64,000 nucleotides of DNA from Dehalococcoidia bacterium (lineage in GTDB: Bacteria; Chloroflexota; Dehalococcoidia; SM23-28-2; RBG-16-64-32). The DNA is taken from contig DAOUBD010000028.1 in the NCBI GenBank assembly GCA_034432935.1, positions 1,816 to 65,815 on the forward strand, read 5' to 3'. A program made the translations under genes and the position numbers. How positions within the stretch are numbered: the stretch's first letter is position 1; each line of letters opens with the position of its first letter. The notes below the pieces were generated by a model. That model did no database searches. It saw only the letters and a list, made by a program, of their open reading frames with translations, and had not been told where the DNA came from. This document shows, in pieces, positions 1-64,000 of the stretch.

Positions 1-73
1 AGCGGCGCATGATTTTCGCAGATCGGCTTGACGGTGCCGTTCAAGGATTGCGGCGTGGCGTGGCGTTACTTGT

Positions 74-811
74 TCACTTCCCCTCCGACCGGTCCGACAG
101 GTCCGACCGGTCCGACCGGTCCCACCTGTCGGAAACGTCAGACAGGTCTGACCGCATTTTCTTTCTCTCGCGGTAAAGCCTCTCCGTAAAGCCGCCTTGT
201 TCCAGGAAATTCTGTTCGAGTCTTTCCATCTGTCTGCCCAAAAGGTAAGTCGCCTGGTTAATGAGGCAGATCATGGTGTTGGCCGCCACCTCGGCGCTGG
301 CGGTCTTGAAATTATACGGGTCTGACCCGCCTGACCTGCCCGACCGGTCCGACACGTCCGCCCGGTCCGACACGTCCGACCTGTCCGACCGGTCCGACAG
401 GTCCGACCGGCCCGACCCGCCGGATTTGTACTTCGCCCTCACCGCCAGTGCCTCGGGCGAGTTCTTGTCCCATTGGCGCAAGCTCCGTTGGCGCAGGAAA
501 TCTTCATAGTCCAAGAGCAGTTCCTCGAGACTGGCTCGGGCTACGCCAGTCAGCTTGAGTTCCGTCTTCTTAGATGTAGCCGAAGCCATGCTGCCCTCGG
601 CGATGTTTTGGACTCCGCTGCGTGCCGCCTGCACCATCTGATCACGCGTGCGGGAACCTCTCGGTACGAAACGCTCACAAAATACCACCGTGCCATCATA
701 GATAGTCTGTGCCGCCTGGAAACTTCGCAGCTTACGATACCCCCCGTGCGGCGGCATCAGTTTTCTGCCTGACCTGTCCCACCTGTCCGGCACTTCTACG
801 CTCTCCCCCAA
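74..811 (-). CDS. Four-helix-bundle protein (23S rRNA intervening-sequence / Avd-like family) with three inserted (R/L/V)SD tripeptide-repeat tracts
   Basis: Core 'YRKLRSFQAAQTIYDGT...NIAEGS...ELKLTGVARASLEEL' matches the four-helix-bundle/S23-like family. N-terminal, internal and C-terminal tracts 'RSDRSDVSDRADVSDRSGRSGGSD' are encoded by 9-bp tandem repeats (CGGTCCGAC)n at ~82-140, 309-420 and 760-800. Confidence 0.5.
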   Translation of the reverse strand: MGESVEVPDRWDRSGRKLMPPHGGYRKLRSFQAAQTIYDGTVVFCERFVPRGSRTRDQMVQAARSGVQNIAEGSMASATSKKTELKLTGVARASLEELLLDYEDFLRQRSLRQWDKNSPEALAVRAKYKSGGSGRSDLSDRSDRSDVSDRADVSDRSGRSGGSDPYNFKTASAEVAANTMICLINQATYLLGRQMERLEQNFLEQGGFTERLYRERKKMRSDLSDVSDRWDRSDRSDLSDRSEGK

Positions 812-910
812 AAAGGCTTTCCCCCTCGCGCCAACGTCCTTCGCTGTATTCTAGGCCCAGCGGCCGCATTTCGCCCGGATGGTCTTGGCACCAAGGGGAA
901 ACAAAAGAAC

Positions 911-985
911 TGGAGCCAACGGGGAGATTCGAACTCCCGACCCGCGGTTTACGAAACCGCTGCTCTACCGCTGAGCTACGTTGGC
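911..985 (-). tRNA. tRNA-Thr (anticodon CGU), CCA encoded
   Basis: Minus-strand cloverleaf built by hand: acceptor GCCAACG/CGTTGGC, U8, D-stem GCTC/GAGC, anticodon stem GCGGT/ACCGC with loop TTCGTAA (anticodon CGT), T-stem GGGAG/CTCCC with loop TTCGAAT, discriminator T then CCA. Confidence 0.85.
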
Positions 986-1042
986 TCCCGCAGATATATT
1001 ACACAAACCCCGCCAGGCCGTGAACAGCCCGCGGCCCCCGGC

Positions 1043-1837
1043 CTATATCGCCACCAGCTCCACTTCCCGTACCGGAAAACGCAGCAGCTTGCTGGCCACA
1101 CGGGCGAACACCTGTGGGTCACCAGTCGTGAACCACTGGTACCGCGGCGAGCTGCCAGAGGCCAGGGCATCGGCCTCCCGCAGGAGCTGGCGCACCCGCC
1201 GCGCCACCGGCCGGGAGGGATCGAACACCCGCACCTTGGGGCCCAACATGCTCTTGATGCGGCCCCGCAGGAAGGGATAATGGGTGCAACCTAGGCCCAC
1301 GACATCGGCCCCGCTCCTGACCACCGGCGCCAGGTGCCGCTCCAGCAGGGCCAGCGTCGCCCGGCCGCGCAGGGCGCCCCTCTCCACCATATCCTCCAGC
1401 CCATCGCAGCCAACGTTGATGACCCGCTTATCGGCGGCAAACTCCTCGATCAGGCCCGCCAGGTAGGGGCTGCTGGACGTGGCCGGCGTCGAGAGGACAG
1501 CGATGGTGCCGCTCCTGGTCCGCCGCGCCAGCGTCTTCACCACCGGCACTACACCCACGAAGGGCACGCCGGGGAACGCCTCCCGCAGGTGGCCGATGGC
1601 GTGCACCGTGGCCGTATTGCAGGCCACCACCACCATCTTGGCCTCCCGCGCCAAGAGAAACCGGGTGATCCGCGTCGCCAGGTCCCGGATCTCGGGCGTC
1701 GTCTTCTCGCCGTAAGGGACGTGGCCGCTGTCCGCCAAGAAGAGCATGCTCTCCTGGGGGAGAAGCCTGCGGATGGCGCGCCATATGGAAAGGCCGCCCA
1801 CCCCGGAGTCGAAGAGGCCGATAGGCCGGTTGTCCAT
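1043..1837 (-). CDS. murI: Glutamate racemase
   Basis: 'IGLFDSGVGGLSI', 'VVACNTATV' and 'GCTHYP' motifs typical of MurI. Confidence 0.9.
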   Translation of the reverse strand: MDNRPIGLFDSGVGGLSIWRAIRRLLPQESMLFLADSGHVPYGEKTTPEIRDLATRITRFLLAREAKMVVVACNTATVHAIGHLREAFPGVPFVGVVPVVKTLARRTRSGTIAVLSTPATSSSPYLAGLIEEFAADKRVINVGCDGLEDMVERGALRGRATLALLERHLAPVVRSGADVVGLGCTHYPFLRGRIKSMLGPKVRVFDPSRPVARRVRQLLREADALASGSSPRYQWFTTGDPQVFARVASKLLRFPVREVELVAI

Positions 1838-2082
1838 CTAACATCCCTCCCTCGAACAACTGCTACACGGCGATGGCCGCCGGGCCAAGGCGCTCAGGCG
1901 CGCCTCCTTGCCTGATAATACAACGCAGCCGCGGGCCGCCGCGTTTCCCCTGGGGGCCATCCGGCCGGGCCGCCCGGCCCTACCCGCCCCCTTGACCCCC
2001 CCTGTTATCCTTTATGTGTGGCAGGAGGAGCCAGCCCCGGTGCTTCCCGCAAGGACCGGCCATCTCTCATCGGAGGACCGTC

Positions 2083-3201
2083 ATGATCTCACGCCAAGAC
2101 CTGGAACGCCTGGCTGCCTTCAAAAGCGATGACGGTGTGGTCAGCGCCTACGTCCGCATCGACCCCAAGTTGGTTTACGATCGCCAGGCCCACGCAGCCC
2201 AGTTCAAGGGCGCCGTCCGCGCCTTCCTGCGGTCCAACAAGAACGGCTGGCGGCAGGCCGTCCTGGAGCGCGAGAGCGGACGGATACTCAAGTACCTAGA
2301 AGACCAGCTACCAGCGGGACGGGGTCTCGCCGTCTTCGCCAGCGAGCCAGCCGGCCTGTGGGAGGTCATCTCCCTGGAGGTGCCCGTGCCGAGCTTCGTC
2401 GACGTGGGCACTACGCCCAGCATTGAGGTCTTGGCCCGCATCCTGGACGAATACCCGCGGCTGGCCATCGCCATCGTCCAGCGGGACGCCGCCCGCATCT
2501 ACCTCTCGGAGCAGCGGCGGGCCGAGGAGGAGGCCGCGATAGAGAGCGAGGTGCCCGGCCGGCACGATCAGGGTGGCTGGGCTCAGGCCCGCTTTCAACG
2601 CCACATCGAGGTCCACGTCCAGCGCCACCTCAAGGAGGCGGCGGACGAGCTGGAGAAGCTGTTCTACGCCCGGCCCTTCGCCGGCCTGGTCCTGGGCGGC
2701 TCCCCCGAAGCCGTGGACGAGCTGCTCGGACTCCTGCCCGGCCCCGTCGCCCGGCGCGTCGTCGGCACGGTGCCCGTGGACCTGAAACACGATCCCGAAG
2801 AGGCGATCCTGGAGCGGGCCCGCCAGGCGGGCGCCGAGGCGGAACGAAAAGCGGAGAGCGAACTGGTGGAGCGGGCCGTGAACGCCGCCGCCAGCGGCGG
2901 CCGGGGCGTCGCCGGCCTGCAAGAGACCCTCCAGGCCGTGGCCGAGGGTCGCGTCCACACCCTCCTCGTCGCCGACGGCTTCGCCGCCGAAGGGGCCTTC
3001 TGCCCCGCCTGTGGCTATCTGGCGGCGGGACCTGCGGAGAGGTGCCCCGCCTGCGGCTCCAGCGTCGAACCCGCGCCGGACGTGGTCGAGCGGGCGGTGG
3101 AGCGGGCCTTCCTAGCTGGCGCCCACATCGAGGCCGTCTTGGGCCCGGCCCGGGATAAACTTATGGGCCACGGCGGCCTCGCGGCCATCCTGCGCTACTG
3201 A
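2083..3201 (+). CDS. Bacterial eRF1-like (baeRF) family protein with C-terminal CPACG...CPACG zinc ribbon
   Basis: ATG at 2083 preceded by GGAGGA. eRF1/Dom34-like three-domain layout with a central 'RHDQGGWAQARFQRH' loop. C-terminal 'VHTLLV' block followed by a CxxC-x16-CxxC ribbon. Confidence 0.4.
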   Translation: MISRQDLERLAAFKSDDGVVSAYVRIDPKLVYDRQAHAAQFKGAVRAFLRSNKNGWRQAVLERESGRILKYLEDQLPAGRGLAVFASEPAGLWEVISLEVPVPSFVDVGTTPSIEVLARILDEYPRLAIAIVQRDAARIYLSEQRRAEEEAAIESEVPGRHDQGGWAQARFQRHIEVHVQRHLKEAADELEKLFYARPFAGLVLGGSPEAVDELLGLLPGPVARRVVGTVPVDLKHDPEEAILERARQAGAEAERKAESELVERAVNAAASGGRGVAGLQETLQAVAEGRVHTLLVADGFAAEGAFCPACGYLAAGPAERCPACGSSVEPAPDVVERAVERAFLAGAHIEAVLGPARDKLMGHGGLAAILRY

Positions 3202-3253
3202 CGAACCGCCGGCGGCGTGACACAAGGCGCCCGCCCGCCGATAATACGAGGCG

Positions 3254-3952
3254 ATGCGCCACCTCCATCTTCTGATCGCCTTCCCGCTTCTAGCGGCGCT
3301 TGCCGCTCTCTCCGCCGCCTGCGGGGGCGGCGGAGAAGAGGCGCCCCCGACGACTGCGGGCCGCGGGACGGTGACGCCGGCCGCCCAGACGGCAGCGCCC
3401 GCGGCCGCCCAAACCTACACCCCCGCCAAGCCCAGCTGCCCCGAGGCTTCGGGCGCCGTTCCGGAGGTAAAGATGAAGCGTTACGACCAAGCCCCGCCCA
3501 TGACCATCGACCCCCAGAAGAAGTACACGGCTACCGTCAAGACCGTTCGCGGCGACTTCACCATCGTCCTGCGGCCAGACCTGGCGCCGCAGCACGTCAA
3601 CAGCTTCGTCTTTCTCGCCCGCGACGGCTTCTTCGACGGGGTGACCTTCCACCGGGTGGAGCCTGGCTTCGTCATCCAGGGCGGCGACCCCACCGGCACG
3701 GGCACAGGCGGCCCCGGCTACAAATTGCCGGCCGAATTCACCCAGAAGGAGACCTTCGTCCGGGGCGTCGTCGGCATGGCCCGCACTGCCGACCCCAACA
3801 GCGCCGGCAGCCAGTTTTTCGTGACCCTGGGTGACGCGCACCACCTGGACGGCCAATACACGATCTTCGGCACCGTCTCTTCGGGCATGGATGTCGTGGA
3901 CTGCATCCAGCGGGGGGACGCCATCATCGCCATTGAGATCAGCGAGCAGTAG
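3254..3952 (+). CDS. Cyclophilin-type peptidyl-prolyl cis-trans isomerase, lipoprotein
   Basis: Signal peptide plus lipobox 'LSAACGGG'. Cyclophilin core 'FHRVEPGFVIQGGDPTGTGTGG...FFVTL'. Confidence 0.85.
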   Translation: MRHLHLLIAFPLLAALAALSAACGGGGEEAPPTTAGRGTVTPAAQTAAPAAAQTYTPAKPSCPEASGAVPEVKMKRYDQAPPMTIDPQKKYTATVKTVRGDFTIVLRPDLAPQHVNSFVFLARDGFFDGVTFHRVEPGFVIQGGDPTGTGTGGPGYKLPAEFTQKETFVRGVVGMARTADPNSAGSQFFVTLGDAHHLDGQYTIFGTVSSGMDVVDCIQRGDAIIAIEISEQ

Positions 3953-3968
3953 CGCCGGCGGAGCGCGC

Positions 3969-4868
3969 TTAGGCCCGCTGTACCCTGGCGAGGGCCCGCC
4001 CCACGGCGCGCTCCGCGTGGTAGGAGGATCGCACCAAGGGCCCCGCCTCCACGTGGCGGAACCCCAGCGCCAGGGCGTCCTGGCGTAAGGATTCGAACTC
4101 TTCGGGGTGATAGAACCGCTGCACCGGCAGATACCGGGGGCCCGGCCGCAGATATTGGCCGACGGTTAGCACGTCCACCCCAGCGTCGACCAGATCCGCG
4201 AACACCCGCAGCAGCTCGTGCTTCGTCTCCCCTAGGCCCACCATCAGCCCGCTCTTAGTGATTGCGGCCGGGGCCATCTCCTTGGCCCGGCGCAGCAGCT
4301 CCAGCGAGCGCTCGTAGCGCGCCTTAGGGCGGACTCTGGGGTACAACCGCGGCACCGTCTCCATGTTGTGGGCCAGCACATCTGGGCCAGCCGCCATCAC
4401 TGCCGCCAGCGCCTCCCAGTCCCCCATGAAATCCGGCACCAAGAGCTCCACCGTCGTCCCGGGCGAGAGGTTACGGATACGGCGCACGCTCTCTGCGAAG
4501 ATGCCGGCGCCGCCATCGGGCAGGTCATCCCGGTTGACGGAGGTGATGACAGCGTGGGCCACGCCCATGGCGCGGACGGCGCGGGCCACCCGCCGAGGCT
4601 CGAGGGCATCGAGGCCGGCAGGACGGCCGGACTTCACGGCGCAGAAGCCGCAGGCCCGGGTGCAGGTGTCGCCCAGGACGAGAAAGGTGGCGGTGCCTGC
4701 CTCCCAGCACTCCCCGATGTTGGGGCAGCGCGCCTCCTGGCACACCGTGTGCAGGCCGGCCCAGCGCACCAGCGCCTGTACCCGCAGGTAGTTCGGGCCC
4801 CCGGGGAAGCGAACGGTAAGCCACGGGGGCTTCCGCTGCGGACTCGAGCCGCCGGTCATCTCGGCCAC
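3969..4868 (-). CDS. lipA: Lipoyl synthase (radical SAM)
   Basis: N-terminal Cys cluster 'CQEARCPNIGEC' and radical-SAM 'CTRACGFC'; overall LipA architecture. Confidence 0.9.
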   Translation of the reverse strand: MAEMTGGSSPQRKPPWLTVRFPGGPNYLRVQALVRWAGLHTVCQEARCPNIGECWEAGTATFLVLGDTCTRACGFCAVKSGRPAGLDALEPRRVARAVRAMGVAHAVITSVNRDDLPDGGAGIFAESVRRIRNLSPGTTVELLVPDFMGDWEALAAVMAAGPDVLAHNMETVPRLYPRVRPKARYERSLELLRRAKEMAPAAITKSGLMVGLGETKHELLRVFADLVDAGVDVLTVGQYLRPGPRYLPVQRFYHPEEFESLRQDALALGFRHVEAGPLVRSSYHAERAVGRALARVQRA

Positions 4869-4966
4869 GCCCCCATTCTAGCACCCGCCTGGCAACCGGA
4901 GCGCACTTCGAGGCGTCTATCCTTGTACCTGGCGCTGAGATGACCATAGGATAGGACAGGCTCACC

Positions 4967-5629
4967 ATGCGCGATCTCCTGGTCATAGGCAGCGACACCC
5001 TGGCGCCCTACGTCCATGCCCTGAGGCAGGACGGTTATCGCGTAGAGGCATGCCCCCCGGGGCGCCTGGAGGCGCCGGCGGGCGGACGCTACGCCGCCGT
5101 CATCATCGAACTGGCGGCAGCCGCCGAGGACAGCGCTGCCAAGAGGCTGCTCGAGGCTGCTCAGCGGGGCGACGCGCCGGCCATCATCGCCATCATCCGG
5201 CCAGAGGACGCCGCCGGGTTCGACCCCGCCACCGGAGTGGACGACTTCTGCGTCGCCGGCTGCGCCCCAGAAGAGATCTGCGCCCGCGTGCGCCAGGTCA
5301 TCTGGAAGCGCCATCGGGTGGACGCGAGGAACGTTCTGAAATGCGGCGACCTGGTGATGGACCTGGCCAACTACACCGTGCACGTGGCCGGCCGCCCCGT
5401 CGAGCTGACCTACAAGGAGTACGAACTGTTGCGCTTTCTCGCCACTAACCGCGGGCGGGTCATCACCCGGGAGACGCTCCTCAGCAAGGTCTGGGGGTAC
5501 GACTTCTACGGGGGCGCCCGCACTGTGGACGTCCACATCCGCCGCCTGCGCTCCAAGATCGAGGACCGTCACAACACGTTCATCGAGACGGTGCGCAACG
5601 TAGGCTACCGCTTTCGCGCAACCCCCTAA
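4967..5629 (+). CDS. Atypical OmpR-family transcriptional regulator with degenerate (pseudo-)receiver domain
   Basis: C-terminal winged helix 'LTYKEYELLRFLATNRGRVITRETLLSKVWGYDFYGGARTVDVHIRRLRSKIE...VRNVGYRF'. N-terminal receiver fold lacks the acidic pocket (LLVIGSDT), the phospho-Asp (…VIIELAAAA…) and the conserved K-P. Confidence 0.6.
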   Translation: MRDLLVIGSDTLAPYVHALRQDGYRVEACPPGRLEAPAGGRYAAVIIELAAAAEDSAAKRLLEAAQRGDAPAIIAIIRPEDAAGFDPATGVDDFCVAGCAPEEICARVRQVIWKRHRVDARNVLKCGDLVMDLANYTVHVAGRPVELTYKEYELLRFLATNRGRVITRETLLSKVWGYDFYGGARTVDVHIRRLRSKIEDRHNTFIETVRNVGYRFRATP

Positions 5630-5642
5630 GAGGGCCGCCTCC

Positions 5643-7442
5643 CTACTGGGCCATGGCGTCGGGCCAGACGCCGACGGTGCCCAGGGTGGCGCCCTCCGGC
5701 TTAAGGGAGGCGTCGAACGATGCGCTCTGGCCGGGCCCCAGCACATTCGGGCTGGCGTAGGCGAACTTGCTGCGGAAGACGGCCCCATTGGCGTCGTAGA
5801 AGGCGAGGCAGGCCTTCACCAGCTTGTAGTTGGCGCCGGAGGCGTTGGTTATGGTTCCTGCGGCGTGGAAGTAGCCGACGAAGTCGGTGTAGGTGTTGGA
5901 CACCTGGGCCTGTAGGCCCTCCGGAGCAGGGACGAACGGCGGGTCAAAGAACTGGGCGACCTCCAACTCTACGCGATCCACGCTTCCCGCAGGCGAGAGG
6001 ACCTGTACCTCGAATGGTGATTGGCCTCCCGCGGGTAGGGTCATCAGGCAAGAGTAGCCGGCGCCCGTCTTGAGGAGCTCACCGCCAGGGCCGTATATGC
6101 TGGCTTCTACCCGCACCAGGCCAACGGGACGGTCACTTTCGTTGACGATCTCCCCGGCCGCCACCAGGACGCCGCCGGAATCCACGTGCCAGCCGGTGTT
6201 GCGCAGGGTGAGATGGGCGGGCTCGGGCGTGGGGCTCGGCGCCGGGGTGCCCGAAGAGGACGGCGCCGGGCTGGGGCCCGGGCTCCCGGCCGGGCCGATG
6301 GGCGGGCAGTCCGGCGGCTGGTCCACCGGCAGCCCAGCGGCAAAGCGGAGGATGGCCAGCGCGTCCACGGCGTCCACGATCCCGCTGCAATTCACATCGC
6401 CGAACAGCGGGTTGCCGGTGTCCAGCGCCGCGCACTCCGGCGGCTGCGCCACAGCCAGGCCGGCAGTGTGCCGGAGGACCGCCAGGGCGTCGACGGCGTC
6501 CACAGACCCATCACAGTTGACGTCCGAAACCGATGGCGGGCCAACCTGCCAATCCGGGTTGAAGCTGGCGTGGTCGGCGGTCAGGGCGTGAGCGCCGGAG
6601 CCATCGGCGTCCATAACGAAGACGTCGCTGGAGCCGAGGAGCAGGTCCACGGCGAAGGCGATCTTCGTGCCATCGGGCGACCAGTCTGGTGTGGCGTCAG
6701 GGTCCAAGACGCTGTTGGTGAGGTCCTCTTGCCCCGTGCCGTCGGCGTTCATCACCCAGATGTCCGTGCCGCTCGCTCCGCTACGGGCGAACACGATGCG
6801 GGTGCCGTCGGGAGACCATGAGGGATCGCCATCGTACCCTGGGTTGTCGGTCAGGGCGACGCGGTTGCTGCCGTCAGCGTCCATGACCATGATTTCGAAG
6901 TCGCCATCCTCGTTGCTGGCGAAGGCGATCTTGCTCCCGTCTGGCGAGAAGTCAGGGGAGGTGTCCACAGCGTGGCCTTGGCTTAGGTTTACCTGGTTGC
7001 TGCCGTCCGAGTCCATGATCCAGATCTCGTCGCCGCGGCGGAAGGCGATGGTCTGGCCGTCGGGGGACCAGGCGGGTCGCAAGTCGGGCGCCGGGTCGTC
7101 GGTGAGGCGGGTGACGTTGGCGCCATCGGCGTCCATGAGGTAGATCTCGCGGTTGCCGTCCCTCTCACTGACGAAGGCGATCTTGCTGCCGTCGGGGGAC
7201 CAGGCGGGATCGAAGTCGTTGGCCGGGTTATCGGTGAGGTTAGTCTCGCCGCCGCCGTCCTCGTTGATGACGAAGATGTCGCGCTGGCCGCTCAGGTCCC
7301 GCTCGAAGGCGATCTTGCCGTTGGCGCCGGGGAAAGTAGCGCCCGCAGGAGGGCTGGGGTTCAGGTATAGCGCTGCCAGCACCGCTGCGGCGCAGGCGGC
7401 AAGAATGACCGGAAGTAGATAACTCCTTCGGATCGCGGCCAT
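5643..7442 (-). CDS. Secreted multidomain protein: TolB-like beta-propeller, two Cys-containing dockerin-like repeats, Pro/Ser linker, unknown C-terminal domain
   Basis: Signal peptide. At least 8 PD40-type blades ('DPAWSPDGSKIAF', 'RPAWSPDGQTIAF'…). 'DVNCDGSVDAVDALAVLRHTAGL…PPEC' occurs twice. Linker 'GSPGPSPAPSSSGTPAPSPTPEP'. Confidence 0.6.
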   Translation of the reverse strand: MAAIRRSYLLPVILAACAAAVLAALYLNPSPPAGATFPGANGKIAFERDLSGQRDIFVINEDGGGETNLTDNPANDFDPAWSPDGSKIAFVSERDGNREIYLMDADGANVTRLTDDPAPDLRPAWSPDGQTIAFRRGDEIWIMDSDGSNQVNLSQGHAVDTSPDFSPDGSKIAFASNEDGDFEIMVMDADGSNRVALTDNPGYDGDPSWSPDGTRIVFARSGASGTDIWVMNADGTGQEDLTNSVLDPDATPDWSPDGTKIAFAVDLLLGSSDVFVMDADGSGAHALTADHASFNPDWQVGPPSVSDVNCDGSVDAVDALAVLRHTAGLAVAQPPECAALDTGNPLFGDVNCSGIVDAVDALAILRFAAGLPVDQPPDCPPIGPAGSPGPSPAPSSSGTPAPSPTPEPAHLTLRNTGWHVDSGGVLVAAGEIVNESDRPVGLVRVEASIYGPGGELLKTGAGYSCLMTLPAGGQSPFEVQVLSPAGSVDRVELEVAQFFDPPFVPAPEGLQAQVSNTYTDFVGYFHAAGTITNASGANYKLVKACLAFYDANGAVFRSKFAYASPNVLGPGQSASFDASLKPEGATLGTVGVWPDAMAQ

Positions 7443-7546
7443 GTAGCGCCTCTCGCTAGTACAGACGCGCCGCGTCGCCGCTGCGATACGTCAGGCCAGG
7501 CCGGCAGCGGACGGCGGGCCGTCAACGAGGGGCGCGGCGGCCGGGA

Positions 7547-8332
7547 TCAACGGCCGCGGAAGACGGGCTGGCGCTTCTCCAGGAAGGCTCGGGCGGCCTC
7601 GCGGTGGTCCTCGGTGAGGCCGGTCATGATCATCCCCTCGGCCTCCGCCTGAAGGAGGGTGGGGAAATCGCAGACGAGGGCCAGGTTCAGGTTCTGCTTC
7701 ATCCGGGCCAGGGCGATGGGCGGGCCGTTGGCCAGCTTGGCGGCTAGAGCGTAGGTCTCCTCACGCAGCCGATCGTCGGGAACGGTGCGATTGACGAGGC
7801 CGATGCGTTCGGCCTCGCGGGCGTCGATGATGTCAGCCGTAAAGTAGAGCTCCCGCGCCTTGGCAGGGCCGACTAGACGTTGCAACATCCAGGTGCCGCC
7901 GAAGTCGCCGGAGAAGCCGACGCGGGCGAAGGCAGTAGTGAACCGGGCGCTCTCCGCCGCAATGCGGATATCGCAGGCCAGGGCCAGGCTCAGCCCGGCG
8001 CCCGCGGCTGGCCCGTTGATCATGGCGATGGTGGGCTTGGGCATCTCATGCAGGAGCCGGGAGGCTTCTTCCTGCCGGCGCAGCCTGCCGACCGGGTCGG
8101 CAGGGGGCACACGGTCCACCATGGCCGATACGTCCCCGCCGGCGCAGAAGCCGCGGCCAGCGCCGGTGATCACCACACAGCGCACGTCAGCGTCCTCCGC
8201 CAGCCGGGCCAGGACATCGGCGATAGTATCCAACAGCTCAGGGTTCATGGCGTTCAGCTTCTCTGGCCGGTTCAGAGTGACGGTGGCTATGCGGTCTCTT
8301 ACCTCGGTCAAGACGGTCTCTGGGCTGGTCAT
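7547..8332 (-). CDS. Enoyl-CoA hydratase/isomerase (crotonase family)
   Basis: 'VTLNRPEKLNAMN' and 'GAGRGFCAGGD' oxyanion-hole motifs. ATG at 8332 preceded by GGAGG; the track ORF carries a 5' extension. Confidence 0.8.
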   Translation of the reverse strand: MTSPETVLTEVRDRIATVTLNRPEKLNAMNPELLDTIADVLARLAEDADVRCVVITGAGRGFCAGGDVSAMVDRVPPADPVGRLRRQEEASRLLHEMPKPTIAMINGPAAGAGLSLALACDIRIAAESARFTTAFARVGFSGDFGGTWMLQRLVGPAKARELYFTADIIDAREAERIGLVNRTVPDDRLREETYALAAKLANGPPIALARMKQNLNLALVCDFPTLLQAEAEGMIMTGLTEDHREAARAFLEKRQPVFRGR

Positions 8333-8534
8333 GGCGCCTCCTCTCGCTATCTCCTGCCTTGAGCCATCATAGGGGGAGTGACCACCGGCTGAAAAGCCTT
8401 GAACAGGGGCGGCGAGGGAAAACCTTGGCACGTTATTCACATATATGCGCCGCCACCCGGTTGACTTAAGGGCGCGCCGCGATATGCTATGCGGGAAAGA
8501 ACCGCTCGCCACTGGGTAGAGGAAAGGAGCAGTG

Positions 8535-8675
8535 ATGGAAGCCTACTGCATGAAGTGCCGGACTAAGCGGGAGATGCGGAACCCGCAGCAGGTAACCCTC
8601 AAGAACGGCCGGCCGGCGACCCAGGGCTCCTGCCCGGTATGCGGGACCAAGCTCACCCGCATCGGTAAGGGCTAG
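8535..8675 (+). CDS. Small zinc-ribbon protein (DUF5679-like), 46 aa; not in the ORF track
   Basis: RBS GAAAGGAG, then ATG; 'MEAYCMKCRTKREMRNPQQVTLKNGRPATQGSCPVCGTKLTRIGKG' with CxxC…CPxCG. Confidence 0.5.
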   Translation: MEAYCMKCRTKREMRNPQQVTLKNGRPATQGSCPVCGTKLTRIGKG

Positions 8676-8726
8676 GCCCCGGCCTTCCCAGGCTCCTCCG
8701 GCGCCCGCAGCGGGGAGGGAAAGGGT

Positions 8727-9569
8727 ATGCTAGAGCGGGTAGACCGGGTGCAGCTCGCCGTGCGCAACCGCACGGAGGCTGCTGTTACGTTCGCCGCCAT
8801 TCTCGACGCGCAGACCGTCGGGAAGGACGAGGTGCGTGCCCTGGCCGCTAGGCGCACCACCCTCCAGGCCGGAGAGAGCGAGTTCGAGCTGCTAGAGCCC
8901 ACTGGCGATGGCCCCGTCGCCGGGCACCTTCAGCGCTGGGGAGAAGGCATCTTCGCCGCCGGCTTCTCCACGGCCGACGTGGCCGCCCTGGCGCGGCGGC
9001 TCCGGGAGCGCGGAGTCCGCTTCCAGGAGGAGGGCGGCCAACTGCACATTCCCCCGGAAGAGACCCGCGGCATGCGGGTTGTAATCTCCCCCACGGCGCG
9101 TAGATCGCCCATCGGCCTTATCTCCTGGCTCTACGAGATCACCCATATCGTCGAGGACCATCGGGAAGCGGCCCGCTTCTACGCCAGCATCTTCGGTCTC
9201 GACCCGGCGCGGTTTGCGCCCATCCACAGCGAGGAGTTCGGATATACGGGAACCCTCACCCTCTTCAACCCGCCGGCGCGTTTGGACCGCATCGAGCTCA
9301 CCCAGATCACGAATCCTTCCTCCGCCATGGGCCGCTTCTTCGCCAAGCGCGGGCCGTCCATCTACATGTGCTTCGCCGAGGCGCCGGATGCCGACCCCAT
9401 CCGCAGGCGGCTGGAGGCGCGGGGCGCCCGCTACGCCAACCAGGGAGCGGATGGCCAAGGCGTCTTCATCCATCCATCGGCCCTGCACGGCATGTTCATG
9501 GGCATCAGCCTGACCAACAGGGCGTGGCTCTGGTCCGGCCGCCCGGAGCTGGCGGAGAAGCAGTCCTAG
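8727..9569 (+). CDS. VOC (glyoxalase/bleomycin-resistance/dioxygenase) family protein, two-module
   Basis: Size and two repeated βαβββ-like halves; weak family-level call only. Confidence 0.35.
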   Translation: MLERVDRVQLAVRNRTEAAVTFAAILDAQTVGKDEVRALAARRTTLQAGESEFELLEPTGDGPVAGHLQRWGEGIFAAGFSTADVAALARRLRERGVRFQEEGGQLHIPPEETRGMRVVISPTARRSPIGLISWLYEITHIVEDHREAARFYASIFGLDPARFAPIHSEEFGYTGTLTLFNPPARLDRIELTQITNPSSAMGRFFAKRGPSIYMCFAEAPDADPIRRRLEARGARYANQGADGQGVFIHPSALHGMFMGISLTNRAWLWSGRPELAEKQS

Positions 9570-9654
9570 GGCCCTTCGGCCAGGCAGGCCCATCGCCGTC
9601 ATCTGCCCGTCAGGGTGGGGCCATTGGGGCCGCCGGTCAGGGCATCGCAAGCCG

Positions 9655-10920
9655 TTACGCCCGGAGAACTGGCAGCTCGACCGTCACGGTGGTGCCCCGG
9701 CCCGGCGCGCTGTCGACGCGGATGCTGCCCTTGTGGGCCTCCGCTATCCACTTGGCGATGGCCAGGCCCAACCCAGCCCCGCCCATCTCCCGGGAGCGCG
9801 CCTTGTCCACACGGTAGAAGCGGTCGAAGATGTGGGGGAGAGCCTCGGGCGGTATCCCCACGCCGGTATCGGCCACCGTGGCCACCACCTTCCCATCGCG
9901 CGGGGCGACCTGAAGGCGGACGGAGGCGCCATCCCCGCTGTACTTGATGGCGTTGTCCAGAAGTATCGTCAGCAACTCCCGCAGCCGCATCTCATCGCCC
10001 TCCACGATCACCGGGCCCATCGCCTCCGTCTCGATGCTGATGCCCCTGGGCCCGGCTAGCAGGGCCATCTCCCGGGCGGTGTCCTTGGCCAGCGCGGCCA
10101 CATCCACGGGCTCCATCTCCAGCACGTCCTTGCCGGTATCGGAGCGCGCCAGCGTAAGCATCTGGCCCACCAGGCTGTTCAAACGGTCGGCCTCATGGAT
10201 GATGTCGTCCACAGACGCCATGTTGGACTCGACGGTCTGCCCGGGGTTGCGCCGCAGGATCTCCGCGTTGGCGCGGATGAGGGAGAGAGGCGTGCGGAGC
10301 TCGTGGGAGGCGTCGGCGACGAAGGTGCGTTGCTGGTCCATGGCGGCCTGGATGGGACGCAGCGCCCGGCCAGCCAGGACGTATCCCCCTGCCAGGGAAA
10401 GGACCAGCCCGGCAGCGCCGCCTCCCAGCAGGATGAAGAGGAGGCGGCGCAGCGCCTGCCGCTCCGGCTCCGTGCTGCGGCCCACCTCCAGGGCCATTGG
10501 GCGCTCGCCGGGCACGTGCACTGGGATGACGTAGATGCGGAGGTCATCGCCCTCAGAGCTCTTGGTATCCACGAACATAGGGCCGTTCTCCAGGGCCTTG
10601 GCGATCTCCTCGGCGCTGGCCAGACCCGCCAAATCAGCGTTGTCCGAACTGCGGACCACCGCGCCCGTGTCCCGCGCCAAGGCGTAAAAATAGCCGCCGG
10701 CCGTGAAGGCTGGGCCCAAGCGGATCTCCCGCAGTTGGCGGCCCCCGGGGATGGGCTGGAAGAAGGGCGCGGCGCGATCGTGCAAGTCGCTGTTGACGCC
10801 CCGGAAGAGGGCCGCCCGTGCGCTAACCAGAACCGCGGTCCCCACCGCCACCAGGATCAGCGCCACGACCCCGGCAAACCAGAGGGTCAGGCGCCAGCGA
10901 GCGCGGTTAAACAAGGTCAA
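9655..10920 (-). CDS. Sensor histidine kinase (2 TM, periplasmic domain, HAMP, HisKA, HATPase_c)
   Basis: H-box 'ASHELRTPLS', N-box 'LLDNAIKYS', G-boxes 'DTGVGI' and 'GGAGLGLAI'. Confidence 0.85.
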   Translation of the reverse strand: MTLFNRARWRLTLWFAGVVALILVAVGTAVLVSARAALFRGVNSDLHDRAAPFFQPIPGGRQLREIRLGPAFTAGGYFYALARDTGAVVRSSDNADLAGLASAEEIAKALENGPMFVDTKSSEGDDLRIYVIPVHVPGERPMALEVGRSTEPERQALRRLLFILLGGGAAGLVLSLAGGYVLAGRALRPIQAAMDQQRTFVADASHELRTPLSLIRANAEILRRNPGQTVESNMASVDDIIHEADRLNSLVGQMLTLARSDTGKDVLEMEPVDVAALAKDTAREMALLAGPRGISIETEAMGPVIVEGDEMRLRELLTILLDNAIKYSGDGASVRLQVAPRDGKVVATVADTGVGIPPEALPHIFDRFYRVDKARSREMGGAGLGLAIAKWIAEAHKGSIRVDSAPGRGTTVTVELPVLRA

Positions 10921-11588
10921 TCACCCAGGGCGTAACCGACGCCCCGAACGGTGCGGATAAGGGGGCGTTCCCCCGCCTTGTCTACCTTGCGGCGGAGGTA
11001 TGCGACATAGACGTCCACCAGGTTGGAGTCCGGAGTGTAATCGTAACCCCAAAGGTGGTCCAGGATCTGCGTCCGGGTCAGGACCCGCCCCTGGTTGCGC
11101 ATGAGAAACTCCAGGAGGTTGAACTCCTTGGGGCTCAGCTCGATGACCCGGCCGGCCCGTTCAGCCCGGCGCCTTCGCAGGTCCAGCTTCAGGTCGCCCA
11201 CCGCCAGCTCCATGGGCTCTCTGGCCTGTACGCGGCGGCGGCTGAGGGCCCGCAGCCGCGCCAGCAGCTCCTGGAAGGCGAAGGGCTTTGGCAGGTAGTC
11301 ATCAGCGCCGGAGTCCAGGCCCCGCACCTTGTCGTCCACCCCGTCCAGCGCCGTGAGCAGCAGCACAGGGGTGTCGATCTTGTTCCGCCGCAACCTGCGG
11401 CAGACTTCGATGCCGTCCACCACCGGCAACATTATGTCCAGCACGATGACATCGTGGTCTGTCTCCGTGGCCATGGCGAGCCCCTCCTCGCCATCGTAGG
11501 CCACGTCCACAGTGTGGCCTTCCTCTTCCAGGACTCGCCTCACTGCCTGGGCCAAGCGGCGCTCGTCTTCCACCAGCAGGATGTACAC
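10917..11588 (-). CDS. OmpR-family response regulator (canonical receiver)
   Basis: 'ILLVEDE', 'VIVLDIMLP', 'LLLTA' and wHTH 'VRGVGYAL'. GTG start with GGAGGAAGGG RBS; 4-nt overlap with the kinase gene. Confidence 0.9.
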   Translation of the reverse strand: MYILLVEDERRLAQAVRRVLEEEGHTVDVAYDGEEGLAMATETDHDVIVLDIMLPVVDGIEVCRRLRRNKIDTPVLLLTALDGVDDKVRGLDSGADDYLPKPFAFQELLARLRALSRRRVQAREPMELAVGDLKLDLRRRRAERAGRVIELSPKEFNLLEFLMRNQGRVLTRTQILDHLWGYDYTPDSNLVDVYVAYLRRKVDKAGERPLIRTVRGVGYALGD

Positions 11589-11663
11589 GCTGCCCTTCCT
11601 CCAGCATGATAGACGCCAAAGATTAAGGCCACGTTAAAGAAGCGGCCAGCCCTGGCGCCCCGC

Positions 11664-14600
11664 CTACGCCGTCAACTGGCGATAGAGGGCGGTGATTCGG
11701 CTGGGCAGCGATTCGATATCTGGCACCACGGCGTACCCCACGTCTTGGCACATCTGCTTCAGATAGTCGTGGCCGTAGCGGTCCACCGTCAGGCAGAAGG
11801 GGGTCATTCCCTTCCGCTTGGCCTCCTGAAGGGCCATGTGGGTGTCGTGGATGGCGTAGTCCTTCTCCGTGCGGTCCCGGCCGTAGCCGTGGTCCTGCGG
11901 CCGCCCGTCCGAGACGAGGAAGAGTATGCGCACCTTGGCGTCTTGCTCCTCCAGCTTGTGGGTGGCGTGGCGGATAGCCGGCCCCATGCGGGTGGAGCGC
12001 ACGGGAGCGATCTTATCGATGCGCTTCTTGACCCGCTCGGAGAAGGCCTCGTGCAGGTCCTTGACCACGTAGAACTCCACGTTGTCCCGGCCGTAGCCGG
12101 AGAAGCCGTAGATGCCGTAGGCGTCGCCGATGGTCTCGAGGGCCTTGATGAGAAGGACGATGCTCTCCTTCTCCACATCGATGATCCGTTTGGGGGGCGT
12201 CAGCAGCTCCTGGGCCCGGCGCGCCATCCACCAGGAGAAGTAGCGCCGCGGGTCGTCATCGAAGTCGTCCTGGGCGTAGCGCCGCTCGTGCTTGGCGATC
12301 TCCTCATCAGTGGAGGCGCTCATGTCCAAAAGGAAGGCGACGGCGACGTCCCGTTCGATCTTGTTGCGGCGCCAGTAGATCTTATCGGTGGGGGTGTGCC
12401 CAGCGCGGCGGTCGACGGCGTAGTCCATGAGGGCGTCGAAGTCTATCTCCTCGCCGTCCAGGAGGCGTTTGATCTTGCGGAACATCTCTGGCCGCAGCAG
12501 CTCGAACTGGCGGCGTGTCTGGCCCACCAACGAGGCGTAGCGGGAGAGGGTGTCGTCGAAGTACTGGGCGTTGCCCTCGCCCACAGGGTACTCCACGATG
12601 CGGCACCAGCGCGGGCGGTAGTCGCCGGCCCGGAAGTCCCACTCGTCGTAGTAGTAGTACTTCGGCTCCACCGGCAGCTCGTGCTCGTCGTCGGCCGTGC
12701 TCATGCCCGTTACCGGCTGGCCGTCCTTAACCGGCACCGGCTGTTTTTTGGGCTTGTCCTGCTGGGCGTTCAGCTCCTTGATCAGATTGGTCAGAAACAG
12801 CTCCGAGGACTGGGTGAGGTCCGCCTCCGCCATGTCCGAGATGGTGATCTCGACGCTCTTCTCCAGCAACTGCTTCAGCTGCTCGGGGGACAGCGGCGAG
12901 ACGGGCCCCTTCTGTCCGCTCTCCTTGCGCAACTTCATTAGGAGCTGCACCGTCTCTGGCTTGAAGTCGCCCCGGAAGTCCACCGGCGGCGGGCTCTCGT
13001 AAGGCACCTCCTCGCCCTCGGGAAACTGGAGGTCCATGTCCTTGCCAAAGGCGTCGGCGCTCATCGGCATGGTCTGGAGGGCCCCCTCGTCGAGCTCTGA
13101 CCAGTCCTCCATAAGGTCCGGCGCCATGTTCTTGATCTGCTCTGCCAGCCGGTAGAGGCGGATGGTGGCCTCAGCCGAGTCCTCCACCAAGGCCTGCGGC
13201 TGGCGCAAGGTAGCCAGGATGCCGATGGCCTGCTCCATGGCCGGCATCAAGGCGAGGGGCCACACGATTCGGTCCAGGCCGTCGAGGCTGGCGCGCACCA
13301 GGTTCTCGACGAAGGCCTGGCGCAAGGGCATCTGCTCTACGTCGGGCCGGCGCCCCAGCTCCAGCTCCTTGCGGGCGCCGTAGGCCCTCCGGATCCCCGC
13401 GTATTCCCTCTCGACGAGGACGTCCACCCGGGCATCCTCGCACACGGCGAAGATGTCGGCCGCCAGGCGGCGATCTGGAAACAGGTCGAAGAAGCGCTCC
13501 ATGTCGGTCAGGGGCCCCGCACCGGGATCTTGGCCCTGGGGCGGCGCATCGGCTGCACCATCGGAGTCGCTGGCCAGCGGCGGCGCCGCCTGGCGCTCCG
13601 CCTCCAGGCTGGCCCTGCCGTTGGGGAAGATGTTGCCCTCCCGCTCGAAGGAGAACTGGAAGGTGCCAAACTCCAGATGCCCCGTCTGGTGCGTGCAGTA
13701 GACCTTGTACACCATGAAGTTAGCTTCCTTATCCGGGGCTTCCTCTACGTATGGCGGCAGGAAGACGGCCGTGCCCTCCGTGGAGGGCGCCTCCGTCTCC
13801 ACCCAGCCGATGCCCTTCTCCGCCAGCGCCTCCGAGGAGTGCACCGCCATCTCGAAGCCGGTGAGGGCCTTGCAGTACATGCGCAAGATATCGGCTACCC
13901 GGCTCAGCTCCACGCGTGATGAGAGGGAGTCCAGCACCTCCTCGCCGCGGGCCGACTCCAGGCGGAAGTAGGCCTCGCCGCCCTCCGGGCTGCTGTCCAA
14001 GAGGGCGCTGCCCTCCCGGTGCCAATCGGTGATCGCCTCCAGCGGTATCCGGTCCAACACCTTGGCCGCCGTCTTCAGAAACTCCATGGCGGCCAGGGAG
14101 GAGCGAGGCGCCAGGTCCTCGGCCAGGGAGAGGAGGAGGCCGTGGGAATCTGGGTCGACCTGGGCGAGGGCTCGGGCCGCCTCGGCGAAGAAGGCGAAGG
14201 CCTGGCGGCCCTCGGTCCGCGCCAGTTCCCCCGCCAGGGCAAGGAAACGCCCCCGCTCCAGGGGATGCAGGTTGGACAGGAGCGAGGGACCCTTCTCCAA
14301 ATAGGACCGCGCATCAGCCCAACCCGTCGTGGCCAAGGCCTCGGCAAAACGCAGGAACTCCCCCCGGTCGGGCCCTTCCAGGGGCCGCAGGGTATGGGGC
14401 GCGATCCCCAGGCAATGGGACGCCAGGTCGTAAGAACGGTCGCAGAGGGCGTCCACGAAACGCACCAGCACCCGTACCTCCTCCACTGTGAGGGCCGAGA
14501 AGAGGGCAGGGCTAGTGTCGAAGAATTGCACCGCTAGGGAGGCGGAGCGCCACGTCCCCTTGTAAAGGGAACGGCCCAGGGCCACCCAGTCCGCTATCCG

Positions 14601-14999
14601 TGCCGCGCCCAGGGTTGGCACCGTCTCCGCCGACGCCCGGAAGTAGGAGGTGGCCAGCGCGGAAGAAAGCTCCGCCAACTCCCGGCCAAGCTGGGACCAG
14701 CGGCGAAAGGCGGCCGTCCCCAACATCGGCAGAATCTGGGGAGTCACACGGAAATACTCCGTGGCGGCCTCCCATGAGCGCCACGATTGGCGGGCCAGTT
14801 CTAGGCCGTCTTCGGCCCAGGCCGCCAGCTCGCCATCCGTCACCTGGTCAGCGATTACCTCAGCCGTCCGGCGGAATTCGCCGGCGAGGCTGGTGGAGAA
14901 GGAGGACAACGCCTTCTCGTAGTGAGCGTAGATCTTGCGGCGTTCGGAGGCAGTCATGCCTGGTCCTGGGTCCCAAGGCCGTTGCGGAGGGCCAGCCAC
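11664..14999 (-). CDS. Large VWA-domain protein (CbbO/NorD-like), 1111 aa
   Basis: C-terminal VWA with MIDAS 'LLDMSASTD' and 'LFLVSDGRPQD'. N-terminal ~750 aa of repeated helical units. Lies downstream of a CbbQ/NorQ-type ATPase. Start is ambiguous: GTG at 14999 or ATG at 14957. Confidence 0.6.
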   Translation of the reverse strand: MAGPPQRPWDPGPGMTASERRKIYAHYEKALSSFSTSLAGEFRRTAEVIADQVTDGELAAWAEDGLELARQSWRSWEAATEYFRVTPQILPMLGTAAFRRWSQLGRELAELSSALATSYFRASAETVPTLGAARIADWVALGRSLYKGTWRSASLAVQFFDTSPALFSALTVEEVRVLVRFVDALCDRSYDLASHCLGIAPHTLRPLEGPDRGEFLRFAEALATTGWADARSYLEKGPSLLSNLHPLERGRFLALAGELARTEGRQAFAFFAEAARALAQVDPDSHGLLLSLAEDLAPRSSLAAMEFLKTAAKVLDRIPLEAITDWHREGSALLDSSPEGGEAYFRLESARGEEVLDSLSSRVELSRVADILRMYCKALTGFEMAVHSSEALAEKGIGWVETEAPSTEGTAVFLPPYVEEAPDKEANFMVYKVYCTHQTGHLEFGTFQFSFEREGNIFPNGRASLEAERQAAPPLASDSDGAADAPPQGQDPGAGPLTDMERFFDLFPDRRLAADIFAVCEDARVDVLVEREYAGIRRAYGARKELELGRRPDVEQMPLRQAFVENLVRASLDGLDRIVWPLALMPAMEQAIGILATLRQPQALVEDSAEATIRLYRLAEQIKNMAPDLMEDWSELDEGALQTMPMSADAFGKDMDLQFPEGEEVPYESPPPVDFRGDFKPETVQLLMKLRKESGQKGPVSPLSPEQLKQLLEKSVEITISDMAEADLTQSSELFLTNLIKELNAQQDKPKKQPVPVKDGQPVTGMSTADDEHELPVEPKYYYYDEWDFRAGDYRPRWCRIVEYPVGEGNAQYFDDTLSRYASLVGQTRRQFELLRPEMFRKIKRLLDGEEIDFDALMDYAVDRRAGHTPTDKIYWRRNKIERDVAVAFLLDMSASTDEEIAKHERRYAQDDFDDDPRRYFSWWMARRAQELLTPPKRIIDVEKESIVLLIKALETIGDAYGIYGFSGYGRDNVEFYVVKDLHEAFSERVKKRIDKIAPVRSTRMGPAIRHATHKLEEQDAKVRILFLVSDGRPQDHGYGRDRTEKDYAIHDTHMALQEAKRKGMTPFCLTVDRYGHDYLKQMCQDVGYAVVPDIESLPSRITALYRQLTA

Positions 15000-15167
15000 G
15001 CCCCTCCCGCTCGTGCTGAGCCTGCCGAAACATGTGCGGGACGCGATGCCCGCCCTTCGAGAACCTCAGGGCGAGCAAAAAAGAGCCCCAGCCCTTCGAC
15101 AACCACAACCTCCGGGCGAGCGGGCAGCCACGGCCGGGCCGTGGCCAGCGATTTCACGACACGTTGG

Positions 15168-16049
15168 CTACTCAAAGATGGAGGACACGACCTCCTCGAT
15201 GCTGCGCTGTACATCGTGGTCGTCCGTCAGGGCCCAGACCACCGCCACCTGGCAGGCCCGGCGAGGCGGGATGCCCTCGTGGATCAGCTTGCCGGCATAG
15301 ATCAGCAGGCGCGTGCTGACGCCCTCCGCTAGGCCGTGCTCCTTCAGGTGGCGCACCTTCTCGCCCAGCTTGGCCAAGTCCATGGCCACGTTCTCCGATA
15401 CCTGGCTCTCGTGGGCTATGATCTTGGCCTCCAGATCCCGCGGCGGGTAACCGAACTCCAGGGCCATGAAACGCTGCCGCGTGCTGTGCTTGAGGTCCTT
15501 CAGCGCGCTCTGGTAGCCCGGGTTGTAGGAGATGACCAGCAGGAAGCCGTCCCTGGCCTCCACAATCTGCCCTAGTTTCTCGATGGGCAGGATCCTGCGG
15601 TGGTCCGTGAGCGGGTGGATCAGGACGGTGGTGTCCTTGCGGGCCTCTACCACCTCATCGAGATAGCAGATGGCCCCGGCCTTCACCGCCCGGGTGAGGG
15701 GACCGTCGACCCAGCGGGTGCTGTCTCCCTCTAGGAGGTACCGGCCCACCAGGTCCGAGGCCGTCAGGTCTTCGTGACAGGCCACGGTGACCAGGGGCCT
15801 GCCGTGCTCCACGGCGCCAGAGCCCGTGACATCCCGGATAACGCTGACGGGGCGCCCCAGCTTGTACGCCATGTATTCGATGAAGCGCGTCTTGCCGCAG
15901 CCCGTGGGGCCCTTAAAGAGAACGGGGATCTTTTGGGCGTAGGCTGCCTCGAAGAGCTCCACTTCGTCCCTAACGGGGATGTAGAAGGGCTCCGAGGTTA
16001 CGACGTACTCCTCGATGGCGTACTCCCGGTATGTCGGTTCGGTGGTCAT
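15168..16049 (-). CDS. CbbQ/NirQ/NorQ/GvpN-family MoxR-type AAA+ ATPase
   Basis: Walker A 'GPTGCGKT', Walker B 'ICYLDEV', family-typical N-terminus '[15 protein letters not shown]'. Confidence 0.8.
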
Positions 16050-16186
16050 CCGCTCACGCTTCCTTTAGACGGGCGCAGCAGGGCGGTGGCATACAGCCCG
16101 CTGACACCCCGAAAATGGTCACATTTCTAGCATAACATCAAAGGCCGGATACCTGAACTGCAGCTAGGCTACGGTCAGGACGAAGC

Positions 16187-16798
16187 TCAGGACGTCTGTC
16201 CCAGCCGCTCTTGGAGCTTCCGCCACTCCTCGACAGTCCGCCGCCTGGTGTCCTCCAGCTGGCCGCTCGTGTCGATGACGACCCGCGACCGCCGGATGCG
16301 CTCCTCATCGCTCATCTGGGCCCTGACGCGCTCCAGGACGTGCTCCAGCGGCAGGCCGCTGCGCTCAGCCGCCCTGCGCGCGGCGACCTCGGGCGGGGCC
16401 ACGGTGACCCAGACCTCATCGGCCAGGTCATCCCATCCAGCATCGAAGAGGAGCGCGGCCTCCAGGACGGCCACTTCTACGCCGGCCCGGGCCAGCTCCG
16501 CCAGCTTCTCCCGCATCATCCCCTTCATGCGGGGATGGACGATCCTGTTCAAGCGCCTCAACTTGCGGGAGTCGGCGAAGACGGCGGCGCCCAGCTTCTT
16601 GCGGTCGATGGTCCCGTCCTCGGCGAGGACGCTGCGGCCGAAGGAATCGACTATCTCCTGCCAGGCGGGGCGCCCAGGCTGATACACCTCATGCCCCACC
16701 AGGTCAGCATTGAGAACGGTCGCCCCCAGCTCCTCTAACACCTTGGCAACCGTGGACTTGCCGCTGCCGATGCCGCCCGTGAGACCGATAACGTACAA
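16187..16798 (-). CDS. coaE: Dephospho-CoA kinase
   Basis: 'IGLTGGIGSGKST' P-loop at N-terminus; TTG start. Confidence 0.85.
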   Translation of the reverse strand: MYVIGLTGGIGSGKSTVAKVLEELGATVLNADLVGHEVYQPGRPAWQEIVDSFGRSVLAEDGTIDRKKLGAAVFADSRKLRRLNRIVHPRMKGMMREKLAELARAGVEVAVLEAALLFDAGWDDLADEVWVTVAPPEVAARRAAERSGLPLEHVLERVRAQMSDEERIRRSRVVIDTSGQLEDTRRRTVEEWRKLQERLGQTS

Positions 16799-16938
16799 GA
16801 GAGGATTCCTGCCGTAACCTGCGCCACCGCCAGCGCCGCGGCAAACGTGAGGGATTGCCCGGGGCGCCGCGCCCCCATTCTAGCGACAGCCCGGGCGGGG
16901 GGTCAAACCGCCGAACCCGATGGCTCCGCGGGCGCCCT

Positions 16939-18039
16939 CTAGCCCAGGGCGCCGCCGGACCAGCGGCGCACATCGCCGCGAGAGTAGCGGAAGGCCCGGA
17001 ACACCCAGTTGTTGGGACCCAAAAGCGGCGTTTCGGCGAAGTACGGGCTGATGTACTCCCAGACGACCCGCCGGTCCGGCGTCACCTCGAAGATCCTGCC
17101 AGCGCATCCCTCACAGATGAGGGTGTTACCGTTCGGCAGCCGCTGGGCCCCCGAGATGTATGGGCTGAAGAAGCTCTGCAAGGGCAGATCCCTGTACTCC
17201 CAGACCGTGCGCTTCGTGCCGCGGTCGATCTCCGCCACCCGCGAGTAAGCGAGGGGGGAGTTCTCCCGGTGCACGCCGTTGTCGAAGACGAGGACGTTGC
17301 CGTTGTCCAGCACCTGAGGGTCGTGCTGCTGGGCCAGGGCCGGCGGGCCCAGCTTCCAGACGAAATCGCCACTCGCGCGGTCGATGATGGCGACCGTGCT
17401 GATGTTGCGGAAGCTGACCATCACGCCGCCCTCCGGGGTCTCCAATACGGTATTGCCGTGGGTCCATTCCTCTCGCCATTCGTGGGGCCCCAGCCGGTCA
17501 TTCACCGGGTCGAGGTGCTCGTAGGCGTGCCACTCCCAAAGCACCTCGCCGCCCTTGGTGACCTCCAAGATGCGGTCGGCCCACATCCCGCTGTGCTCGG
17601 TGCCGGGCAGGCCGCCTTGCACACGCTGAGCGATCTCTTCTGGCACCCGCTCGATGGTCAAGAGCAGGACTGTGCCACGACCGGTGAGCCGGGCGTCGTG
17701 ATGATGGTCCGGGTGCTCCAGCTCCCACAGGACGTTTCCTTCCCAGTCCACTTCCATGACGATGCCGCCCTTGAAGAGCGGCCAAGTGGGGAACCTGGGG
17801 CTGGCATCCGGTGTCTTGCCGCAGTAAAAGAGGTGGCCATCCGGCAAGAGGCGGCCGTAATCGCCGGGAGGATAGGGCATGCGCCACTGGTGGGCGACGT
17901 TGCCCTCCATGTCGATGAAGAGCACCGTGCCGTCGCCCATCATGGGCGCGAAGAGGGTATAGCCATCGAAGGCGGCGCCCCGCTCCCAGCCAATGAGCCC
18001 GGTGCCGCGGCGGCGCAGCGTTACCTGGTCTATGGCCAC
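16939..18039 (-). CDS. Arylsulfotransferase (ASST)-family beta-propeller protein
   Basis: Repeated 'DNGNVLVFDNG', 'LPNGNTLI' and 'WEY/WEW' propeller motifs; no signal peptide. Confidence 0.4.
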   Translation of the reverse strand: MAIDQVTLRRRGTGLIGWERGAAFDGYTLFAPMMGDGTVLFIDMEGNVAHQWRMPYPPGDYGRLLPDGHLFYCGKTPDASPRFPTWPLFKGGIVMEVDWEGNVLWELEHPDHHHDARLTGRGTVLLLTIERVPEEIAQRVQGGLPGTEHSGMWADRILEVTKGGEVLWEWHAYEHLDPVNDRLGPHEWREEWTHGNTVLETPEGGVMVSFRNISTVAIIDRASGDFVWKLGPPALAQQHDPQVLDNGNVLVFDNGVHRENSPLAYSRVAEIDRGTKRTVWEYRDLPLQSFFSPYISGAQRLPNGNTLICEGCAGRIFEVTPDRRVVWEYISPYFAETPLLGPNNWVFRAFRYSRGDVRRWSGGALG

Positions 18040-18067
18040 CGCCGAGACCCCGCGAGGGAGGGCAAGA

Positions 18068-19045
18068 CTAGCCGGCCTTCAACTCCCGCACCTTCTCCGT
18101 GAAGGGTGGGATAATCTCCTTCCAGTCGCCCACAACAGCGAAGCGGGAAGCCTTGAAGATGGGGGCGTCCGGGTCCTTGTTGATGGCGGCGATGTTCTTG
18201 ACGGAGGAGACGCCGGCCATGTGCTGGCTGGCGCCGGAGATGCCCACCGCTATGTACAGGTCAGGCGTGATCACCTTGCCGGTGAGCCCGATCTGCGCCG
18301 GCACGGGGTACCAGCCCATATCGCAGACGGCGCGGCTGGCGCCGACGGCGCCGCCCAGGATCCCGGCCAGCTCCTCCAGGTTCTTGAACCCTTCTGGCCC
18401 GCCGATGCCCCGGCCACCACCCACCACGACCTTGGCGTCCTCCAGGCGCACGCCCTCCGCCTTCTCCTTCTTGCGCTCGATGATCCTGGTGCGCACGGCG
18501 CCGGCATCGATGCCCGCCGCCTGCTTCACGATCTCCCCGCTACGGGAGGGATCGGGCTCCAGTGGCTCCACAGTCTTGGCCCGCAGCGTCGCCATCTGGG
18601 GCCTGCCGTTGATGGTGTAGCGGGCCCGGGCGTTTCCGCCGTAGCAGGGGCGCTCGGCCAAGAGCTTCCCCCCATCGATGCTGACCGCCACGCAGTCCAT
18701 CGCTACCGCCGTGCCCAACCGCTGCGCCAAACGCGGCGCCAAGTCGCGCCCCATCATGGTCTGCCCCAAGAGGACTACGTCCGCGCCGAACTCCCTCGCT
18801 ATGCGCTCGGCGACCGGCGCAAAGGCGTCGCCCTGGTATTCGGCCAGGACCGGGTCGTCCACGACGATAACCTTGTTGGCGCCGGCTGCCACGCACCCCT
18901 GCGCCAGCGCCTCGATGCCCGAGCCCAGGAGGGCGCAGGTCACGGGTCCGCCCAAGCTCAGGCCCGCGGCGATGAGCTCCGCCGTGACGGGGCTCAACTT
19001 CTTGTCTTCCGTAACCTCTGCGAAGACCAGCACTCCGTTAGCCAT
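18068..19045 (-). CDS. etfA: Electron transfer flavoprotein alpha subunit
   Basis: FAD-binding 'PDLYIAVGISGASQHMAGV'; N-terminal ETF domain. Confidence 0.85.
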   Translation of the reverse strand: MANGVLVFAEVTEDKKLSPVTAELIAAGLSLGGPVTCALLGSGIEALAQGCVAAGANKVIVVDDPVLAEYQGDAFAPVAERIAREFGADVVLLGQTMMGRDLAPRLAQRLGTAVAMDCVAVSIDGGKLLAERPCYGGNARARYTINGRPQMATLRAKTVEPLEPDPSRSGEIVKQAAGIDAGAVRTRIIERKKEKAEGVRLEDAKVVVGGGRGIGGPEGFKNLEELAGILGGAVGASRAVCDMGWYPVPAQIGLTGKVITPDLYIAVGISGASQHMAGVSSVKNIAAINKDPDAPIFKASRFAVVGDWKEIIPPFTEKVRELKAG

Positions 19046-19124
19046 GTCGTCTACTCCCTTGCCTTCTATAATTCTCTCGGCTCTATGTCCGGCGTACCCG
19101 TTCTGCGAACGGGAGAGGCCCGGC

Positions 19125-19916
19125 CTAGATCAGCTTCGCCTCCCGCAGGCGCAGCGCTAGCTTGTGCGCCTTCTCTTCAGGCGTATCGCCATCGATCCAC
19201 TCGGTCTCCACCTTGGTTTCCGGAATGAAGAGGGCTTCCAGCTTGACGCGGTTGGCCGGCGCAGCGATGCCCAGGTCGCCCAGGCCCCAGGTCTTGACCT
19301 CTTTCTTGGCGGCCATCATGATCTGGCGCAACTGCGGGTAGCGAGGTTCGCCGAGCTCGTTGCTCACGGTCACCACCGCCGGGGTGGGAGCCTCCACGGT
19401 CTCCGAACCGTCGGAGAGCACCCTCTCGACCACCACCTTGCCACCCTCGTAGCGCACATCCTTGGCGATGGTCAGCACCGGGATGCCGAGGATCTCAGCG
19501 ATGGTGGAGCCCACGACGCCCATGTCCCAGTCCACCGCCTGACGGCCGGCGATCACCAGGTCGAAGGGCGCCAGCTTGCGGATGGCCGCCGCCAGCACCT
19601 CGGCCGTGGCCCAGTGGTCGGCCTCGGCCAGGGCAGGGTCGTTGACGTGGACTCCCTCGTCGGCGCCCATGGCTAGGCAGTGCTTGATGGTGTCCCGGGA
19701 GGAGTCGGGGCCCATGCTGACGACAGTGATAGTGGTGTCTGGGACTTTGTCCTTTATGCGCAGCGCAGCCTCGACGCCGATGACGTCGAACTGGCTGGGC
19801 ACCGGCTGGATGCCTGGCACCGGCAGGACCTTCTTGGCTGCCTCGTCGACCTTGAACTGGGAGGCCGGCGTCTCAGGGTCTGGTACCTGCTTGGCCAGGC
19901 AGATGATGTGGGGCAT
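19125..19916 (-). CDS. etfB: Electron transfer flavoprotein beta subunit
   Basis: 'IICLAKQVPD' N-terminus and 'VVSMGP' typical of EtfB; located upstream of etfA. Confidence 0.85.
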   Translation of the reverse strand: MPHIICLAKQVPDPETPASQFKVDEAAKKVLPVPGIQPVPSQFDVIGVEAALRIKDKVPDTTITVVSMGPDSSRDTIKHCLAMGADEGVHVNDPALAEADHWATAEVLAAAIRKLAPFDLVIAGRQAVDWDMGVVGSTIAEILGIPVLTIAKDVRYEGGKVVVERVLSDGSETVEAPTPAVVTVSNELGEPRYPQLRQIMMAAKKEVKTWGLGDLGIAAPANRVKLEALFIPETKVETEWIDGDTPEEKAHKLALRLREAKLI

Positions 19917-19979
19917 AGCACAGTCCTCCTAGCGGCCCCGGCAGGCACCATCAGGCCTCCGGGGCGTGACGGAAATGTA

Positions 19980-19994
19980 TGTGAAATTTGTCAC
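19980..19994. promoter_or_regulatory. CRP/FNR-type palindrome TGTGA-N6-TCAC(C) in the AT-rich etfBA upstream region
   Basis: 'TGTGAAATTTGTCAC' lies ~65-80 bp upstream of the etfB start, inside an unusually AT-rich stretch for this genome. Confidence 0.3.
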
Positions 19995-20078
19995 CTGCAC
20001 AAGTATAGCACCCGAAGGGTTCGGCGCAAGTTGCGCATTATTCCGGAATCGCCCGTCCGATATCCCTCCTGCGCGCGG

Positions 20079-21584
20079 CTACAGCGTCGACCCGATCCCC
20101 GGGCAGGAAGGGACGACCGGATTGGAGAGGCCGGCCGCGTAGCGCAGGATGCGCAGGGCGTCCACGGCATCCACGGCGCCATCACAATTGACGTCCCCGT
20201 AGGCGAAGCCTAAGCCGGGGCGAACGTCGCCCGGATCGGGGCAAGAGGGCACGGTGAAGGGCAGGCCTGCCACGTGCCGCAGGACGAACAGGGCGTCCAC
20301 CGCATCAACGGCTTTGTCGCAGTTGACGTCGCCTTGCAGGCCTTGGGGCGGCGGCACGAAAGACTGCGCCTCGAAGGCCCCGATATCGCACCGGGGCGTG
20401 CCATCGCCATCGCCGTCCCGGGGCCGGGGCAGGCCCCGCTGGTCTACGGCGGGACATTGCGCGTCGTCGCCGCTGTCGAGGGCCGGGCTGCCCGGCAGGA
20501 GGGCATGGGTCGGCGTTGGGCCTCCGTTGTCGGCAAGGGGGCCCAGAACGTTCCCGGCGTTAGCGATATCGCCCGGGCCGGATAGTTGACAGGAGCCATC
20601 GCTGTCCAGGTTGTGCCCCAGGGAGACGGCTGGCGTGCCATCACAGTCTTCAGGGGAGTTGTCGGCGATGATAATGTTCACAACGTTGAGACTGGCGCTG
20701 CACGTATCACACACGAAGTTCAAGATTCCGCCGCCGCGTTCGGCGCTATTGCCAACGATGGTCACGTTAGTTAGGGTGACGTCGCCGTTTACGTTATCAA
20801 GGCCTGCGCCCAAGCGGGCGGTATTGCCGCTGATGGTGCTGTTGGTAATCGAGAGGGCGTTGCCCGTCACGGAGATGCCACCGCCGCTGCGCGATCCGCC
20901 GCTCTCTGACGTGACCTTGTTGCCGCTGATGGTGCTCTCTTCTATCGTGACATCCCCGTAGTTCGAGCGGATGCCGCCGCCCTCTGGGTTGGTGCCAGAC
21001 GGGTTGTCCACCGTCTGGTTACTGGCTACGACGGCGCGCCGCAGGTGCAACGTTCCAAAGTTGTAGATGCCGCCGCCGGCGTTGGCTACGTTGCCTATGA
21101 CGGAGATGTCCTCAAGGGTGAGCGTCCCATTGTTGTAGATGCCGCCGCCCAGTCCCGTGGTAGCGCCGTTGGCGATCGTTACACCCTGGATGACGACTAC
21201 ACCATCCGCCGTGAGGACGCGGTCGATGCCGGCGGCATCGATGATGGTGGCGCCGGGGCCAGCGCCGGTAATGGTCAGGTCCTCCCCGATGTTGAGGTCG
21301 CCGGTCGCGTCGAAGTATTCATCGGCGCCCGGTATGGTGAGGGTGTAGGTGCCGGCTGGCAGGGTGATGTCATCGGCGCCCGGGAGCGCGTTGGCCTCCA
21401 TGATGGCGGCGCGCAGGGTGCACTGGCCGCCGGCGCTGGCGCAGACGCCATCGCCAGGATTGGCATCGATGGCATCGGCCGTGGAGTTGACGGTAAAGCC
21501 AGCGCCAGCGGCAGGCTGTGGTCCCGGGAATGCCAAGGCCGCCGCCAGCAGGAGAACGACGGTGACGATAACATGTACGTACAT
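20079..21584 (-). CDS. Secreted right-handed parallel beta-helix protein with two C-terminal Cys-containing dockerin-like repeats
   Basis: Signal peptide. Repeated 'GGGIYN/NxGGGI' beta-helix turns. 'DVNCDKAVDAVDALFVLRHVAGL…SCP' and 'DVNCDGAVDAVDALRILRYAAGL…SCP'. Confidence 0.6.
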   Translation of the reverse strand: MYVHVIVTVVLLLAAALAFPGPQPAAGAGFTVNSTADAIDANPGDGVCASAGGQCTLRAAIMEANALPGADDITLPAGTYTLTIPGADEYFDATGDLNIGEDLTITGAGPGATIIDAAGIDRVLTADGVVVIQGVTIANGATTGLGGGIYNNGTLTLEDISVIGNVANAGGGIYNFGTLHLRRAVVASNQTVDNPSGTNPEGGGIRSNYGDVTIEESTISGNKVTSESGGSRSGGGISVTGNALSITNSTISGNTARLGAGLDNVNGDVTLTNVTIVGNSAERGGGILNFVCDTCSASLNVVNIIIADNSPEDCDGTPAVSLGHNLDSDGSCQLSGPGDIANAGNVLGPLADNGGPTPTHALLPGSPALDSGDDAQCPAVDQRGLPRPRDGDGDGTPRCDIGAFEAQSFVPPPQGLQGDVNCDKAVDAVDALFVLRHVAGLPFTVPSCPDPGDVRPGLGFAYGDVNCDGAVDAVDALRILRYAAGLSNPVVPSCPGIGSTL

Positions 21585-21601
21585 TGCGAGCCTCCTTCAC
21601 T

Positions 21602-24298
21602 CTACGGCGAGCTCTGCCAAACGCCCCCGCCGAGTGGCCAGCGCAGCGTCGCTATCTCGTTGCTCCGCAGCGGGAGGGATACCTCGCCGCCTGCCGCCCT
21701 TAGCGGCGACGGATCCTCCTCGTTCAGGTTCACCCGCTGTGGCTCCCCCGCCGCCAGCGGGAAACGTATGCTCGCCTGCACCGGGCGGTCCAGGATGTTG
21801 TAGACCCGCAGCACCACCCCCTCCGCATCCTCCGACAACTTCAGGGCCGAGGGTACGACGCCGGCCGGCCCTAGTTCCATCAGAGTGTCTTCTAGTGGCA
21901 GCCGCCCGGCGCCCCTGGTGGTGCGCACGGCTCGTAGCGGCCGGAGAAAGCGGTGGGCCTCGGCGTAGGCCTGCTCCCAGCCGCCCTGGTGCGGGATGAT
22001 GCAGTAGTGGAAGCGCCAGCGCCCCTTCATCTGGGCGCCGGGGGTCATGGGCGCCGGGCCGGCGTGACCCTTGCGCTCGTCCAGGTCGCCACGGGAAAGC
22101 CAGCCGACGCAGCGGAGAAGGGTCAAGGCGATGGTGACGCCGCCGTCATCTTCCGCCATCGCCTCGTATTCGGGCAGGCCGCGGTTCGCCAGCATGAAGC
22201 CGCGCTCGCCATCGCTGATGTCGACGAAGGCCTTTTGGGGGTGAAAGCCGACTGGGGCTTCCAGCCAAGACCAATCGGGCTCCGGCACCGCGAGGGGCCG
22301 CTGTACGACGCCGAAGTGCTGCTCGGCCCACGAGCGGTCGCAGGCGATGCCAGTGGGAAAGTGGACCCGCAGGCGGTGGTCTTCCGCCTGGTTATCCACC
22401 TCGGTCTCGATCTCCACTCGGGGCACGCCGGGATAGAGGCTGATGCGACTGGTGATCTCGCAGCCCACCCGCTGGGGAGAGCGGCCGTGCCGGTCCGGGG
22501 TTAGGCGGGCGGGCAGAGCGTAGGTCTGGCGCACCTCCAGCGTCCAGCGGGCGGGGCCATTCTCCAGCACGCGAATGGAGGCGGGCTGGGCCGGCCGGCC
22601 GATGATCTCGTCGCGCCGGGGCCGAGAGTAGGTGTACTCATCGCCGCGGTCGCCGCCGTCGACAAACCGGTTCAGGCCCCCGTAGGTCAACCCGGAGGCC
22701 TTGTCCTCCACCGTAACCGCGCCCGTGGACGGATCGGCGGTCACCCGGAAGTATTCGTTCTCTATCTCCGGCGGTCCGGCCGTCTGGGGGCGCGGCGCTG
22801 CCCCCTGGGCGGCCGCTCCCGCTTCGCCGTACTCCACGCGATACGCCCGGTACCCCAGGCCGGGCAGGTCAGAGGCTACGAAACCGGCCATAACGCGCTC
22901 GCGGGGGTCCAAAGGCGAATGGATGTTGCGCCTGACGATCTGAAGGGGCAGGGCGCGGCCGCCCGGGTCTACCAGGCGGGCGGGCAGCCGGCCTTGATCC
23001 ACCGGCAGGCGCACCGTACAAAAGTCGCAACGGGGGCCCGGCTCCGGGTTGAAGACCACTACGCAGCCCTCGCCCGGCGGCGACGCCAGTTCGGCGATGC
23101 GGTGGAGGGCCTCGTTCAGCACCGCCTCGGCGGCCTGCTGGCAGCGCTGGAAACGCAGGCGCACGTCGTCGTACACAGCGTCTACTGAGCAGCCAGTCAC
23201 CGAGTCGTGGGGGCCGTTCTGGAGGAGCATCCGCCAGGCCTGGCGCAGGAGTCCCGCGTCAGATCGCAGCCTCTCCTTCTCCGCCGCCGGATCGGCGCCT
23301 AGGCGCCGCTCGATCAAGGCTCGCCAGGCCGCCGCCGGTTCGGCGTAGCGGGCCAGCAGGTCTTCGCATTCCTGGTACCTCTGTTTCAACCACATGCGGG
23401 TGGAGAGCACCCCAGGCAAGATGTTGGACCGCTTGCTGTTGCGAAACTCTCCGGCCAGGCGCGGCAGGCGGTTGATATCCTCCCCCAGCTCTCGCCGGAT
23501 GGCGGCTGCCAGTTGGGGATAGTTGCCATGGATCATCTCGGCGTCCTCTAGCATCGCGTTCGCCGCCCGGATGACGCGGGAGAGCCCCGTGTGGGCCGGC
23601 AGGTGGTCCGTGCCGTTGGGCACCAGGACGTAGCGGGTGGTGGCCAGAGGCTCCAACAGGCGCCGGACGTTGTTCAGGGCTGCCCGAAGCTGCTCCGGCT
23701 CTTCAGGCATTACGGGCAGCATGCCGTATCCGAAGGGGAAGTGCAGCACGAGAACCTCCGAGCCATCCGGGGCGGCCCAGCGGAACTCCGAGGTGGTGGC
23801 CTCCGGTCCAACCCCCCGCCAGATAAGGGCGGTGTCTATGCCGAAGCCTCGCAAGATGGCCGGCAGGTGGGCGATGTGCCCGAAGGCGTCCGGAGCGTAC
23901 CCCACCATCATGGCCCCGCCGTACTCCCGGGCCGAGCGGATGCCGGTCATCAGGTTGCGGATGTGGGCCTCGCCGCCGATGAGGAACTCGTCGGGCAGGA
24001 CGTAGTTGGGCCCGATGAGCAGGCGTCCCTCCCGCACCAGGCGTTCGATCTCCGGCCGGCGGTCGGGCCGCACCTCCAGGTAATCGTCCAGGGGGACGGT
24101 CTGCCCGTCCAGTACGAAGTAGCGGAACTCAGGGTCGCGGGCGAACAGGTCCAAGAGCGCGTCCATCATGCGCACGAGCCGCACCCGAAACTCCTCGAAG
24201 GGCTGGTACCACTCCCGGTCCCAGTGGGTGTGGGAGACGACCACCAGAACGCGGCGCACGCCGGCCTCGGCCGCCTGGGACCTCTGCGGTCCGCTCAT
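21602..24298 (-). CDS. Glycoside hydrolase family 38 alpha-mannosidase
   Basis: N-terminal 'VVSHTHWDREW' GH38 catalytic motif; 898-aa GH38 architecture. Confidence 0.85.
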   Translation of the reverse strand: MSGPQRSQAAEAGVRRVLVVVSHTHWDREWYQPFEEFRVRLVRMMDALLDLFARDPEFRYFVLDGQTVPLDDYLEVRPDRRPEIERLVREGRLLIGPNYVLPDEFLIGGEAHIRNLMTGIRSAREYGGAMMVGYAPDAFGHIAHLPAILRGFGIDTALIWRGVGPEATTSEFRWAAPDGSEVLVLHFPFGYGMLPVMPEEPEQLRAALNNVRRLLEPLATTRYVLVPNGTDHLPAHTGLSRVIRAANAMLEDAEMIHGNYPQLAAAIRRELGEDINRLPRLAGEFRNSKRSNILPGVLSTRMWLKQRYQECEDLLARYAEPAAAWRALIERRLGADPAAEKERLRSDAGLLRQAWRMLLQNGPHDSVTGCSVDAVYDDVRLRFQRCQQAAEAVLNEALHRIAELASPPGEGCVVVFNPEPGPRCDFCTVRLPVDQGRLPARLVDPGGRALPLQIVRRNIHSPLDPRERVMAGFVASDLPGLGYRAYRVEYGEAGAAAQGAAPRPQTAGPPEIENEYFRVTADPSTGAVTVEDKASGLTYGGLNRFVDGGDRGDEYTYSRPRRDEIIGRPAQPASIRVLENGPARWTLEVRQTYALPARLTPDRHGRSPQRVGCEITSRISLYPGVPRVEIETEVDNQAEDHRLRVHFPTGIACDRSWAEQHFGVVQRPLAVPEPDWSWLEAPVGFHPQKAFVDISDGERGFMLANRGLPEYEAMAEDDGGVTIALTLLRCVGWLSRGDLDERKGHAGPAPMTPGAQMKGRWRFHYCIIPHQGGWEQAYAEAHRFLRPLRAVRTTRGAGRLPLEDTLMELGPAGVVPSALKLSEDAEGVVLRVYNILDRPVQASIRFPLAAGEPQRVNLNEEDPSPLRAAGGEVSLPLRSNEIATLRWPLGGGVWQSSP

Positions 24299-25734
24299 GG
24301 CCGCGCCGGCTGAAGCCAGATGGGGTTCGTCATGGCCCAGACCACCTCGCCGCGGACGGCGTTGCCCCGGTACCCCCGCAGCTCCGCCCGAACGTAGCGA
24401 TGGCCCTCGGGGTCCAGAGAGAAGCTGAACACGATGTCGTCCCGGTCAAGGGGGATGATGTCCAGGGGGTGCCCGTCACAGAGGAGCCAGAGGCGCCGGT
24501 CCTGCCCGCCCCGGACGTGGACACGGAACTGGACGCGCCTTCCTTCGGGCACCGCCACGGTATCGCCCATCATCTTCTCGAAGCGGCCGTCACCGTCCGC
24601 GTCCGCCTCCAGCGCCAGCACCGCCCCGTCCGGGGCATCGCTGATGAACACATGGCCGCGCCGTATGCCATCCAGGATGGACGCCTCGCTGGGGCCGCCC
24701 TCGGCCCAGACCCAGGTGGTGGGGTTGCCGAGCCCGTGAGGGTGCCGCGGCCGCGCCGGCGGCACCGAATGGGTGTCCGACCCTCCGACCGCCACGACCC
24801 GCTGTCCGCGCCGCAACAGGGCGTCCCAGCGTTCCAGCGACTCCCAGTTGTAGAAGCGCCAGGGGGCCTGCCAGACCTCCATGCACGGATACCCATCCCA
24901 ACCCCGGAAGAACCAAGGCGGGCCCACGCTCTTGGGGTGGTTCACAGAGATGAGGCCGCTCTTGCGCAGCACGTATTCCCGCACCGCCCGCATGGCGTCA
25001 TCATCGGCGCAGCGGAACTCCACCCACTCCCGCAGCCCCCAGACGTTGGCGTGCCCGAAGTACGTTGTGACCTCTTCTCCCGGGATGAGGACGATGGGCA
25101 GGCCGGATAGCGCCTCCACCTCCTCGTGGTGCGTGACGGTGTTATGATCCGTGATAGCCAAGAAGTCCAGGCCCAACGCCATGGCGGCGCGGGCCAGCTC
25201 TTCAACCGTGTTCTCGCCGTCGGAGTGCACCGTGTGGGAGTGGAGGTCTCCCTTCACCCAGCGGCTGCGGCCGTCCGCCTTCCGCGCCGGCCGGCTCCCA
25301 GCGGTCCGCGTACCCGGGGCGTTGGCATCGGGGCCTTCCGCCACCTCCAGGCGCACCGTCACCTCGTAACGCGCCCCCTCTGGTTCGATGCGATCCACCC
25401 CCAGCATCACGTGCCACTGGCCCGGGAAGAGGGGGCCACGGATGTACCCTGGGGTGGCCTCATGCGGCGCGATGAAGAACTCCGGTTTGGAAGACCCGCT
25501 CCAACCCCTGAAGCCGGGAGCGTCCAGAAACCCGTGGCCGCGGGAGTCGAAGAGGCCGATGTCTACGGTGTTCCCCGGCCCTAGGCCGAAGGGCGCCCTC
25601 ACCGGATCGGAGTAGGAGTAGGAGACGTGGAGCCGACGCGTCCGCTCAGGAACGGGGAAGGGCAAGTAGAGGAATGGGCTGCGCCGCACGTCCTCAGGCC
25701 TGATGTGGCCTTCCATGCGCACAATGCGCTCCAA
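24295..25734 (-). CDS. PHP-domain metallohydrolase (CehA/McbA family) with N-terminal extension
   Basis: 'GDLHSHTVHSDG' and 'LAITDHN' PHP motifs; 4-nt overlap with the downstream GH38 gene. Confidence 0.6.
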   Translation of the reverse strand: MERIVRMEGHIRPEDVRRSPFLYLPFPVPERTRRLHVSYSYSDPVRAPFGLGPGNTVDIGLFDSRGHGFLDAPGFRGWSGSSKPEFFIAPHEATPGYIRGPLFPGQWHVMLGVDRIEPEGARYEVTVRLEVAEGPDANAPGTRTAGSRPARKADGRSRWVKGDLHSHTVHSDGENTVEELARAAMALGLDFLAITDHNTVTHHEEVEALSGLPIVLIPGEEVTTYFGHANVWGLREWVEFRCADDDAMRAVREYVLRKSGLISVNHPKSVGPPWFFRGWDGYPCMEVWQAPWRFYNWESLERWDALLRRGQRVVAVGGSDTHSVPPARPRHPHGLGNPTTWVWAEGGPSEASILDGIRRGHVFISDAPDGAVLALEADADGDGRFEKMMGDTVAVPEGRRVQFRVHVRGGQDRRLWLLCDGHPLDIIPLDRDDIVFSFSLDPEGHRYVRAELRGYRGNAVRGEVVWAMTNPIWLQPARP

Positions 25735-25821
25735 GGGTCAGCCTCCTTGCGCACCGCGAGGGAACGATTCGTGGCGCCAGTGTAGCACAGGCCCACGGGC
25801 AGCCGGTAGGCAGGCCGGCGG

Positions 25822-26676
25822 CTAGACGGCGGACAGGCGCCGCACCAGGAGGCAGGGCACGCGCCCATGCTGGGCGACGGGATAGGCCACGCTGCCCAGC
25901 ACCCGGCTCAGGCTGCCGTTGCCCCGGGTGGCCATGGCGATGAGACCCGCGCCACAACCGTCCGCCAGCCGCACGATCCCCTCGAAGGGCTCCCCGGTGG
26001 TCACCATGGTCTCCGCCTTTACACCGGCTCCCTGCGCCTCGAGGGCCGCCCGTGCCAGGAACGCCCGCGCCTCCTCCAGGCAACCATCCAGCGCCCGGGC
26101 CACGCCCGGCGGCGCCTCCCTCGGGTCGCTATAGATGCCGATGGGCCTCACGACGTGGCACAACACAACCGAGCCACCCACCGCACCCGCCAGCTCCAGG
26201 GCCGCCGGGAGCGCGTGACGGGATTCCGGAGTCGCATCCAGGGGTACGAGAATCTTGCTTACCTCCCGCCACGGCCGGCTGCCGCTTGCGGCCCCTCTCA
26301 CCACCACGACGGGCCGGGGCGCGTGGCGAAGGACCATGTCCAGAGCCTGGCCGAACAGCCAGCGGCTGGTCCCGTAGGTCATCACCGTCAGCTCCGCCCC
26401 AGCAGCCGTGGCCACGATCACCTCTGCCGCGACCCCAGAGGCCACCTCGACACTCACCTTGAGCCCCTCCGACTCGATGTTTGTCTGGTGGCGTTTGAGA
26501 TAACGCTGGGCCGGGCCAGAGCCATCCGGGCGGCCCCCCTCCAGCACCGTCAAGAGGTGAAGGGACGCGCCGCAGCGGGCCGCGAGATGCTTGGCCCAGG
26601 CGAGCCCTGCCTCGGCAGCCGGGGTGCCATCCAATGGCGCGAGGATCTTCCTAGACATACGTGCCCCCAAGGGCAA
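25822..26676 (-). CDS. Tandem universal stress protein (UspA x2)
   Basis: Two Usp modules, each with an 'ILVPxDGSxxS' start and a C-terminal 'GSVxxxVxxHAxxPVLVV' ATP-binding motif. Confidence 0.75.
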   Translation of the reverse strand: MPLGARMSRKILAPLDGTPAAEAGLAWAKHLAARCGASLHLLTVLEGGRPDGSGPAQRYLKRHQTNIESEGLKVSVEVASGVAAEVIVATAAGAELTVMTYGTSRWLFGQALDMVLRHAPRPVVVVRGAASGSRPWREVSKILVPLDATPESRHALPAALELAGAVGGSVVLCHVVRPIGIYSDPREAPPGVARALDGCLEEARAFLARAALEAQGAGVKAETMVTTGEPFEGIVRLADGCGAGLIAMATRGNGSLSRVLGSVAYPVAQHGRVPCLLVRRLSAV

Positions 26677-26680
26677 GACG

Positions 26681-26695
26681 TTAACAACCGGTTAA
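26681..26695. promoter_or_regulatory. AT-rich near-palindrome TTAACAACCGGTTAA between divergent usp and nagA
   Basis: Imperfect inverted repeat centred on ACCGGT in a divergent promoter region. Confidence 0.2.
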
Positions 26696-26744
26696 GAGTT
26701 ACAAGGGCCGAGCCAGGGCAGCGGGTGTATGATGCCAACAGACC

Positions 26745-27899
26745 ATGAGCACGCTGCTGCGCAACGCCCACATCGTTACCCCGGATGAGGAGATACCTTC
26801 GGGCTCCGTCCTCATAGAGGGCCAGAAGATAGCGGGCGTAGGCGCCGACCTGGCGCCCCCGGACGGCGCGCAGACCCTCGATCTCGGAGGGCTGACCCTG
26901 GCGCCCGGGTTCGTCGACCTGCATGTGCACGGCGGCGGCGGCTTCTCCCTCATGACCCCCGATCCAAGCGAGGCGCAGGGCTACAGCGCCTGGGTTCCGG
27001 CCACCGGCGCCACCTCGTTCCTGGCCACCATCTGCGCTTCCACACTGGAAGAGGGCCTGCGTTTCATCCGGGCCGCCGTGAAGGCCGCAGGAAACCCGCC
27101 GGGCGCTAGCCTGCTGGGCATCAACCTGGAGGGCCCCTTTGTCAACTCCGCGCGCCGGGGGGCCCTGCCCCCATCGTGGCCGCTGCCCCCGGACCAGCGC
27201 GCCTTCGATGGCATAGCCCAGGCCGCCCAGGGCCGCCTGCTGGTGATGACGGTAGCCCCCGAGCTGGCGGGCGCCGATGCCCTCATCCGGGCGGCCGTGG
27301 CCCGCGGCGTACGTGTGTCCGTTGGCCACACGGACGCAGATTACGAGACCGCCCGTAGGGCGTACGATGCCGGGGCCTCCCAGGTCACCCACGCCTTCAA
27401 CGCCATGCGCCCTTTCCACCACCGCGAGCCCGGGCCGGTAGCGGCCGCGCTGGACTCGCCGGGGGTCATCCTGGAGGTCATCGCTGACGGCGAGCATCTG
27501 CACCCCTCGGTGGTGGGCCTCCTGGCGCGCGCCTTCGGCCCTGAACGCATCGCCCTGGTCACCGACGGCGTCGCCCCAGCGGGCCTGGCAGCCGGAGCCC
27601 TGCGCATCGGGATGGAAGTGGCCCAGCTCCGGGGCCGCCGCGTGGAGCTTCCGGACGGCACCCTGGCCGGCGGCGCTTCCACCATGGACGCCCTTGTGCG
27701 CAACGTCGTGCAGTGGGGCTGCGCCAGCCTTTCGGAGGCCGTTCGTATGGCCGCATCCACGCCGGCCGCCGCCCTAGGCCTGGACCGGCGCAAGGGCCGC
27801 ATCGCCCCCGGCTACGACGCCGACCTGGTGGCCCTGGACGCGCACCTGACGCCAGTGATGACCTGGGTGATGGGGCAGCTCGTTTTCTCGGCCCGCTGA
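26745..27899 (+). CDS. nagA: N-acetylglucosamine-6-phosphate deacetylase
   Basis: 'APGFVDLHVHGGGG' metal-binding motif and amidohydrolase fold. Confidence 0.85.
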   Translation: MSTLLRNAHIVTPDEEIPSGSVLIEGQKIAGVGADLAPPDGAQTLDLGGLTLAPGFVDLHVHGGGGFSLMTPDPSEAQGYSAWVPATGATSFLATICASTLEEGLRFIRAAVKAAGNPPGASLLGINLEGPFVNSARRGALPPSWPLPPDQRAFDGIAQAAQGRLLVMTVAPELAGADALIRAAVARGVRVSVGHTDADYETARRAYDAGASQVTHAFNAMRPFHHREPGPVAAALDSPGVILEVIADGEHLHPSVVGLLARAFGPERIALVTDGVAPAGLAAGALRIGMEVAQLRGRRVELPDGTLAGGASTMDALVRNVVQWGCASLSEAVRMAASTPAAALGLDRRKGRIAPGYDADLVALDAHLTPVMTWVMGQLVFSAR

Positions 27900-27989
27900 G
27901 AGGCTCTGCCTCTTCCGCTGTAACCGCTGAGGCCTGTGGGCGTCTTACCATTCAGGACTGCACTCTGAAGTCAGTCCGGCTTCGAGCTT

Positions 27990-28080
27990 CGACAAGGGCA
28001 AACCGTTCCGAAAGGGCGGGGCGCAAAGCCACGGGCCTAAACCCCGGCGCTAAACGGGGCAAGGCCGCCGGGCCGCCGAA
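27990..28080 (+). promoter_or_regulatory. c-di-GMP-I (GEMM) riboswitch-like leader
   Basis: 'GGGCAAACCGUUCCGAAAGGGCGGGGCGCAAAGCCACGGGCCUAAACC' aligns almost base-for-base with the Vc2 aptamer core 'GGGCAAACCAUUCGAAAGAGUGGGACGCAAAGCCUCCGGCCUAAACC'. It has a GNRA-capped P2 (CCGUUC-GAAA-GGGCGG) and a P3 hairpin (CCCCG…CGGGG), and sits 85 bp upstream of a GGDEF gene. Confidence 0.6.
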
Positions 28081-28164
28081 GGCGGATTGAAGCTAAACGC
28101 ATACCGGGACGCTGGCCCTTCGGAGCTGCAGCCGGAGAGACGCTACAGATAGACAGGTGGAAGC

Positions 28165-29022
28165 ATGCGAGCTCCGGGGCCCCACGGGCGAGAAACTATA
28201 GAGGAGGAGATCGAACGGGAAGAGCGCGCCGTTGGCCGCGTGGTCAAGGCTGGCGGCGGGGCCGTCACAATCACCACCCTGGCCGCCCTGGGTCTCCTGG
28301 TGATGAGCGCGGACCACGCCTGGCAGTACCTGACGCTGGCCATGCTCGGCGGAGTGCCCCTGCTGTATGCCTTCGGTACGACAGCCGTCACCCGCCGCAT
28401 GCAAAAGTCGCTCCTGGAGCGGTACCAGGATCAGATACGGAGGCGCTTGGCTGAGCTGGAGGAGACGGCCTCACGGGATGAACTAACAGGGCTGCGCAAC
28501 CGGCGCTATTTCTACCAGGTGCTGGCGGCAGAGATCGAGCGCTGCCAGAGCAGCAAGGAGCCGTTGGCCCTGATCATGATGGACATGGACAAGCTCAAGA
28601 ACATCAACGACGAGTACGGTCACCGGGTGGGCGATGCCGTCATCGCCGGCCTGGGCCGGGCCATCGCCACCCTCACCAGGGCCACCGACGTCGCGGCCCG
28701 GCTGGGGGGCGACGAGTTCGGCATCGTCATGCCGGGCACGGACAAGCGGGGCGCCTTCACCCTGGCCCAACGCCTCATGGACTACCTGGAGAGGACCCCC
28801 ATGTACGAAGAAGGCGCCACCCGCGTCATGGCCAGCGTCTCCATCGGCGTCTCCGGCTTCCCCTGGGGAGGCGAGTCCGTGGAGGAGCTGATCCAGTGGG
28901 CAGACGCCGATATGTACGCCAACAAAGTCTCGCGCCGCCTGCCCCCCGTTATGGCCAAGGCCGAGGAAGGCCGCGAGACCCGCCGTCTGCCCGACGCCGA
29001 CGACTTCATAACAGGGTTCTGA
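28165..29022 (+). CDS. Membrane-anchored GGDEF diguanylate cyclase
   Basis: TM N-terminus; 'RLGGDEFGIV' active site and I-site 'RxxD' context. Confidence 0.8.
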   Translation: MRAPGPHGRETIEEEIEREERAVGRVVKAGGGAVTITTLAALGLLVMSADHAWQYLTLAMLGGVPLLYAFGTTAVTRRMQKSLLERYQDQIRRRLAELEETASRDELTGLRNRRYFYQVLAAEIERCQSSKEPLALIMMDMDKLKNINDEYGHRVGDAVIAGLGRAIATLTRATDVAARLGGDEFGIVMPGTDKRGAFTLAQRLMDYLERTPMYEEGATRVMASVSIGVSGFPWGGESVEELIQWADADMYANKVSRRLPPVMAKAEEGRETRRLPDADDFITGF

Positions 29023-29939
29023 TGGCAACGGAACGCGACCCCAGGCCGCTGCGCCCAACAACAGGAGGAGAGCCCCCGCTCATGAAGCAGCCTAAGCATC
29101 CCACGAAGGGACGCCCCAAGCTTGTCAGCGCCGCCATCTGGCTGGCCGCCGCCCTCGCGGCCGGAGCGCTGGCGGCCCTGGCCTATTTCGTCAGCCCCAT
29201 CCTCACTCTGGTCATCGTCTGCTTCCTCCTCTGGTTCACCCTCTGGCGCCTCATCCGTAACTTCTACCGGCAACAGGCGTCCTTCCACCGTCAGCTGGAA
29301 GAGATGAGGGCCAGCTACGAGTCCATCATCGGCACCCTGAGCGGCGCCCTGGGCCTCGTGGACAGCGTAACGGCCCGGCAGGCCCAGCGGATGTCTCACC
29401 TGGCCTCCGTAGTCGCCTGGCAGATGGGGCTGCGCAAGGAAGACGTCCGCCGCATCGAGCAGGCGGCCATCCTCCACGATATCGGCAAGATGGGCATCGG
29501 GGAGAACGTTCTCTCCAAGGCGGGCCCCCTGACCCCCAGCGAGTGGGAGGCGATGAAACGCCACCCCAAGCTGGGCTTCCAGGTGCTGCACGGCATCGGC
29601 TTCCTGCGGGACGTCGCCGAGATCGTCTACGCGCACCACGAACGCTGGGATGGAGGCGGCTACCCGAGGGGCCTTTGCGGCGAGGAGATACCGCTGGGTT
29701 CGCGCATCTTCGCCGTTATCGACGCCTATCAGGCCATGACTTCGGACCGCCCCTACCGCCGCGCCATGAGCCATGCTGAGGCCGTGGAGGAGCTGGTGCG
29801 CAACGCCGGCAGCCAGTTCGACCCCGGCGTCGTCCAGGCCTTTCTGGAAGCAGAGAGGCGTGGCCTCATCTCGCCTGAGGCCGCTGCCCCGCCGGAGGCA
29901 GCGGCCCCATCGGGCGCCACGGGAGTCGCCCTCGAATGA
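29022..29939 (+). CDS. HD-GYP phosphodiesterase with 2 TM N-terminus
   Basis: 'HDIGKMGI' and 'HHERWDGGGYPRGL'. ATG overlaps the GGDEF TGA (TGATG). Confidence 0.75.
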   Translation: MATERDPRPLRPTTGGEPPLMKQPKHPTKGRPKLVSAAIWLAAALAAGALAALAYFVSPILTLVIVCFLLWFTLWRLIRNFYRQQASFHRQLEEMRASYESIIGTLSGALGLVDSVTARQAQRMSHLASVVAWQMGLRKEDVRRIEQAAILHDIGKMGIGENVLSKAGPLTPSEWEAMKRHPKLGFQVLHGIGFLRDVAEIVYAHHERWDGGGYPRGLCGEEIPLGSRIFAVIDAYQAMTSDRPYRRAMSHAEAVEELVRNAGSQFDPGVVQAFLEAERRGLISPEAAAPPEAAAPSGATGVALE

Positions 29940-30508
29940 CCCAGCCGCTGACGGCGCCCGAGGCCAGCATCACCCGCGTGGTAGCCGAGATCGTCATGGG
30001 CCGCTACCGGGTGACAGGTGAGCTGCGTCTTCCTGGCCTCCCCCGCCGCTTCGTGGACCTCATGAACGCCCTGGAGCGCTCCTTTGCCATCGCCTTCGAC
30101 GCCCTCATCGAGCCCCTGGCAGCCGGCGGCGACGGCGACACGGCGACGCGCCTCGATGTCGTCCAGCTCCAGCCGGAGGCCATCCTCTTCGCCATCAAGC
30201 GTGGCGGAGATGAGCCGCCGCGCAGCAGTTTCGAGGCGGTAAAGAAGGTGCCGGTGCCCTCCGTAATAGTGCTGCCCGGGTTCAAGATCGTGGGCAAGGT
30301 CTGGGAGATCCCAGGGGCAGACCCCCTGCGTGTGGCCTTGGTGGGCAAGCACCAGTTCGTGCCGGTCACTGAGGCAGAGATCTTCTCCTCCTACGGCGCG
30401 GCCTCTTGGCACGAGCCCTTCGTGGCGGTCAACATGGGCCGGGCCCTCCTCTACGCCCCGCGGACCGCGGAGCGGGGCCGCGGCGAGAATCCCGGCCCGG
30501 ACATCTAG
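29936..30508 (+). CDS. Hypothetical protein, 190 aa, translationally coupled (ATGA) to the HD-GYP gene
   Basis: Continuous ORF, same strand, 4-nt overlap. No recognisable domain; not PilZ (no RxxxR…DxSxxG). Confidence 0.5.
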   Translation: MTQPLTAPEASITRVVAEIVMGRYRVTGELRLPGLPRRFVDLMNALERSFAIAFDALIEPLAAGGDGDTATRLDVVQLQPEAILFAIKRGGDEPPRSSFEAVKKVPVPSVIVLPGFKIVGKVWEIPGADPLRVALVGKHQFVPVTEAEIFSSYGAASWHEPFVAVNMGRALLYAPRTAERGRGENPGPDI

Positions 30509-31341
30509 ACGTCGTCCGGCAGTTCTTGCCCCGTCTGCCTGGCCAAACGCTCGGCGGCCCCGAAGCGTTCGCGCCGGAACTCTTCCCCGTAGCCGAAGCC
30601 GGCCCGCTGGCCCACCGCCCTGGCCCAGGCCCTGATCTGCGCCTCGATGATGGGCCTGAAGTCCTTGGGGCTCGCGTCCCGCAGCGCCGGGATCTCCAGG
30701 CCAGAGGCCCGCAAGGCGATCTGGGCCTCCATTACCGTCATCTCCATCTGGCAGACGTGGGCGCAGAGGGCGTCGATCTTGCGGCCAATGTAACTGCTGA
30801 TGTCCACCACCTTGTTCACGTCCCGGGGCGACTTGGCGAAGTAGTAACGCTCGCCGACGTAGTGGGGCGCCAACCCCTCATCGCGGTGTTCCGGGTGATA
30901 GAGGGGGAAGTGGGCGAAGGCTGCCGCCTCTGCCGCGGCCCAGGCCACCGCCCGGTGGTCCTGATGGTCCTCGTAGGGCGCGTGGGGATCCCAGGTGAAG
31001 ATGACGTCCGGCCTGTGCCGGCGGATGGCGCGCATGCAGCGCTCCCTCAGCTCGTTCAGAGGAGTCTCGGAGAGGCGGCCGTCTTCGTAGCCGAGGAACT
31101 CCACGTCTGGGTTCACGCCCAGGATGCGCGCCCCCTCCCGGGCCTCCTGCCGCCGGGCCTCGGCCGTGAACTGGGGGCTCCACTCCGGCTCCAATGTCCC
31201 GCGCTCGTTGTTGGTGGCGATGACCTCCCGGATCTCGTACCCCAGGTCCGCCATCTTGGCTATCGTGCCGCCCGCCATGAACTCCATGTCGTCGGCGTGG
31301 GCGACGATGACCAGCACCCGCTTCTTGTCCTCGGCAGACAT
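30505..31341 (-). CDS. PIG-L/LmbE-family N-acetylglucosaminyl deacetylase
   Basis: 'VLVIVAHADDMEFMAGGT' and 'HPDHRAV' zinc-binding motifs. Confidence 0.75.
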   Translation of the reverse strand: MSAEDKKRVLVIVAHADDMEFMAGGTIAKMADLGYEIREVIATNNERGTLEPEWSPQFTAEARRQEAREGARILGVNPDVEFLGYEDGRLSETPLNELRERCMRAIRRHRPDVIFTWDPHAPYEDHQDHRAVAWAAAEAAAFAHFPLYHPEHRDEGLAPHYVGERYYFAKSPRDVNKVVDISSYIGRKIDALCAHVCQMEMTVMEAQIALRASGLEIPALRDASPKDFRPIIEAQIRAWARAVGQRAGFGYGEEFRRERFGAAERLARQTGQELPDDV

Positions 31342-31345
31342 GCCT

Positions 31346-32725
31346 CTACCCTCCCCGCTGCGCTGCGCCTCGGGCGGCCTCTTGCAAGACGCTTGCCGCA
31401 GCCTCTCGCACTATCGCCTCCGCCTCGGGCGAGCAGAAGGTGACCCCGGACTCGTAGCCGCCTTCCTCGTAGGCGTCTGGCGGGATGACGTAGCCCACGT
31501 AGTCGTTGGCGTAGCAGGCGATGAGCAGTTCGTCCAGCCCGGACGCCCGCCGGATGGCCTCCCCAGTCTCGGCGAAGAACTCGCCAGGCAAGCCTAGGAC
31601 GGCGACGCCGTCACCTAGCACTAGCGCCTGGACCTCCGTGCGCTGGACGCGGGCCTCGCCGCGCACCCGGGCCCAGGCCGCAGCCCAGCGCTCGCTCTCG
31701 GTCCTGGTAAGCTGGGCCATCACCTCCCGCCGCTCGCCGCTCCCCTCAGGCAGCGCCCCGGCCCTGGCCCGTAGCTCCTGGAGGCGGACGGCGTACTCCT
31801 CATCGGGCGCGAAGGGGCGTAGCGGCAGGGCGATCTCGCGCAAAGCAGCGCCGAACTGGGGCGTGACGAGGCGGCCTGGGACCGGCTTCTCCGGGAACTC
31901 GTTCCAGCGGATGTTGTGGGCCCGCTGGCCGGGGCCCAGGGTGCGCAGCTCACCCATTACGCGCAGGGCCTGGCCGGCTATGATCTGGCCTACTCGGGCC
32001 ACGCTCTCGAAGTCCTGCCTGATCCACACGGGATTGACGTTCCCGCAGGCCCCGTTGAGGTAGACGCAGGGGGCGCCGGTCTGCTCCAGCAGGAGGCGGG
32101 CAGCGGCGCCTGGGAACTCCCCCGAGAGCATGAGGTTGGCCCCGCTCAAGACGGTGCCGTGGCATGCGAAATTGAGCACAGACGCCACGGGGCCTTCGTC
32201 CGCATCGGCCAGCAGCACCCGCATTACGGGATCGATGGGCCAGTCCGGATGGCGCCGGTTCATGCTTACGGTGTCCAGGATGGTCCGGCCGGCCTTCAGG
32301 GTGGCCGGCCTGCGTCCCTCCCAGGCCCGGGCGATGGCCCCCGCCACCTGGTCCACGAAGCGCCCGGCTAGCGCCTCGTCCAGGCGCGAGAACATCCCTC
32401 CCCGCAGGCCATAGGGGCCCGCATGGTTGTGCGTGGCGGCGAGAAGCAGGCCTTCCGCCGGCACGCCCGCGGCCTGGAAGGCCCGGCGGCGCAGTTCCGC
32501 CGTCACCTCCGGGTGCATCCCCAGGAGGTCGCAGGAGACTATGGCGCAGCGGCCGCTGGGTCCGTAGTCCAGGACAACGACCCGCGCCTCCAGAGGGTCG
32601 TGCACGCCCTCCGAGGGTGTCGTGCGGTTGCCGTAGCCATCCATCAGAACGCCCACGGGCGGCGTGATGTCGGCGGCGGCCGCGCCGGCCAGGAGCGAGG
32701 CCATAGCGCCACGAATGATAGGCAA
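31346..32725 (-). CDS. Neutral/alkaline ceramidase-like hydrolase
   Basis: N-terminal 'DITPPVG…GYGNR…HDPLEARVVVL' matches the neutral ceramidase N-domain signature. Confidence 0.45.
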   Translation of the reverse strand: MPIIRGAMASLLAGAAAADITPPVGVLMDGYGNRTTPSEGVHDPLEARVVVLDYGPSGRCAIVSCDLLGMHPEVTAELRRRAFQAAGVPAEGLLLAATHNHAGPYGLRGGMFSRLDEALAGRFVDQVAGAIARAWEGRRPATLKAGRTILDTVSMNRRHPDWPIDPVMRVLLADADEGPVASVLNFACHGTVLSGANLMLSGEFPGAAARLLLEQTGAPCVYLNGACGNVNPVWIRQDFESVARVGQIIAGQALRVMGELRTLGPGQRAHNIRWNEFPEKPVPGRLVTPQFGAALREIALPLRPFAPDEEYAVRLQELRARAGALPEGSGERREVMAQLTRTESERWAAAWARVRGEARVQRTEVQALVLGDGVAVLGLPGEFFAETGEAIRRASGLDELLIACYANDYVGYVIPPDAYEEGGYESGVTFCSPEAEAIVREAAASVLQEAARGAAQRGG

Positions 32726-32757
32726 GCGGGAGCGGTGTGTCGAGATGCGGGGCGCCC

Positions 32758-34152
32758 CTAGGATGCGCCCAAGACGCGGCGCAGCCCCTCCAGAGTCATG
32801 TTCCCGCCGCTGACCACTACCGCCACCCGCTTGCCCGCCAGCCGGTCCCTCATCTGCACAACCCCGGCCAGGGCGGCCGCTCCGGAGTCCTCCGCGACCA
32901 CATGGGCAGATGTCAGGAGCATCGACACGGCCTCCTCCATCTCCCTCTCGCTGACCAGAAGCATGTCCTCCAGCCCTCCGATGAAGGTCTTCACCGGCAG
33001 GTAGTAGGCGTAGCCCGTGGCCAGGCCCTCGGCATGAGTATCGATGGGCGCGCGCTGTAGCTTTCTCTCCTTGAAGGAGCGATATACGGCAGGGGCCCCC
33101 GCCGCCTGGACGCCGAAGACCTGCACGGCCGGCCTGAGGGCCTTGGCCACGAGGCAGTGGCCCACGGCGCCGCTGCCCCCGCCCACCGGCGAGACGATGA
33201 CGTCCACATCCGGCAGGTCCTCCACGATCTCCAGGCTCAGGGTGGCCACGCCGGTGATGAGCTCCGGCGCGTTGATGTGATGAACGTAGCGGAGCCCTTC
33301 GCGCTGGGCGAGGGCCTCAGCCCAGGCCCGTGCCTCTTCGAAGTTGGCGCCGTGGAACTGCACCTCGGCGCCGAGGGCGCGCATGGCCTCCACCTTCAGG
33401 GGATTGGCCTCCTCCGGCATTACGATGACGCAGCGCGCGCCCGCCATCTTGGCCCCGAAGGCCAGGGACTGGCCGTGGTTCCCCGTAGAGGCCCCCACGA
33501 TCCCCCGGGCCCGCTCCTCTTCCGTGAGGGAGGCCGCCAGATAGACGCCGCCCCGCACCTTGAAGGCGCCGATGGGCATCAGGTTCTCCAGCTTCAGGTA
33601 CACTTCGCACCCCAAGAGACGCGAGATGGCGCCGTTGCGCAAAAGCGGCGTGCGGGGCAGCCGGCCTTCGATGACGTGCTTGGCACGGTAGACGTCGGCC
33701 AGCGAAGGCAGGCGCTCGATGCGCCGGTCGTATACCATGCCCACCACGCCAGTGCGCAGGCTGCCGCAGACGCGGCGCAACTTGTCCTCGATCTCCGGCG
33801 GCAGGATTTCGGTCCGCAGGAACCCCAGCGCCTCGAAGTAGCCCGCTAGGTCGGTGGTGATGTAGACCTCGTCCTGGGGGAAGCGAGCGATGAGCTCCCG
33901 GACGATGCGGGCGCCCAGACCACGGCCGCGCTCATCCTCGGCCACGGCCAGGCACCCCAGCTCATACGTGGCCTTATAGGGCTTTATGCGGCCGAAGGCC
34001 ACGATGCGGCCGCCCCTGCGCACGGTCACGAACTGTTCCGGCCGCAGGTCTTCGGGGTCCAGGCGCAGCCTCTCCACCGTCTCCCGTATGAAGGGCATAT
34101 CGGCCGCCGTGGCCGGCGTCAGGGGCAGCGATGCTGCCGAGTCATCACCCAT
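32758..34152 (-). CDS. GNAT acetyltransferase fused to PLP-dependent threonine/serine dehydratase
   Basis: N-terminal ~130 aa GNAT ('VAEDERGRGLGARIV'). C-terminal 'LKLENLMPIGAFKVRG' with PLP-Lys and glycine-rich 'GASTGNHG' loop. Confidence 0.7.
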   Translation of the reverse strand: MGDDSAASLPLTPATAADMPFIRETVERLRLDPEDLRPEQFVTVRRGGRIVAFGRIKPYKATYELGCLAVAEDERGRGLGARIVRELIARFPQDEVYITTDLAGYFEALGFLRTEILPPEIEDKLRRVCGSLRTGVVGMVYDRRIERLPSLADVYRAKHVIEGRLPRTPLLRNGAISRLLGCEVYLKLENLMPIGAFKVRGGVYLAASLTEEERARGIVGASTGNHGQSLAFGAKMAGARCVIVMPEEANPLKVEAMRALGAEVQFHGANFEEARAWAEALAQREGLRYVHHINAPELITGVATLSLEIVEDLPDVDVIVSPVGGGSGAVGHCLVAKALRPAVQVFGVQAAGAPAVYRSFKERKLQRAPIDTHAEGLATGYAYYLPVKTFIGGLEDMLLVSEREMEEAVSMLLTSAHVVAEDSGAAALAGVVQMRDRLAGKRVAVVVSGGNMTLEGLRRVLGAS

Positions 34153-34253
34153 GGCGCCATCATATCAGCCCGAGGGGTTGTAAAGCTTGGAGTAAGGTCT
34201 ACAATGGGGTTACGGGTCGCCCCTGCCGGCAGCGTAGAGCAAGGAGGTTGGCT

Positions 34254-34544
34254 ATGCCCCGCTACATCGTCCTCTACCGCTTCACCGACGAAGGCCTCAA
34301 GCACATCAAGGACACGGTGAAACGCGCCCAAGAGGTGCGCAAGGCCAACGAGGCCCGCGGCTTCAAGATCATCGGCACCTACTGGACGCAGGGGCGATAC
34401 GACCTCGTCTCCATCGTCGAGGCGCCCGATGAGGAATCGATGCTGGCCGGCCTCTTCAACATCGCCGAGGCCGGGAACGTCCACAGCGAGACCCTGCGGG
34501 CCTTCGACGAGGCCGAGATGACGCGGGCGCTGGCCAAGGCCTGA
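34254..34544 (+). CDS. GYD-domain protein
   Basis: RBS AAGGAGG; 'MPRYIVLYRFTDEG…GTYWTQGRYDLVSIVEAPD' defines the GYD family. Confidence 0.65.
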   Translation: MPRYIVLYRFTDEGLKHIKDTVKRAQEVRKANEARGFKIIGTYWTQGRYDLVSIVEAPDEESMLAGLFNIAEAGNVHSETLRAFDEAEMTRALAKA

Positions 34545-34578
34545 GGGCCTACCCGCTGGACTGGCGGCGGGCGCCCTC

Positions 34579-35673
34579 CTATTCGCCCAGCCAGAGGTCT
34601 ATGGGCCGCGCCGCACCGGTGGCGAACGGCAGTGCTACTCGCTGCCCTGTGCGGGCTGACTGATAGGCCGCGCAGATGATCTCCAGCACCGCGCGGCCGT
34701 CCTCGCCCGTGAGCATCGGTTGCTTACCGGCCTCGATGCACTCGACGAAGTGGGCCATCTCCTGGGGGAAACCGTAGTTCCAGGCCTCCTCGAAGGCGGT
34801 CCACGTCCAGCCGCGGGTGGTGGGCGCTTTCTCGCTGGCCTTGCTGTAGCCCCGGGCGCTGTAGGTGTTGAGGGCGTTGCCCCGGGCGATATCGGCCACC
34901 GTTAGCCCCCGCGTCCCGTAGACCTCGGCCCGGTCGTCCAGCCCGCCGGTGCGCCCCCACGAGTTCTCGGCCACGCCGATGCCGCCCCGCGGGTGGGCCT
35001 CGGTGGGAGCGAAGCGCATGGTGACGACGGCGTGGTCATCGCCGCGGGTCTTCTCCCTGTGGACGAAGTTGCCTACTTCGGCGTACACGCTCTCCACCGG
35101 CGCGTTACCGAAGACCCAGCGGCAGAAGGCGATGGAATGGCAGCCCATGTCCATGAGCACGCCACCGCCGGAACGATTGACGTCCCAGAACCAGTCGGAG
35201 TGGGGGCCATAATGGGCCTCCAGCTGCCGCACGTAGTAGACCTCCCCAAGGGCGCCCTCGTCGGCCAGCGCCTTGGCCCGCGCATACTTCGGCGCGAAGC
35301 AGAGGTTCTCTCCGTACATGAGGATGACCCCCGCCTGGCGGCAGGCCTCGATCATCCGGTCACACTCGGCCAGGCTCAGGGCCAGCGGCTTGTCCACGAA
35401 GACGTGCTTGCCGGCTGCTGCCGCTGCCAGGGTCACCTCGCAGTGCAGGTCGTTGGGACAGGCCACTGTCACCGCATCCACGAGACCGCTCTCCAGCATG
35501 TCCCGGTAGTCTTTGAAGGCGTGGGGGATGTCGAAGCGGCGGCGAAACTCCCATATATGCTCCGGATTGGGCGAGGCCGCCGCCGTTAGCTCTGCGCCCC
35601 GAACCCTACGGAGCCCCTCGGCGTGGAGCCCCGCCACGAACCTGGAACCGATGATGCCGACGCGAATGGTCAT
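34579..35673 (-). CDS. Gfo/Idh/MocA-family NAD(P)-dependent oxidoreductase
   Basis: 'IRVGIIGSRFVAGLH' Rossmann N-terminus and 'EKP' motif. Confidence 0.8.
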   Translation of the reverse strand: MTIRVGIIGSRFVAGLHAEGLRRVRGAELTAAASPNPEHIWEFRRRFDIPHAFKDYRDMLESGLVDAVTVACPNDLHCEVTLAAAAAGKHVFVDKPLALSLAECDRMIEACRQAGVILMYGENLCFAPKYARAKALADEGALGEVYYVRQLEAHYGPHSDWFWDVNRSGGGVLMDMGCHSIAFCRWVFGNAPVESVYAEVGNFVHREKTRGDDHAVVTMRFAPTEAHPRGGIGVAENSWGRTGGLDDRAEVYGTRGLTVADIARGNALNTYSARGYSKASEKAPTTRGWTWTAFEEAWNYGFPQEMAHFVECIEAGKQPMLTGEDGRAVLEIICAAYQSARTGQRVALPFATGAARPIDLWLGE

Positions 35674-35715
35674 CGCCAAATACCCCCTCTGAAGCACCCC
35701 CCGTTACCCCGCATA

Positions 35716-37065
35716 TCATATCGCATGCCCGCGGGCGGCAGGCAGCTCCACGGCCTCGCGGTGGGTCAGGTAGTAGGCCAAGGCCAGCGCCACCCCCAGA
35801 CCGCACATCGCCGCGTTGAACTCCACCGCTGTGGCCACTCCCAATCGCTGGGCCAGCACCCCCGTAAGGTACCCGCCGAAGGGAGTCGAGCCTGCGAACA
35901 GCAGCATCCAGATGCCCATCACCCGGCCGCGCAGGTGGTCTGGGGTCGAGAGCTGGAGCGAGGTATTGGCGGTGGCAGAGAAGGCGGTGTTCACCAGCCC
36001 CAGCAAAAGGAGCGCCAAGAGGGTCACCGGAAACCACCGGCTGAGGCCCACCGCCGCCAGCAACACGGCGAAGAGGGCGCCCCCCGTGAACATCACCGGC
36101 CGGGCCGCCCGCCGGCTCCCGGCCAGGAGCAGAGCGGAGACCAGCGCGCCCAACCCGAGGGCGGCGTTCAGGAACCCCAGCTCCGTGGAGCCACGGCCCA
36201 GCACGTAGCGGGTTACCAGGGGCAGAACGACTATGAAGTTGTAGCCGAACATGCCGATGAAGAGGGCTATGATGACGATCAAGAAGGCGGCAGGGGTGCG
36301 AAGGGCGTAGGCCAGCCCCTCCTTCACCTCCTTCAGGGCGTTCAGTGGCGCCTCCGTGCCGTCCCTCGCCGTCATTAGCTGCGATTTGTCCATCATGAGG
36401 AGGCCCGTGATCACGGGTATGAAGCTGAGGGCGTTTATGGTGAACGCGGCCTTCACCCCTGCCGCAGAGATCACAGCGCCCCCGATGGCCGGCCCGATGA
36501 GCCTGGCAGCGTTGAACAAGCCCGAGTTGAGGGCCACGGCATTGAGCAGGTCCTCCTTGCCCACCATCTCCACGATGAACGCCTGGCGGGTAGGCTGGTC
36601 GAAAGCGTTGGCCAGGCCCAGCACCATGGCCAGGATGTACACGTGCCAGAGCTCCACCCAGCCCGTCCAAACGAGGAACGCAAGGGCCGCCGCCTGAAAC
36701 ATGGCTAACGACTGGGTCAGGACTATGAAGTCCCGCTTGGGCACCCGGTCAGCGATGACGCCCCCAAAGAGGACTAGGATGGTGATGGGCAGGAACTGGA
36801 GCATGACCACGGTGCCCAGGGCCTCCTTAGAGTCGGTAAGCTGCAGCACAAGCCAGGCCTGGGCCACCGTCTGCATCCACGTGCCGCTCAGGGAGATGCT
36901 TTGCCCCGCGAAGAACAGGCGGTAGTTACGGTGCCGCAGGGCCCGGAAGGTCTCCCGGGGGATGGGGGCGGCGCCCAACCCCGGCGTCACGGCTTCGACA
37001 GGGGGATCGCCGCGCCGAGGCCGCCAGGGCAGACGCAGGCGGGGCAGACGCAGGGCGCGGCTCAT
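35716..37065 (-). CDS. MFS transporter
   Basis: 12 predicted TM helices and MFS loop motifs; start chosen at 'MSRALRL' with GGAGAGG RBS. Confidence 0.7.
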   Translation of the reverse strand: MSRALRLPRLRLPWRPRRGDPPVEAVTPGLGAAPIPRETFRALRHRNYRLFFAGQSISLSGTWMQTVAQAWLVLQLTDSKEALGTVVMLQFLPITILVLFGGVIADRVPKRDFIVLTQSLAMFQAAALAFLVWTGWVELWHVYILAMVLGLANAFDQPTRQAFIVEMVGKEDLLNAVALNSGLFNAARLIGPAIGGAVISAAGVKAAFTINALSFIPVITGLLMMDKSQLMTARDGTEAPLNALKEVKEGLAYALRTPAAFLIVIIALFIGMFGYNFIVVLPLVTRYVLGRGSTELGFLNAALGLGALVSALLLAGSRRAARPVMFTGGALFAVLLAAVGLSRWFPVTLLALLLLGLVNTAFSATANTSLQLSTPDHLRGRVMGIWMLLFAGSTPFGGYLTGVLAQRLGVATAVEFNAAMCGLGVALALAYYLTHREAVELPAARGHAI

Positions 37066-37201
37066 GGTGGCCTCTCCATAGCCTGATGGTGAGCCCAGGG
37101 ATGGCGGATCGTCAACGTGCAGCCGGCGGACTGCCGGCGATCGCGGGCCCAGCCGGCGACTCCGCCAAACCACGGCCCAGGCGATGCCGGGATCGATCCC
37201 C

Positions 37202-38401
37202 TTAGGGACTCCGTCGGGGCAGCCGGCCCCGCCCGCTGACGACCTTGCCGATCGCCTCGGCGACGTCGTCCAGATCGGGCTCACTGACGGTGGGGTGCAC
37301 CAGGAGGGTGAAGAGCTCGCCCGAGAGCCGGCCGGCCACGGGACACGGCTCCCGGCCGAGGCCTCTCTCCCGGAACACCGGCTGCCGGGGCAGAGGCGTT
37401 GGGTAGCGCCGGGATATGGGAATGCCTTCCGCCGCGACAGCCCGTACGAAGTCCTCCAAATCGAGGCCGGCCTCGGGCCGGAGCCGGCAGACGAACTTGT
37501 AGTAGCTATGGACGACGCCGGGCGCCGAATACGGCGCTTCCACGGCTTCGATGCCAGCCAGCGCCCGCGCCAGGTAATCTGCGTTGCGGCGCCTGGCCTC
37601 CAGGTACTTCTCCAGACGCCGGAGCTGCACCAGCCCCGTCGCGGCCTGCATGGAGGTCATGCGGAAGTTATAGCCCAGGTCCAGATGGTAGTAGGCCCGC
37701 TCGCCGGGGGCTGGAGCCTCGCCGTGGTGGCGGAAGCGCCGCAGCCGCTCCGCCAGGGCGTCGTCTTCCGTGATGACACAGCCGCCCTCGCCGCCTGTCG
37801 TGAGGATCTTGTCCTCCCAAAAGCTGAAGCATCCCATCCGGCCCATGGTCCCAGCCTTCCTGCCCTTGTACAGAGCTCCGTGGGCCTGCGCCGCGTCCTC
37901 GATCAGGGCGATGCCCCTGGCCTCCGTCAGGGCGAGGAGCGAGTCCATCTCCGCGGGGTGGCCGTTCAGGTGAACGGCGATAACGGCCCTGGTGCGCGGC
38001 GTCATCTTCCTTTCGACATCCTCTGGCGCCAGGCAGAAGGTGCGCGGGTCGACGTCAGCGAAAACGGGCGTCGCGCCCTGGTGGAGCACGGGGGTGGCAG
38101 AGGCGATGAAGGTGTGGGCGGGCACGATCACCTCGTCGCCCGGGCCGATGTCCAGGGCCGCCAGCGCCGCTTGTATGGCGGCGGTGCCAGAGCTCACGGC
38201 CACGCAGTGGCGGACGCCGTGCCAGGCGGCCAACTCCGCCTCGAAGGCGGCCACCGCATCCCCGGTGAGCTGGGTCAGCCGGCCAGAGCGCAGGACTTCG
38301 GAGACAGCCGCAGCATCCTCATCGCCGAGGACGGGCCAGGGAGGGAAGGGCCTCTGCCGCACCTTCGGGCCGCCGTCGATGGCCAACTTCGCACTGTCCA
38401 C
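37202..38401 (-). CDS. DegT/DnrJ/EryC1/StrS-family PLP aminotransferase (sugar aminotransferase)
   Basis: 'IDGGPKV', 'AVSSGTAAI' and 'FSFWEDKIL' with PLP-Lys context. Confidence 0.8.
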   Translation of the reverse strand: MDSAKLAIDGGPKVRQRPFPPWPVLGDEDAAAVSEVLRSGRLTQLTGDAVAAFEAELAAWHGVRHCVAVSSGTAAIQAALAALDIGPGDEVIVPAHTFIASATPVLHQGATPVFADVDPRTFCLAPEDVERKMTPRTRAVIAVHLNGHPAEMDSLLALTEARGIALIEDAAQAHGALYKGRKAGTMGRMGCFSFWEDKILTTGGEGGCVITEDDALAERLRRFRHHGEAPAPGERAYYHLDLGYNFRMTSMQAATGLVQLRRLEKYLEARRRNADYLARALAGIEAVEAPYSAPGVVHSYYKFVCRLRPEAGLDLEDFVRAVAAEGIPISRRYPTPLPRQPVFRERGLGREPCPVAGRLSGELFTLLVHPTVSEPDLDDVAEAIGKVVSGRGRLPRRSP

Positions 38402-38487
38402 GCTGCGAGTATAGGATATCGGAGGGGCACCGTCAGCGGGCCGAGGCGGGCAGGCCCAGCGGCGCCGACCCAGAGGAGGGATACGTC

Positions 38488-39285
38488 ATGGACCTAGGGA
38501 TAAGGGGCCGGGTGGCTCTCGTCACCGGCGCCGGCCGCGGCATCGGCCGGCAGATATGCCTCACGCTGGCGGAGGAAGGCGCTAAGGTGGCCGTGAACGA
38601 CCTCTTCCCAGACCGGGCCGAGGCCGTAGCCCAGGAGATCGCGGCCGGCGGAGGGACCGCTTTGGGGGTAGCCTTCGACGTGACGGATCTGGAGGCCGTG
38701 CAGAGCGCAATCCGGCGAGTGGAGGAGGCGCTAGGCCCTGTGGACATACTGGTGAACAACGCCGGCATCCCGGCCGCCGGCGGCGAGGGCGCCGTACCCT
38801 CCGGAGCCAGCGGCTTCTTCAGCGCCACGGGCCGGGCCGAATGGGACCGCACCATGGGCCTCATCACCTACGGGGTCCTGAACTGCTCGCGAGCCGTGAT
38901 CGAGGGGATGTGCCGACGGCGCTGGGGGCGCATCGTGAACATCATCTCCGACGCGGGCCGCGTCGGAGAGCCGCGCCTCGTGGCCTATTCTATGGCCAAG
39001 GCGGGAGTCATCGGCTTCTCCAAGGCCCTGGCCAAAGAGGTTGGCCGCTTCTGCGTAAACGTCAACTGCGTATCCCCCGCCACGACCGAGACGGAGGCCA
39101 CGGCCGCCTGGCTGCGGGAGCAGGGGGAGCAGATCATGCGGGCCTATCCCTTGGCCAAGGGGCTGAACCGCCTGGGCAGGCCAAGCGATATCGCCGATGC
39201 CGTCGCCTTCCTCGCCTCCCAGCGGGCCGAGTGGATCACCGGCCAGGTGCTCAGCGTCAACGGCGGTTACTCGATGCCAGACTGA
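38488..39285 (+). CDS. SDR-family oxidoreductase
   Basis: 'TGAGRGIGR', 'NNAG' and 'YSMAK' catalytic tetrad. Confidence 0.8.
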   Translation: MDLGIRGRVALVTGAGRGIGRQICLTLAEEGAKVAVNDLFPDRAEAVAQEIAAGGGTALGVAFDVTDLEAVQSAIRRVEEALGPVDILVNNAGIPAAGGEGAVPSGASGFFSATGRAEWDRTMGLITYGVLNCSRAVIEGMCRRRWGRIVNIISDAGRVGEPRLVAYSMAKAGVIGFSKALAKEVGRFCVNVNCVSPATTETEATAAWLREQGEQIMRAYPLAKGLNRLGRPSDIADAVAFLASQRAEWITGQVLSVNGGYSMPD

Positions 39286-39297
39286 GGGCAGCCGGGG

Positions 39298-40275
39298 CTA
39301 CGGCACCAGCACGGCGGCCCCCTTGAGGCGACCCTCCCGCAGGCTGGCCAGCGCCTCGTTGGCCTGGGACAGCGGGAACGTCTGGACCTCGGTCCGCACG
39401 GGCACCTGGGGCGCCAGCGCCAAGAACTCCTCGCCGTCGCGACGCGTCAGGTTGGCGACGGAGCATAAGGTGCGCTCGCCCCACAGGAGCTCGTACGGAA
39501 ACGAGGGGATATCGCTCATGTGGATGCCGGCGCAGACGGCCGTGCCGCCGCGGGCGACGGCGCGCAAGGCGGCGGGCACCAGGCTGCCCACGGGCGCGAA
39601 GATGATGGCGGCGTCCAGCTCCTCGGGCGGCAGCATCGTGGAGTCGCCCGCCCAGATGGCGCCGAGGCTCCGGGCAAAGGCCTGCGCAGCGCTGTCCCCA
39701 GGCCGGGTGAAGGCGAAGACCTGCCGCCGCTGCCAGCGGGCCACCTGGGCAACGATGTGGGCGGCGGCGCCGAACCCGTATATCCCCAGCCTCTCCGCCT
39801 CCCCAGTCCGCGCCAGCGCCCGGTAGCCTATCAGCCCAGCGCACAAGAGCGGCGCCGCCTCGGCCGCGCTGTAACCATCGGGAAGGGGAAAACAATACCC
39901 TTCGTCGGCCACCGCATACTCGGCGTAGCCCCCGTCCACCGTATAGCCCGTGAAGAGAGCGTTGGCGCAGAGGTTCTCCCTCCCCGATCGGCAGTACCCG
40001 CACTCGCCGCAGGTCCAGGCCAGCCACGGCACCCCGGCCCGCTGGCCCACCGTAAAGCGCTGGACGCTGGGCCCCACGGCCACCACCGTGCCCGCGATCT
40101 CGTGGCCCGGCACCAACGGAAGCCGCGGGTGCGCCAGCTCTCCGTCCGCCACGTGCAGGTCAGTGCGGCACACCCCGCAAGCGTTAACTTTCAGTAACAG
40201 TTGCCCCGGAGCCAAGGCTTCCGGCAGCGGCCGCGCCTCTTCCCTCAGCGGCTGACCCGGCGCCGCCAGCACCAT
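39298..40275 (-). CDS. Zinc-dependent alcohol dehydrogenase / quinone oxidoreductase family
   Basis: 'GHEIAGTVVAVG' and 'CGVCRTDLH'. Start trimmed to 'MVLAAPG'; the track ORF extends to 40359. Confidence 0.65.
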   Translation of the reverse strand: MVLAAPGQPLREEARPLPEALAPGQLLLKVNACGVCRTDLHVADGELAHPRLPLVPGHEIAGTVVAVGPSVQRFTVGQRAGVPWLAWTCGECGYCRSGRENLCANALFTGYTVDGGYAEYAVADEGYCFPLPDGYSAAEAAPLLCAGLIGYRALARTGEAERLGIYGFGAAAHIVAQVARWQRRQVFAFTRPGDSAAQAFARSLGAIWAGDSTMLPPEELDAAIIFAPVGSLVPAALRAVARGGTAVCAGIHMSDIPSFPYELLWGERTLCSVANLTRRDGEEFLALAPQVPVRTEVQTFPLSQANEALASLREGRLKGAAVLVP

Positions 40276-40547
40276 CGCCCGATAGGACTGCCCCTCGCCG
40301 CGTTCCCTCGCTGCTTCCACCGGTTTTCCGTCCTTTGCCGCTCCTTGCTCCGTTACCACAGGGGGAGCTATGGCCCGCCTTCTCTAAACCAATTCTAAAC
40401 TTTTCACCGTTCGGTCACTTTCCGCCCGGTAACAGCCCTATCTACGAGCCCGTCTCAGCTAGTGCGACCAACGAGACAGCCGCTATAGAGGGAGAGATAG
40501 ACCCGCCCGTGAGAAACAGCACACCGCACCCCAGGCGCGCCATCGAG

Positions 40548-42053
40548 ATGCTCCTCGCCTTCGCAGCGACCCTGGGGATCGCCACCCTGGTGGCCATCGA
40601 TGGCGCCGTGCCCAGCGTCTTCTCGACACTGTTCTTCGTGCCCATAATCCTCGTGGCCTACCGCCACGGCCTGGGGCCGGCCTTGGGCGTAGCCGCCATC
40701 GCCTCGCTGGCCTCCAGCCCGGCGATGGAGCTCTTAGGCGCCAGGCTGGACGAATCGGTGAAGCCGGTGCTCTGGCTGGGCTGGCCGGCGGTATACCTCT
40801 TCCTCGCCGTCAGCCTCAACCAGTGGGCCAGCATTCAGGAGCAGCGGGCGCAGCTCGAGGCCACGGAGCGCCACCTTCTGGACGTCCGCGCCCGTCACGA
40901 CCGCCGTGAGCAAGAGCTGGAGACCCTTTCTCACATCCACACCACCATCCTCTCGGGCGGAGACGAGCCCTCGGTGGTGAACGAGATCACGAGGCGCATC
41001 GCTGAGGCCTGCGGCGCCAAGACCTGCATGATCACGGTGCCTATGGGCGGTACCGCCCAGCGGCCCTTTTTGCCCGTCGGCTTCGCCGAGGAGGTCTTCA
41101 ACCGCCTCTTCCCCGCCGGCGCGCCCTACGGCGAGGGTGTCGAAGGCTGGGCCATGCTGCACCGCCGCGTCGCCGTCTCCCGCAACGTCTTCCAGGACCC
41201 CCGCTACGACAGGCTGCGAGACTTCGCCGGGCTCACCGGCATCGTCAGCGCTGCGGCAGCGCCCGTGGAGCTGGACGAAGACCTGTTTGGCGCCCTCGTC
41301 ATCTGCTACCCGGAAGAGCGAGACTTCACTCCCGAGGAGATCACCCGCCTGGAGCGCCTGGCCCGCCAGACCGAGATGGCCATCCGCAACGTGCGGCAAA
41401 GGGAGTCGCTGGCCCGCTTCGCCTTCGAGACGGCCCTGGCCCTGACGGAGGCCATCGAGAGCCGGGATCCCTACACGGGGGGCCACTGCCGGCGCCTGGC
41501 CGAGCACGCCGCCATCATCGCCAAACGGCTGGCCCTGCCGCCGCGAGAGCTAGAGGCCGTCCGCCTGGGCGCCGCGCTGCACGACATGGGGAAGATCGTG
41601 GTGCCGGACTCTGTCCTCAAGAAGCCGGGGAAGCTGACGCCCGAGGAGTACGCCATCGTCAAGCAGCATTGCTACTCGGGCGGCCAGATCTGCAAGCGAG
41701 TCGGCTTCCTGATGAACGCCTATCCCATCGTCTACCACCATCACGAGCGCTGGGACGGCAAGGGGTATCCGGACGGGCTGAAGGGAGAACAGATCCCCCT
41801 GGGGGCCCGCATCGTGGCCGTCATCGACGCCTTCGACGCCATGACCACGGACCGTCCTTACCGCCAGGCGATGGAACGTGCCGAGGCCATCGAGATCCTC
41901 CGGGACGGCGCTGGCCACCAATGGGACCCCAACGTCGTCAAGGTGCTGCTGGAGACCGCCGAGATCGTAGGGCACGACCACGACGATGGCTTCCACCAGC
42001 GCAACGGCCTCTTCGTGCCGGACCACCTTTCGGAGACCGCCGACCAGCGCTAA
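40548..42053 (+). CDS. Membrane sensor – GAF – HD-GYP phosphodiesterase
   Basis: N-terminal TM helices, a GAF-like middle, 'HDMGKIVV' and 'HHHERWDGKGYPDGL'. Start uncertain. Confidence 0.7.
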   Translation: MLLAFAATLGIATLVAIDGAVPSVFSTLFFVPIILVAYRHGLGPALGVAAIASLASSPAMELLGARLDESVKPVLWLGWPAVYLFLAVSLNQWASIQEQRAQLEATERHLLDVRARHDRREQELETLSHIHTTILSGGDEPSVVNEITRRIAEACGAKTCMITVPMGGTAQRPFLPVGFAEEVFNRLFPAGAPYGEGVEGWAMLHRRVAVSRNVFQDPRYDRLRDFAGLTGIVSAAAAPVELDEDLFGALVICYPEERDFTPEEITRLERLARQTEMAIRNVRQRESLARFAFETALALTEAIESRDPYTGGHCRRLAEHAAIIAKRLALPPRELEAVRLGAALHDMGKIVVPDSVLKKPGKLTPEEYAIVKQHCYSGGQICKRVGFLMNAYPIVYHHHERWDGKGYPDGLKGEQIPLGARIVAVIDAFDAMTTDRPYRQAMERAEAIEILRDGAGHQWDPNVVKVLLETAEIVGHDHDDGFHQRNGLFVPDHLSETADQR

Positions 42054-42068
42054 CCCCTACCCGCGCAC

Positions 42069-42272
42069 CATTCGAAACACCTCAGGGTCAGCGGAGTGTG
42101 CGGCTCATGCTTCGAGGGCCTCAGCATGAGCGGGGTGTGTGGGCGCAACAGCCCTTCCCGCTCGTCCTGAGGCACTCGAAGGGCGAGCGGAGTGTGCGGC
42201 TCATGCTTCGAGAACCTCAGCATGAGCGGGGTGTGTGGGCGGCCCGCCTGGAGAACCCTAGGCATGAGCGGA
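42069..42272. repeat. Cluster of REP/MITE-like palindromic repeats (family A), about 4 units
   Basis: Units of type 'GCTCATGCTTCGAGRRCCTCAGCATGAGCGG' and 'CCCGCTCGYCCTGAGGCACTCGAARGGCGAGCGG'. Confidence 0.7.
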
Positions 42273-42328
42273 GATACCTGCGTCCTTCCGCGCAGCCTAA
42301 AGCTGCCGAAGGGCCAACCTGAGCCGCG

Positions 42329-43087
42329 CTACTGGGCTACCCAGCCGCCATCGATAACGAAGACGGCTCCCGTGCAGAAGGCAGAATCGTCACACGCCAG
42401 GTAGAGAGCCAGCCTCGCCACCTCCTCTGGCTTTCCCATCCGTCCCAGGGGCGTCTGCGCCGTCACCGCCTCCACCATCCCCGGCGACGATTTCATCACA
42501 TGCTCCACCATGGGGGTGGCGATGACACCCGGACAGATGGCGTTGACTCGCACCCCCTGGCGGGCGTATTCCAGCGCCACCGTCTTCGTGAGCTGTATCA
42601 CACCCCCCTTACTGGCACAATAGGCGGCCATGGCCGGAAAGCCTACGAGTCCGGCGATGGACGAGGTGCTGATCACCGAACCGCCGCCTGTCTTGAGCAT
42701 GGCCGCGATGCCGTACTTCATCCCCAGGTAGACCCCCGTGAGGTTGACGGCGATGACGCGGTGCCAATTCTCGATGCTACTGTCGGCCACGAGCCCCGGC
42801 TGCCCGTCGATGCCAGCGTTGTTGAACAGAACGTCCAGCCGCCCGAAGGACTCCACCGCCGTCCGCACCATCGCCTCCACCTCCGCCGGCTGTGACACGT
42901 CGACCCGCAGGGCCACCGCCTTGCCGCCAGCCTGCTCGATCTGCTTCGCCGTCTCGCGGGCCGCGTCCTCGTTCAGGTCCGCCACGACGACGCTGGCGCC
43001 CTCTTGCGCAAAGAGGAGGGCCGACGCCCGGCCTATGCCGGAGCCTGCTCCCGTCACTATGGCGGCTTTGCCGTCCAGCTTCCCCAT
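42329..43087 (-). CDS. SDR-family oxidoreductase (FabG-like)
   Basis: 'TGAGSGIGR', 'NNAGI' and 'YCASK'. Confidence 0.8.
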   Translation of the reverse strand: MGKLDGKAAIVTGAGSGIGRASALLFAQEGASVVVADLNEDAARETAKQIEQAGGKAVALRVDVSQPAEVEAMVRTAVESFGRLDVLFNNAGIDGQPGLVADSSIENWHRVIAVNLTGVYLGMKYGIAAMLKTGGGSVISTSSIAGLVGFPAMAAYCASKGGVIQLTKTVALEYARQGVRVNAICPGVIATPMVEHVMKSSPGMVEAVTAQTPLGRMGKPEEVARLALYLACDDSAFCTGAVFVIDGGWVAQ

Positions 43088-43144
43088 TGCAGGCCTCCTT
43101 TACAACACATTGTTGTCGCTGAGCAATCTACCACAGGCCGACGC

Positions 43145-43352
43145 CCTCCCGCTCGCCCTGATCTCGCCGCCGGGACGCCCTGAGCACCATCGGCGCATGC
43201 TTCGAGGGCCTGAGCATGAGCGGAAGCGGGGGCGGCCCGCCTGGAGAACCCTAGGCACGAGCGGGGATGACATGCCTTCCCGCTCGCCCTGAGGCACTCG
43301 AAAGGCGAGCGGAGCCCAATGGCTCATGCTTCGAGAACCTCAGCATGAGCGG
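43145..43352. repeat. Cluster of REP/MITE-like palindromic repeats (family A), about 4 units
   Basis: Same unit sequences as at 42.1 kb. Confidence 0.7.
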
Positions 43353-43455
43353 GGTGTGTGGGCCAGGCACGAAAGGGGTGGCGCTCCGGCAGCCGCCACG
43401 CCCCGGACGCCGCCGCCCCCTTGACCCCCAGGGATCCGTCCGCCACCCTTGTGCC

Positions 43456-44700
43456 ATGAAGGCCGAGATCATCTCCGTGGGCACCGAGATCCTCCTGGGC
43501 GAGATCTTGGACACCAACGCCCAGTACATCGCCTCCCGGCTGCCCGCCATCGGCATCGATCTATACTTCATGTGCCAGGTGGGCGACAACCTGGACCGGC
43601 TGGCCGAGACGATCTCGCGGGCCCTGGAGCGCTCTGACGCCGTTATCACGACGGGCGGCCTGGGCCCCACCGAGGACGACGTCACGCGTGAGGCCATCGC
43701 CCGAGTGGTGGGGGAGGAGATGTACGTCGACCCGCAGGCCGAAAGCAACCTCCGGGCCTTCTTCGCCGCTCGTGGAGTCGCCTTCCCGGAACGCAACATC
43801 AAACAGGCGATGCTGATCCCATCGGCCCGTTTTATCCCCAATCCCCGCGGCACCGCGCCCGGCTGGTGGGTCGAAAGGGGGGAGAAGATCATCGTCGCCA
43901 TGCCGGGGCCGCCCAGCGAGATGCAGCGCATGTGGGAGGCCGAGGTGGAGCCCCGGCTCCGGCAGTTGGCGGCCGGTGAAGGCGTGCTCATAACCCGCGT
44001 TCTCAAGACCATCGGCGCTGGCGAGAGCCACATCGACGAGATGGTGGCCCCGTTCCTCGGGTCCACCAACCCCACCATCGGCGTCTACGCCAAGCCCGAC
44101 GGCGTCTACCTGCGGCTGGCGGCCAAGGCCCGCGGCGAGGAGGAGGCCCGCGACCTCATCGCGCCGGTGGAGGCAGAGTTGCGGCGCACCCTGGGCACGC
44201 TGGTCTGGGGCGCGGACGGCGAAACCTTGGAGGGGGTCATCGGGCGGATGCTGCGGGAACGGGCGGCCACCCTGGCCACCATGGAATCCTGCACCGGCGG
44301 CCTTTTGGCCTCCACCATTACCGACGTACCGGGCAGCTCCCTCTACTTCAAAGGGGGCTACGTAGCCTACACCGCGCGCATGAAGATGGCTTTGGGCGTC
44401 AGCGCTGACCTCATCGAACGCCACGGCGTGGTAAGCGCCGAGGTAGCAGCGGATATGGCGCGCGCCGCCCGCGTCAGCCTCGACGCTAGCTACGGCATCG
44501 GCATCACGGGTGTGGCTGGGCCCGACGAGCTTGAGGGCAAGCCCCCCGGCACCATGCACATCGCCGTTTCCGGGGGCCCCGGCCTGGCCTCCGACGCCGC
44601 CAGCTACACCTTCTACCAGGGGCGCGCGGCCACAAAGCGGCGGGCCGTCACCACCGCCCTCTTCCTCCTGCGCCGGGCCATCCTCTCCCACCCAGACTAG
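43456..44700 (+). CDS. cinA: Competence/damage-inducible protein CinA (MoCF-binding + CinA C-domain)
   Basis: 'MKAEIISVGTEILLGEILDTNAQYIA' and C-terminal 'ESCTGGLLA'. Confidence 0.8.
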   Translation: MKAEIISVGTEILLGEILDTNAQYIASRLPAIGIDLYFMCQVGDNLDRLAETISRALERSDAVITTGGLGPTEDDVTREAIARVVGEEMYVDPQAESNLRAFFAARGVAFPERNIKQAMLIPSARFIPNPRGTAPGWWVERGEKIIVAMPGPPSEMQRMWEAEVEPRLRQLAAGEGVLITRVLKTIGAGESHIDEMVAPFLGSTNPTIGVYAKPDGVYLRLAAKARGEEEARDLIAPVEAELRRTLGTLVWGADGETLEGVIGRMLRERAATLATMESCTGGLLASTITDVPGSSLYFKGGYVAYTARMKMALGVSADLIERHGVVSAEVAADMARAARVSLDASYGIGITGVAGPDELEGKPPGTMHIAVSGGPGLASDAASYTFYQGRAATKRRAVTTALFLLRRAILSHPD

Positions 44701-44806
44701 ACCGTCGGGCGCCGGGTTAAGGGGTTCTAATCTCTCCTTCATGGGGGCTTAATCCCGGCGTCTTAGCCTGAGGCTGCGAATAAGTTCAGTTCAAAGGAGG
44801 TTCGAC

Positions 44807-45271
44807 ATGCAGAAGCTATTCGCAGCCCTCACGCTGGCTATCGTGGCCGCAGCCGTCGTGGGCGTCTTCATCCTCTCGGGCAGCGCCAGCGCCGCCAGCG
44901 ACACGGTGTCCGGCCGAGGCGTGCTCTACGCCCGCGGCTCCGGCGTGGCCGAGGTCAAGGGCGATGGGAGGGTGGACATCCGCAGCTACGGGGGAGGCAC
45001 CGTCCACATCAGCGGGGCAGAGAGGATCGACGCCCAGGGCGATGGTCAGAAGGTCGAACTGCCCGATGGCAGCGTCCTCTTCACCGGCTGGAAGGGCACG
45101 ATCCACGCCGCGGGCCGGGACATGAACGTGCGCATGGAAGGCGTCCACATAGCATTCCGCGCAGCCGGCCGGGGCAGCGCCTTCCTCAAGGGGCACGGCA
45201 CATACCGCATCGGCGACTTCAGCGGGCCCTGGAGCCCTGATGGCGTCACCGTCGATTTCGGCCCGGCCTAG
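44807..45271 (+). CDS. Secreted hypothetical protein
   Basis: Signal peptide 'LAIVAAAVVGVFILSGSASAA'; Gly-rich beta-type sequence. Confidence 0.4.
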   Translation: MQKLFAALTLAIVAAAVVGVFILSGSASAASDTVSGRGVLYARGSGVAEVKGDGRVDIRSYGGGTVHISGAERIDAQGDGQKVELPDGSVLFTGWKGTIHAAGRDMNVRMEGVHIAFRAAGRGSAFLKGHGTYRIGDFSGPWSPDGVTVDFGPA

Positions 45272-45313
45272 CGCCGCCAAAGCCGGTGGTTCAGAACTTG
45301 AAGGGAGAAGATC

Positions 45314-45808
45314 GTGAGAAAACTACTTTTCGCAGTGGCCGCCCTAGCCGCCCTAGGCATCTCCGTCATGGCAGCATCTGCCGCGGGCGCCGGGCAGGGG
45401 GACCCTGGCGTTAGCTTGTCGCTGCGCGACGCAAACCAGCGCCCAACGCGGGCCTGCCTAGCCGCCCGCTTCACCGTCAACGCGGCGGCCGAGGTGCTGG
45501 ACATGGAGAAGAGCGCCGTAGTCGAAGCCCTGCGCTCGGGCCAGAGCCTTGCGGAGATAGCCGAAGCCCAGGGCATGAGCGCCGATGATTTCAAGGCGGC
45601 CCTGCTGGAGCAGGTCAAGAGCGACCTCGACGCCAAGGTGAGCGAAGGCAAGCTCAGCCAGGAGCGGGCGGATAAGATCTACCAGGCCTTCGAGAAGCAC
45701 GTGGACCAGGTTATCAATTTCCACCCCGATCCCAGCCGCCACCCGTGCAGGCCCCGGGTCCAAACCGGCGGCAGCGATCGCCCGGCACCAGCCAACATCG
45801 GCTTCTAG
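45314..45808 (+). CDS. Secreted/anchored hypothetical helical protein
   Basis: Signal peptide; 'EALRSGQSLAEIAEAQGMS' segment. Confidence 0.4.
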   Translation: MRKLLFAVAALAALGISVMAASAAGAGQGDPGVSLSLRDANQRPTRACLAARFTVNAAAEVLDMEKSAVVEALRSGQSLAEIAEAQGMSADDFKAALLEQVKSDLDAKVSEGKLSQERADKIYQAFEKHVDQVINFHPDPSRHPCRPRVQTGGSDRPAPANIGF

Positions 45809-45884
45809 GCGAGCGCAACGTCTGTCCCTCCCAGCACGCGGGGGCCGGCCACAGGCCGGCCCCCTGCGCTTCGCCATCGTATCG

Positions 45885-47123
45885 CTAGTACTCGTCGATC
45901 ACCTTGCGGGCCGCTGCCAGGGACAGTACCTCGTTGGTGCCGTCCTCGATGAGGGCAGCACGGGCGTCGCGGAAGAGCTTCTCGATGAGCATCTCTTTGG
46001 CCAGGCCGATGCCGCCGTGGAGCTGGAGGGCATCGCTGGCCACCTCGAAGGCAGCCTGGGTACAGAACACCTTGGCCGCCACCGAGTACTGGACCCGCGG
46101 CGGGCTGGTGGTGGAGTTATAGGCCATCGCCGCGCGGGAAAGGCCGCGGGACGCCTCCACCTTGATGAACATGTCCATGAGCTTCAGTTGCACCGCCTGG
46201 TGTTCGCAGATCTTCTTGCCTCCCTGCACCCGGTGGCGGGCGTATTTCAGCCCCTCCTCGAAGGCGGCACGGCCCACTCCGGTGAAGGCCGCGCCCATGA
46301 AGGCGTTGGCCCCCGCCAGCACCGAATTGATGACGTAAGGGTAGCCCGCCGGTTCCACCAACATGTAGGCGCGGGGGATGCGCACGTCATCGAAGAAGAT
46401 CTCGCCCTGGTTCAGCGGACGCTGGCCCATCTTGTTCAGGGGCTTACCCCTGCTCACTCCGGGCAGGTCCAGCGGGATGAGGGCCACGCCGCCCCCTTCC
46501 TGCCCCTTGGAGCTATCGATGCCCAGAAAGGTGAGGGCGTGGGTGGCAATCGTACCGTTGGAGACCCAGGCCGACTTCTGACCGTTGATGACCCACTCGT
46601 CGCCGTCCAGCCGGGCCTGCACCTGGTGCGCCACCTCCGGCAGCCGCGTCTGCTCCGTGCCGATGAGGAGGGTATCGGACCCGTGCATCGGCTCCGTGAT
46701 GGCCCAACAGCCGATGTACTTCCCCTCCCGGTCCTGCACGAAGGGCTTCACCACCCGCTCCATGATATCGGGGTTGCCGCTCATGGCCGCGAATCCGAAG
46801 GGGAAGGAGGTGACGCCCAGGCTGACGGCGAGGCCGGCGCAGCCCCAGGCCATCTCCTCGGTAAAGATATGCTGGGCTAAGGGCGAGAGGCGGGCACCGC
46901 CGAGGGACTCAGGCAGCGCCCGGGTGTGGTATCCCAACTGGTAGGCCTGACGGAAAACATCCCACAGAACGCTCCCCTTGGCGATCACCTGCTCCGGGTC
47001 TGGCATCCGGTCCAGCTCGATGCTGGCAGGTCGCAAAACCTCCTCGGCGAACCGGTGGACGTTCTCCTTAAGCGCCCTCTCATCGTCCGTAAGCCCCTTG
47101 TTCAGCTCCAGGTAGGTGGCCAT
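45885..47123 (-). CDS. Acyl-CoA dehydrogenase
   Basis: ACAD N-, middle and C-domains, 'GGIGLAKEMLIEKLFRDA'. Confidence 0.85.
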   Translation of the reverse strand: MATYLELNKGLTDDERALKENVHRFAEEVLRPASIELDRMPDPEQVIAKGSVLWDVFRQAYQLGYHTRALPESLGGARLSPLAQHIFTEEMAWGCAGLAVSLGVTSFPFGFAAMSGNPDIMERVVKPFVQDREGKYIGCWAITEPMHGSDTLLIGTEQTRLPEVAHQVQARLDGDEWVINGQKSAWVSNGTIATHALTFLGIDSSKGQEGGGVALIPLDLPGVSRGKPLNKMGQRPLNQGEIFFDDVRIPRAYMLVEPAGYPYVINSVLAGANAFMGAAFTGVGRAAFEEGLKYARHRVQGGKKICEHQAVQLKLMDMFIKVEASRGLSRAAMAYNSTTSPPRVQYSVAAKVFCTQAAFEVASDALQLHGGIGLAKEMLIEKLFRDARAALIEDGTNEVLSLAAARKVIDEY

Positions 47124-47218
47124 AGCTCGCGCCTCCTTCCGCCTGCCGTCCGCGGCTGAAGTTATAATAGCGGCTAGCCGAGGGCTAGTGAACCGGGGGA
47201 GTCGTGCGCGAGAACCGC

Positions 47219-47971
47219 ATGAAGCGCCTATGGCAGCAAGGGCGCCCCGCCTTGGGGGGTTGGCTGACCATACCCTCCTCCTTCTCCGCCGAGATCTTCG
47301 CCCACGCCGGCTTCGACTGGATCTGCGTGGACATGCAGCATGGGGTCATCGGCTACTCCGAAGCGGTCCACCTCCTCCAGGCCATATCTACCACCTCGGC
47401 CACGCCCGTCGTCCGCGTGCCGTGGAACGAACCGGGGATCATCATGAAGGTGCTGGACGCAGGCGCTATGGGCGTCATAGTGCCCATGGTGAACTCCCGC
47501 GCCGAGGCCCAGGCCGCCGTCGCCGCCTGCCGCTACGCTCCCAGGGGCATGCGCTCCTACGGACCCGTCCGGGCCGTTTACTACGCCGGGCGAGACTACT
47601 TCGCCCGCGCCGATCAGGAGGTGGCCTGCATCGTGATGATCGAGACGAAGGAGGCCTTGCAGGACCTGGAGGGGATCCTCGGCGTCCCGGGGGTGGATGC
47701 GGCCTACGTCGGCCCCGCTGACCTCAGCGTCTCCCTGGGGCTGCCGCCGGGATCCGACCACGACGATCCGGCCTTTGTGGAAGCCATCGCCGCCGTGCTG
47801 GACGCCTGCCGCCGCCTCCGCGTCGTCCCGGGCGCCCATGCCGGCAACCCCGCCACCGCCCGAAAGCGCATCGAGCAGGGGTTCCTCATGGTCGAGATGT
47901 GCGACGACGCCTCGGCCCTGGCCCGGACCGCGGCCGCTGACCTGCGGGCCGTCCGCGGAGACGAAGCCTAA
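47219..47971 (+). CDS. HpcH/HpaI-family 2-keto-3-deoxy-acid aldolase
   Basis: 'GGWLTIPSSFSAEIFAHAGFDWICVDMQHG'. Confidence 0.75.
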   Translation: MKRLWQQGRPALGGWLTIPSSFSAEIFAHAGFDWICVDMQHGVIGYSEAVHLLQAISTTSATPVVRVPWNEPGIIMKVLDAGAMGVIVPMVNSRAEAQAAVAACRYAPRGMRSYGPVRAVYYAGRDYFARADQEVACIVMIETKEALQDLEGILGVPGVDAAYVGPADLSVSLGLPPGSDHDDPAFVEAIAAVLDACRRLRVVPGAHAGNPATARKRIEQGFLMVEMCDDASALARTAAADLRAVRGDEA

Positions 47972-48008
47972 GCGCCAGAGCCGCCGCCGCGCTAGAATCG
48001 GCTGTGTA

Positions 48009-49232
48009 ATGCGATTCGACTTCGATGTCGCTGTCGCCGGCGCTGGCCCCGCTGGCTCCCGTACCGCCCGGGACCTGGCGCAGGCTGGCCTGAGGGTGGC
48101 TTTACTGGAGGAACACCGGCAGCCGGGGATCCCCTCTCACTGTTCGGGCCTCATCAGCCCTCGCACCCTAGAAGAGGCAGGGATCGGCCCCGAGGCGGCC
48201 ATCCACCGCATCAGCGGCGCCTTCCTGCACGCCCCGGACGGGACCCTAGCCGAGCTGGGCGGCGGCCAGGTACGGGCCGTGGCCATCGACCGGGTCCGCT
48301 GGGATCAAACCCTTTGCCAGCAGGCCCAAGCCGCCGGCGCCGAGCTCCTGCGCGGCCGGGTCACCGGCGTCGCGCGCCAGGACGGCGGCGTGCTCCTCAC
48401 CGTGCACACAGACGGCCGGATTCGCCACCTCACGGCTCGCCTCATCGTGGGGGCTGACGGCGCCCACTCCCGGGTGGCCCGCTGTCTGGGGCTGCCAGGG
48501 CCGCGAGAGAAGGCCTATTGCCTGGGCATCGAGGGGCGGCTGAGGACCCCGCGGCAGGACTTCGTTCACGTCTTCGTGAGCAACGATGTGGCGCCCGGGT
48601 GGTTCGGCTGGATCATACCGGTGGGAGATGGGACGGTGCGCGCCGGCATAGGGTCTACTAACGGCGCCAAACCCATCGTCTGCTACCGCCGAATGGCAGC
48701 GGCCTTCCCCCAGCTCTTCGCCGCGTTGGAGCCCAAACGTATGTACGGCGGCACCATCCCTCTCAGCTTCGCGCCCCGGTCTTACGCCGATAACGCCCTC
48801 CTAGTGGGGGATGCCGCCGGCCAGGTGAAGCCCCTCTCGGGCGGCGGGATCTACACGGGGCTGGTGGCCGCCCGCCACGCCGCCGAGGCAGCGCTGGAGG
48901 CCTTCCGCGCCAATGACCTGAGCGCCCGCCGCCTCTCCTCTTACGAACGGCGATGGAAGGCGGAGATCGGCCGCGAGCTGGCCCGCAGCCGCCGCCTGCG
49001 CAACGCCGGTTTGGCTTTGGGCGACCAGGGGATAAACAGAGTAGTCCGCGTCTTGCGCCACGATAGCCTTGTCGCCCTCGCCGCGCGCCATGGCGACATC
49101 GATTACCCGTCCCGGGCGCTGCTCCGCCTGGCCAGGTCTGCGCCGGCCGTCACCACCCTGCTGCCCATCTTGGCGCGGCGACCCGCCGCCGTCTGGCAGG
49201 TCCTCCGGGCGCACCTCCCTTTTGCGGTGTGA
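48009..49232 (+). CDS. Geranylgeranyl reductase-family FAD-dependent oxidoreductase
   Basis: 'DVAVAGAGPAGS' and 'CSGLIS'. Confidence 0.7.
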   Translation: MRFDFDVAVAGAGPAGSRTARDLAQAGLRVALLEEHRQPGIPSHCSGLISPRTLEEAGIGPEAAIHRISGAFLHAPDGTLAELGGGQVRAVAIDRVRWDQTLCQQAQAAGAELLRGRVTGVARQDGGVLLTVHTDGRIRHLTARLIVGADGAHSRVARCLGLPGPREKAYCLGIEGRLRTPRQDFVHVFVSNDVAPGWFGWIIPVGDGTVRAGIGSTNGAKPIVCYRRMAAAFPQLFAALEPKRMYGGTIPLSFAPRSYADNALLVGDAAGQVKPLSGGGIYTGLVAARHAAEAALEAFRANDLSARRLSSYERRWKAEIGRELARSRRLRNAGLALGDQGINRVVRVLRHDSLVALAARHGDIDYPSRALLRLARSAPAVTTLLPILARRPAAVWQVLRAHLPFAV

Positions 49233-49280
49233 CGGCGACGAAGGCGGCCGCGCTGCCCCATGCTATAATCGAGGCCGGAT

Positions 49281-49772
49281 ATGGCCATCACGGGACAGAC
49301 GAGGCAGGCCGCCAGCCCCCCGGCGCGCGAACTCCCCTACGCAGGCTTCCAACTCCGCGCCGTGGCCTTCATCCTCGACGCCATCGTCTTGGCATCGATC
49401 CTCTTCCTGTTTATCGCAGCCGCCGGGCTCCAGCTCCTGTTGCGCAGCGACTGGGGCAACGAGTCCAACATCCCGGACAAGGTCTACTGGGCCTCCTTCC
49501 TCATCGTGGCCAGCTTCTTGCTGGTGCCGCCCTGGTACTTCATCGCCATGTGGTGGGCCCGGGGCCAGAGCCTCGGCATGATGGCCGTGCACATCGCCGT
49601 CACGGATACGGAAGGCTATCACATCTCTTTTCCCCAGGCCCTCGTCCGCACGCTAGTTTGGCCCCTTAGCTTCTTGCCCATGGGCATCGGCATGCTGCCC
49701 ATCCTCTTCGACCGGCGCGCCCGCGCCCTCCACGACATGCTGGCGGGCACCGTCGTCGTCCAACTACCGTGA
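49281..49772 (+). CDS. RDD-family membrane protein
   Basis: 3 TM helices and C-terminal 'RRARALHDMLAGTVVV'. Confidence 0.7.
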   Translation: MAITGQTRQAASPPARELPYAGFQLRAVAFILDAIVLASILFLFIAAAGLQLLLRSDWGNESNIPDKVYWASFLIVASFLLVPPWYFIAMWWARGQSLGMMAVHIAVTDTEGYHISFPQALVRTLVWPLSFLPMGIGMLPILFDRRARALHDMLAGTVVVQLP

Positions 49773-50596
49773 ACGGCCCCGGGTCCCTGGTCAGGACGGC
49801 GTCCCAGTGGACCATCGGCTTCATCCTCACCATCGTCCTCATCGCCTTCCTGCTGGCGTTAGCTGCGGCCCAGATCACCTCGCCGGGACCTGCGCACCGG
49901 GTCCTGCGCCGTGCCGCCGCTGTAACCACCGGCATCGACTCGGCCCTCCCGGGCGTCCAGGATCAGCTTCGCCAGGCGGCCGGCGCAGAGGGCTCCAGCG
50001 AGGTTCTGGTGCCGGGCTATCCGATACCGGTGGAGATCCCGCGGGAGCAGGCGGGGACCATCGACCCCGCGGAGCTGCGGCGCCTCATCCTGGACGAGTC
50101 GGCCCGCCGCCTGTATAGCGACGGGTGGTCCGTCTGGGATGACGGTGACCAGGAAGCGAAACAGGATGTGCGGCGCATCTCTTCGGCCGGCCTCCTGAAG
50201 ACGGGCCTGGGCCTTATCAACGATGGCAACCACCGCATCTTCTTGGGCCTCGCCGGCCTGCTGGGGTTGATGGCCTTCGGTCTGGCCCTGGCCCTGGCCG
50301 TGAGCCTCGCTCCCCTGCCGCGCCTCGCGGCCCTGGGCGGCGTACTCACCGCGGCGGGGCTGCCCCTCCTAGCGGGGGCCGTGGCCATCCGCTTCGGGTT
50401 ACGCACCGCCGCCGTGGACGCCGATCCCTTCGCTAGAGGGCTCCTGGACCTGGGGGTGGACATCATGGCCGTCCCCATCCGCACCTATCTCATCGTCAGC
50501 CTGCTGGGCATGCTCATAGCCCTGCTGGGCGCTGGGGCCATGTGGTGGGAGTCCCGCACCAGGCAGGCGGTGCCCGCGGGCGGCCCGACGCCCTAA
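49769..50596 (+). CDS. Hypothetical membrane protein
   Basis: GTG start overlapping the RDD stop; multiple TM helices. Confidence 0.4.
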   Translation: MNGPGSLVRTASQWTIGFILTIVLIAFLLALAAAQITSPGPAHRVLRRAAAVTTGIDSALPGVQDQLRQAAGAEGSSEVLVPGYPIPVEIPREQAGTIDPAELRRLILDESARRLYSDGWSVWDDGDQEAKQDVRRISSAGLLKTGLGLINDGNHRIFLGLAGLLGLMAFGLALALAVSLAPLPRLAALGGVLTAAGLPLLAGAVAIRFGLRTAAVDADPFARGLLDLGVDIMAVPIRTYLIVSLLGMLIALLGAGAMWWESRTRQAVPAGGPTP

Positions 50597-50672
50597 GCGC
50601 CACCTGGCCCGCCGGTCAGGCTCCAGCACGCGCCGGGATAACGGGTATAATAAAGGCCAGCGGTAGATCGAC

Positions 50673-51011
50673 ATGAGGGAGAGAACACGCAGGCTCCTTC
50701 TCAAAGCCGGCGCTCTCGCCGTCTTGCTGGGCGTCGTGGCGCCCAACGTGACCTACGTCGGCCACTGGCCCTTGGCTGGCCACACCCACGACATCAAGGA
50801 CGAAGCCACCGCCAGCGAGCACGCAGCTCACTGCCACCTGGGCCCCTCTAAATGCTCTGGCCAGACCGACTTCACCGGCACCTGGTGGGTTGGCCAAGAG
50901 CCCACGGTCCTGCCGGCAGCCCCTAAAGAAGAGCTGGTCGCGATATCCTCCGACACCTCGCTCCTGGACCCCCCGTCTTCCCGCCTCCTAAAGCCTCCGC
51001 GACCTTCCTAG
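50673..51011 (+). CDS. Small His/Cys-rich Tat-type secreted protein
   Basis: 'RTRRLLLKAGALAV' twin-arginine-like signal. Mature 'GHWPLAGHTHD…EHAAHCHLGPSKCSG'. First gene of the CopC cluster. Confidence 0.45.
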   Translation: MRERTRRLLLKAGALAVLLGVVAPNVTYVGHWPLAGHTHDIKDEATASEHAAHCHLGPSKCSGQTDFTGTWWVGQEPTVLPAAPKEELVAISSDTSLLDPPSSRLLKPPRPS

Positions 51012-51092
51012 CGGCCCACGACACCATCCGTGCGCCAGGGGGCTAGACTTCCGCGCTATCCCCAGGCGCCTAGCACATAGGAGGCGATACAC

Positions 51093-51611
51093 TTGTCGCA
51101 ACGTACGAAGCTTATGGCTGTCGTTGCCGCGTTGGCCGCCATCGCCCTCGTGGCGGCGGCCGCTTGCGGGGGCGACGACGGCAGCAGCAAACAGACCGAT
51201 CAGCAGATCCAGCAGATGACATCCCAGCTCACTGACCTTCAGACCTCGGTCAAGAACATCCATGACTCCATGATGCGCCAGCAGGTCTTGCTGGCCTACA
51301 CGGCCCTGCGGGCTGAAGGCCTGCACGAGATAGCCGAAAGCCTGAATACGGCCGGCGCCATCGACCCCGCCTGGCACGGCGCCGTCAGCCGCATGCACCT
51401 CATAGTCACGGCGACGGACTGGCCGGAGGAGCTGAAGGCGGCAGCGGATGACTGCGCCATGAAGCTGGATGAGTTCGCCAAAGCGTTGGACTCCGGCGAT
51501 CTGGCCGCCAGCAAGACGGCGGGGCCCGTGGCCCACCTGGCCTGGCACGAGCTGGACGGCGCCGCGGCCAACTTTCTGGGGGCCGAGAACTCCGAGGAGA
51601 TGAGCCATTGA
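51093..51611 (+). CDS. Hypothetical helical lipoprotein
   Basis: Lipobox 'LVAAAACGG'. Confidence 0.5.
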   Translation: MSQRTKLMAVVAALAAIALVAAAACGGDDGSSKQTDQQIQQMTSQLTDLQTSVKNIHDSMMRQQVLLAYTALRAEGLHEIAESLNTAGAIDPAWHGAVSRMHLIVTATDWPEELKAAADDCAMKLDEFAKALDSGDLAASKTAGPVAHLAWHELDGAAANFLGAENSEEMSH

Positions 51612-51613
51612 CC

Positions 51614-52267
51614 ATGAGAAAGCGTCACTATCCAGAGCACAAGGGCCCACGCCCGGCAAGATCACACCTGCCCCGGGCGCCCGCATGGGCCGCCGCCATC
51701 CTTCTGGCGGCAGCCGCCGCCCTCCTCACCGTCCTCGGCGCCAGCGCCCACGCCAAGTACGAACGCTCCGAGCCAGCGGACGGCGCCGTGCTGGCGCAAC
51801 CGCCGTCGCGAGTCGACGTCTATTTCAGCCAGGAGATGACCCGCAGCGGAGGCCTGCCCAGCCTCGTTGTGGTCAACGATGTGGGCGACCAGGTGGACCT
51901 GGGGGCCAAGCTGGACGACAACGACCGCAAGCACATCTACGCTGATCTGGCACCCGCTCTGCCACCGGGACGTTACACGGTCATCTGGCACACCCTCTCG
52001 GACGAAGACGCCGAAGAAGCCCAAGGGGCGTTCCACTTCTACGTGGGGACAGGGCCTTCCGGGGCATCGCCAGCCGCCCCTTTGGCTACGGTTGCGCCGG
52101 CCGCCACACCTGCTGCGGCCACCCCGGCTGCTACGGCCGGCCCGGCCGCAGCTGAGGCCGGCGGAGACAGCGGGTTGCCCATCTGGGCCCTGGCCGTTGG
52201 CATCGCTGGCGGCCTGCTGGCCGGCGGGGCGGGCGGCTACGGTCTTGCCCGGAGGTCTGGAGGCTGA
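51614..52267 (+). CDS. copC: CopC-domain copper-binding protein with C-terminal TM anchor
   Basis: Signal peptide cleaved at ASA|HA gives N-terminal His. 'YTVIWHTLSDEDAEEAQGAFHFYV' CopC motif. PA-rich linker plus TM. Confidence 0.75.
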   Translation: MRKRHYPEHKGPRPARSHLPRAPAWAAAILLAAAAALLTVLGASAHAKYERSEPADGAVLAQPPSRVDVYFSQEMTRSGGLPSLVVVNDVGDQVDLGAKLDDNDRKHIYADLAPALPPGRYTVIWHTLSDEDAEEAQGAFHFYVGTGPSGASPAAPLATVAPAATPAAATPAATAGPAAAEAGGDSGLPIWALAVGIAGGLLAGGAGGYGLARRSGG

Positions 52268-52271
52268 GGCT

Positions 52272-52901
52272 ATGGCCTTGAGCCGCCTTGGCCTGGCCGC
52301 CGTCTTCCTCCATTTCGGGGGCGCCGGCACCTACACTGCCGCAGCCGTGGTGGCGGGGGTGTTTGTGGCCCTCTTCGCCCTCAGCTTCTTGTGGGGCCAC
52401 CGCCCGCAAGGGAGCCGCGTCTTCAGTAAACGATGGGCCGGCCAGTGGCTGCGGGCATCCTTTCCCCGGCTCATCGTGGCCGGCGCGTTCTCCGGCGCCC
52501 TTTTCGCCGCCTCCAGCCTGGCCGGCGGCCGCCAGGCCGCCACCCTGGCTGAGCGCGCCTGCCAGCAACCGGCCGCCCCCTTTACTACCCAGGCCGTCAC
52601 CGCAGAACGCCTGGCTGCTGCCGTCGCCGGTCTCCAGAAGCTGGCGGCGGCAGCAGCGGCCGGCGACCGCGACGGCGCGCCATCCCTCTTCTTCGGCACT
52701 GACACCCACAACGTGACCCACGACATCGACGGCCTCTTGCGGAAGACTGACCCTGCCCTGGGCAAGGAGATCTGCCGCAGCATGGTCGTCCTGGAGCTGC
52801 AACTGGCCGGCAGCCGCAACCTGACGGTGGTGCGGCAGGAGGCTGCACGCTCCGCAGAGCTGCTGCAACGGGCGGGACGAGAGATGGGCCTGACGCCATG
52901 A
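52272..52901 (+). CDS. Membrane-anchored hypothetical protein (paralog of 55269..55724)
   Basis: 2 TM; 'LFFGTDTHNVTHDIDGLLRKTDPALGKEICRSMVVLELQLA'. Confidence 0.5.
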   Translation: MALSRLGLAAVFLHFGGAGTYTAAAVVAGVFVALFALSFLWGHRPQGSRVFSKRWAGQWLRASFPRLIVAGAFSGALFAASSLAGGRQAATLAERACQQPAAPFTTQAVTAERLAAAVAGLQKLAAAAAAGDRDGAPSLFFGTDTHNVTHDIDGLLRKTDPALGKEICRSMVVLELQLAGSRNLTVVRQEAARSAELLQRAGREMGLTP

Positions 52902-55201
52902 GGGCACAGGAGAACGCCCGAACCCTCCCGGGCGCCCCGCTCTGGGGCTGGGCCGCTGCCGCGGTGGCATTGCTCGCTCTCCTGGCGTTGGCTCCGGCGC
53001 CGGCCGAGGCCCACGCCATCCTCATCCGGTCAGACCCTCCGGTCAACGCGAGACTCCAGGACCCGCCGCCGCTGGTATCGGCCTTCTTCAGCGAGGCGCT
53101 GGACAAGCGCCTTTCGTCCCTCAGGGTTGTGAACGGCGAGGGCAAGGAGGTGGATTCAGGCCAGACGTCCTTTGGGCCAGACGCCGCGCAGATGTCCGTC
53201 ACCATTCCGGAGCCGCTGCCGCCGGGCTTCTACGCCGTGCTCTGGCAGACCCTTTCCAGCGTGGATGGCCATCTCCTGAAGGGATCGTATCCCTTTACCG
53301 TCCTCAACCCGGATGGGTCAGAGCCCTCCGGCCCGCGGCCTACCGCGGGCGGTGGCGCCGGCTATAGCGGCGGCGCTCCCACCGCCGATGCGGTAGCTGT
53401 GAAGTGGGCTGGGTTGCTGGCCGCGTCCCTGGCCGTAGGGGCCCTGGCCTTCTCCACCCTAGTCGCGGGGCGGCTGAGAGCCGAAGCCGGGGCCGCTGTC
53501 CACCGCTACTGCCTGCGCTCGGCCTGGGCCGGCGTCTTTGGCCTGGCCGTGACAGGCGCCGCCGAACTCCTCATCCAGGCCCGCCGCCTGGGCGGCCTCG
53601 GCTTCACCGGCGACGCCCTGCGCACCGTCTGGGGCGAGCGTTGGATAGAGCGCCAGGCCGTGCTCCTGGCGATAGGCGCGCTGCTCTGGGCCCACGGCTG
53701 GCCCAAGGGAAGGCAGCGCGCCGAGGCTTCGCAAGCTCTGCTCGCCATCGCCCTTATCGGCGGGTTCCAGTACCTCCTGTTGGCGGCCATGACCAGCCAC
53801 GCCAGCTCCGTGCCCGGGTCATTCTGGGCCGTGGGCGCCGACTTCATTCACCTTAGCGCCGCGGCCCTCTGGGCGGGAATCCTCTTCCAGTTGGTCCTCT
53901 TTCTGGCCTGGGCGATCCGGCACACGCCGCCGGACAAGCGTCCTGATCTTCTGGCCCAGCCCTTGCGCCGCTTCTCGGCGCTGGCGGCCACCGCCGTGGC
54001 CCTTCTCCTCGCCAGCGGCCTGGCCAGTAGCCTGACGGAGGTCCCTGACTTCGAAGCTTTGGGCAACACCGCCTACGGGCGCGCCTTGGTCGTGAAACTG
54101 GCCGTGATCGCGCTTCTCATGCTCGCGGCCGGCCTCAACGCCGTCTTCTTGGCGCCCCGGGCCCGGCGCGAGAGCGACGAGGCATCGGACCGCCGCTTCG
54201 TCTGGACCGTACGGGCGGAGATCGCCTTGGCCATCGCCGTCCTCGCCACCGCCGCCGTCTTCGTCCAATACCCCACGGCCCGGCAGCAGCGCGACGCTGC
54301 CGCCAATGTCCAGGCCTCCGCGCAGGCGGTGGTGGGCTATGACCAGATCCAGGACACAGGCTCCGCCATGGTCAACCTCACCATCTCACCCAAGGCCGTC
54401 GGCACCAACTCCTTCCGCGTCTTCCTCTTCCCGCCCTCCGGCGGCCAGTTGGGCGAGGTGCAACGGGTCCGCCTGCGGTTCAAGCCGCCGGATCCAGCGC
54501 TGGGGCCCTCGGAGATCATCGCCGAGCCATCGGGCCTGAACGCCTACAAGGCGGTGGGGCCCTTCTTCACCACACCCGGCGCCTGGGAGGTGGCCGTGGA
54601 CCTGAGGCGCCGGGAGGTGGAGGACGTAACGGCAGTCTTCCGAGTGGCCGTTCCTGGGGCGCAAGCGGAAGGCGGGGGGCAGTTCAGCCTGCCCCTCTTG
54701 GCCGGCAGTTGGACCACCGTGGGCGCGATGGGCGTGTTGCTGGCCGCCGTGCTCATGATCATCTGGGCTGCCCAGTGGCCGGGTCTGCCCAGGCGTGTGG
54801 GCCGCGGCCTCCGGATCGCCAGCGGGTTCGTCTCCGTGATCGGCCTGGCCCTACTGGTGGAGAGCCTTTTCCCGGCTGGCCAAGGGCCGGTGAACCCGGT
54901 GGAAGCCACCGGAAGCTCCATCGCCATCGGCCGCAGCCTTTACGTCAACAACTGCGCCCGCTGCCATGGCACCGAGGGCCGCGGCGACGGTCCGGACGCC
55001 AACTCTTTGGGCGTCCCGCCGGCCGACTTTCGCCAGCACATCCCCTACCACACGGACCTGTTCTTCTTCGAGGTCATCTCCAACGGCCTCGGCAACTTCA
55101 TGCCCCCCTTTGCGGACCAGATAACGGAAGAGGAGCGCTGGCACCTGATAAACTTCCTGAAGGCCGAGTATGGCATCGATACTAGTCTGCCCCCGCCCTA
55201 A
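52898..55201 (+). CDS. CopC–CopD fusion (YcnJ-like) with C-terminal mono-haem cytochrome c domain
   Basis: Signal 'AEA|HAILIRSDP' CopC; ~8 TM His-rich CopD core; terminal 'CARCHGTEGRGDG' CxxCH plus 'NFMPPF'. Confidence 0.7.
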   Translation: MRAQENARTLPGAPLWGWAAAAVALLALLALAPAPAEAHAILIRSDPPVNARLQDPPPLVSAFFSEALDKRLSSLRVVNGEGKEVDSGQTSFGPDAAQMSVTIPEPLPPGFYAVLWQTLSSVDGHLLKGSYPFTVLNPDGSEPSGPRPTAGGGAGYSGGAPTADAVAVKWAGLLAASLAVGALAFSTLVAGRLRAEAGAAVHRYCLRSAWAGVFGLAVTGAAELLIQARRLGGLGFTGDALRTVWGERWIERQAVLLAIGALLWAHGWPKGRQRAEASQALLAIALIGGFQYLLLAAMTSHASSVPGSFWAVGADFIHLSAAALWAGILFQLVLFLAWAIRHTPPDKRPDLLAQPLRRFSALAATAVALLLASGLASSLTEVPDFEALGNTAYGRALVVKLAVIALLMLAAGLNAVFLAPRARRESDEASDRRFVWTVRAEIALAIAVLATAAVFVQYPTARQQRDAAANVQASAQAVVGYDQIQDTGSAMVNLTISPKAVGTNSFRVFLFPPSGGQLGEVQRVRLRFKPPDPALGPSEIIAEPSGLNAYKAVGPFFTTPGAWEVAVDLRRREVEDVTAVFRVAVPGAQAEGGGQFSLPLLAGSWTTVGAMGVLLAAVLMIIWAAQWPGLPRRVGRGLRIASGFVSVIGLALLVESLFPAGQGPVNPVEATGSSIAIGRSLYVNNCARCHGTEGRGDGPDANSLGVPPADFRQHIPYHTDLFFFEVISNGLGNFMPPFADQITEEERWHLINFLKAEYGIDTSLPPP

Positions 55202-55268
55202 GTCCTTTCCCTTCGCAGCCAAAGGCCGCAGGTCTCGCCGCCGCCGGGCAAGGCGGGGAGACGCTCGG

Positions 55269-55724
55269 ATGGCCCTGCCGGACTGGGTCTGGGGGGCCAT
55301 CTTGGGCGGCGTAGTCGTCATTGCAGTGGGCGGATTCTTCCTGGGCAGAGCTGTCCTCAGCGGCGGCGCCGGCGGGACCTGCGACAAGGCGCTGCCGCCC
55401 CTGGGCTCCAGCGAGATCTCCGAGCAAGCCTTTCAAGAGGAGGACGCTGCCTTGGGGCGCATCCTGGACATGCTAGGCCGCGGCGATGTCCAAGGGGCCG
55501 AATCGGCCTTCTTCGGCCCGGTGCACAACTTCACCCATAACATAGATCCCAGCGTACGCCAGCAGGACCAGGAGCTGGCCAAGAGTCTCTGTAAGGCCGT
55601 CATCCAGTTGGAGGACTCCCTGGCCTTCGACAGGGGGGCCGTGAAGATCGGCCTCGACATGCAGGCCGTCCGCAACCTGCTGCGGGACTCGGCCCAGGCG
55701 TTGGGATACGCTAGGCCCCACTGA
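55269..55724 (+). CDS. Membrane-anchored hypothetical protein (paralog of 52272..52901)
   Basis: 1 TM; 'AFFGPVHNFTHNIDPSVRQQDQELAKSLCKAVIQLEDSLA'. Confidence 0.45.
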   Translation: MALPDWVWGAILGGVVVIAVGGFFLGRAVLSGGAGGTCDKALPPLGSSEISEQAFQEEDAALGRILDMLGRGDVQGAESAFFGPVHNFTHNIDPSVRQQDQELAKSLCKAVIQLEDSLAFDRGAVKIGLDMQAVRNLLRDSAQALGYARPH

Positions 55725-55742
55725 GGACAGAAGGAGGCACCG

Positions 55743-56540
55743 ATGATGTCAGGACAGCTAGCGGGTCGCACAGCCATCGTAACCGGCGCCAGCCGGGGGA
55801 TCGGCAAGGCCATCGCGCTACTCTTCGCGGGGGAGGGAGCGAACATCGTCGCCGCCGCCCGTACTGTCCAGCCGGGTCAGCACCCGCTGCCCGGCAGCGT
55901 AGCGGAGACCGTAGCGGAGATCCAGGCGGCAGGCGGCCGGGCGATCGCCGTGCAGTGCGACGTCTCACAAGAGGAGGAGATCGCCAGTCTTGTGTCCAAG
56001 ACCCGCGAGGCCTTCGGGCCTCCGGACGTGCTGGTCAACAACGCAGCGCTGACCTACTACATCCCCTTTCCCGAGTTTCCCCTGCGGCGGTGGCGAAAGA
56101 TGCTGGAGGTGGACCTCACAGGACCCTTCATGCTGATCCAGGCGGTGCTACCAGACATGCTGGCGGCCAAGAGGGGGCACATCATCAACATCTCGTCTCT
56201 GGCCGCCCGCCATCCGGAGGGCCCGCCCTATTCCTACCCCCGCGGCGGCACGCCCTACGGCGTAGTCAAGGCCAGCATCGAACGCCTGACGACTGGGCTG
56301 GCCCACGAGCTCTACGGCACGGGCATCGCCGTCAACGCCCTGGCCCCCGCTGGCATCGTCCCGACGCCCGGTGTGCTGTACCACAAGCTGATCGAGAGCG
56401 AGGACGACCCGAGGGCCGAGCCGGTGGAGTACATGGCCCGCGCCGCCCTCCTCCTGGCCACCTGCGATCCCGAGACCTTCACCGGGCGCATCACGTATAG
56501 CCAGCCACTCCTGCGGGAACACGGCCTCCTGGAACCGTAA
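55743..56540 (+). CDS. SDR-family oxidoreductase
   Basis: 'TGASRGIGKA' and 'NNAA'. Confidence 0.8.
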   Translation: MMSGQLAGRTAIVTGASRGIGKAIALLFAGEGANIVAAARTVQPGQHPLPGSVAETVAEIQAAGGRAIAVQCDVSQEEEIASLVSKTREAFGPPDVLVNNAALTYYIPFPEFPLRRWRKMLEVDLTGPFMLIQAVLPDMLAAKRGHIINISSLAARHPEGPPYSYPRGGTPYGVVKASIERLTTGLAHELYGTGIAVNALAPAGIVPTPGVLYHKLIESEDDPRAEPVEYMARAALLLATCDPETFTGRITYSQPLLREHGLLEP

Positions 56541-56556
56541 GGCCGAACACTCCCCA

Positions 56557-56845
56557 CCCGTGCTGGGGCCCTCGAAACATGGGCCGTTGGGCTCCGCTCG
56601 CCCTTCGACGGTGCTCAGGACGAGCGGGAAGGAACGCGGGCACACGCCCCCGCTCATGCTGAGGTTCTCGAAGCATGAGCCGTTGGGCTCCGCTCATCCT
56701 TCGACGGTGCTCAGGACGAGCGGGAAGGGGCGCCTGGCCGAATCACCACTCACACCAAGCCCCGTACAACGCCCGCTCATGCTGAGGCCCTCGAAGCATG
56801 AGCCACACAAACGCCCGCTCATGCTGAGGCCCTCGAAGCATCAGG
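56557..56845. repeat. Cluster of REP/MITE-like palindromic repeats (family A, opposite orientation), about 5 units
   Basis: 'GCTCATGCTGAGGYYCTCGAAGCATGAGC' units repeated 5 times. Confidence 0.7.
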
Positions 56846-56987
56846 GGCGCACTCCCCTCCTACGTCGTAAACCCTGTCTCAACCCACCTCCTCACTTCCC
56901 AGCGTAACCAGCAGCGGCCCGATGAGTCTCTTCTTATGGTAAGCGCCGCCCCGGCAAATCCCCCATTGGCGAAGGGAGGTACAGAGG

Positions 56988-57980
56988 ATGCCGCCTAAGC
57001 TGATCTGGCCGGCCCTAGGGGCGTTCCTGGCCATCGCCGTCGTCCTCGCCAGAACGCCTCATCTGCCTGCCGACGCAACTGCCACCCTCGATCCTGAGGA
57101 GCAGGCATTCCTTGACCTGTTGAACAACTACCGGCAACAGAACGGCGTTGGGCCGTTGTCGGCCGAGCCCAGCCTGACCGATGCCGCCCGGTGGATGAGC
57201 GCCGACATGGGCGCCCACGCCTATTTCAGCCACACCGACTCCCTGGGCCGCAACCCCTGGGACCGCATGGCCGCCTTCGGCTATAACTACAACACCTGGA
57301 GGGGAGAGAATATCGCCGCCGGAACGTCCTCAGCCCAAACCGTCTTCGACCTCTGGCGCAACTCCCCCGGCCACAACGCCAACATGCTGAGCAGCAACTA
57401 CCGGGTCATCGGCATCGGCAGGGTGTACACGCCAGGGAGTCCCTACGGCTGGTACTGGACCACCGACTTCGGGGGCTACGTGCCGAACCCATCGCCTCCT
57501 CCTTCCACGCCGACGCCGACGCCGACACCAACGCCAACGCCCACGCCAACGCCTGCTACCACGCCATCGCCCACGCCAACGCCCGCTCCCACGCCGTCGA
57601 CCACGCCGGATCCCAACGCGGACCCCGATGGCGACGGCTTCCCCACCTGGGTGGAACAGCGTGTGGGCACCGACCCGTTCCTCCGCTGCGGGATGCCCGA
57701 TACCAGCCGGGCCACTAGGCCAAGCATGGCGTGGCCCGCCGATCTGGTGACCGATGGCACGTACCGCATCGATATGCAGGACATCGCCAGTTTCATCGCG
57801 CCAATCCACCGCCTGAACACATCCCCGGGCCAGCCAGGATACGACCCCCGCTGGGACATCGTACCCTCAGCGGGCCCCCTGTCCAACGACATCAACATCA
57901 CGGACCTCGTCGCTCTCATCGTCCTGAAGCCGCCGATGTTCAACGGTCAGCGGGCTTACCAGGGGCCGGCCTGCCAGTAA
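56988..57980 (+). CDS. Secreted CAP/SCP/PR-1 domain protein with (PT)n linker and C-terminal domain
   Basis: Signal peptide. 'GHNANMLSSNYRVIGIG' CAP motifs. 'PSPPPSTPTPTPTPTPTPTPATTPSPTPTPAPTP' encoded by tandem ACGCCN repeats. Confidence 0.7.
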   Translation: MPPKLIWPALGAFLAIAVVLARTPHLPADATATLDPEEQAFLDLLNNYRQQNGVGPLSAEPSLTDAARWMSADMGAHAYFSHTDSLGRNPWDRMAAFGYNYNTWRGENIAAGTSSAQTVFDLWRNSPGHNANMLSSNYRVIGIGRVYTPGSPYGWYWTTDFGGYVPNPSPPPSTPTPTPTPTPTPTPTPATTPSPTPTPAPTPSTTPDPNADPDGDGFPTWVEQRVGTDPFLRCGMPDTSRATRPSMAWPADLVTDGTYRIDMQDIASFIAPIHRLNTSPGQPGYDPRWDIVPSAGPLSNDINITDLVALIVLKPPMFNGQRAYQGPACQ

Positions 57981-58009
57981 CCACACCTCACGGCAGCAGG
58001 CGCATCCCG

Positions 58010-58078
58010 CCACCCGTGCTGAGGCCCTCGAAGCATGAGGGGCAGGCGCCCCCGGCTGCGCTGGAGAATCCCGAAGCC
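58010..58078. repeat. REP/MITE-like repeat (family A), 1-2 units
   Basis: 'GTGCTGAGGCCCTCGAAGCATGAGG'. Confidence 0.55.
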
Positions 58079-58229
58079 TTAGTCCAGCCGCGAGACGGCG
58101 AGAGATGCCGTTCCCGGTTGACACGGCGCCGGGAATCTGTTTTCTTGACGGCGGGGGCCACGTAGGCGTTCAAGCCGGACGATACCTAGGCTAGGTATAG
58201 CCTCCGAAGTAAGGCGGAAGGAGCTTGTG

Positions 58230-59477
58230 ATGATAGAGGGAGTGTCCCAACAACAGCTGCTGGAGGATTTCGCCCGTTACGTCTCGCCCCAGAAGGTGCA
58301 GATGTACCGCATGTGGGGCGTCGACTTCATCCCGGGCAAGCGGGAGGGCGTCCGCGTCTGGGACTGGGAGGGCAAGCGGTCTTGGATCGATTGTAGGAGC
58401 GCGGGCGGTGTCTTCAACCTTGGCCACCGCCCTCCCCGTATCATCGCTGCCCTCAAGAAGGCGCTGGATGAGATCGATATAGCCGACCACATGCTGGCCA
58501 GCGGCTATCGGGCGATGACGGCCAAGAAGCTGGCGGAGATCACGCCGGGGGATCTTCAATACACCTGCTTCGGCTCCTCCGGGGGCGAGGCCATCGATTT
58601 CGCCATCAAACTAGCCCGCGGCTACACAGGCAAGCCCGGGGTGATATCGGCGGTGAAGGGCTACCACGGCCATACGGGCATGGCCCTGGCCGCCACCGAT
58701 GACTTCGGCACAAGGTACGGGCCCCTGGCGCCAGGCTTCCGCAAGGTGCCGCACGGGGACTTCGAGGCCCTGGAGAAGGCGGCGACGGACGACGTGGCGG
58801 CCATCATCATGGAGACCATCCCGGCCACGGCCGGCTTCATCATCCCCCCTGACGACTGGTACCCCCGCGTGCGCAAGCTGTGCGATGAGCGGGGGATCAT
58901 CCTGATCCTGGACGAGGTGCAGGCGGGACTGGGCCGGACGGGCCGCCTCTGGGCGTACGAAGAGTGGGGCATCTACCCAGACATCATGGTCTTGGGGAAG
59001 GGCATGAGCGCGGCCATCTACCCCGTCTCCTCCGCTACCTACCGTCCCTTCCTTCAGTCCTTCTTCGACGCCGACGCCTTCGCCCACCTCTCCTCCACGG
59101 GCGGCTCCGAGTTAGGGATGGTGACGGCGCTGGAGATGCTGAACCAGATCACCGAGCCCGGCTTTCTGGAACACGTCAGGGCCATGGGGCAGCGCTTCGA
59201 GGACGGGTTCGCCGCCCTTCAGGAGAAGTACCCGCAGGTGCTGAAAGGGCTGAACCGGCGGGGTCTCATGATCGGCGTCGTCATGTCTCATAAGGACTGT
59301 GGCCTCCTGATGGCCCGGGCGCTGGCCCAACGGGGTGTCATCGCCGTCTACGCCCACTACAACCCCCACATCCTCCAGCTTATGCCCCCGCTTATCATCC
59401 AGCCGCACGAGGTGGACGAGGTGCTGGACGCCTTCGACGGCGCCTTCCAGGAGGTGGCGGCCGCGTTGAGCCGGTGA
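58230..59477 (+). CDS. Class-III (omega) aminotransferase
   Basis: 'DEVQAGLGRTGRLWA' and PLP-Lys context; RBS AAGGCGGAAGGAG. Confidence 0.8.
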   Translation: MIEGVSQQQLLEDFARYVSPQKVQMYRMWGVDFIPGKREGVRVWDWEGKRSWIDCRSAGGVFNLGHRPPRIIAALKKALDEIDIADHMLASGYRAMTAKKLAEITPGDLQYTCFGSSGGEAIDFAIKLARGYTGKPGVISAVKGYHGHTGMALAATDDFGTRYGPLAPGFRKVPHGDFEALEKAATDDVAAIIMETIPATAGFIIPPDDWYPRVRKLCDERGIILILDEVQAGLGRTGRLWAYEEWGIYPDIMVLGKGMSAAIYPVSSATYRPFLQSFFDADAFAHLSSTGGSELGMVTALEMLNQITEPGFLEHVRAMGQRFEDGFAALQEKYPQVLKGLNRRGLMIGVVMSHKDCGLLMARALAQRGVIAVYAHYNPHILQLMPPLIIQPHEVDEVLDAFDGAFQEVAAALSR

Positions 59478-59534
59478 GGGCACGGCCTGACGTCCCCTTG
59501 GCTTGAGACCGCGCCCGCTAGGGAGCCCGCAAGA

Positions 59535-60437
59535 ATGGAAGAAACGGAGCCCAAGATAGACCCGCGGGAGGCGCTGGCCGCCCTCGGCTATCCCGAAGTC
59601 TCAGACCCAGTGAGGATAACCGGCGGCTGGGAGACCCTCCTGTGGCGGTTCCAGACGCCGGACGGCCGCGAACACTCCCTCCGCATCTACCATCTGGCCC
59701 GGATCCGGGCCATCGCCTGGCGAGAGAGAGCGGCGCTAGAGGCCTGCGCTGGGGCCGGCCTGCCCGCGCCGCGGGTCGAGAAGGCGGGCGAAGTCTGCGG
59801 CTACCCTGCCCTCGTCCTCTCCTGGTGCCCGGGCAAACCGATTCTCTCCTTCATCGAGAACAAACCGTGGCTGTTGTGGCGCCTAAGCCACCTCTTCGGC
59901 CAGATGCACGCCCGCCTGCACGCCATCAAGCCGCCGGGGGAGTTCCTTGCCTCGGCGCCTAGGGAGTGGGTGATGCGGGCAGGGGACGAATATCAGGACC
60001 TGGCCGAGCACGCCCTGGGCCTGGGGTTGCGCACCGACTGCCTGATCCATATGGACTACCATCCCCTGAACATCGTCAGCGACGGTTCCGTCATCACTGG
60101 CGTGTTGGACTGGTGCGGAGCAGCGGCTGGGGACCCCCGGGCGGACCTGGCGCGCACGGAGATCACCCTCTTGGCGGCCCCGGTACCGCCGGGGCCGATG
60201 GCCCCCTTCCTGAACCTGGCCCGCCACCTCGTCCTCCGGGCCTGGCGTTCGGGATATAGGTCGGTTGCCGGTTCCTTGCCGGATTACCGGCCGCTGCGCG
60301 CCTGGGCCGGCGCCACTCTCATCACCGAGATCGTCCCCGTCATCGATATGCCCAACGTCTGGGGGACTCGCCAGGACCTCGAGAAGTTCCGCCGCCTGGT
60401 GGAAGCCTGGGCCCGCCAGGAGGGCGTCCGGCGCTAG
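59535..60437 (+). CDS. APH/ChoK-family small-molecule kinase (phosphotransferase enzyme family)
   Basis: 'LIHMDYHPLNIV' catalytic loop and 'VLDW' motif. Confidence 0.65.
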   Translation: MEETEPKIDPREALAALGYPEVSDPVRITGGWETLLWRFQTPDGREHSLRIYHLARIRAIAWRERAALEACAGAGLPAPRVEKAGEVCGYPALVLSWCPGKPILSFIENKPWLLWRLSHLFGQMHARLHAIKPPGEFLASAPREWVMRAGDEYQDLAEHALGLGLRTDCLIHMDYHPLNIVSDGSVITGVLDWCGAAAGDPRADLARTEITLLAAPVPPGPMAPFLNLARHLVLRAWRSGYRSVAGSLPDYRPLRAWAGATLITEIVPVIDMPNVWGTRQDLEKFRRLVEAWARQEGVRR

Positions 60438-60525
60438 CCGCGGGCGAACCGGAAAGCCTTGCGCTACCGTAAGGGCGGCGGCTAGACTTCTCGTGCACGC
60501 GCCACCAGACCGCCTGCTATCCGCT

Positions 60526-61410
60526 ATGCCCCATCACGACGGCCTCCGCCACGAATACGCCACCGTAAACGGCCTGCGATACCACTTCGTCCGCGAGGGC
60601 AGCGGCGCGCCCCTCATCCTGCTCCACGGCTGGCCCGGCTTCTACTACGAGTGGCGGTTGAACATCGCACCCCTCTCCCAGAGGTTCGAGGTGGTGGCCC
60701 CCGACATGCGCGGCTACGGATACAGCGACAAACCCGATTTGCCGCCGGAAGAGGGATACACCCCCGCCGCCTACGCTGCCGACATTGGAGCCCTGATGGA
60801 CGCTTTGGGATGGGACAAGGCGAGCTTTGTGGCCCACGACTTCGGCAGCGTCTGGGCCCAGCAGTTCGCCCGCGTCCAGCCAGGGCGGGTGCACCGGCTG
60901 GTGCTCATCGATCCCGTCTACCCCGGCATCGGCGCCCGTTGGTTCGAGCCCGGACGGGCCCTGGAGACCTGGTACACAGCCTTCCACCAGTTGCCTTGGG
61001 CCGAGGAGCTCGTCGGCTCCAGCCGCAGGGCCACGGAGCTCTACCTCCGGCATTTCCTCGGCCATTGGTCGTACAACCCAGACCTCTGGACTGACGGGGA
61101 GATCGCCGAGTATGTGGAGGCCTTCTCCCAGCCTGGAGCGCTGCGGGGCGGCTTCAACTGCTACCGCGCCCTGTTCCGCGCCCCGGGCGCCATGGCTGCC
61201 ACCGGCAAGATCCCGGCGCCTACTCTGGTACTTTGGGCCGAGAACGACCCGATCTTGCCGCCTGCGTGGGCCGACAGGCTGGGCGATTTCTTCGCGAACT
61301 ACGAATTGCGGACGGTGCCGAAGGCTGGCCACTTCCTGATGCGGGAGCAACCGGATGTCTTGAACAGAGCCGTAATCCAGTGGGTCTTGGACAAAGGAGG
61401 ACGCCGATGA
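60526..61410 (+). CDS. Alpha/beta hydrolase (epoxide-hydrolase-like)
   Basis: 'LLHGWPGFYYEWR' HGWP motif, nucleophile elbow, 'AGHF' C-terminus. Confidence 0.75.
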   Translation: MPHHDGLRHEYATVNGLRYHFVREGSGAPLILLHGWPGFYYEWRLNIAPLSQRFEVVAPDMRGYGYSDKPDLPPEEGYTPAAYAADIGALMDALGWDKASFVAHDFGSVWAQQFARVQPGRVHRLVLIDPVYPGIGARWFEPGRALETWYTAFHQLPWAEELVGSSRRATELYLRHFLGHWSYNPDLWTDGEIAEYVEAFSQPGALRGGFNCYRALFRAPGAMAATGKIPAPTLVLWAENDPILPPAWADRLGDFFANYELRTVPKAGHFLMREQPDVLNRAVIQWVLDKGGRR

Positions 61411-62435
61411 AGGTAGAGAGCGCCATCGTGGCCACGTCCATCGTGGGTCTGGCGGAGCATGCGCGCCGTTTGGAGCAAGCCGGCTACGATTCCGTGATCA
61501 CGCCGGAAGCGGGGCACGACCCGTTCCTGCCTCTGATGATCATCGCCGAGCACACCCAGCGCCTAAGGTTCGGCACCGGGGTGGCCATCGCCTTCCCCCG
61601 CAGTCCCATGGTCACGGCTCAGATAGCTTGGGACCTCCAACGCTTCTCGGGCGGGCGTTTCCTCTTGGGCATGGGGACACAGGTCAAGGGCCACAACGAG
61701 CGCCGCTACTCGACCCCCTGGCCCTCGCCGCCGGGCCCCCGCCTGCGGGAGTACATCCTGTGCCTGAAGGCGATCTTCAAGACGTTCCAGACGGGGGCGC
61801 GGCCCGATTTCCAGGGCAAGCACTATCAGTTCACCCTCATCTCCCCTTTCTTCAACCCTGGGCCTAACGATCCTCCGGCCGACCGTGTGCCCATCTACAT
61901 CTCCGCCGTGAACCGCTACAACTGCCGGCTGGTGGGGGAGCTGTGCGACGGCATCCGCATGCACGGCTTCAACACGGCAAAATACACCAGGGAGGTGATC
62001 CTGCCCGCCATCAAGGAAGGGGCGGAGAAGGCCGGGCGCGATATGTCGGAGATCGACATCGTGGCCGGCACCTTCGTCATCACGGGGAAGAACTGGGACG
62101 AGGTGGAGAAGGCGAAGGCGCCCGTGCGGCAACAGCTCTCGTTCTACGCCTCGACGCGCGCCTACTTCCCGGTGCTGGAGGTGCACGGCTGGCAGGACGT
62201 GGGCCAACGGCTCTTCCGCCTCTCGATGGAGGGCAAATGGACGGAGATGGCCAGCGCCATAACCGACGAGATGCTGGACGAGTTCGCCATAGTCGCCCCT
62301 TACGATGAGCTGGTGCCCCGGCTCAAGGAGCGCTTCGCCGGTCTGGCGACGACGCTGGACTTCGGGTTTGGCGTCCGCACGCCGGAGGAGCACGAACGGC
62401 TGAGCGAGATCGTGTCGGAGATCAAGAAGCTTTAG
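61407..62435 (+). CDS. LLM-class (luciferase-like) F420-dependent oxidoreductase
   Basis: TIM-barrel LLM motifs 'RFLLGMGTQVKGHNERRY'; ATGA overlap with the hydrolase gene. Confidence 0.7.
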   Translation: MKVESAIVATSIVGLAEHARRLEQAGYDSVITPEAGHDPFLPLMIIAEHTQRLRFGTGVAIAFPRSPMVTAQIAWDLQRFSGGRFLLGMGTQVKGHNERRYSTPWPSPPGPRLREYILCLKAIFKTFQTGARPDFQGKHYQFTLISPFFNPGPNDPPADRVPIYISAVNRYNCRLVGELCDGIRMHGFNTAKYTREVILPAIKEGAEKAGRDMSEIDIVAGTFVITGKNWDEVEKAKAPVRQQLSFYASTRAYFPVLEVHGWQDVGQRLFRLSMEGKWTEMASAITDEMLDEFAIVAPYDELVPRLKERFAGLATTLDFGFGVRTPEEHERLSEIVSEIKKL

Positions 62436-62442
62436 CCGGACC

Positions 62443-62665
62443 TGAAGGCCGCCCCTGCTTCGAGGGCCTCGGCATCAGCGGGGGTTGTACGGGGCTCGGC
62501 GTGAGTGGCGATTTGGCCCGACATCCCTTCCCGCTCATCCTGAGCCGTGTCGAAGGATGAGCGGGGTTCTGCTCGCGCTGCCACCCTCCTTCCCGCTCGC
62601 CCTGAGGCACTCGAAGGATGAGCGGAGCATGCGGGCGGCTCATGCTTCGAGGGCCTCAGCATGAG
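62443..62665. repeat. Cluster of REP/MITE-like palindromic repeats (family A), about 5 units
   Basis: Both unit subtypes present. Confidence 0.7.
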
Positions 62666-62785
62666 CGGGAGTAAACAACTCCCGGCCTACCGCCGTCAGT
62701 GCACACGGCGGCCTGCGGCCGCCGGCGCGGCGGGACGTGATACACTCCCCTCAGAGTACGGCCGGGCTGCGGAGGACCAGCTACC

Positions 62786-64000
62786 ATGGACGGAGAGACC
62801 TACTGGCCCCTGAAGCGATACCAGGACATCTATCAGCGCTCCCTAGACGACCCCGAGGGCTTCTGGGCGGAGGAGGCCCGCCAGCTCGAGTGGTTCCGGC
62901 CTTGGGAACGCGTGCTGGAGTGGGAGCCGCCTTTCGCCCGCTGGTTCGTGGGAGGCCGGCTCAACGCCTCCTACCTGTGCCTGGACCGCCACTTCCGCTC
63001 GTGGCGCAAGAGCAAGGTGGCCATCTACTGGGAGGGCGAGCCCGGCGACTCCAGAACCTTGAGCTACTCCACCCTCTACCGGGAGGTGAACCGCGCCGCC
63101 TCGCTCCTTAAAAAGCTCGGAGTCGGCAAGGGCGACGCGGTGGCCCTCTACCTCCCCATGGTGCCCGAACTGCCCATCTTCATGCTGGCCTGCGCCCGCA
63201 TCGGGGCCGTGCATACCGTCGTCTTCTCCGGCTTCAGTGCTCAGGCGCTGGCGGAGCGCATGACCGATGTTGGCGCCAAGGTGCTGGTGACGGCGGACGG
63301 TGGCTACCGCCGCGGCAAGGTCATCCCGCTTAAGCAGATCGCCGATGAGGCGATGGCCCTGGCGCCGGGCGTGCAGACGGCCATCGTCTTACGGCGCACC
63401 GGCAGCGACGTGACCATGCGTCCTGGGCGCGACCTCTGGCTGCACGATCTCCTGGAAGGCGCTTCCCTTTACGTGGCCCCGGAGGAGGTCGAGGCCACCC
63501 ACCCGCTCTACATCCTGTACACGTCCGGCACCACCGGCAAGCCCAAAGGGATCGTCCACAGCACCGGCGGATACCTGGTGTTCAACTACTCCACCTACAG
63601 GTGGGCCTTCGCCATCCGCGACGACTCCGTGTACTGGTGCACCGCCGACGTCGGCTGGGTCACGGGCCACAGCGCCATCGTCTATGCCCCCCTCATGCAT
63701 GGGGCCTCGCTGGTGATGTACGAGGGCGCCCCGGACTACCCCCAGCTCGACCGCTGGTGGGAGATCATCGAAAAGTACCGCGTCACCGTCTTTTACACCT
63801 CCCCCACGGCCATCCGTATGTTCATGAGCCACAGTACGGACTGGCTGGCGCGGCATGACCTGTCTAGCCTGGAACTCTTGGGCACGGTGGGAGAGCCCAT
63901 CAACCCAGCGGCCTGGAAGTGGTATTACCGCTTCGTGGGCGGCGAACGCTGTCCCATCGTCGACACCTGGTGGCAAACGGAGACGGGCGGCTTCATGATC
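62786..64000 (+). CDS. acs: Acetyl-CoA synthetase (5' partial; continues beyond the window)
   Basis: RBS GGAGGA; '[11 protein letters not shown]' AMP-binding motif and Acs N-terminal domain. No stop before 64000, which is why it is absent from the ORF track. Confidence 0.85.

Follow-up and report, generated by a model that had tools for sequence, protein, structure and literature searches.

A CbbQ/NorQ-type ATPase and a giant NorD-like VWA protein in a conserved coaE cassette of Dehalococcoidia: a candidate motor-adaptor pair that may serve a CoA- or nucleotide-linked client

The window analysed here is a stretch of 64,000 nucleotides from a Dehalococcoidia bacterium, in which three genes follow one another on the minus strand: coaE, encoding dephospho-CoA kinase (16187-16798; Pfam CoaE, 2e-50; NCBIfam TIGR00152, 166.9 bits where the cut-off is 65.6), a gene for a MoxR-class AAA+ ATPase of 293 residues, called Q below (15168-16049), and a gene for a giant VWA protein, called the adaptor (11664-14957). 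No terminator-like site lies between them. A promoter-like site upstream of coaE (TTGACC-18-TAGAAT, 16877-16906, minus strand), agreeing with the consensus at 10 of 12 positions, might mark where transcription of coaE, Q and the VWA gene begins; it is a weak candidate, one site being found where 0.8 would be expected by chance. The orf of the VWA protein extends as far as a GTG at 14999 (11664-14999), which gave the 1111 residues of the preliminary description, but the real product is probably of 1097 residues, because this is the length of an identical database protein (P0001) and the alignment of orthologues starts at the ATG at 14957. The neighbours named in that description, coaE, an ASST-like protein, etfB and etfA, were all confirmed, and its statement that neither known client of such a pair is encoded nearby agrees with the approximately 50 larger orfs across the 64 kb, none of which matches RuBisCO or the heme-copper/NOR family.

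Judged by its sequence, Q is an AAA+ ATPase of the CbbQ/NorQ type, as had been proposed. It matches Pfam AAA_5 (2.6e-30) and CbbQ_C (1.6e-31), and its matches in the PDB are CbbQ (5c3c, 2.2e-102) and NorQ (9qhd, 2e-91); identity is 58-60% to the solved CbbQ structures (5c3c, 6l1q) and 58% to NorQ. Walker A (GPTGCGKT, 15888-15911, minus strand) and Walker B (ICYLDE, 15654-15671, minus strand) are readily recognized. The helix-2-insert motif GRxLLxxxxT (15717-15746, minus strand), which in NorQ grips the finger of NorD (PMC13036017), is shared with NorQ, as are the post-sensor-1 sequence RRILPI and the cysteine of ACHED. The cysteine of Walker A and that of ACHED are together the counterparts of the Cys46/Cys68 pair of PdNorQ, which is redox-sensitive (PMC13036017); the Walker A cysteine is replaced by alanine or threonine in some Q orthologues. 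The family departs from CbbQ (5c3c, 6l1q) and NorQ (9qhd), which have no such segment, by an insertion that separates strand beta2 from the Walker A helix; it comprises 18 residues in the window (15798-15851, minus strand) and 18-24 residues of variable sequence in each of the 19 family Q proteins that were aligned.

The C-terminal third of the adaptor (11664-12662, minus strand) is NorD-like and consists of a YDEWDFRAxDY block, a finger, the VWA domain and a tail. NorD is its nearest relative (PDB 9qhd_G, phmmer 7.8e-39, profile 1.9e-49; Foldseek 9qh6_G, 3.9e-13, followed by the MIDAS domain of MDN1 at 1e-5), although the Pfam match to the VWA domain is weak, VWA_2 falling short of its cut-off at E 0.002. 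Residues ~760-1097 align with NorD 341-645, sharing the YxEWDxRxxxY block, the finger region, the MIDAS (DxSxS/T/D) and a YRQL(T/V)A tail. The finger or shaft is predicted at residues ~820-870 (12348-12500, minus strand) by alignment to the finger-bearing region of PdNorD, phmmer having aligned residues 774-901 (in the 1111-residue numbering) to NorD 341-465, which includes the PdNorD finger at 403-448 (PMC13036017); its low AF2 confidence is as expected, since the element orders only inside the ring. The first MIDAS loop, DMSAS (12312-12326, minus strand), and the conserved threonine and aspartate match NorD of 9qhd and 9qh6 residue by residue, and D878, S880 and S882 do not vary among 36 sequences, which bears out the earlier reading of an intact MIDAS. 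Directly after this loop comes a family-specific acidic insertion of 40 residues (TDEEI...DDFDDDPR...WW..., 12192-12311, minus strand) that is absent from NorD and from an archaeal homologue (P0358) in the alignments. The tail LYRQLTA (11667-11687, minus strand), with L1091, Y1092, R1093 and L1095 invariant, is the counterpart of ...IYRQLVA of NorD, which binds NorQ's post-sensor-1 loop (PMC13036017).

The preliminary description had likened the pair to CbbQ-CbbO and NorQ-NorD, and a CbbQ/NorQ-type motor with a NorD-like, MIDAS-bearing partner is indeed that architecture. Conceivably, then, the pair might be a canonical CbbQO or NorQD that serves a RuBisCO or nitric-oxide reductase encoded elsewhere in the genome. 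The similar identity of Q to CbbQ and NorQ (58-60%), the closeness of the VWA third to NorD, the names 'NorD' and 'NorQ' given to family members by public pipelines, and a COX1/NnrS-type gene ~8 kb from one orphan paralogue (locus L002) all fit this explanation, but it is very improbable in view of the rest of the evidence. The N-domain of NorD (~240 residues), part of the FeB-insertion chaperone of cNOR (PDB 9qh4-9qhg), has no detectable similarity by sequence or profile to the ~770 residues that precede the VWA part of the adaptor, and the family Q proteins form a group of their own marked by the insertion. Neither cbb nor nor genes (norCB included) were found in the window or among the recurrent neighbour clusters of 165 surveyed loci, a result that concerns those clusters and not every gene of the flanks; the conserved partners are instead coaE and a hydrolase. 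The species that carry the pair, at least 586, are mostly heterotrophic Dehalococcoidia, and no carbon-fixation pathway has been reported for Tepidiforma (PMC10284905). With CbbQ-CbbO, the RuBisCO activase, the pair shares, presumably, the 6:1 motor-adaptor logic, the C-terminal position of the MIDAS-bearing VWA domain and, as far as CbbO can be compared by description rather than sequence, a long and poorly characterised N-terminal region. The adaptor is ~330 residues longer than CbbO, and its excess over CbbO and NorD (330-460 residues) is in line with the size difference first noted.

The N-terminal part, previously described as long, repetitive and helical with a repeat analysis of its 750 residues proposed, is repetitive only at residues ~41-346 (13920-14837, minus strand), where eight helical hairpins of ~37 residues form a predicted alpha-solenoid. 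This region is entirely helical in the AF2 model, with pLDDT ~90 and a regular periodicity, and the repeat HMMs cross-match in register (R3 to R1, 9.5e-9; R1 and R2 reciprocally, ~2e-4; R5 to R6, 1.3e-3). The remainder consists of a globular middle domain (residues 350-625, 13083-13910, minus strand) and an acidic linker (residues 626-765, 12663-13082, minus strand) that is mostly of low confidence but holds three short helices and a block of conserved sequence, PYESPxxVDFRGDFKPE. The arrangement of the four parts is not fixed by AF2, because the full-length model has a pTM of only 0.50.

Modelled alone, the middle domain is more confident (pLDDT 84.5, pTM 0.84) and comprises one helix, a three-stranded sheet and eight helices. 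Its topology resembles that described for CobT_N, the zincin-derived 'M48C' domain (bioRxiv 10.64898/2026.07.21.739949), a likeness that is weak by Foldseek: the only structural matches are phage 'CobT' and VWFA proteins in BFVD, which are consistent (E 2e-3 to 6e-2, TMq 0.41-0.51), the best of them at E 1.9e-3 with a high rmsd. Its sequence does not reveal the likeness, as Pfam CobT and CobT_C do not match the adaptor, and Foldseek against the PDB found nothing, peptidases included. The first long helix carries a degenerate zincin motif, HQTGHLE (13671-13691, minus strand). One may ask whether the adaptor, through this domain, has a hydrolase or protease activity of its own that is regulated by ATP. 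The canonical HE[VI]GH in 109 of 120 archaeal homologues and the many invariant polar residues of the domain (among them H423, E429, E507, D508, R510 and D593) would suit such an enzyme, whereas in every Dehalococcoidia member the position reads HQxx[H/R/Y]xE, with the catalytic glutamate replaced by glutamine and the second histidine often by arginine or tyrosine, and CobT_N, which is comparable in structure, serves for docking rather than catalysis (bioRxiv 10.64898/2026.07.21.739949); catalysis by the adaptor is therefore highly improbable.

The comparison with CobS-CobT(-CobN), the aerobic cobaltochelatase, extends to a disordered linker and a shaft-bearing VWA domain, and CobSTN has its N-domain docked on the small subdomain of the motor, with the client lying between the N- and C-domains of the adaptor. 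That the pair is a chelatase-like or corrinoid-handling system, with a third, substrate-binding partner encoded elsewhere, is nevertheless quite unlikely, even though one paralogue in Methanococcoides is set in the order mtmC (B12-binding)-mtmB-x-Q-VWA-DUF2284. This corrinoid context is limited to a single archaeal locus, the motor is of the CbbQ/NorQ type with a CbbQ_C lid, an eight-repeat solenoid is fused ahead of the zincin-like domain, and a CobN/ChlH-like gene was noted neither in the window nor in the recurrent neighbour clusters of the surveyed loci, a result that covers those clusters and not every gene of the flanks.

The whole adaptor architecture is, by profile alignment, shared with methanogenic archaea. 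Uncharacterised 'NorD' paralogues of Methanosarcinaceae (770-1170 residues), each beside a CbbQ-like ATPase, include a 1160-residue protein of M. psychrophilus that aligns over profile positions 14-1092 (hhalign probability 100%, E 5.9e-88; a second archaeal match, 100%, 1.7e-87), while alignment of the 779-residue forms starts at position 287. The archaeal proteins differ from those of Dehalococcoidia in their canonical zincin motif and in lacking the post-MIDAS insertion. There are several per genome, in varied and unrelated contexts, of which genes for methylamine methyltransferase and an oxidase-like fusion are examples, and coaE and Nudix genes are not nearby, an observation that speaks against the link with CoA.

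Within Dehalococcoidia, Q and the adaptor constitute one orthologue group found in at least 586 species-level genomes, including that of the cultured Tepidiforma flava. Adaptor orthologues are 56-88% identical across ~1090 residues, and because of this and the many invariant polar residues of the middle domain, strong purifying selection along the full length is indicated. MoxR-vWA pairs also occur in defence-type systems, and PADLOC returned weak matches to IetA and LmuB models (E 2e-4 to 1e-2) that cover the P-loop only. An anti-phage or conflict module is barely conceivable, however, for a pair that is single-copy-like, vertically conserved, syntenic with housekeeping genes across the whole class and identical in base composition to its surroundings, and PADLOC has no family for the adaptor and gave no full-length match for Q.

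The gene order coaE-Q-(x)-VWA on one strand was found at 97 of 112 surveyed loci, coaE being directly upstream of Q in all 97, in genomes that span 29-72% GC; coaE thus heads a conserved cassette and is more than an incidental neighbour. Seven loci have an adaptor without an adjacent Q. The slot x is occupied by a Nudix gene at 39 of the 97 loci and by a metallophosphoesterase gene (YfcE-type phosphodiesterase) at 33, and is empty at 25, including the window, where the 210-nt spacer (14958-15167, minus strand) holds no remnant of either gene by tblastn and no such hydrolase was found elsewhere in the 64 kb. The best match of the slot Nudix is NCBIfam CoA pyrophosphatase (2.9e-37), with 128 bits, just under the curated cut-off of 134, and 83 bits in another copy; a NuCoA-like motif is present in 56 of 64 Nudix copies. 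One locus also has an acetate-CoA ligase alpha-like gene. As a housekeeping gene, coaE could share the operon for reasons of expression, and the empty slot, 25 of the 112 loci, likewise weighs against a link with CoA.

Upstream of coaE, etfB and etfA, often with an FeS/CCG (EtfD-like) gene, recur at many loci of several clades and in the window. It might accordingly be supposed that the CoA genes are bystanders and that the pair, like NorQD, CoxDE or RavA-ViaA, inserts a metal or cofactor into a respiratory or electron-transfer enzyme, for instance a heme-copper oxidase or the FeS/CCG oxidoreductase linked to ETF. The characterised relatives all act on metallo-enzymes, and a COX1-FixO-cytochrome c fusion is encoded at a distance of 2.6 kb from one of the archaeal paralogues. 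This is rather unlikely, as an opposite-strand DinB-family gene intervenes between etf and the cassette at many loci and the ASST-like gene does so in the window, the cassette persists in the marine set, where etf is upstream within the 6-kb flanks at a single locus (L162), and no respiratory enzyme gene is conserved beside the pair.

A finger-in-pore, linker-stretching mechanism is likely by analogy, because the pair retains what couples NorD to NorQ: the helix-2-insert and post-sensor-1 loop in Q, and the finger region, MIDAS and tail in the adaptor. As in NorQD and CobSTN, a Q hexamer would take the finger of one adaptor into its pore, the tail of the adaptor would rest on a post-sensor-1 loop, and the CobT_N-like domain would dock on one protomer, at its small subdomain (CbbQ_C). 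The client might be gripped between the MIDAS face, reshaped by the acidic insertion, and the N-terminal module of solenoid and middle domain. Stepwise ATP hydrolysis would turn the VWA domain relative to an N-domain that is held in place and stretch the linker, forcing the client open, whereupon a bound ligand or cofactor could leave or enter. To judge from gene order, dephospho-CoA kinase would share a transcript with the pair throughout the class, as would, in most clades, a CoA-pyrophosphatase-type Nudix or YfcE-type phosphodiesterase encoded between Q and the adaptor. One possibility is that a tightly bound or damaged CoA species is released, the hydrolase destroys it and CoaE replenishes CoA; in the clade of the window, the operon has no hydrolase gene.

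That the pair remodels some other client, as first proposed, is still the best reading, with neither known client nearby. Gene order suggests that the client or ligand is linked to CoA or a nucleotide, rather than being RuBisCO or NOR, and because coaE and the hydrolase are conserved in the cassette, remodelling is probably tied to such a ligand. We are thus somewhat inclined to regard the pair as a motor and adaptor of the NorQD/CbbQO/CobST kind with a client of its own. By sequence comparison it is no local oddity but an undescribed, deeply conserved branch of these systems in Dehalococcoidia.

The ATPase of the pair, here called Q, is encoded at 15168-16049 on the minus strand and is the 293-aa MoxR-class protein that the preliminary description had claimed, with an AAA_5 core (Pfam, 2.6e-30) followed by a CbbQ_C helical lid (1.6e-31), both scoring far over the Pfam cut-offs. 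The codon-position GC patterns of its ORF and of the ORF of its partner, a giant VWA protein referred to as the adaptor, are those of real genes in a window of 67 % GC. Q aligns end to end with the solved structures of CbbQ (5c3c, 2.2e-102; 6l1q, 7e-100) and NorQ (9qhd, 2e-91). It possesses Walker A, Walker B and the helix-2-insert motif GRxLL/IxxxxT as defined in the NorQD study (PMC13036017), and the elements that couple to NorD are kept, namely the helix-2-insert motif (GRxLLxxxxT) and the post-sensor-1 segment (RRILPI). Q also has counterparts (within GPTGCGKT and ACHED) of the two cysteines between which PdNorQ forms an inhibitory disulfide (PMC13036017), of which the Walker A cysteine is substituted in some orthologues. 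By every criterion that can be tested on its sequence, Q is a member of the CbbQ/NirQ/NorQ subfamily.

In an alignment of Q, 18 orthologues encoded at related loci, CbbQ and NorQ, pairwise identity among the family Q proteins was 65-86 %, compared with 54-61 % between them and either CbbQ or NorQ, and 52-54 % between CbbQ and NorQ. Every aligned family member also has 18-24 extra residues, variable in sequence, inserted between the Walker A helix and strand beta2 (15798-15851 of the window, minus strand), which CbbQ and NorQ lack. Because identity within the family exceeds identity to CbbQ and NorQ and the insertion is shared, the family Q proteins may be read as a third branch, outside both the CbbQ and the NorQ clades.

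The adaptor had been described as a protein of 1111 aa; an ORF of that length exists (11664-14999, minus strand, GTG start), but the product is taken to be 1097 aa from the ATG at 14957, since an identical 1097-aa entry is in the database and the orthologues align from that ATG. The Pfam, NCBIfam and PADLOC profile libraries yield nothing beyond a weak, sub-threshold match to VWA_2. Nevertheless the VWA domain has the intact MIDAS attributed to it: DMSAS, T989 and D1017 align with NorD in HMMER comparisons against the PDB and are invariant in the family. Residues ~760-1097 align with NorD 341-645 (9qhd_G; phmmer 7.8e-39, family profile 1.9e-49), and Foldseek matches the full adaptor model to the NorD VWA domain (3.9e-13) and to the MIDAS domain of MDN1 (1e-5). 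The NorD-like part (residues 766-1097) is made up of a YDEWDFRAxDY block, a finger-aligned segment, the VWA core and a tail. The predicted finger segment contains invariant residues and aligns with NorD 341-465 (i-E 2.7e-10), the region that holds the finger of PdNorD (residues 403-448; PMC13036017), although its pLDDT in the AF2 model is below 50. The adaptor ends in LYRQLTA-COOH where NorD ends in IYRQLVA-COOH, and removal of the last two residues of the NorD tail abolishes complex formation (PMC13036017). An acidic 40-aa insertion directly after the MIDAS loop (residues 883-922) is absent from NorD and from the shorter archaeal homologue. In the AF2 model, built from a 36-sequence alignment in which the adaptor is conserved over its whole length, mean pLDDT is 77.9 and pTM 0.50, so that the domains are trustworthy while their mutual arrangement and the finger are not reliable.

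The N-terminus had been characterised as long, repetitive and helical, which applies to residues 41-346; residues 350-625 form a globular middle domain and residues 626-765 a linker. The AF2 model is all-helical over residues 1-346 (pLDDT about 90), and residues 41-346 consist of eight hairpins of ~37 aa each; single-repeat HMMs match other repeats in register (R3 to R1, 9.5e-9; R1 and R2 to each other, about 2e-4; R5 to R6, 1.3e-3). One database protein with the repeat region behind PAS-HisKA (P0188) was judged a probable gene-call fusion. The linker is acidic and modelled mostly with low confidence, and contains the strongly conserved block PYESPxxVDFRGDFKPE. Sequence and profile searches of the PDB with the N-terminal and middle regions gave no matches, and Foldseek with the full model gave no significant match to the N-terminal two thirds, the only hits being designed helical repeats below significance.

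Full-length homologues of the adaptor number in the hundreds (~1070-1130 aa, 56-88 % identity), all from metagenome-assembled genomes of Chloroflexota/Dehalococcoidia, where annotation pipelines call them 'hypothetical' or 'NorD'. With one genome scanned per GTDB species, at least 586 relatives were confirmed, and among the matches listed are Candidatus Amarobacter and a cultured organism, Tepidiforma flava YIM 72310. When the N-terminal 756 aa were compared by HMMER with 1.84 billion cluster representatives, 1094 clusters were found at E<=1e-3 and 213 at E<=1e-30, with full-length members down to 27 % identity; by the depositors' own taxon labels, on which all such assignments rely, the named distant members are marine Dehalococcoidia, SAR202 among them. 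Seeding a metagenome scan with a SAR202-type member gave a further 548 relatives.

Profile-profile comparison found the same architecture in a paralogous family of methylotrophic methanogens (Methanolobus, Methanomethylovorans, Methanococcoides), of which 779-aa forms match family positions 287-1092 (probability 100 %, E 1.7e-87) and 1160-aa forms match positions 14-1092 (E 5.9e-88). The methanogens have several adaptor paralogues of 770-1170 aa (loci L085 and L166-L170), and a 274-276-aa ATPase with AAA_5 and CbbQ_C domains is directly upstream of the adaptor at four of these six loci (L166, L168, L169, L170), no adjacent ATPase being on record for the ~779-aa forms at L085 and L167. One archaeal pair lies inside a methylamine methyltransferase/corrinoid operon, mtmC-mtmB-x-Q-VWA-DUF2284, and another is 2.6 kb from a COX1-FixO-cytochrome c fusion. 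The differing contexts of the archaeal paralogues fit a superfamily whose members serve different clients. All inspected methanogen adaptors are annotated 'NorD'; methanogens are not known as denitrifiers that possess NOR.

The middle domain modelled alone reaches a pLDDT of 84.5 and a pTM of 0.84, and is predicted to begin with one helix and a three-stranded sheet, followed by a long helix bearing the motif HQTGHLE and by seven further helices; its invariant polar residues include H423, Q424, E429, R496, E507, D508, R510, R537, E551 and D593. The N-domain of CobT (CobT_N), which resembles peptidase M48C, is reported to be docked on CobS, at the small AAA+ subdomain, and to touch the client CobN (bioRxiv 10.64898/2026.07.21.739949), and the order of secondary structures described for it is that of the modelled middle domain. 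Foldseek found no match to the middle domain in the PDB (best E 3.3); among viral predicted structures (BFVD), the sole probable matches are phage 'CobT' and VWFA proteins, and these are weak (E 1.9e-3 to 5.7e-2, TMq 0.41-0.51). The middle domain is thus probably CobT_N-like, by a structural link that is weak. The zincin motif HExxH is lacking: the window adaptor has HQTGH, and the Dehalococcoidia family throughout has HQxx[H/R/Y], whereas 109 of 120 archaeal homologues have the canonical HE[VI]GH on the first long helix of the domain. By this comparison, the bacterial middle domain goes back to a metallopeptidase-like fold whose catalytic Glu it no longer has; in many lineages a metal-ligand His is gone as well. 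Within the motif (13671-13691, minus strand), Glu and Gln are swapped, archaeal HExxHxQ (or R/K in the last position) corresponding to Dehalococcoidia HQxx[H/R/Y]xE, of which the last Glu is invariant.

Machines composed of a CbbQ-, NorQ- or CobS-type motor and an adaptor have few known clients, among them RuBisCO, cNOR and cobaltochelatase. With NorD the adaptor shares a VWA domain at the C-terminus, its MIDAS (DxSxS, T, D) included, and the hydrophobic C-terminal tail. [quoted passage not shown] The norCB context is also absent, with no heme-copper/NOR gene in the 64 kb or among recurrent neighbour clusters. Therefore, the adaptor is not NorD in the strict sense, and since no NOR genes accompany the pair, the labels 'NorD' and 'NorQ' that public genomes and metagenomes give to these genes are probably wrong. 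CbbO is encoded downstream of RuBisCO genes, which are lacking both in the window and among the recurrent neighbours, so the adaptor is not to be called CbbO, whose N-terminal ~550 aa are described as poorly conserved and without homologues (PMC4660213). The layout of an M48C-like N-domain, a linker and a shaft-bearing VWA domain may be that of CobT, with a match in topology (model against description), weak support from BFVD and none from the PDB; however, the Pfam families CobT and CobT_C are not matched, the motor is CbbQ-type rather than CobS, and there is no CobN-like gene nearby. The PADLOC models of anti-phage vWA-MoxR systems include no family for the adaptor and match Q only at the level of the P-loop. 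A literature search found no description of the adaptor family or of a link between MoxR/VWA pairs and CoA.

By sequence, the Q motor has the motifs that grip NorD, and the adaptor has the NorD-type finger region, MIDAS and tail. The pair may operate like NorQD, CbbQO and CobST, in steps modelled on the cryo-EM study of NorQD (PMC13036017) and the CobSTN preprint (bioRxiv 10.64898/2026.07.21.739949). A single adaptor would sit on a Q hexamer with its finger inside the pore and its tail resting against a post-sensor-1 loop, and a CbbQ_C lid would be the docking site of the zincin-derived middle domain. The client would be clamped between the MIDAS face on one side and the N-terminal module on the other. 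Hand-over-hand ATP hydrolysis would make the VWA domain rotate against the docked N-domain, stretching the linker and thereby opening the client. In the literature, the variable N-terminal regions of adaptors of this kind are credited with setting client specificity (PMC9976466). The solenoid of eight repeats and the acidic insertion after the MIDAS loop are both family-specific and lie at what should be client-facing positions.

The gene neighbourhoods of 165 related loci were compared in two analyses, one by our own ORF calling with BLAST clustering and the other by tblastn with reference proteins. The ORF rule (GC1>GC2 and high GC3), which guards against antisense 'shadow' ORFs in GC-rich genomes, reproduces the Pfam-supported genes of the window. 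In a non-random sample consisting of the best-scoring 80 loci per scan, with our own gene calls, 97 of the 112 loci that have >=2.6 kb of upstream sequence encode coaE, Q and the adaptor in this order on one strand, as does the window (coaE 16187-16798, minus strand); in three further loci Q, a Nudix gene and the adaptor gene occur without coaE, and in seven the adaptor, possibly a paralogue, is alone. The genomes involved span 29-72 % GC, so the order has outlasted very deep divergence. In the 97 loci, the slot that separates Q from the adaptor is occupied by a Nudix hydrolase (39, marine/SAR202-type), by a ~200-aa Metallophos_2/YfcE-type phosphodiesterase (33, Tepidiformales-type including T. 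flava) or by nothing (25, the clade of the window, where the spacer is 210 nt). The T. flava pair is at around 2.27-2.30 Mb of NZ_CP115149.1 (L080). The change of occupant between loci L024-L081 and L083-L165 is a non-orthologous displacement at one operon position. No remnant or displaced copy of either hydrolase gene was found in the window, the one match (E 0.008) being spurious. The top NCBIfam match of the Nudix protein is 'CoA pyrophosphatase' (2.9e-37, 128 bits against a cut-off of 134; 83 bits for a second copy), and 56 of the 64 Nudix copies contain a NuCoA-like motif such as LVLQVRSQKLKHHPGEIGFPGG. CoaE is comfortably over its NCBIfam equivalog cut-off, and one locus has an additional inserted gene for an acetate-CoA ligase alpha-like protein. 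As weak evidence of cotranscription in the window, there is a promoter-like site before coaE and no terminator-like site among the coaE, Q and adaptor genes.

Other neighbours are less constant. Farther upstream, many terrestrial clades and the window have etfB-etfA, often with an FeS/CCG oxidoreductase gene, and a DinB-family gene on the opposite strand is usually between the etf genes and the cassette. These electron-transfer proteins might be the client, but the link is not universal, since in the marine set (6-kb flanks) upstream etf genes were detected only in L162; they are therefore kept as a rival and not as the lead. The cinA gene (MoCF_biosynth and CinA domains) is convergent downstream on the opposite strand in about 43 loci, and 28 kb away in the window (43267-44700). 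In 13 Tepidiformaceae-type loci (L048-L081), the next gene after that of the adaptor, on the same strand, is one for a His_Phos_1 histidine phosphatase. The ASST-like (arylsulfotransferase-family) beta-propeller gene between etfA and coaE in the window (16939-18039, minus strand) is probably a lineage-specific insertion, having no homologue there in any related locus surveyed.

An Rfam search of the whole window gave no match in or beside the Q-adaptor pair. It identified a c-di-GMP-I-GGC riboswitch aptamer at 27988-28081 on the plus strand (59.9 bits; gathering score 59), directly followed by an ORF for a GGDEF diguanylate cyclase (28165-29022, plus strand) and then by an HD_5 (HD-GYP-like) ORF (28896-29939), an order that suggests a c-di-GMP-type sensor ahead of enzymes that make and break c-di-GMP. 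Two type I dockerin proteins, unusual for a Chloroflexota genome, were identified by Pfam at 5643-7442 and 20079-21584 (both minus strand), the latter adjoining a gene for a GH38 alpha-mannosidase (21602-24298); one of the two has PD40 beta-propeller repeats. The window also encodes a 395-aa bacterial eRF1-like protein of the 'baeRF family 10 / acVLRF1' release-factor group (2014-3201, plus strand; 8.4e-31), a 767-aa protein in which CopC and CopD are fused to a C-terminal cytochrome c domain (52898-55201, plus strand) and a 464-aa protein that joins a GNAT acetyltransferase domain to a PLP-dependent (PALP) enzyme (32758-34152, minus strand).

With respect to the client, it had been observed that neither RuBisCO nor NO reductase is encoded in the window, and a Pfam scan of ~50 ORFs across it agrees, finding no RuBisCO and no heme-copper/NOR protein; nor do the recurrent neighbour clusters of the 165 loci contain their genes. 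Both are unlikely clients on this evidence from the window and the recurrent clusters, and also because the N-terminal 770 aa of the adaptor are unrelated by sequence to the N-domain of NorD, the Q proteins group by themselves, and the family is pervasive in heterotrophic lineages, for example Tepidiforma, which has no reported carbon-fixation pathway (PMC10284905). The operon instead almost always contains dephospho-CoA kinase, and in about two thirds of loci its hydrolase slot is filled, by either of two non-homologous enzymes; such displacement at a fixed position indicates that the hydrolase activity belongs to the system. In a working model drawn from gene order, to which we give about an even chance within the overall explanation, the machine would exchange or expel CoA or a nucleotide ligand from the client and the hydrolase would dispose of it. 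A more specific and rather improbable version is a 'CoA activase' or repair module in which Q-adaptor, hydrolase and CoaE act on CoA-dependent enzymes. The AAA+/VWA machine would prise open enzymes that trap dead-end or damaged CoA species (for example oxidised, persulfidated or dephospho forms), the released inhibitor would be destroyed by the CoA-type Nudix hydrolase or by the YfcE-type phosphodiesterase that displaced it, and CoaE would restore the CoA pool. If so, the module would be a direct functional analogue, for a nucleotide cofactor, of RuBisCO activase with its inhibitor phosphatase.

The pair may thus represent a third, deeply conserved branch of these machines with a distinctive composite adaptor, nearly class-wide in Dehalococcoidia, including abundant SAR202 lineages of the ocean and at least one cultured strain. 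NorD-type and CobT-type adaptors are probably linked through a common zincin-derived docking domain. Genes probably mislabelled 'NorD' and 'NorQ' could inflate inferences of denitrification for these lineages. The operon points to coenzyme-A metabolism and away from RuBisCO and NOR, and T. flava offers a concrete, tractable system in which a new class of client may be sought.

Follow-up and report, generated by a model that had tools for sequence, protein, structure and literature searches.

The locus examined here raises three questions: whether the segment in front of a tightly packed three-gene operon is a genuine c-di-GMP sensor, how such a sensor would act on the genes behind it, and what the third of these genes contributes. 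The operon lies within a 64,000-nucleotide stretch of Dehalococcoidia DNA (hereafter the window). A sequence-only reading had proposed a GEMM-I (c-di-GMP-I) riboswitch-like leader ahead of a coupled operon of GGDEF, HD-GYP and a third gene. This reading is borne out by covariance models, protein family scans and conservation in relatives. Taken as a whole, the explanation that we consider very probable, judging from sequence, is that a canonical and functional c-di-GMP-I aptamer lies in the leader of the translationally coupled cyclase/HD-GYP/DUF6812 operon, with translation as its most likely point of control. The features are listed in Table 1.

Table 1. Positions of the predicted features of the riboswitch-operon locus, numbered from the first letter of the window.
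Feature	Position	Strand	Evidence or detail
Promoter-like element: GTAAC (27920-27924), 16-nt spacer, CGTCTTA (27941-27947)	27920-27947	+	Predicted
5'-proximal hairpin, GGACUG (27955-27960) / CAGUCC (27972-27977)	27955-27977	+	Read from sequence
c-di-GMP-I aptamer (predicted)	27987-28081	+	Rfam matches; seven orthologous aptamers aligned by hand on structure, with per-pair table
P1	27987-27991 / 28077-28081	+	Structural alignment
P2, with GAAA tetraloop at 28010-28013	27998-28024	+	Structural alignment
P3	28027-28074	+	Receptor halves 28038-28041 and 28060-28062; distal hairpin 28042-28059
Expression platform	28082-28164	+	Terminator scan, folds, duplex analysis
Start-codon helix, candidate translation-blocking	28163-28181 with 28113-28133	+	Duplex about -28 kcal/mol
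Diguanylate cyclase (predicted), 285 aa	28165-29022	+	Pfam GGDEF, E = 6.6e-42; TIGR00254, E = 1.2e-46
HD-GYP c-di-GMP phosphodiesterase (predicted), 305 aa	29022-29939	+	Pfam HD_5, E = 2.9e-40; HD, E = 1.2e-18
DUF6812-family protein, 190 aa, soluble	29936-30508	+	Pfam PF20660

When the entire 64-kb window was scanned with Rfam cmscan, positions 27988-28081 (+) gave the sole riboswitch match (E = 1.3e-11), far from anything that chance would produce. Over this full length the top model was RF03167 (c-di-GMP-I-GGC), whose 59.9 bits barely exceed the gathering score of 59, and in the gathering-mode scan one other clan member that lay above its own cut-off was masked by clan competition. Once the P1 strands were trimmed (approximately 27993-28076), RF01051 (c-di-GMP-I) became the best model with 50.1 bits, well clear of its gathering score of 35, so that the covariance-model check suggested by the sequence-only reading came out in favor of the riboswitch.

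The full-length result raises the alternative that the window holds a rare member of the c-di-GMP-I-GGC variant, with an altered pocket and maybe another ligand, in which case the operon would not be wired to c-di-GMP. The window aptamer does share overall sequence and fold with RF03167, and this is also the top model for three orthologous aptamers, yet these closest orthologues (L006, L008 and L009) reach only 55.8, 51.9 and 51.5 bits, all below the cut-off, and for the remaining three (L004, L014 and L022) RF01051 is best with 56.2, 56.1 and 54.9 bits. The letters GGC are, as we take it, the nucleotides at positions 20, 47 and 92, with G47 as the middle letter. At the equivalent of this variant-defining position, 28025, the window has A (CGC-A-AAGCC) like the RF01051 consensus, whereas the RF03167 consensus reads CGC-G-AAgCc; and A occupies the equivalent position in all seven aptamers, those of the window and the orthologues. 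In addition, the distal P3 hairpin has no counterpart among the positions of the RF03167 model and becomes a 17-nt insert in the alignment to it. We regard the RF03167 top score as an artefact of clan competition and place the predicted aptamer outside the GGC variant, membership of which appears very improbable. The case is an example of how competition within an Rfam clan can put the label of a specificity variant on a canonical aptamer.

On this evidence the segment is classified as a canonical c-di-GMP-I (GEMM-I) riboswitch aptamer, a prediction with which its anatomy is consistent. The conserved-core strings quoted in the sequence-only reading were all found where it had put them: GGGCAAACC at 27996-28004, GCGCAAAGCC at 28021-28030 and GGCCUAAACC at 28034-28043, the last leading into the distal P3 hairpin (CCCCG/CGGGG). 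On either side of this hairpin lie the receptor segments CC-UAAA (28036-28041) and CAA-GG (28060-28064). In the Vc2 riboswitch of Vibrio cholerae the ligand is contacted by G20, A47 and C92 (PMC4744006), A47 being the first A following C46 (PMC7288161). With the RF01051 alignment and these two papers as guides, the predicted equivalents of the three contacts are 27997, 28025 and 28076, and those of the interhelical pair C44-G83 are 28022 and 28067. The ATG at 28165 is on the same strand as the aptamer, with 83 nt between them.

Compared with Vc2 and its class RF01051, the window aptamer has the same three-helix architecture, the same docking of a P2 GAAA tetraloop on a P3 receptor (CCUAAA.../...CAAGG), and all of the ligand contacts together with the interhelical pair. 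Like other members of the class it also sits in the 5' leader of a c-di-GMP-metabolism gene, the classic association. It differs in being very G+C-rich (0.69), in its extended distal P3 hairpin, in its host, which belongs to an uncultured Chloroflexota/Dehalococcoidia lineage, in an expression platform without a terminator, and in that one leader serves a cyclase, a phosphodiesterase and a DUF6812 protein jointly. GEMM RNAs were originally tied to c-di-GMP since many of them precede genes whose products synthesize it, break it down or respond to it (PMC7266159), and the riboswitch-operon arrangement is therefore an ordinary one. The riboswitch itself adds little that is new beyond extending a known class to uncultured Dehalococcoidia-type Chloroflexota.

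Six further Chloroflexota/Dehalococcoidia loci, namely the six orthologues named above, carry this aptamer in front of the same operon (L012 and L004 are the same contig and were counted once). The nucleotides for ligand contact and for the C44-G83 pair do not vary among the seven aptamers. Both partners have changed in a compensatory way in P1 pairs 2 and 3 (U-A to A-U and U-A to C-G) and in P3c pair 1 (G-C to A-U), and the distal P3 hairpins all fold even though their sequences are unrelated. A few conserved non-canonical pairs are present, the same ones that the Rfam alignments flag. The covariation set is small, with seven aptamers in two sequence groups whose pairs were compared in a hand-made alignment and without statistics. 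The combination of compensatory changes and invariant contacts at seven loci points to purifying selection on the structure.

On the other hand, the aptamer is missing from four or five relatives that retain both the operon and its promoter, so that the riboswitch is dispensable for the operon. Its loss in close relatives, while operon and promoter stayed, would suit a relic in decay that no longer regulates the genes. We give this reading very little credence, as every ligand- and tertiary-contact nucleotide has been kept at seven loci from two sequence groups and the helices have been maintained through compensatory changes. The patchy occurrence of the aptamer before an otherwise identical operon offers a natural comparison for what the riboswitch layer adds.

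Of the three genes, the first encodes what is predicted to be a diguanylate cyclase anchored in the membrane and carrying an I-site for product inhibition: the GGDEF motif is intact (aa 181-185), the I-site RxxD (RATD, aa 172-175) lies five residues upstream of it, and hydropathy indicates one or two hydrophobic segments at the N-terminus. The second product is a predicted membrane-anchored c-di-GMP phosphodiesterase, matched by HD_5, which is the Pfam model for HD-GYP domains; it carries the HD motif at aa 152 and the GYP motif within HHERWDGGGYP (aa 205-215), and the hydrophobic region around aa 32-80 was read by eye as two transmembrane segments. The overlapping stop and start codons that had been reported at the two junctions (TGATG and ATGA) are both present, with TGA 29020-29022 overlapping ATG 29022-29024 at the first and ATG 29936-29938 overlapping TGA 29937-29939 at the second. 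With overlaps of 1 and 4 nt between the reading frames, regulation of the first start codon would be passed on to all three genes. Every relative found has the genes in the order cyclase, HD-GYP, DUF6812, down to 35% identity of the third protein, and this order survives a change of the upstream neighbor as well as the presence or absence of the riboswitch.

How the aptamer might control these genes was examined in the expression platform. The terminator scan detected no intrinsic terminator in the leader. Directly behind the aptamer, GGCGG (28082-28086) can form a hairpin with CCGCC (28073-28077). Two further segments, UUGAAGCU (28088-28095) and UCGGAGCU (28120-28127), are each complementary to the 5' strand of P1 with its flank, AGCUUCGA (27985-27992). 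The Shine-Dalgarno sequence AGGUGG occupies 28155-28160, and the start-codon helix takes in the ATG and the first five or so cyclase codons. In 5 of the 6 orthologous leaders analyzed, the start region likewise pairs with a stretch some 45 nt upstream (-15 to -28 kcal/mol), although the sequences differ; in the sixth, L014, it is seen by eye only, with the second ATG (2230) taken as the start codon. Because there is no terminator and the start region is paired with 28113-28133, translation initiation is the likeliest control point, and we infer that the riboswitch most likely acts there.

A possible mechanism would run as follows. Binding of c-di-GMP would lock helix P1; with P1 formed, 28113-28133 would be free and the start region would be occluded. 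Without ligand, AGCUUCGA would pair co-transcriptionally with UCGGAGCU, and the start region would be left open. Such an OFF switch would place the module that makes and breaks c-di-GMP under negative feedback by c-di-GMP. The OFF direction is slightly favored, as a tentative choice short of even probability. The term "feedback-wired", used for this locus in the sequence-only reading, is thus plausible for the circuit, while the sign of the regulation is not derivable from folding and duplex analyses. The start-region hairpin was no more stable than shuffled sequence (z = -0.89). In equilibrium folding with P1 forced or blocked, the accessibility of the Shine-Dalgarno and start region was unchanged in four leaders and slightly changed in two. 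The anti-sequestor pairing of AGCUUCGA with UCGGAGCU was marginally better than shuffles in the window (22 of 500), and it was not the best partner in 4 of 6 orthologues. The competitor of P1 that thermodynamics favors in group A is a different helix, 27985-27992 with 28088-28095, which leaves the start region untouched.

A genuine c-di-GMP aptamer could also work in another mode, as an ON switch or through transcription elongation (Rho-dependent, or a terminator without a U-tract) or mRNA stability, and we hold this to be a serious contender at somewhat below even probability. The equilibrium models show no link between P1 and the start region, and the strongest P1 competitor lies directly 3' of the aptamer with the downstream hairpin intact, which fits a readout other than ribosome access; moreover, the c-di-GMP-I class includes ON as well as OFF riboswitches, Vc1 being an ON example (PMC4744006). 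Against these modes, the leader has no intrinsic terminator-like site, and a start codon inside a helix, as found in five of six orthologues and by eye in L014, is the usual signature of translational control, although neither point is decisive. Translational control is retained as the preferred mode.

The useful lead from this locus is the third gene, for which the operon gives the first functional clue to the uncharacterized DUF6812 family. The 190-aa protein had been described as being of no recognizable family; this has to be corrected, as aa 135-167 pass the Pfam DUF6812 model (PF20660) with 33 bits against a cut-off of 27.1, and 70 of 72 full-length relatives match it as well. Since DUF6812 is functionally uncharacterized, the description as an undescribed third component is still fair. 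Of the roughly 175 residues that make up the conserved module, the Pfam model spans just 53. The family runs to several hundred members, counted as 262 representatives at 50% identity or as 524 clusters at 90% identity.

In the structural model, aa 12-91 and 105-175 form two tandem Sm/LSm-like small barrels, predicted to have the bent five-stranded architecture of Sm domains and to superpose on them. Compared with Sm, LSm and Hfq proteins, identities are 5-15% and the Foldseek E-value is only 7e-3, with no detectable sequence relation; the modeled helix lies between strands 2 and 3 whereas theirs is N-terminal, and the DUF6812 protein carries two domains in one chain. An hmmsearch of the protein against PDB sequences returned no match, and no sequence similarity was found between its two halves. 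Membership of the Sm family was not assigned, given a barrel fold by model and no sequence-level match to solved proteins. A PilZ c-di-GMP receptor was likewise rejected, both the RxxxR and the (D/N)xSxxG motif being missing.

All seven long members of the DUF6812 family are fusions of DUF6812 with cNMP_binding; such fusions occur in at least seven 50%-identity clusters, and related Chloroflexota fusions exist. In comparison with CRP/cNMP-binding proteins, the tandem module is there fused to the cNMP_binding sensor in an output-domain-like position, while the window protein stands apart in having no helix-turn-helix; none of the libraries scanned recognized a nucleotide-binding domain in it. 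A likeness to these proteins and to PilZ-type receptors is that it would be expressed together with the two c-di-GMP enzymes behind a predicted c-di-GMP sensor. Strict co-operonic linkage and cNMP-binding fusions are two independent genomic associations with cyclic-nucleotide signaling. Because the gene is linked to the cyclase/HD-GYP pair under a c-di-GMP sensor and the module is fused to cNMP-binding domains elsewhere, a testable hypothesis of DUF6812 function can be formulated. As for the earlier suggestion of an effector or a partner-switch, the effector or output role gains some support from the fusions and the partner-switch none.

The likeliest role of the protein, though we would put it at rather less than an even chance, is that of an output or adaptor component of cyclic-nucleotide signaling and not a passenger. 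Here it may be a stand-alone partner of the cyclase/HD-GYP pair, either a receptor for c-di-GMP (or pGpG) or a relay of the signal to RNA or DNA, and in other Chloroflexota the same module would be wired directly to a cNMP-binding sensor. Also less probable than not is the generalization that the tandem Sm-like module is an unrecognized output or effector domain of bacterial cyclic-nucleotide signaling. If the output reading is true, the operon would amount to a c-di-GMP module that is complete in itself ("make, break, read"). The protein could instead be a passenger that only shares the transcript, for example a nucleic-acid-binding housekeeping factor unrelated to c-di-GMP. In Limnocylindrales-type genomes the more distantly related DUF6812 gene indeed follows an ATP-dependent DNA ligase with no c-di-GMP gene nearby, the modeled fold resembles RNA-binding Sm/LSm proteins, and the PilZ-type motifs are lacking. 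The constant gene order in every subfamily member examined, the overlap of its start codon with the HD-GYP stop in group-A relatives and the fusions to cyclic-nucleotide-binding domains all speak against a passenger, which we consider rather unlikely.

Finally, the sequence-only reading had named a transcript start downstream of 28080 as an argument against the riboswitch, and the predicted promoter motif was found upstream of the aptamer. The motif GTAAC-N16-CGTCTTA is invariant across six aligned leaders and precedes the cyclase gene in all 12 locus records that cover the region, riboswitch-less ones included; the 64-kb window has 4 copies against 0.12 expected. We take it to be ECF-sigma-like, with AAC in the -35 and CGT in the -10 of what we assume to be the ECF promoter consensus. 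The operon is probably transcribed from this predicted ECF-sigma-type promoter, with a predicted transcript start at about 27953-27958, also upstream of the aptamer, and a leader of roughly 210 nt. Between the predicted start and the aptamer lies the 5'-proximal hairpin, which is conserved in the four group-A leaders and may have a role such as protection of the mRNA 5' end.

When all 4227 Rfam models were run at curated thresholds over the entire 64-kb window, two matches were returned, one tRNA and one riboswitch. The riboswitch match (E 1.3e-11) bears out the sequence-only reading, which had placed a c-di-GMP-I (GEMM-I) aptamer here, and the elements it quoted are all present at the site: the core string GGGCAAACC, a GAAA-capped helix, and the strings GCGCAAAGCC and GGCCUAAACC, the last followed by a CCCCG/CGGGG hairpin. 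The tRNA gene (71 bits) has no relation to the riboswitch. The table below collects the coordinates.

Positions of the features discussed, in the window unless a locus record of a relative (L number) is named
Feature	Position	Strand
tRNA gene	914-985	-
Promoter-like motif copy	20997-21022	-
Universal-stress-protein ORF	25822-26676	-
Promoter-like motif copy	26676-26702	-
Amidohydrolase gene	26745-27899	+
Promoter-like motif copy	27920-27945	+
GTAAC-N16-CGTCTTA before the operon	27920-27947	+
Predicted transcript start, about 27955	27953-27958	+
Riboswitch match	27988-28081	+
Aptamer core, P1 strands removed	27993-28076	+
GGGCAAACC	27996-28004	+
Equivalent of G20	27997	+
GAAA-capped helix	around 28010-28013	+
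GCGCAAAGCC	28021-28030	+
Equivalent of C44	28022	+
Equivalent of A47	28025	+
GGCCUAAACC	28034-28043	+
Equivalent of G83	28067	+
Equivalent of C92	28076	+
UUGAAGCU	28088-28095	+
Start-region duplex	28113-28133 with 28163-28181	+
UCGGAGCU	28120-28127	+
Shine-Dalgarno AGGUGG	28155-28160	+
Cyclase stop TGA / HD-GYP start ATG	29020-29022 / 29022-29024	+
HD-GYP stop TGA / third-gene start ATG	29937-29939 / 29936-29938	+
Third gene (DUF6812), end	30508	+
Overlap of convergent stop codons	30505-30508	
PIG-L-family deacetylase gene	30505-31341	-
PIG-L and neutral-ceramidase-family genes	30505-32725	-
Second HD-GYP gene	40335-42053	+
Promoter-like motif copy	40429-40455	+
Conserved leader, L001	4044-4273	
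Conserved leader, L007	2197-2427	
First / second ATG, L014	2221 / 2230	
DUF6812 genes, L015, L016, L017, L018	5001-56xx	
DUF6812-PF00027 fusion gene, L026	684-1745	

The top model for the full match was RF03167, the c-di-GMP-I-GGC variant, which scored 59.9 bits (gathering score 59); the scan output suppresses the lower-scoring models of one clan. RF03167 reportedly stems from a survey of specificity variants by Weinberg et al. 2017, and we take the letters GGC in its name to stand for the nucleotides at positions 20, 47 and 92, which contact the ligand. In Vc2, the reference riboswitch of Vibrio cholerae, c-di-GMP is contacted by G20, A47 and C92 (PMC4744006), and A47 is the first A after CGC because the contact list of PDB 3IRW runs C46-A47-A48-A49-G50 (PMC7288161). 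At this site the consensus is CGC-G-AAgCc in RF03167 and CGC-A-AAgCc in RF01051, the canonical model, while the window reads CGC-A-AAGCC and thus has the canonical nucleotide. When only the core was searched, RF01051 ranked first, with 50.1 bits (gathering score 35). The distal P3 hairpin is modelled by RF01051 and is a 17-nt insert without model positions in RF03167. The GGC-variant identity was rejected, since A stands at the diagnostic position and the RF01051 score exceeds the cut-off of that model; we conclude that the predicted aptamer is canonical c-di-GMP-I and that the GGC label arises artefactually from clan competition. Canonical aptamers in three relatives (L006, L008 and L009) receive the same label in the same way, with A, not G, as the defining nucleotide, and the c-di-GMP-I-GGC class may be over-called when G+C-rich genomes are annotated automatically.

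The position of many GEMM RNAs, ahead of genes producing, degrading or responding to c-di-GMP, is what led to their assignment to this messenger (PMC7266159). As they classically precede such genes, a c-di-GMP-I riboswitch ahead of an operon for a cyclase and a phosphodiesterase is a known arrangement. No papers on c-di-GMP-I riboswitches in Chloroflexi were found in the literature searched, which is absence of evidence only. The proposal of a GEMM-I riboswitch before a GGDEF, HD-GYP and third gene was real and rightly interpreted, and less surprising than first rated; its remaining value lies in the family of the third protein, DUF6812, and in a natural presence/absence series of the aptamer.

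A word-indexed search gave only nine close homologues of the third protein, and the order GGDEF, HD-GYP, third protein is identical on every contig with one. The hosts of these contigs are given as Dehalococcoidia or Chloroflexota metagenome-assembled genomes in a species-representative genome collection. Seven more loci came from a metagenome scan, and in them tblastn found the same order wherever the contig extends, with third-protein identity down to 35%. Six other loci carry the aptamer in the same place (L012 and L004 are one contig, counted once). By sequence, the window, L006, L008 and L009 form group A, and L004, L014 and L022 form group B, for which RF01051 is the top model with 55-56 bits. 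In a structural alignment of the seven aptamers made by hand, all contact nucleotides are invariant, P1 changes from CUUCG/CGAAG to UACCG/CGGUG, plus a bulged variant, one P3 pair varies from G-C through G-U to A-U, and the distal P3 hairpins are unrelated in sequence, yet all fold. Because of these features the aptamer structure appears to be under selection. The aptamer was not found in L001 and L002 (one genome), L007, L019 and L023, and the operon is kept in all of them. A leader of about 230 nt, unrelated in sequence, is conserved between L001 and L007, and L001 4040-4290 gave no Rfam match even at E <= 1; this leader may be an undescribed regulatory element of another kind, or mere spacer.

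For the mode of action, a terminator scan found no terminator-like site in the leader, and transcription attenuation through an intrinsic terminator was rejected on this ground. Of six leaders analysed, five have a segment, some 45 nt further upstream, that base-pairs with the start codon and the codons after it, at about -28 kcal/mol in the window and -15 to -20 kcal/mol in the other four, with sequences that differ between groups A and B. In the sixth, L014, the start region has a different, weaker partner (-10.7 kcal/mol) when computed from the first in-frame ATG, and the same kind of pairing, by eye, when taken from the second. Since the start region is paired and the Shine-Dalgarno sequence lies in an internal loop, control would fall at translation initiation, and we infer that the riboswitch most likely acts on translation.

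How ligand binding could reach the start region is suggested by the P1 5' strand with its flank, AGCUUCGA, which is complementary to UCGGAGCU inside the upstream segment that pairs with the start; group B has an analogue, CCGAAA with UUUCGG. The P1 5' strand, this segment and the start region would then be the three elements of a classical OFF switch. Shuffled P1 strands equalled the pairing in the window in 22 of 500 cases (4%), and four of the six leaders (L008, L009, L004 and L014) have a better partner than the equivalent segment. The strongest P1 competitor in group A is UUGAAGCU, together with a CCGCC/GGCGG hairpin, which leaves the start region untouched. Equilibrium folding of the six leaders, under constraints that forced P1, left it free or blocked it, kept the accessibility of the Shine-Dalgarno sequence and start codon unchanged in four and altered it slightly in two, and equilibrium switching of start-site accessibility was rejected for this reason. 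The three-element switch is retained as a tentative favoured model, with OFF as the slightly favoured direction, held at somewhat less than even confidence. Unusual stability of the platform hairpin was likewise rejected (z = -0.89 against shuffles, not significant); the whole leader gave z = -0.64.

Upstream of the aptamer, GTAAC-N16-CGTCTTA is invariant in the aligned leaders, and 12 of 12 fetched locus records covering the region have the motif ahead of the cyclase gene, with or without the riboswitch. It is kept in the aptamer-less L001 and L007, and in L019 and L023, whose leaders are shorter. A -35 element with 'AAC' and a -10 element with 'CGT', 16-17 nt apart, characterise ECF sigma promoters, and the motif looks like a putative promoter of this type. 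The transcript would, by this prediction, start upstream of the aptamer; a start downstream of 28080 is what the sequence-only reading had named as speaking against its riboswitch. Four copies of GTAAC-N15-18-CGTCT occur in the window against 0.12 expected, and together they look like a possible small stress regulon of ECF-sigma type with c-di-GMP genes among its members. Apart from the copy before the operon, a divergent universal-stress-protein gene has one immediately upstream, a pairing also seen in L006 and L007; a second HD-GYP gene is preceded by another, and one of the four falls inside an ORF. The second HD-GYP protein has the motif HHERWDGKGYP and a long N-terminal region, possibly membrane-spanning and, by eye, GAF-like; no riboswitch was detected before its gene in the whole-window Rfam scan. 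A crude regular-expression search, which is a weak test, gave no match for an ECF sigma gene within the window.

The overlapping stop and start codons claimed for both operon junctions were confirmed. In the cyclase the GGDEF motif is intact, and the N-terminal part contains one or two hydrophobic segments. Five residues upstream of the motif is an RxxD I-site, so the enzyme should be product-inhibited. The second protein carries HD and HHERWDGGGYP motifs and a hydrophobic stretch at about residues 32-80, with two transmembrane segments by eye. No sensor domain was recognised in either.

The third protein, which is soluble, had been described as belonging to no recognisable family; this is refuted, since it passes Pfam DUF6812. 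A profile search of 1.8 billion representatives gave 262 relatives, most of 170-200 residues and aligned end to end, and an indexed search yielded over 500, for the most part entries named 'hypothetical protein' of Candidatus Limnocylindrales and further Chloroflexota. The term DUF6812 was not found in the literature searched. PilZ was rejected for want of its motifs, and any solved family by sequence because there was no PDB sequence match and no NCBIfam hit; sequence comparison detected no internal repeat shared by its halves. The seven family members that exceed 330 residues (P0086, P0092, P0096, P0104, P0105, P0114 and P0149) all join a tandem DUF6812 module to a cyclic-nucleotide-binding domain (PF00027) at the C-terminus, and at least some are from Chloroflexota, as annotated for close relatives of one. 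Because of the strict operon linkage in the subfamily and this Rosetta-stone fusion to a cyclic-nucleotide sensor elsewhere, the evidence points to, and does not prove, an output or adaptor in cyclic-nucleotide signalling. A general link of DUF6812 to c-di-GMP is opposed by four Limnocylindrales-type members (L015, L016, L017 and L018; 30-34% identity), whose genes follow that of an ATP-dependent DNA ligase of 565-572 aa at a distance of 48-98 nt, with signalling genes absent nearby, which hints at a nucleic-acid-related role in that branch; the four loci share synteny and count as one observation. Their conserved neighbourhood includes acetyltransferase, rhodanese and aminotransferase genes. 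The one fusion locus examined (L026) is a stand-alone gene with uninformative neighbours.

The operon is flanked upstream by the amidohydrolase gene, which we read as NagA-like, and downstream by the PIG-L deacetylase and neutral-ceramidase-family genes, and this synteny is retained in most relatives. In L004 of group B a cation-efflux gene replaces the upstream neighbour, and operon and aptamer are retained. The stop codons of the DUF6812 gene and the convergent deacetylase gene overlap, so there is no room for a terminator between them, and the convergence is equally tight in L004, L006 and L010.
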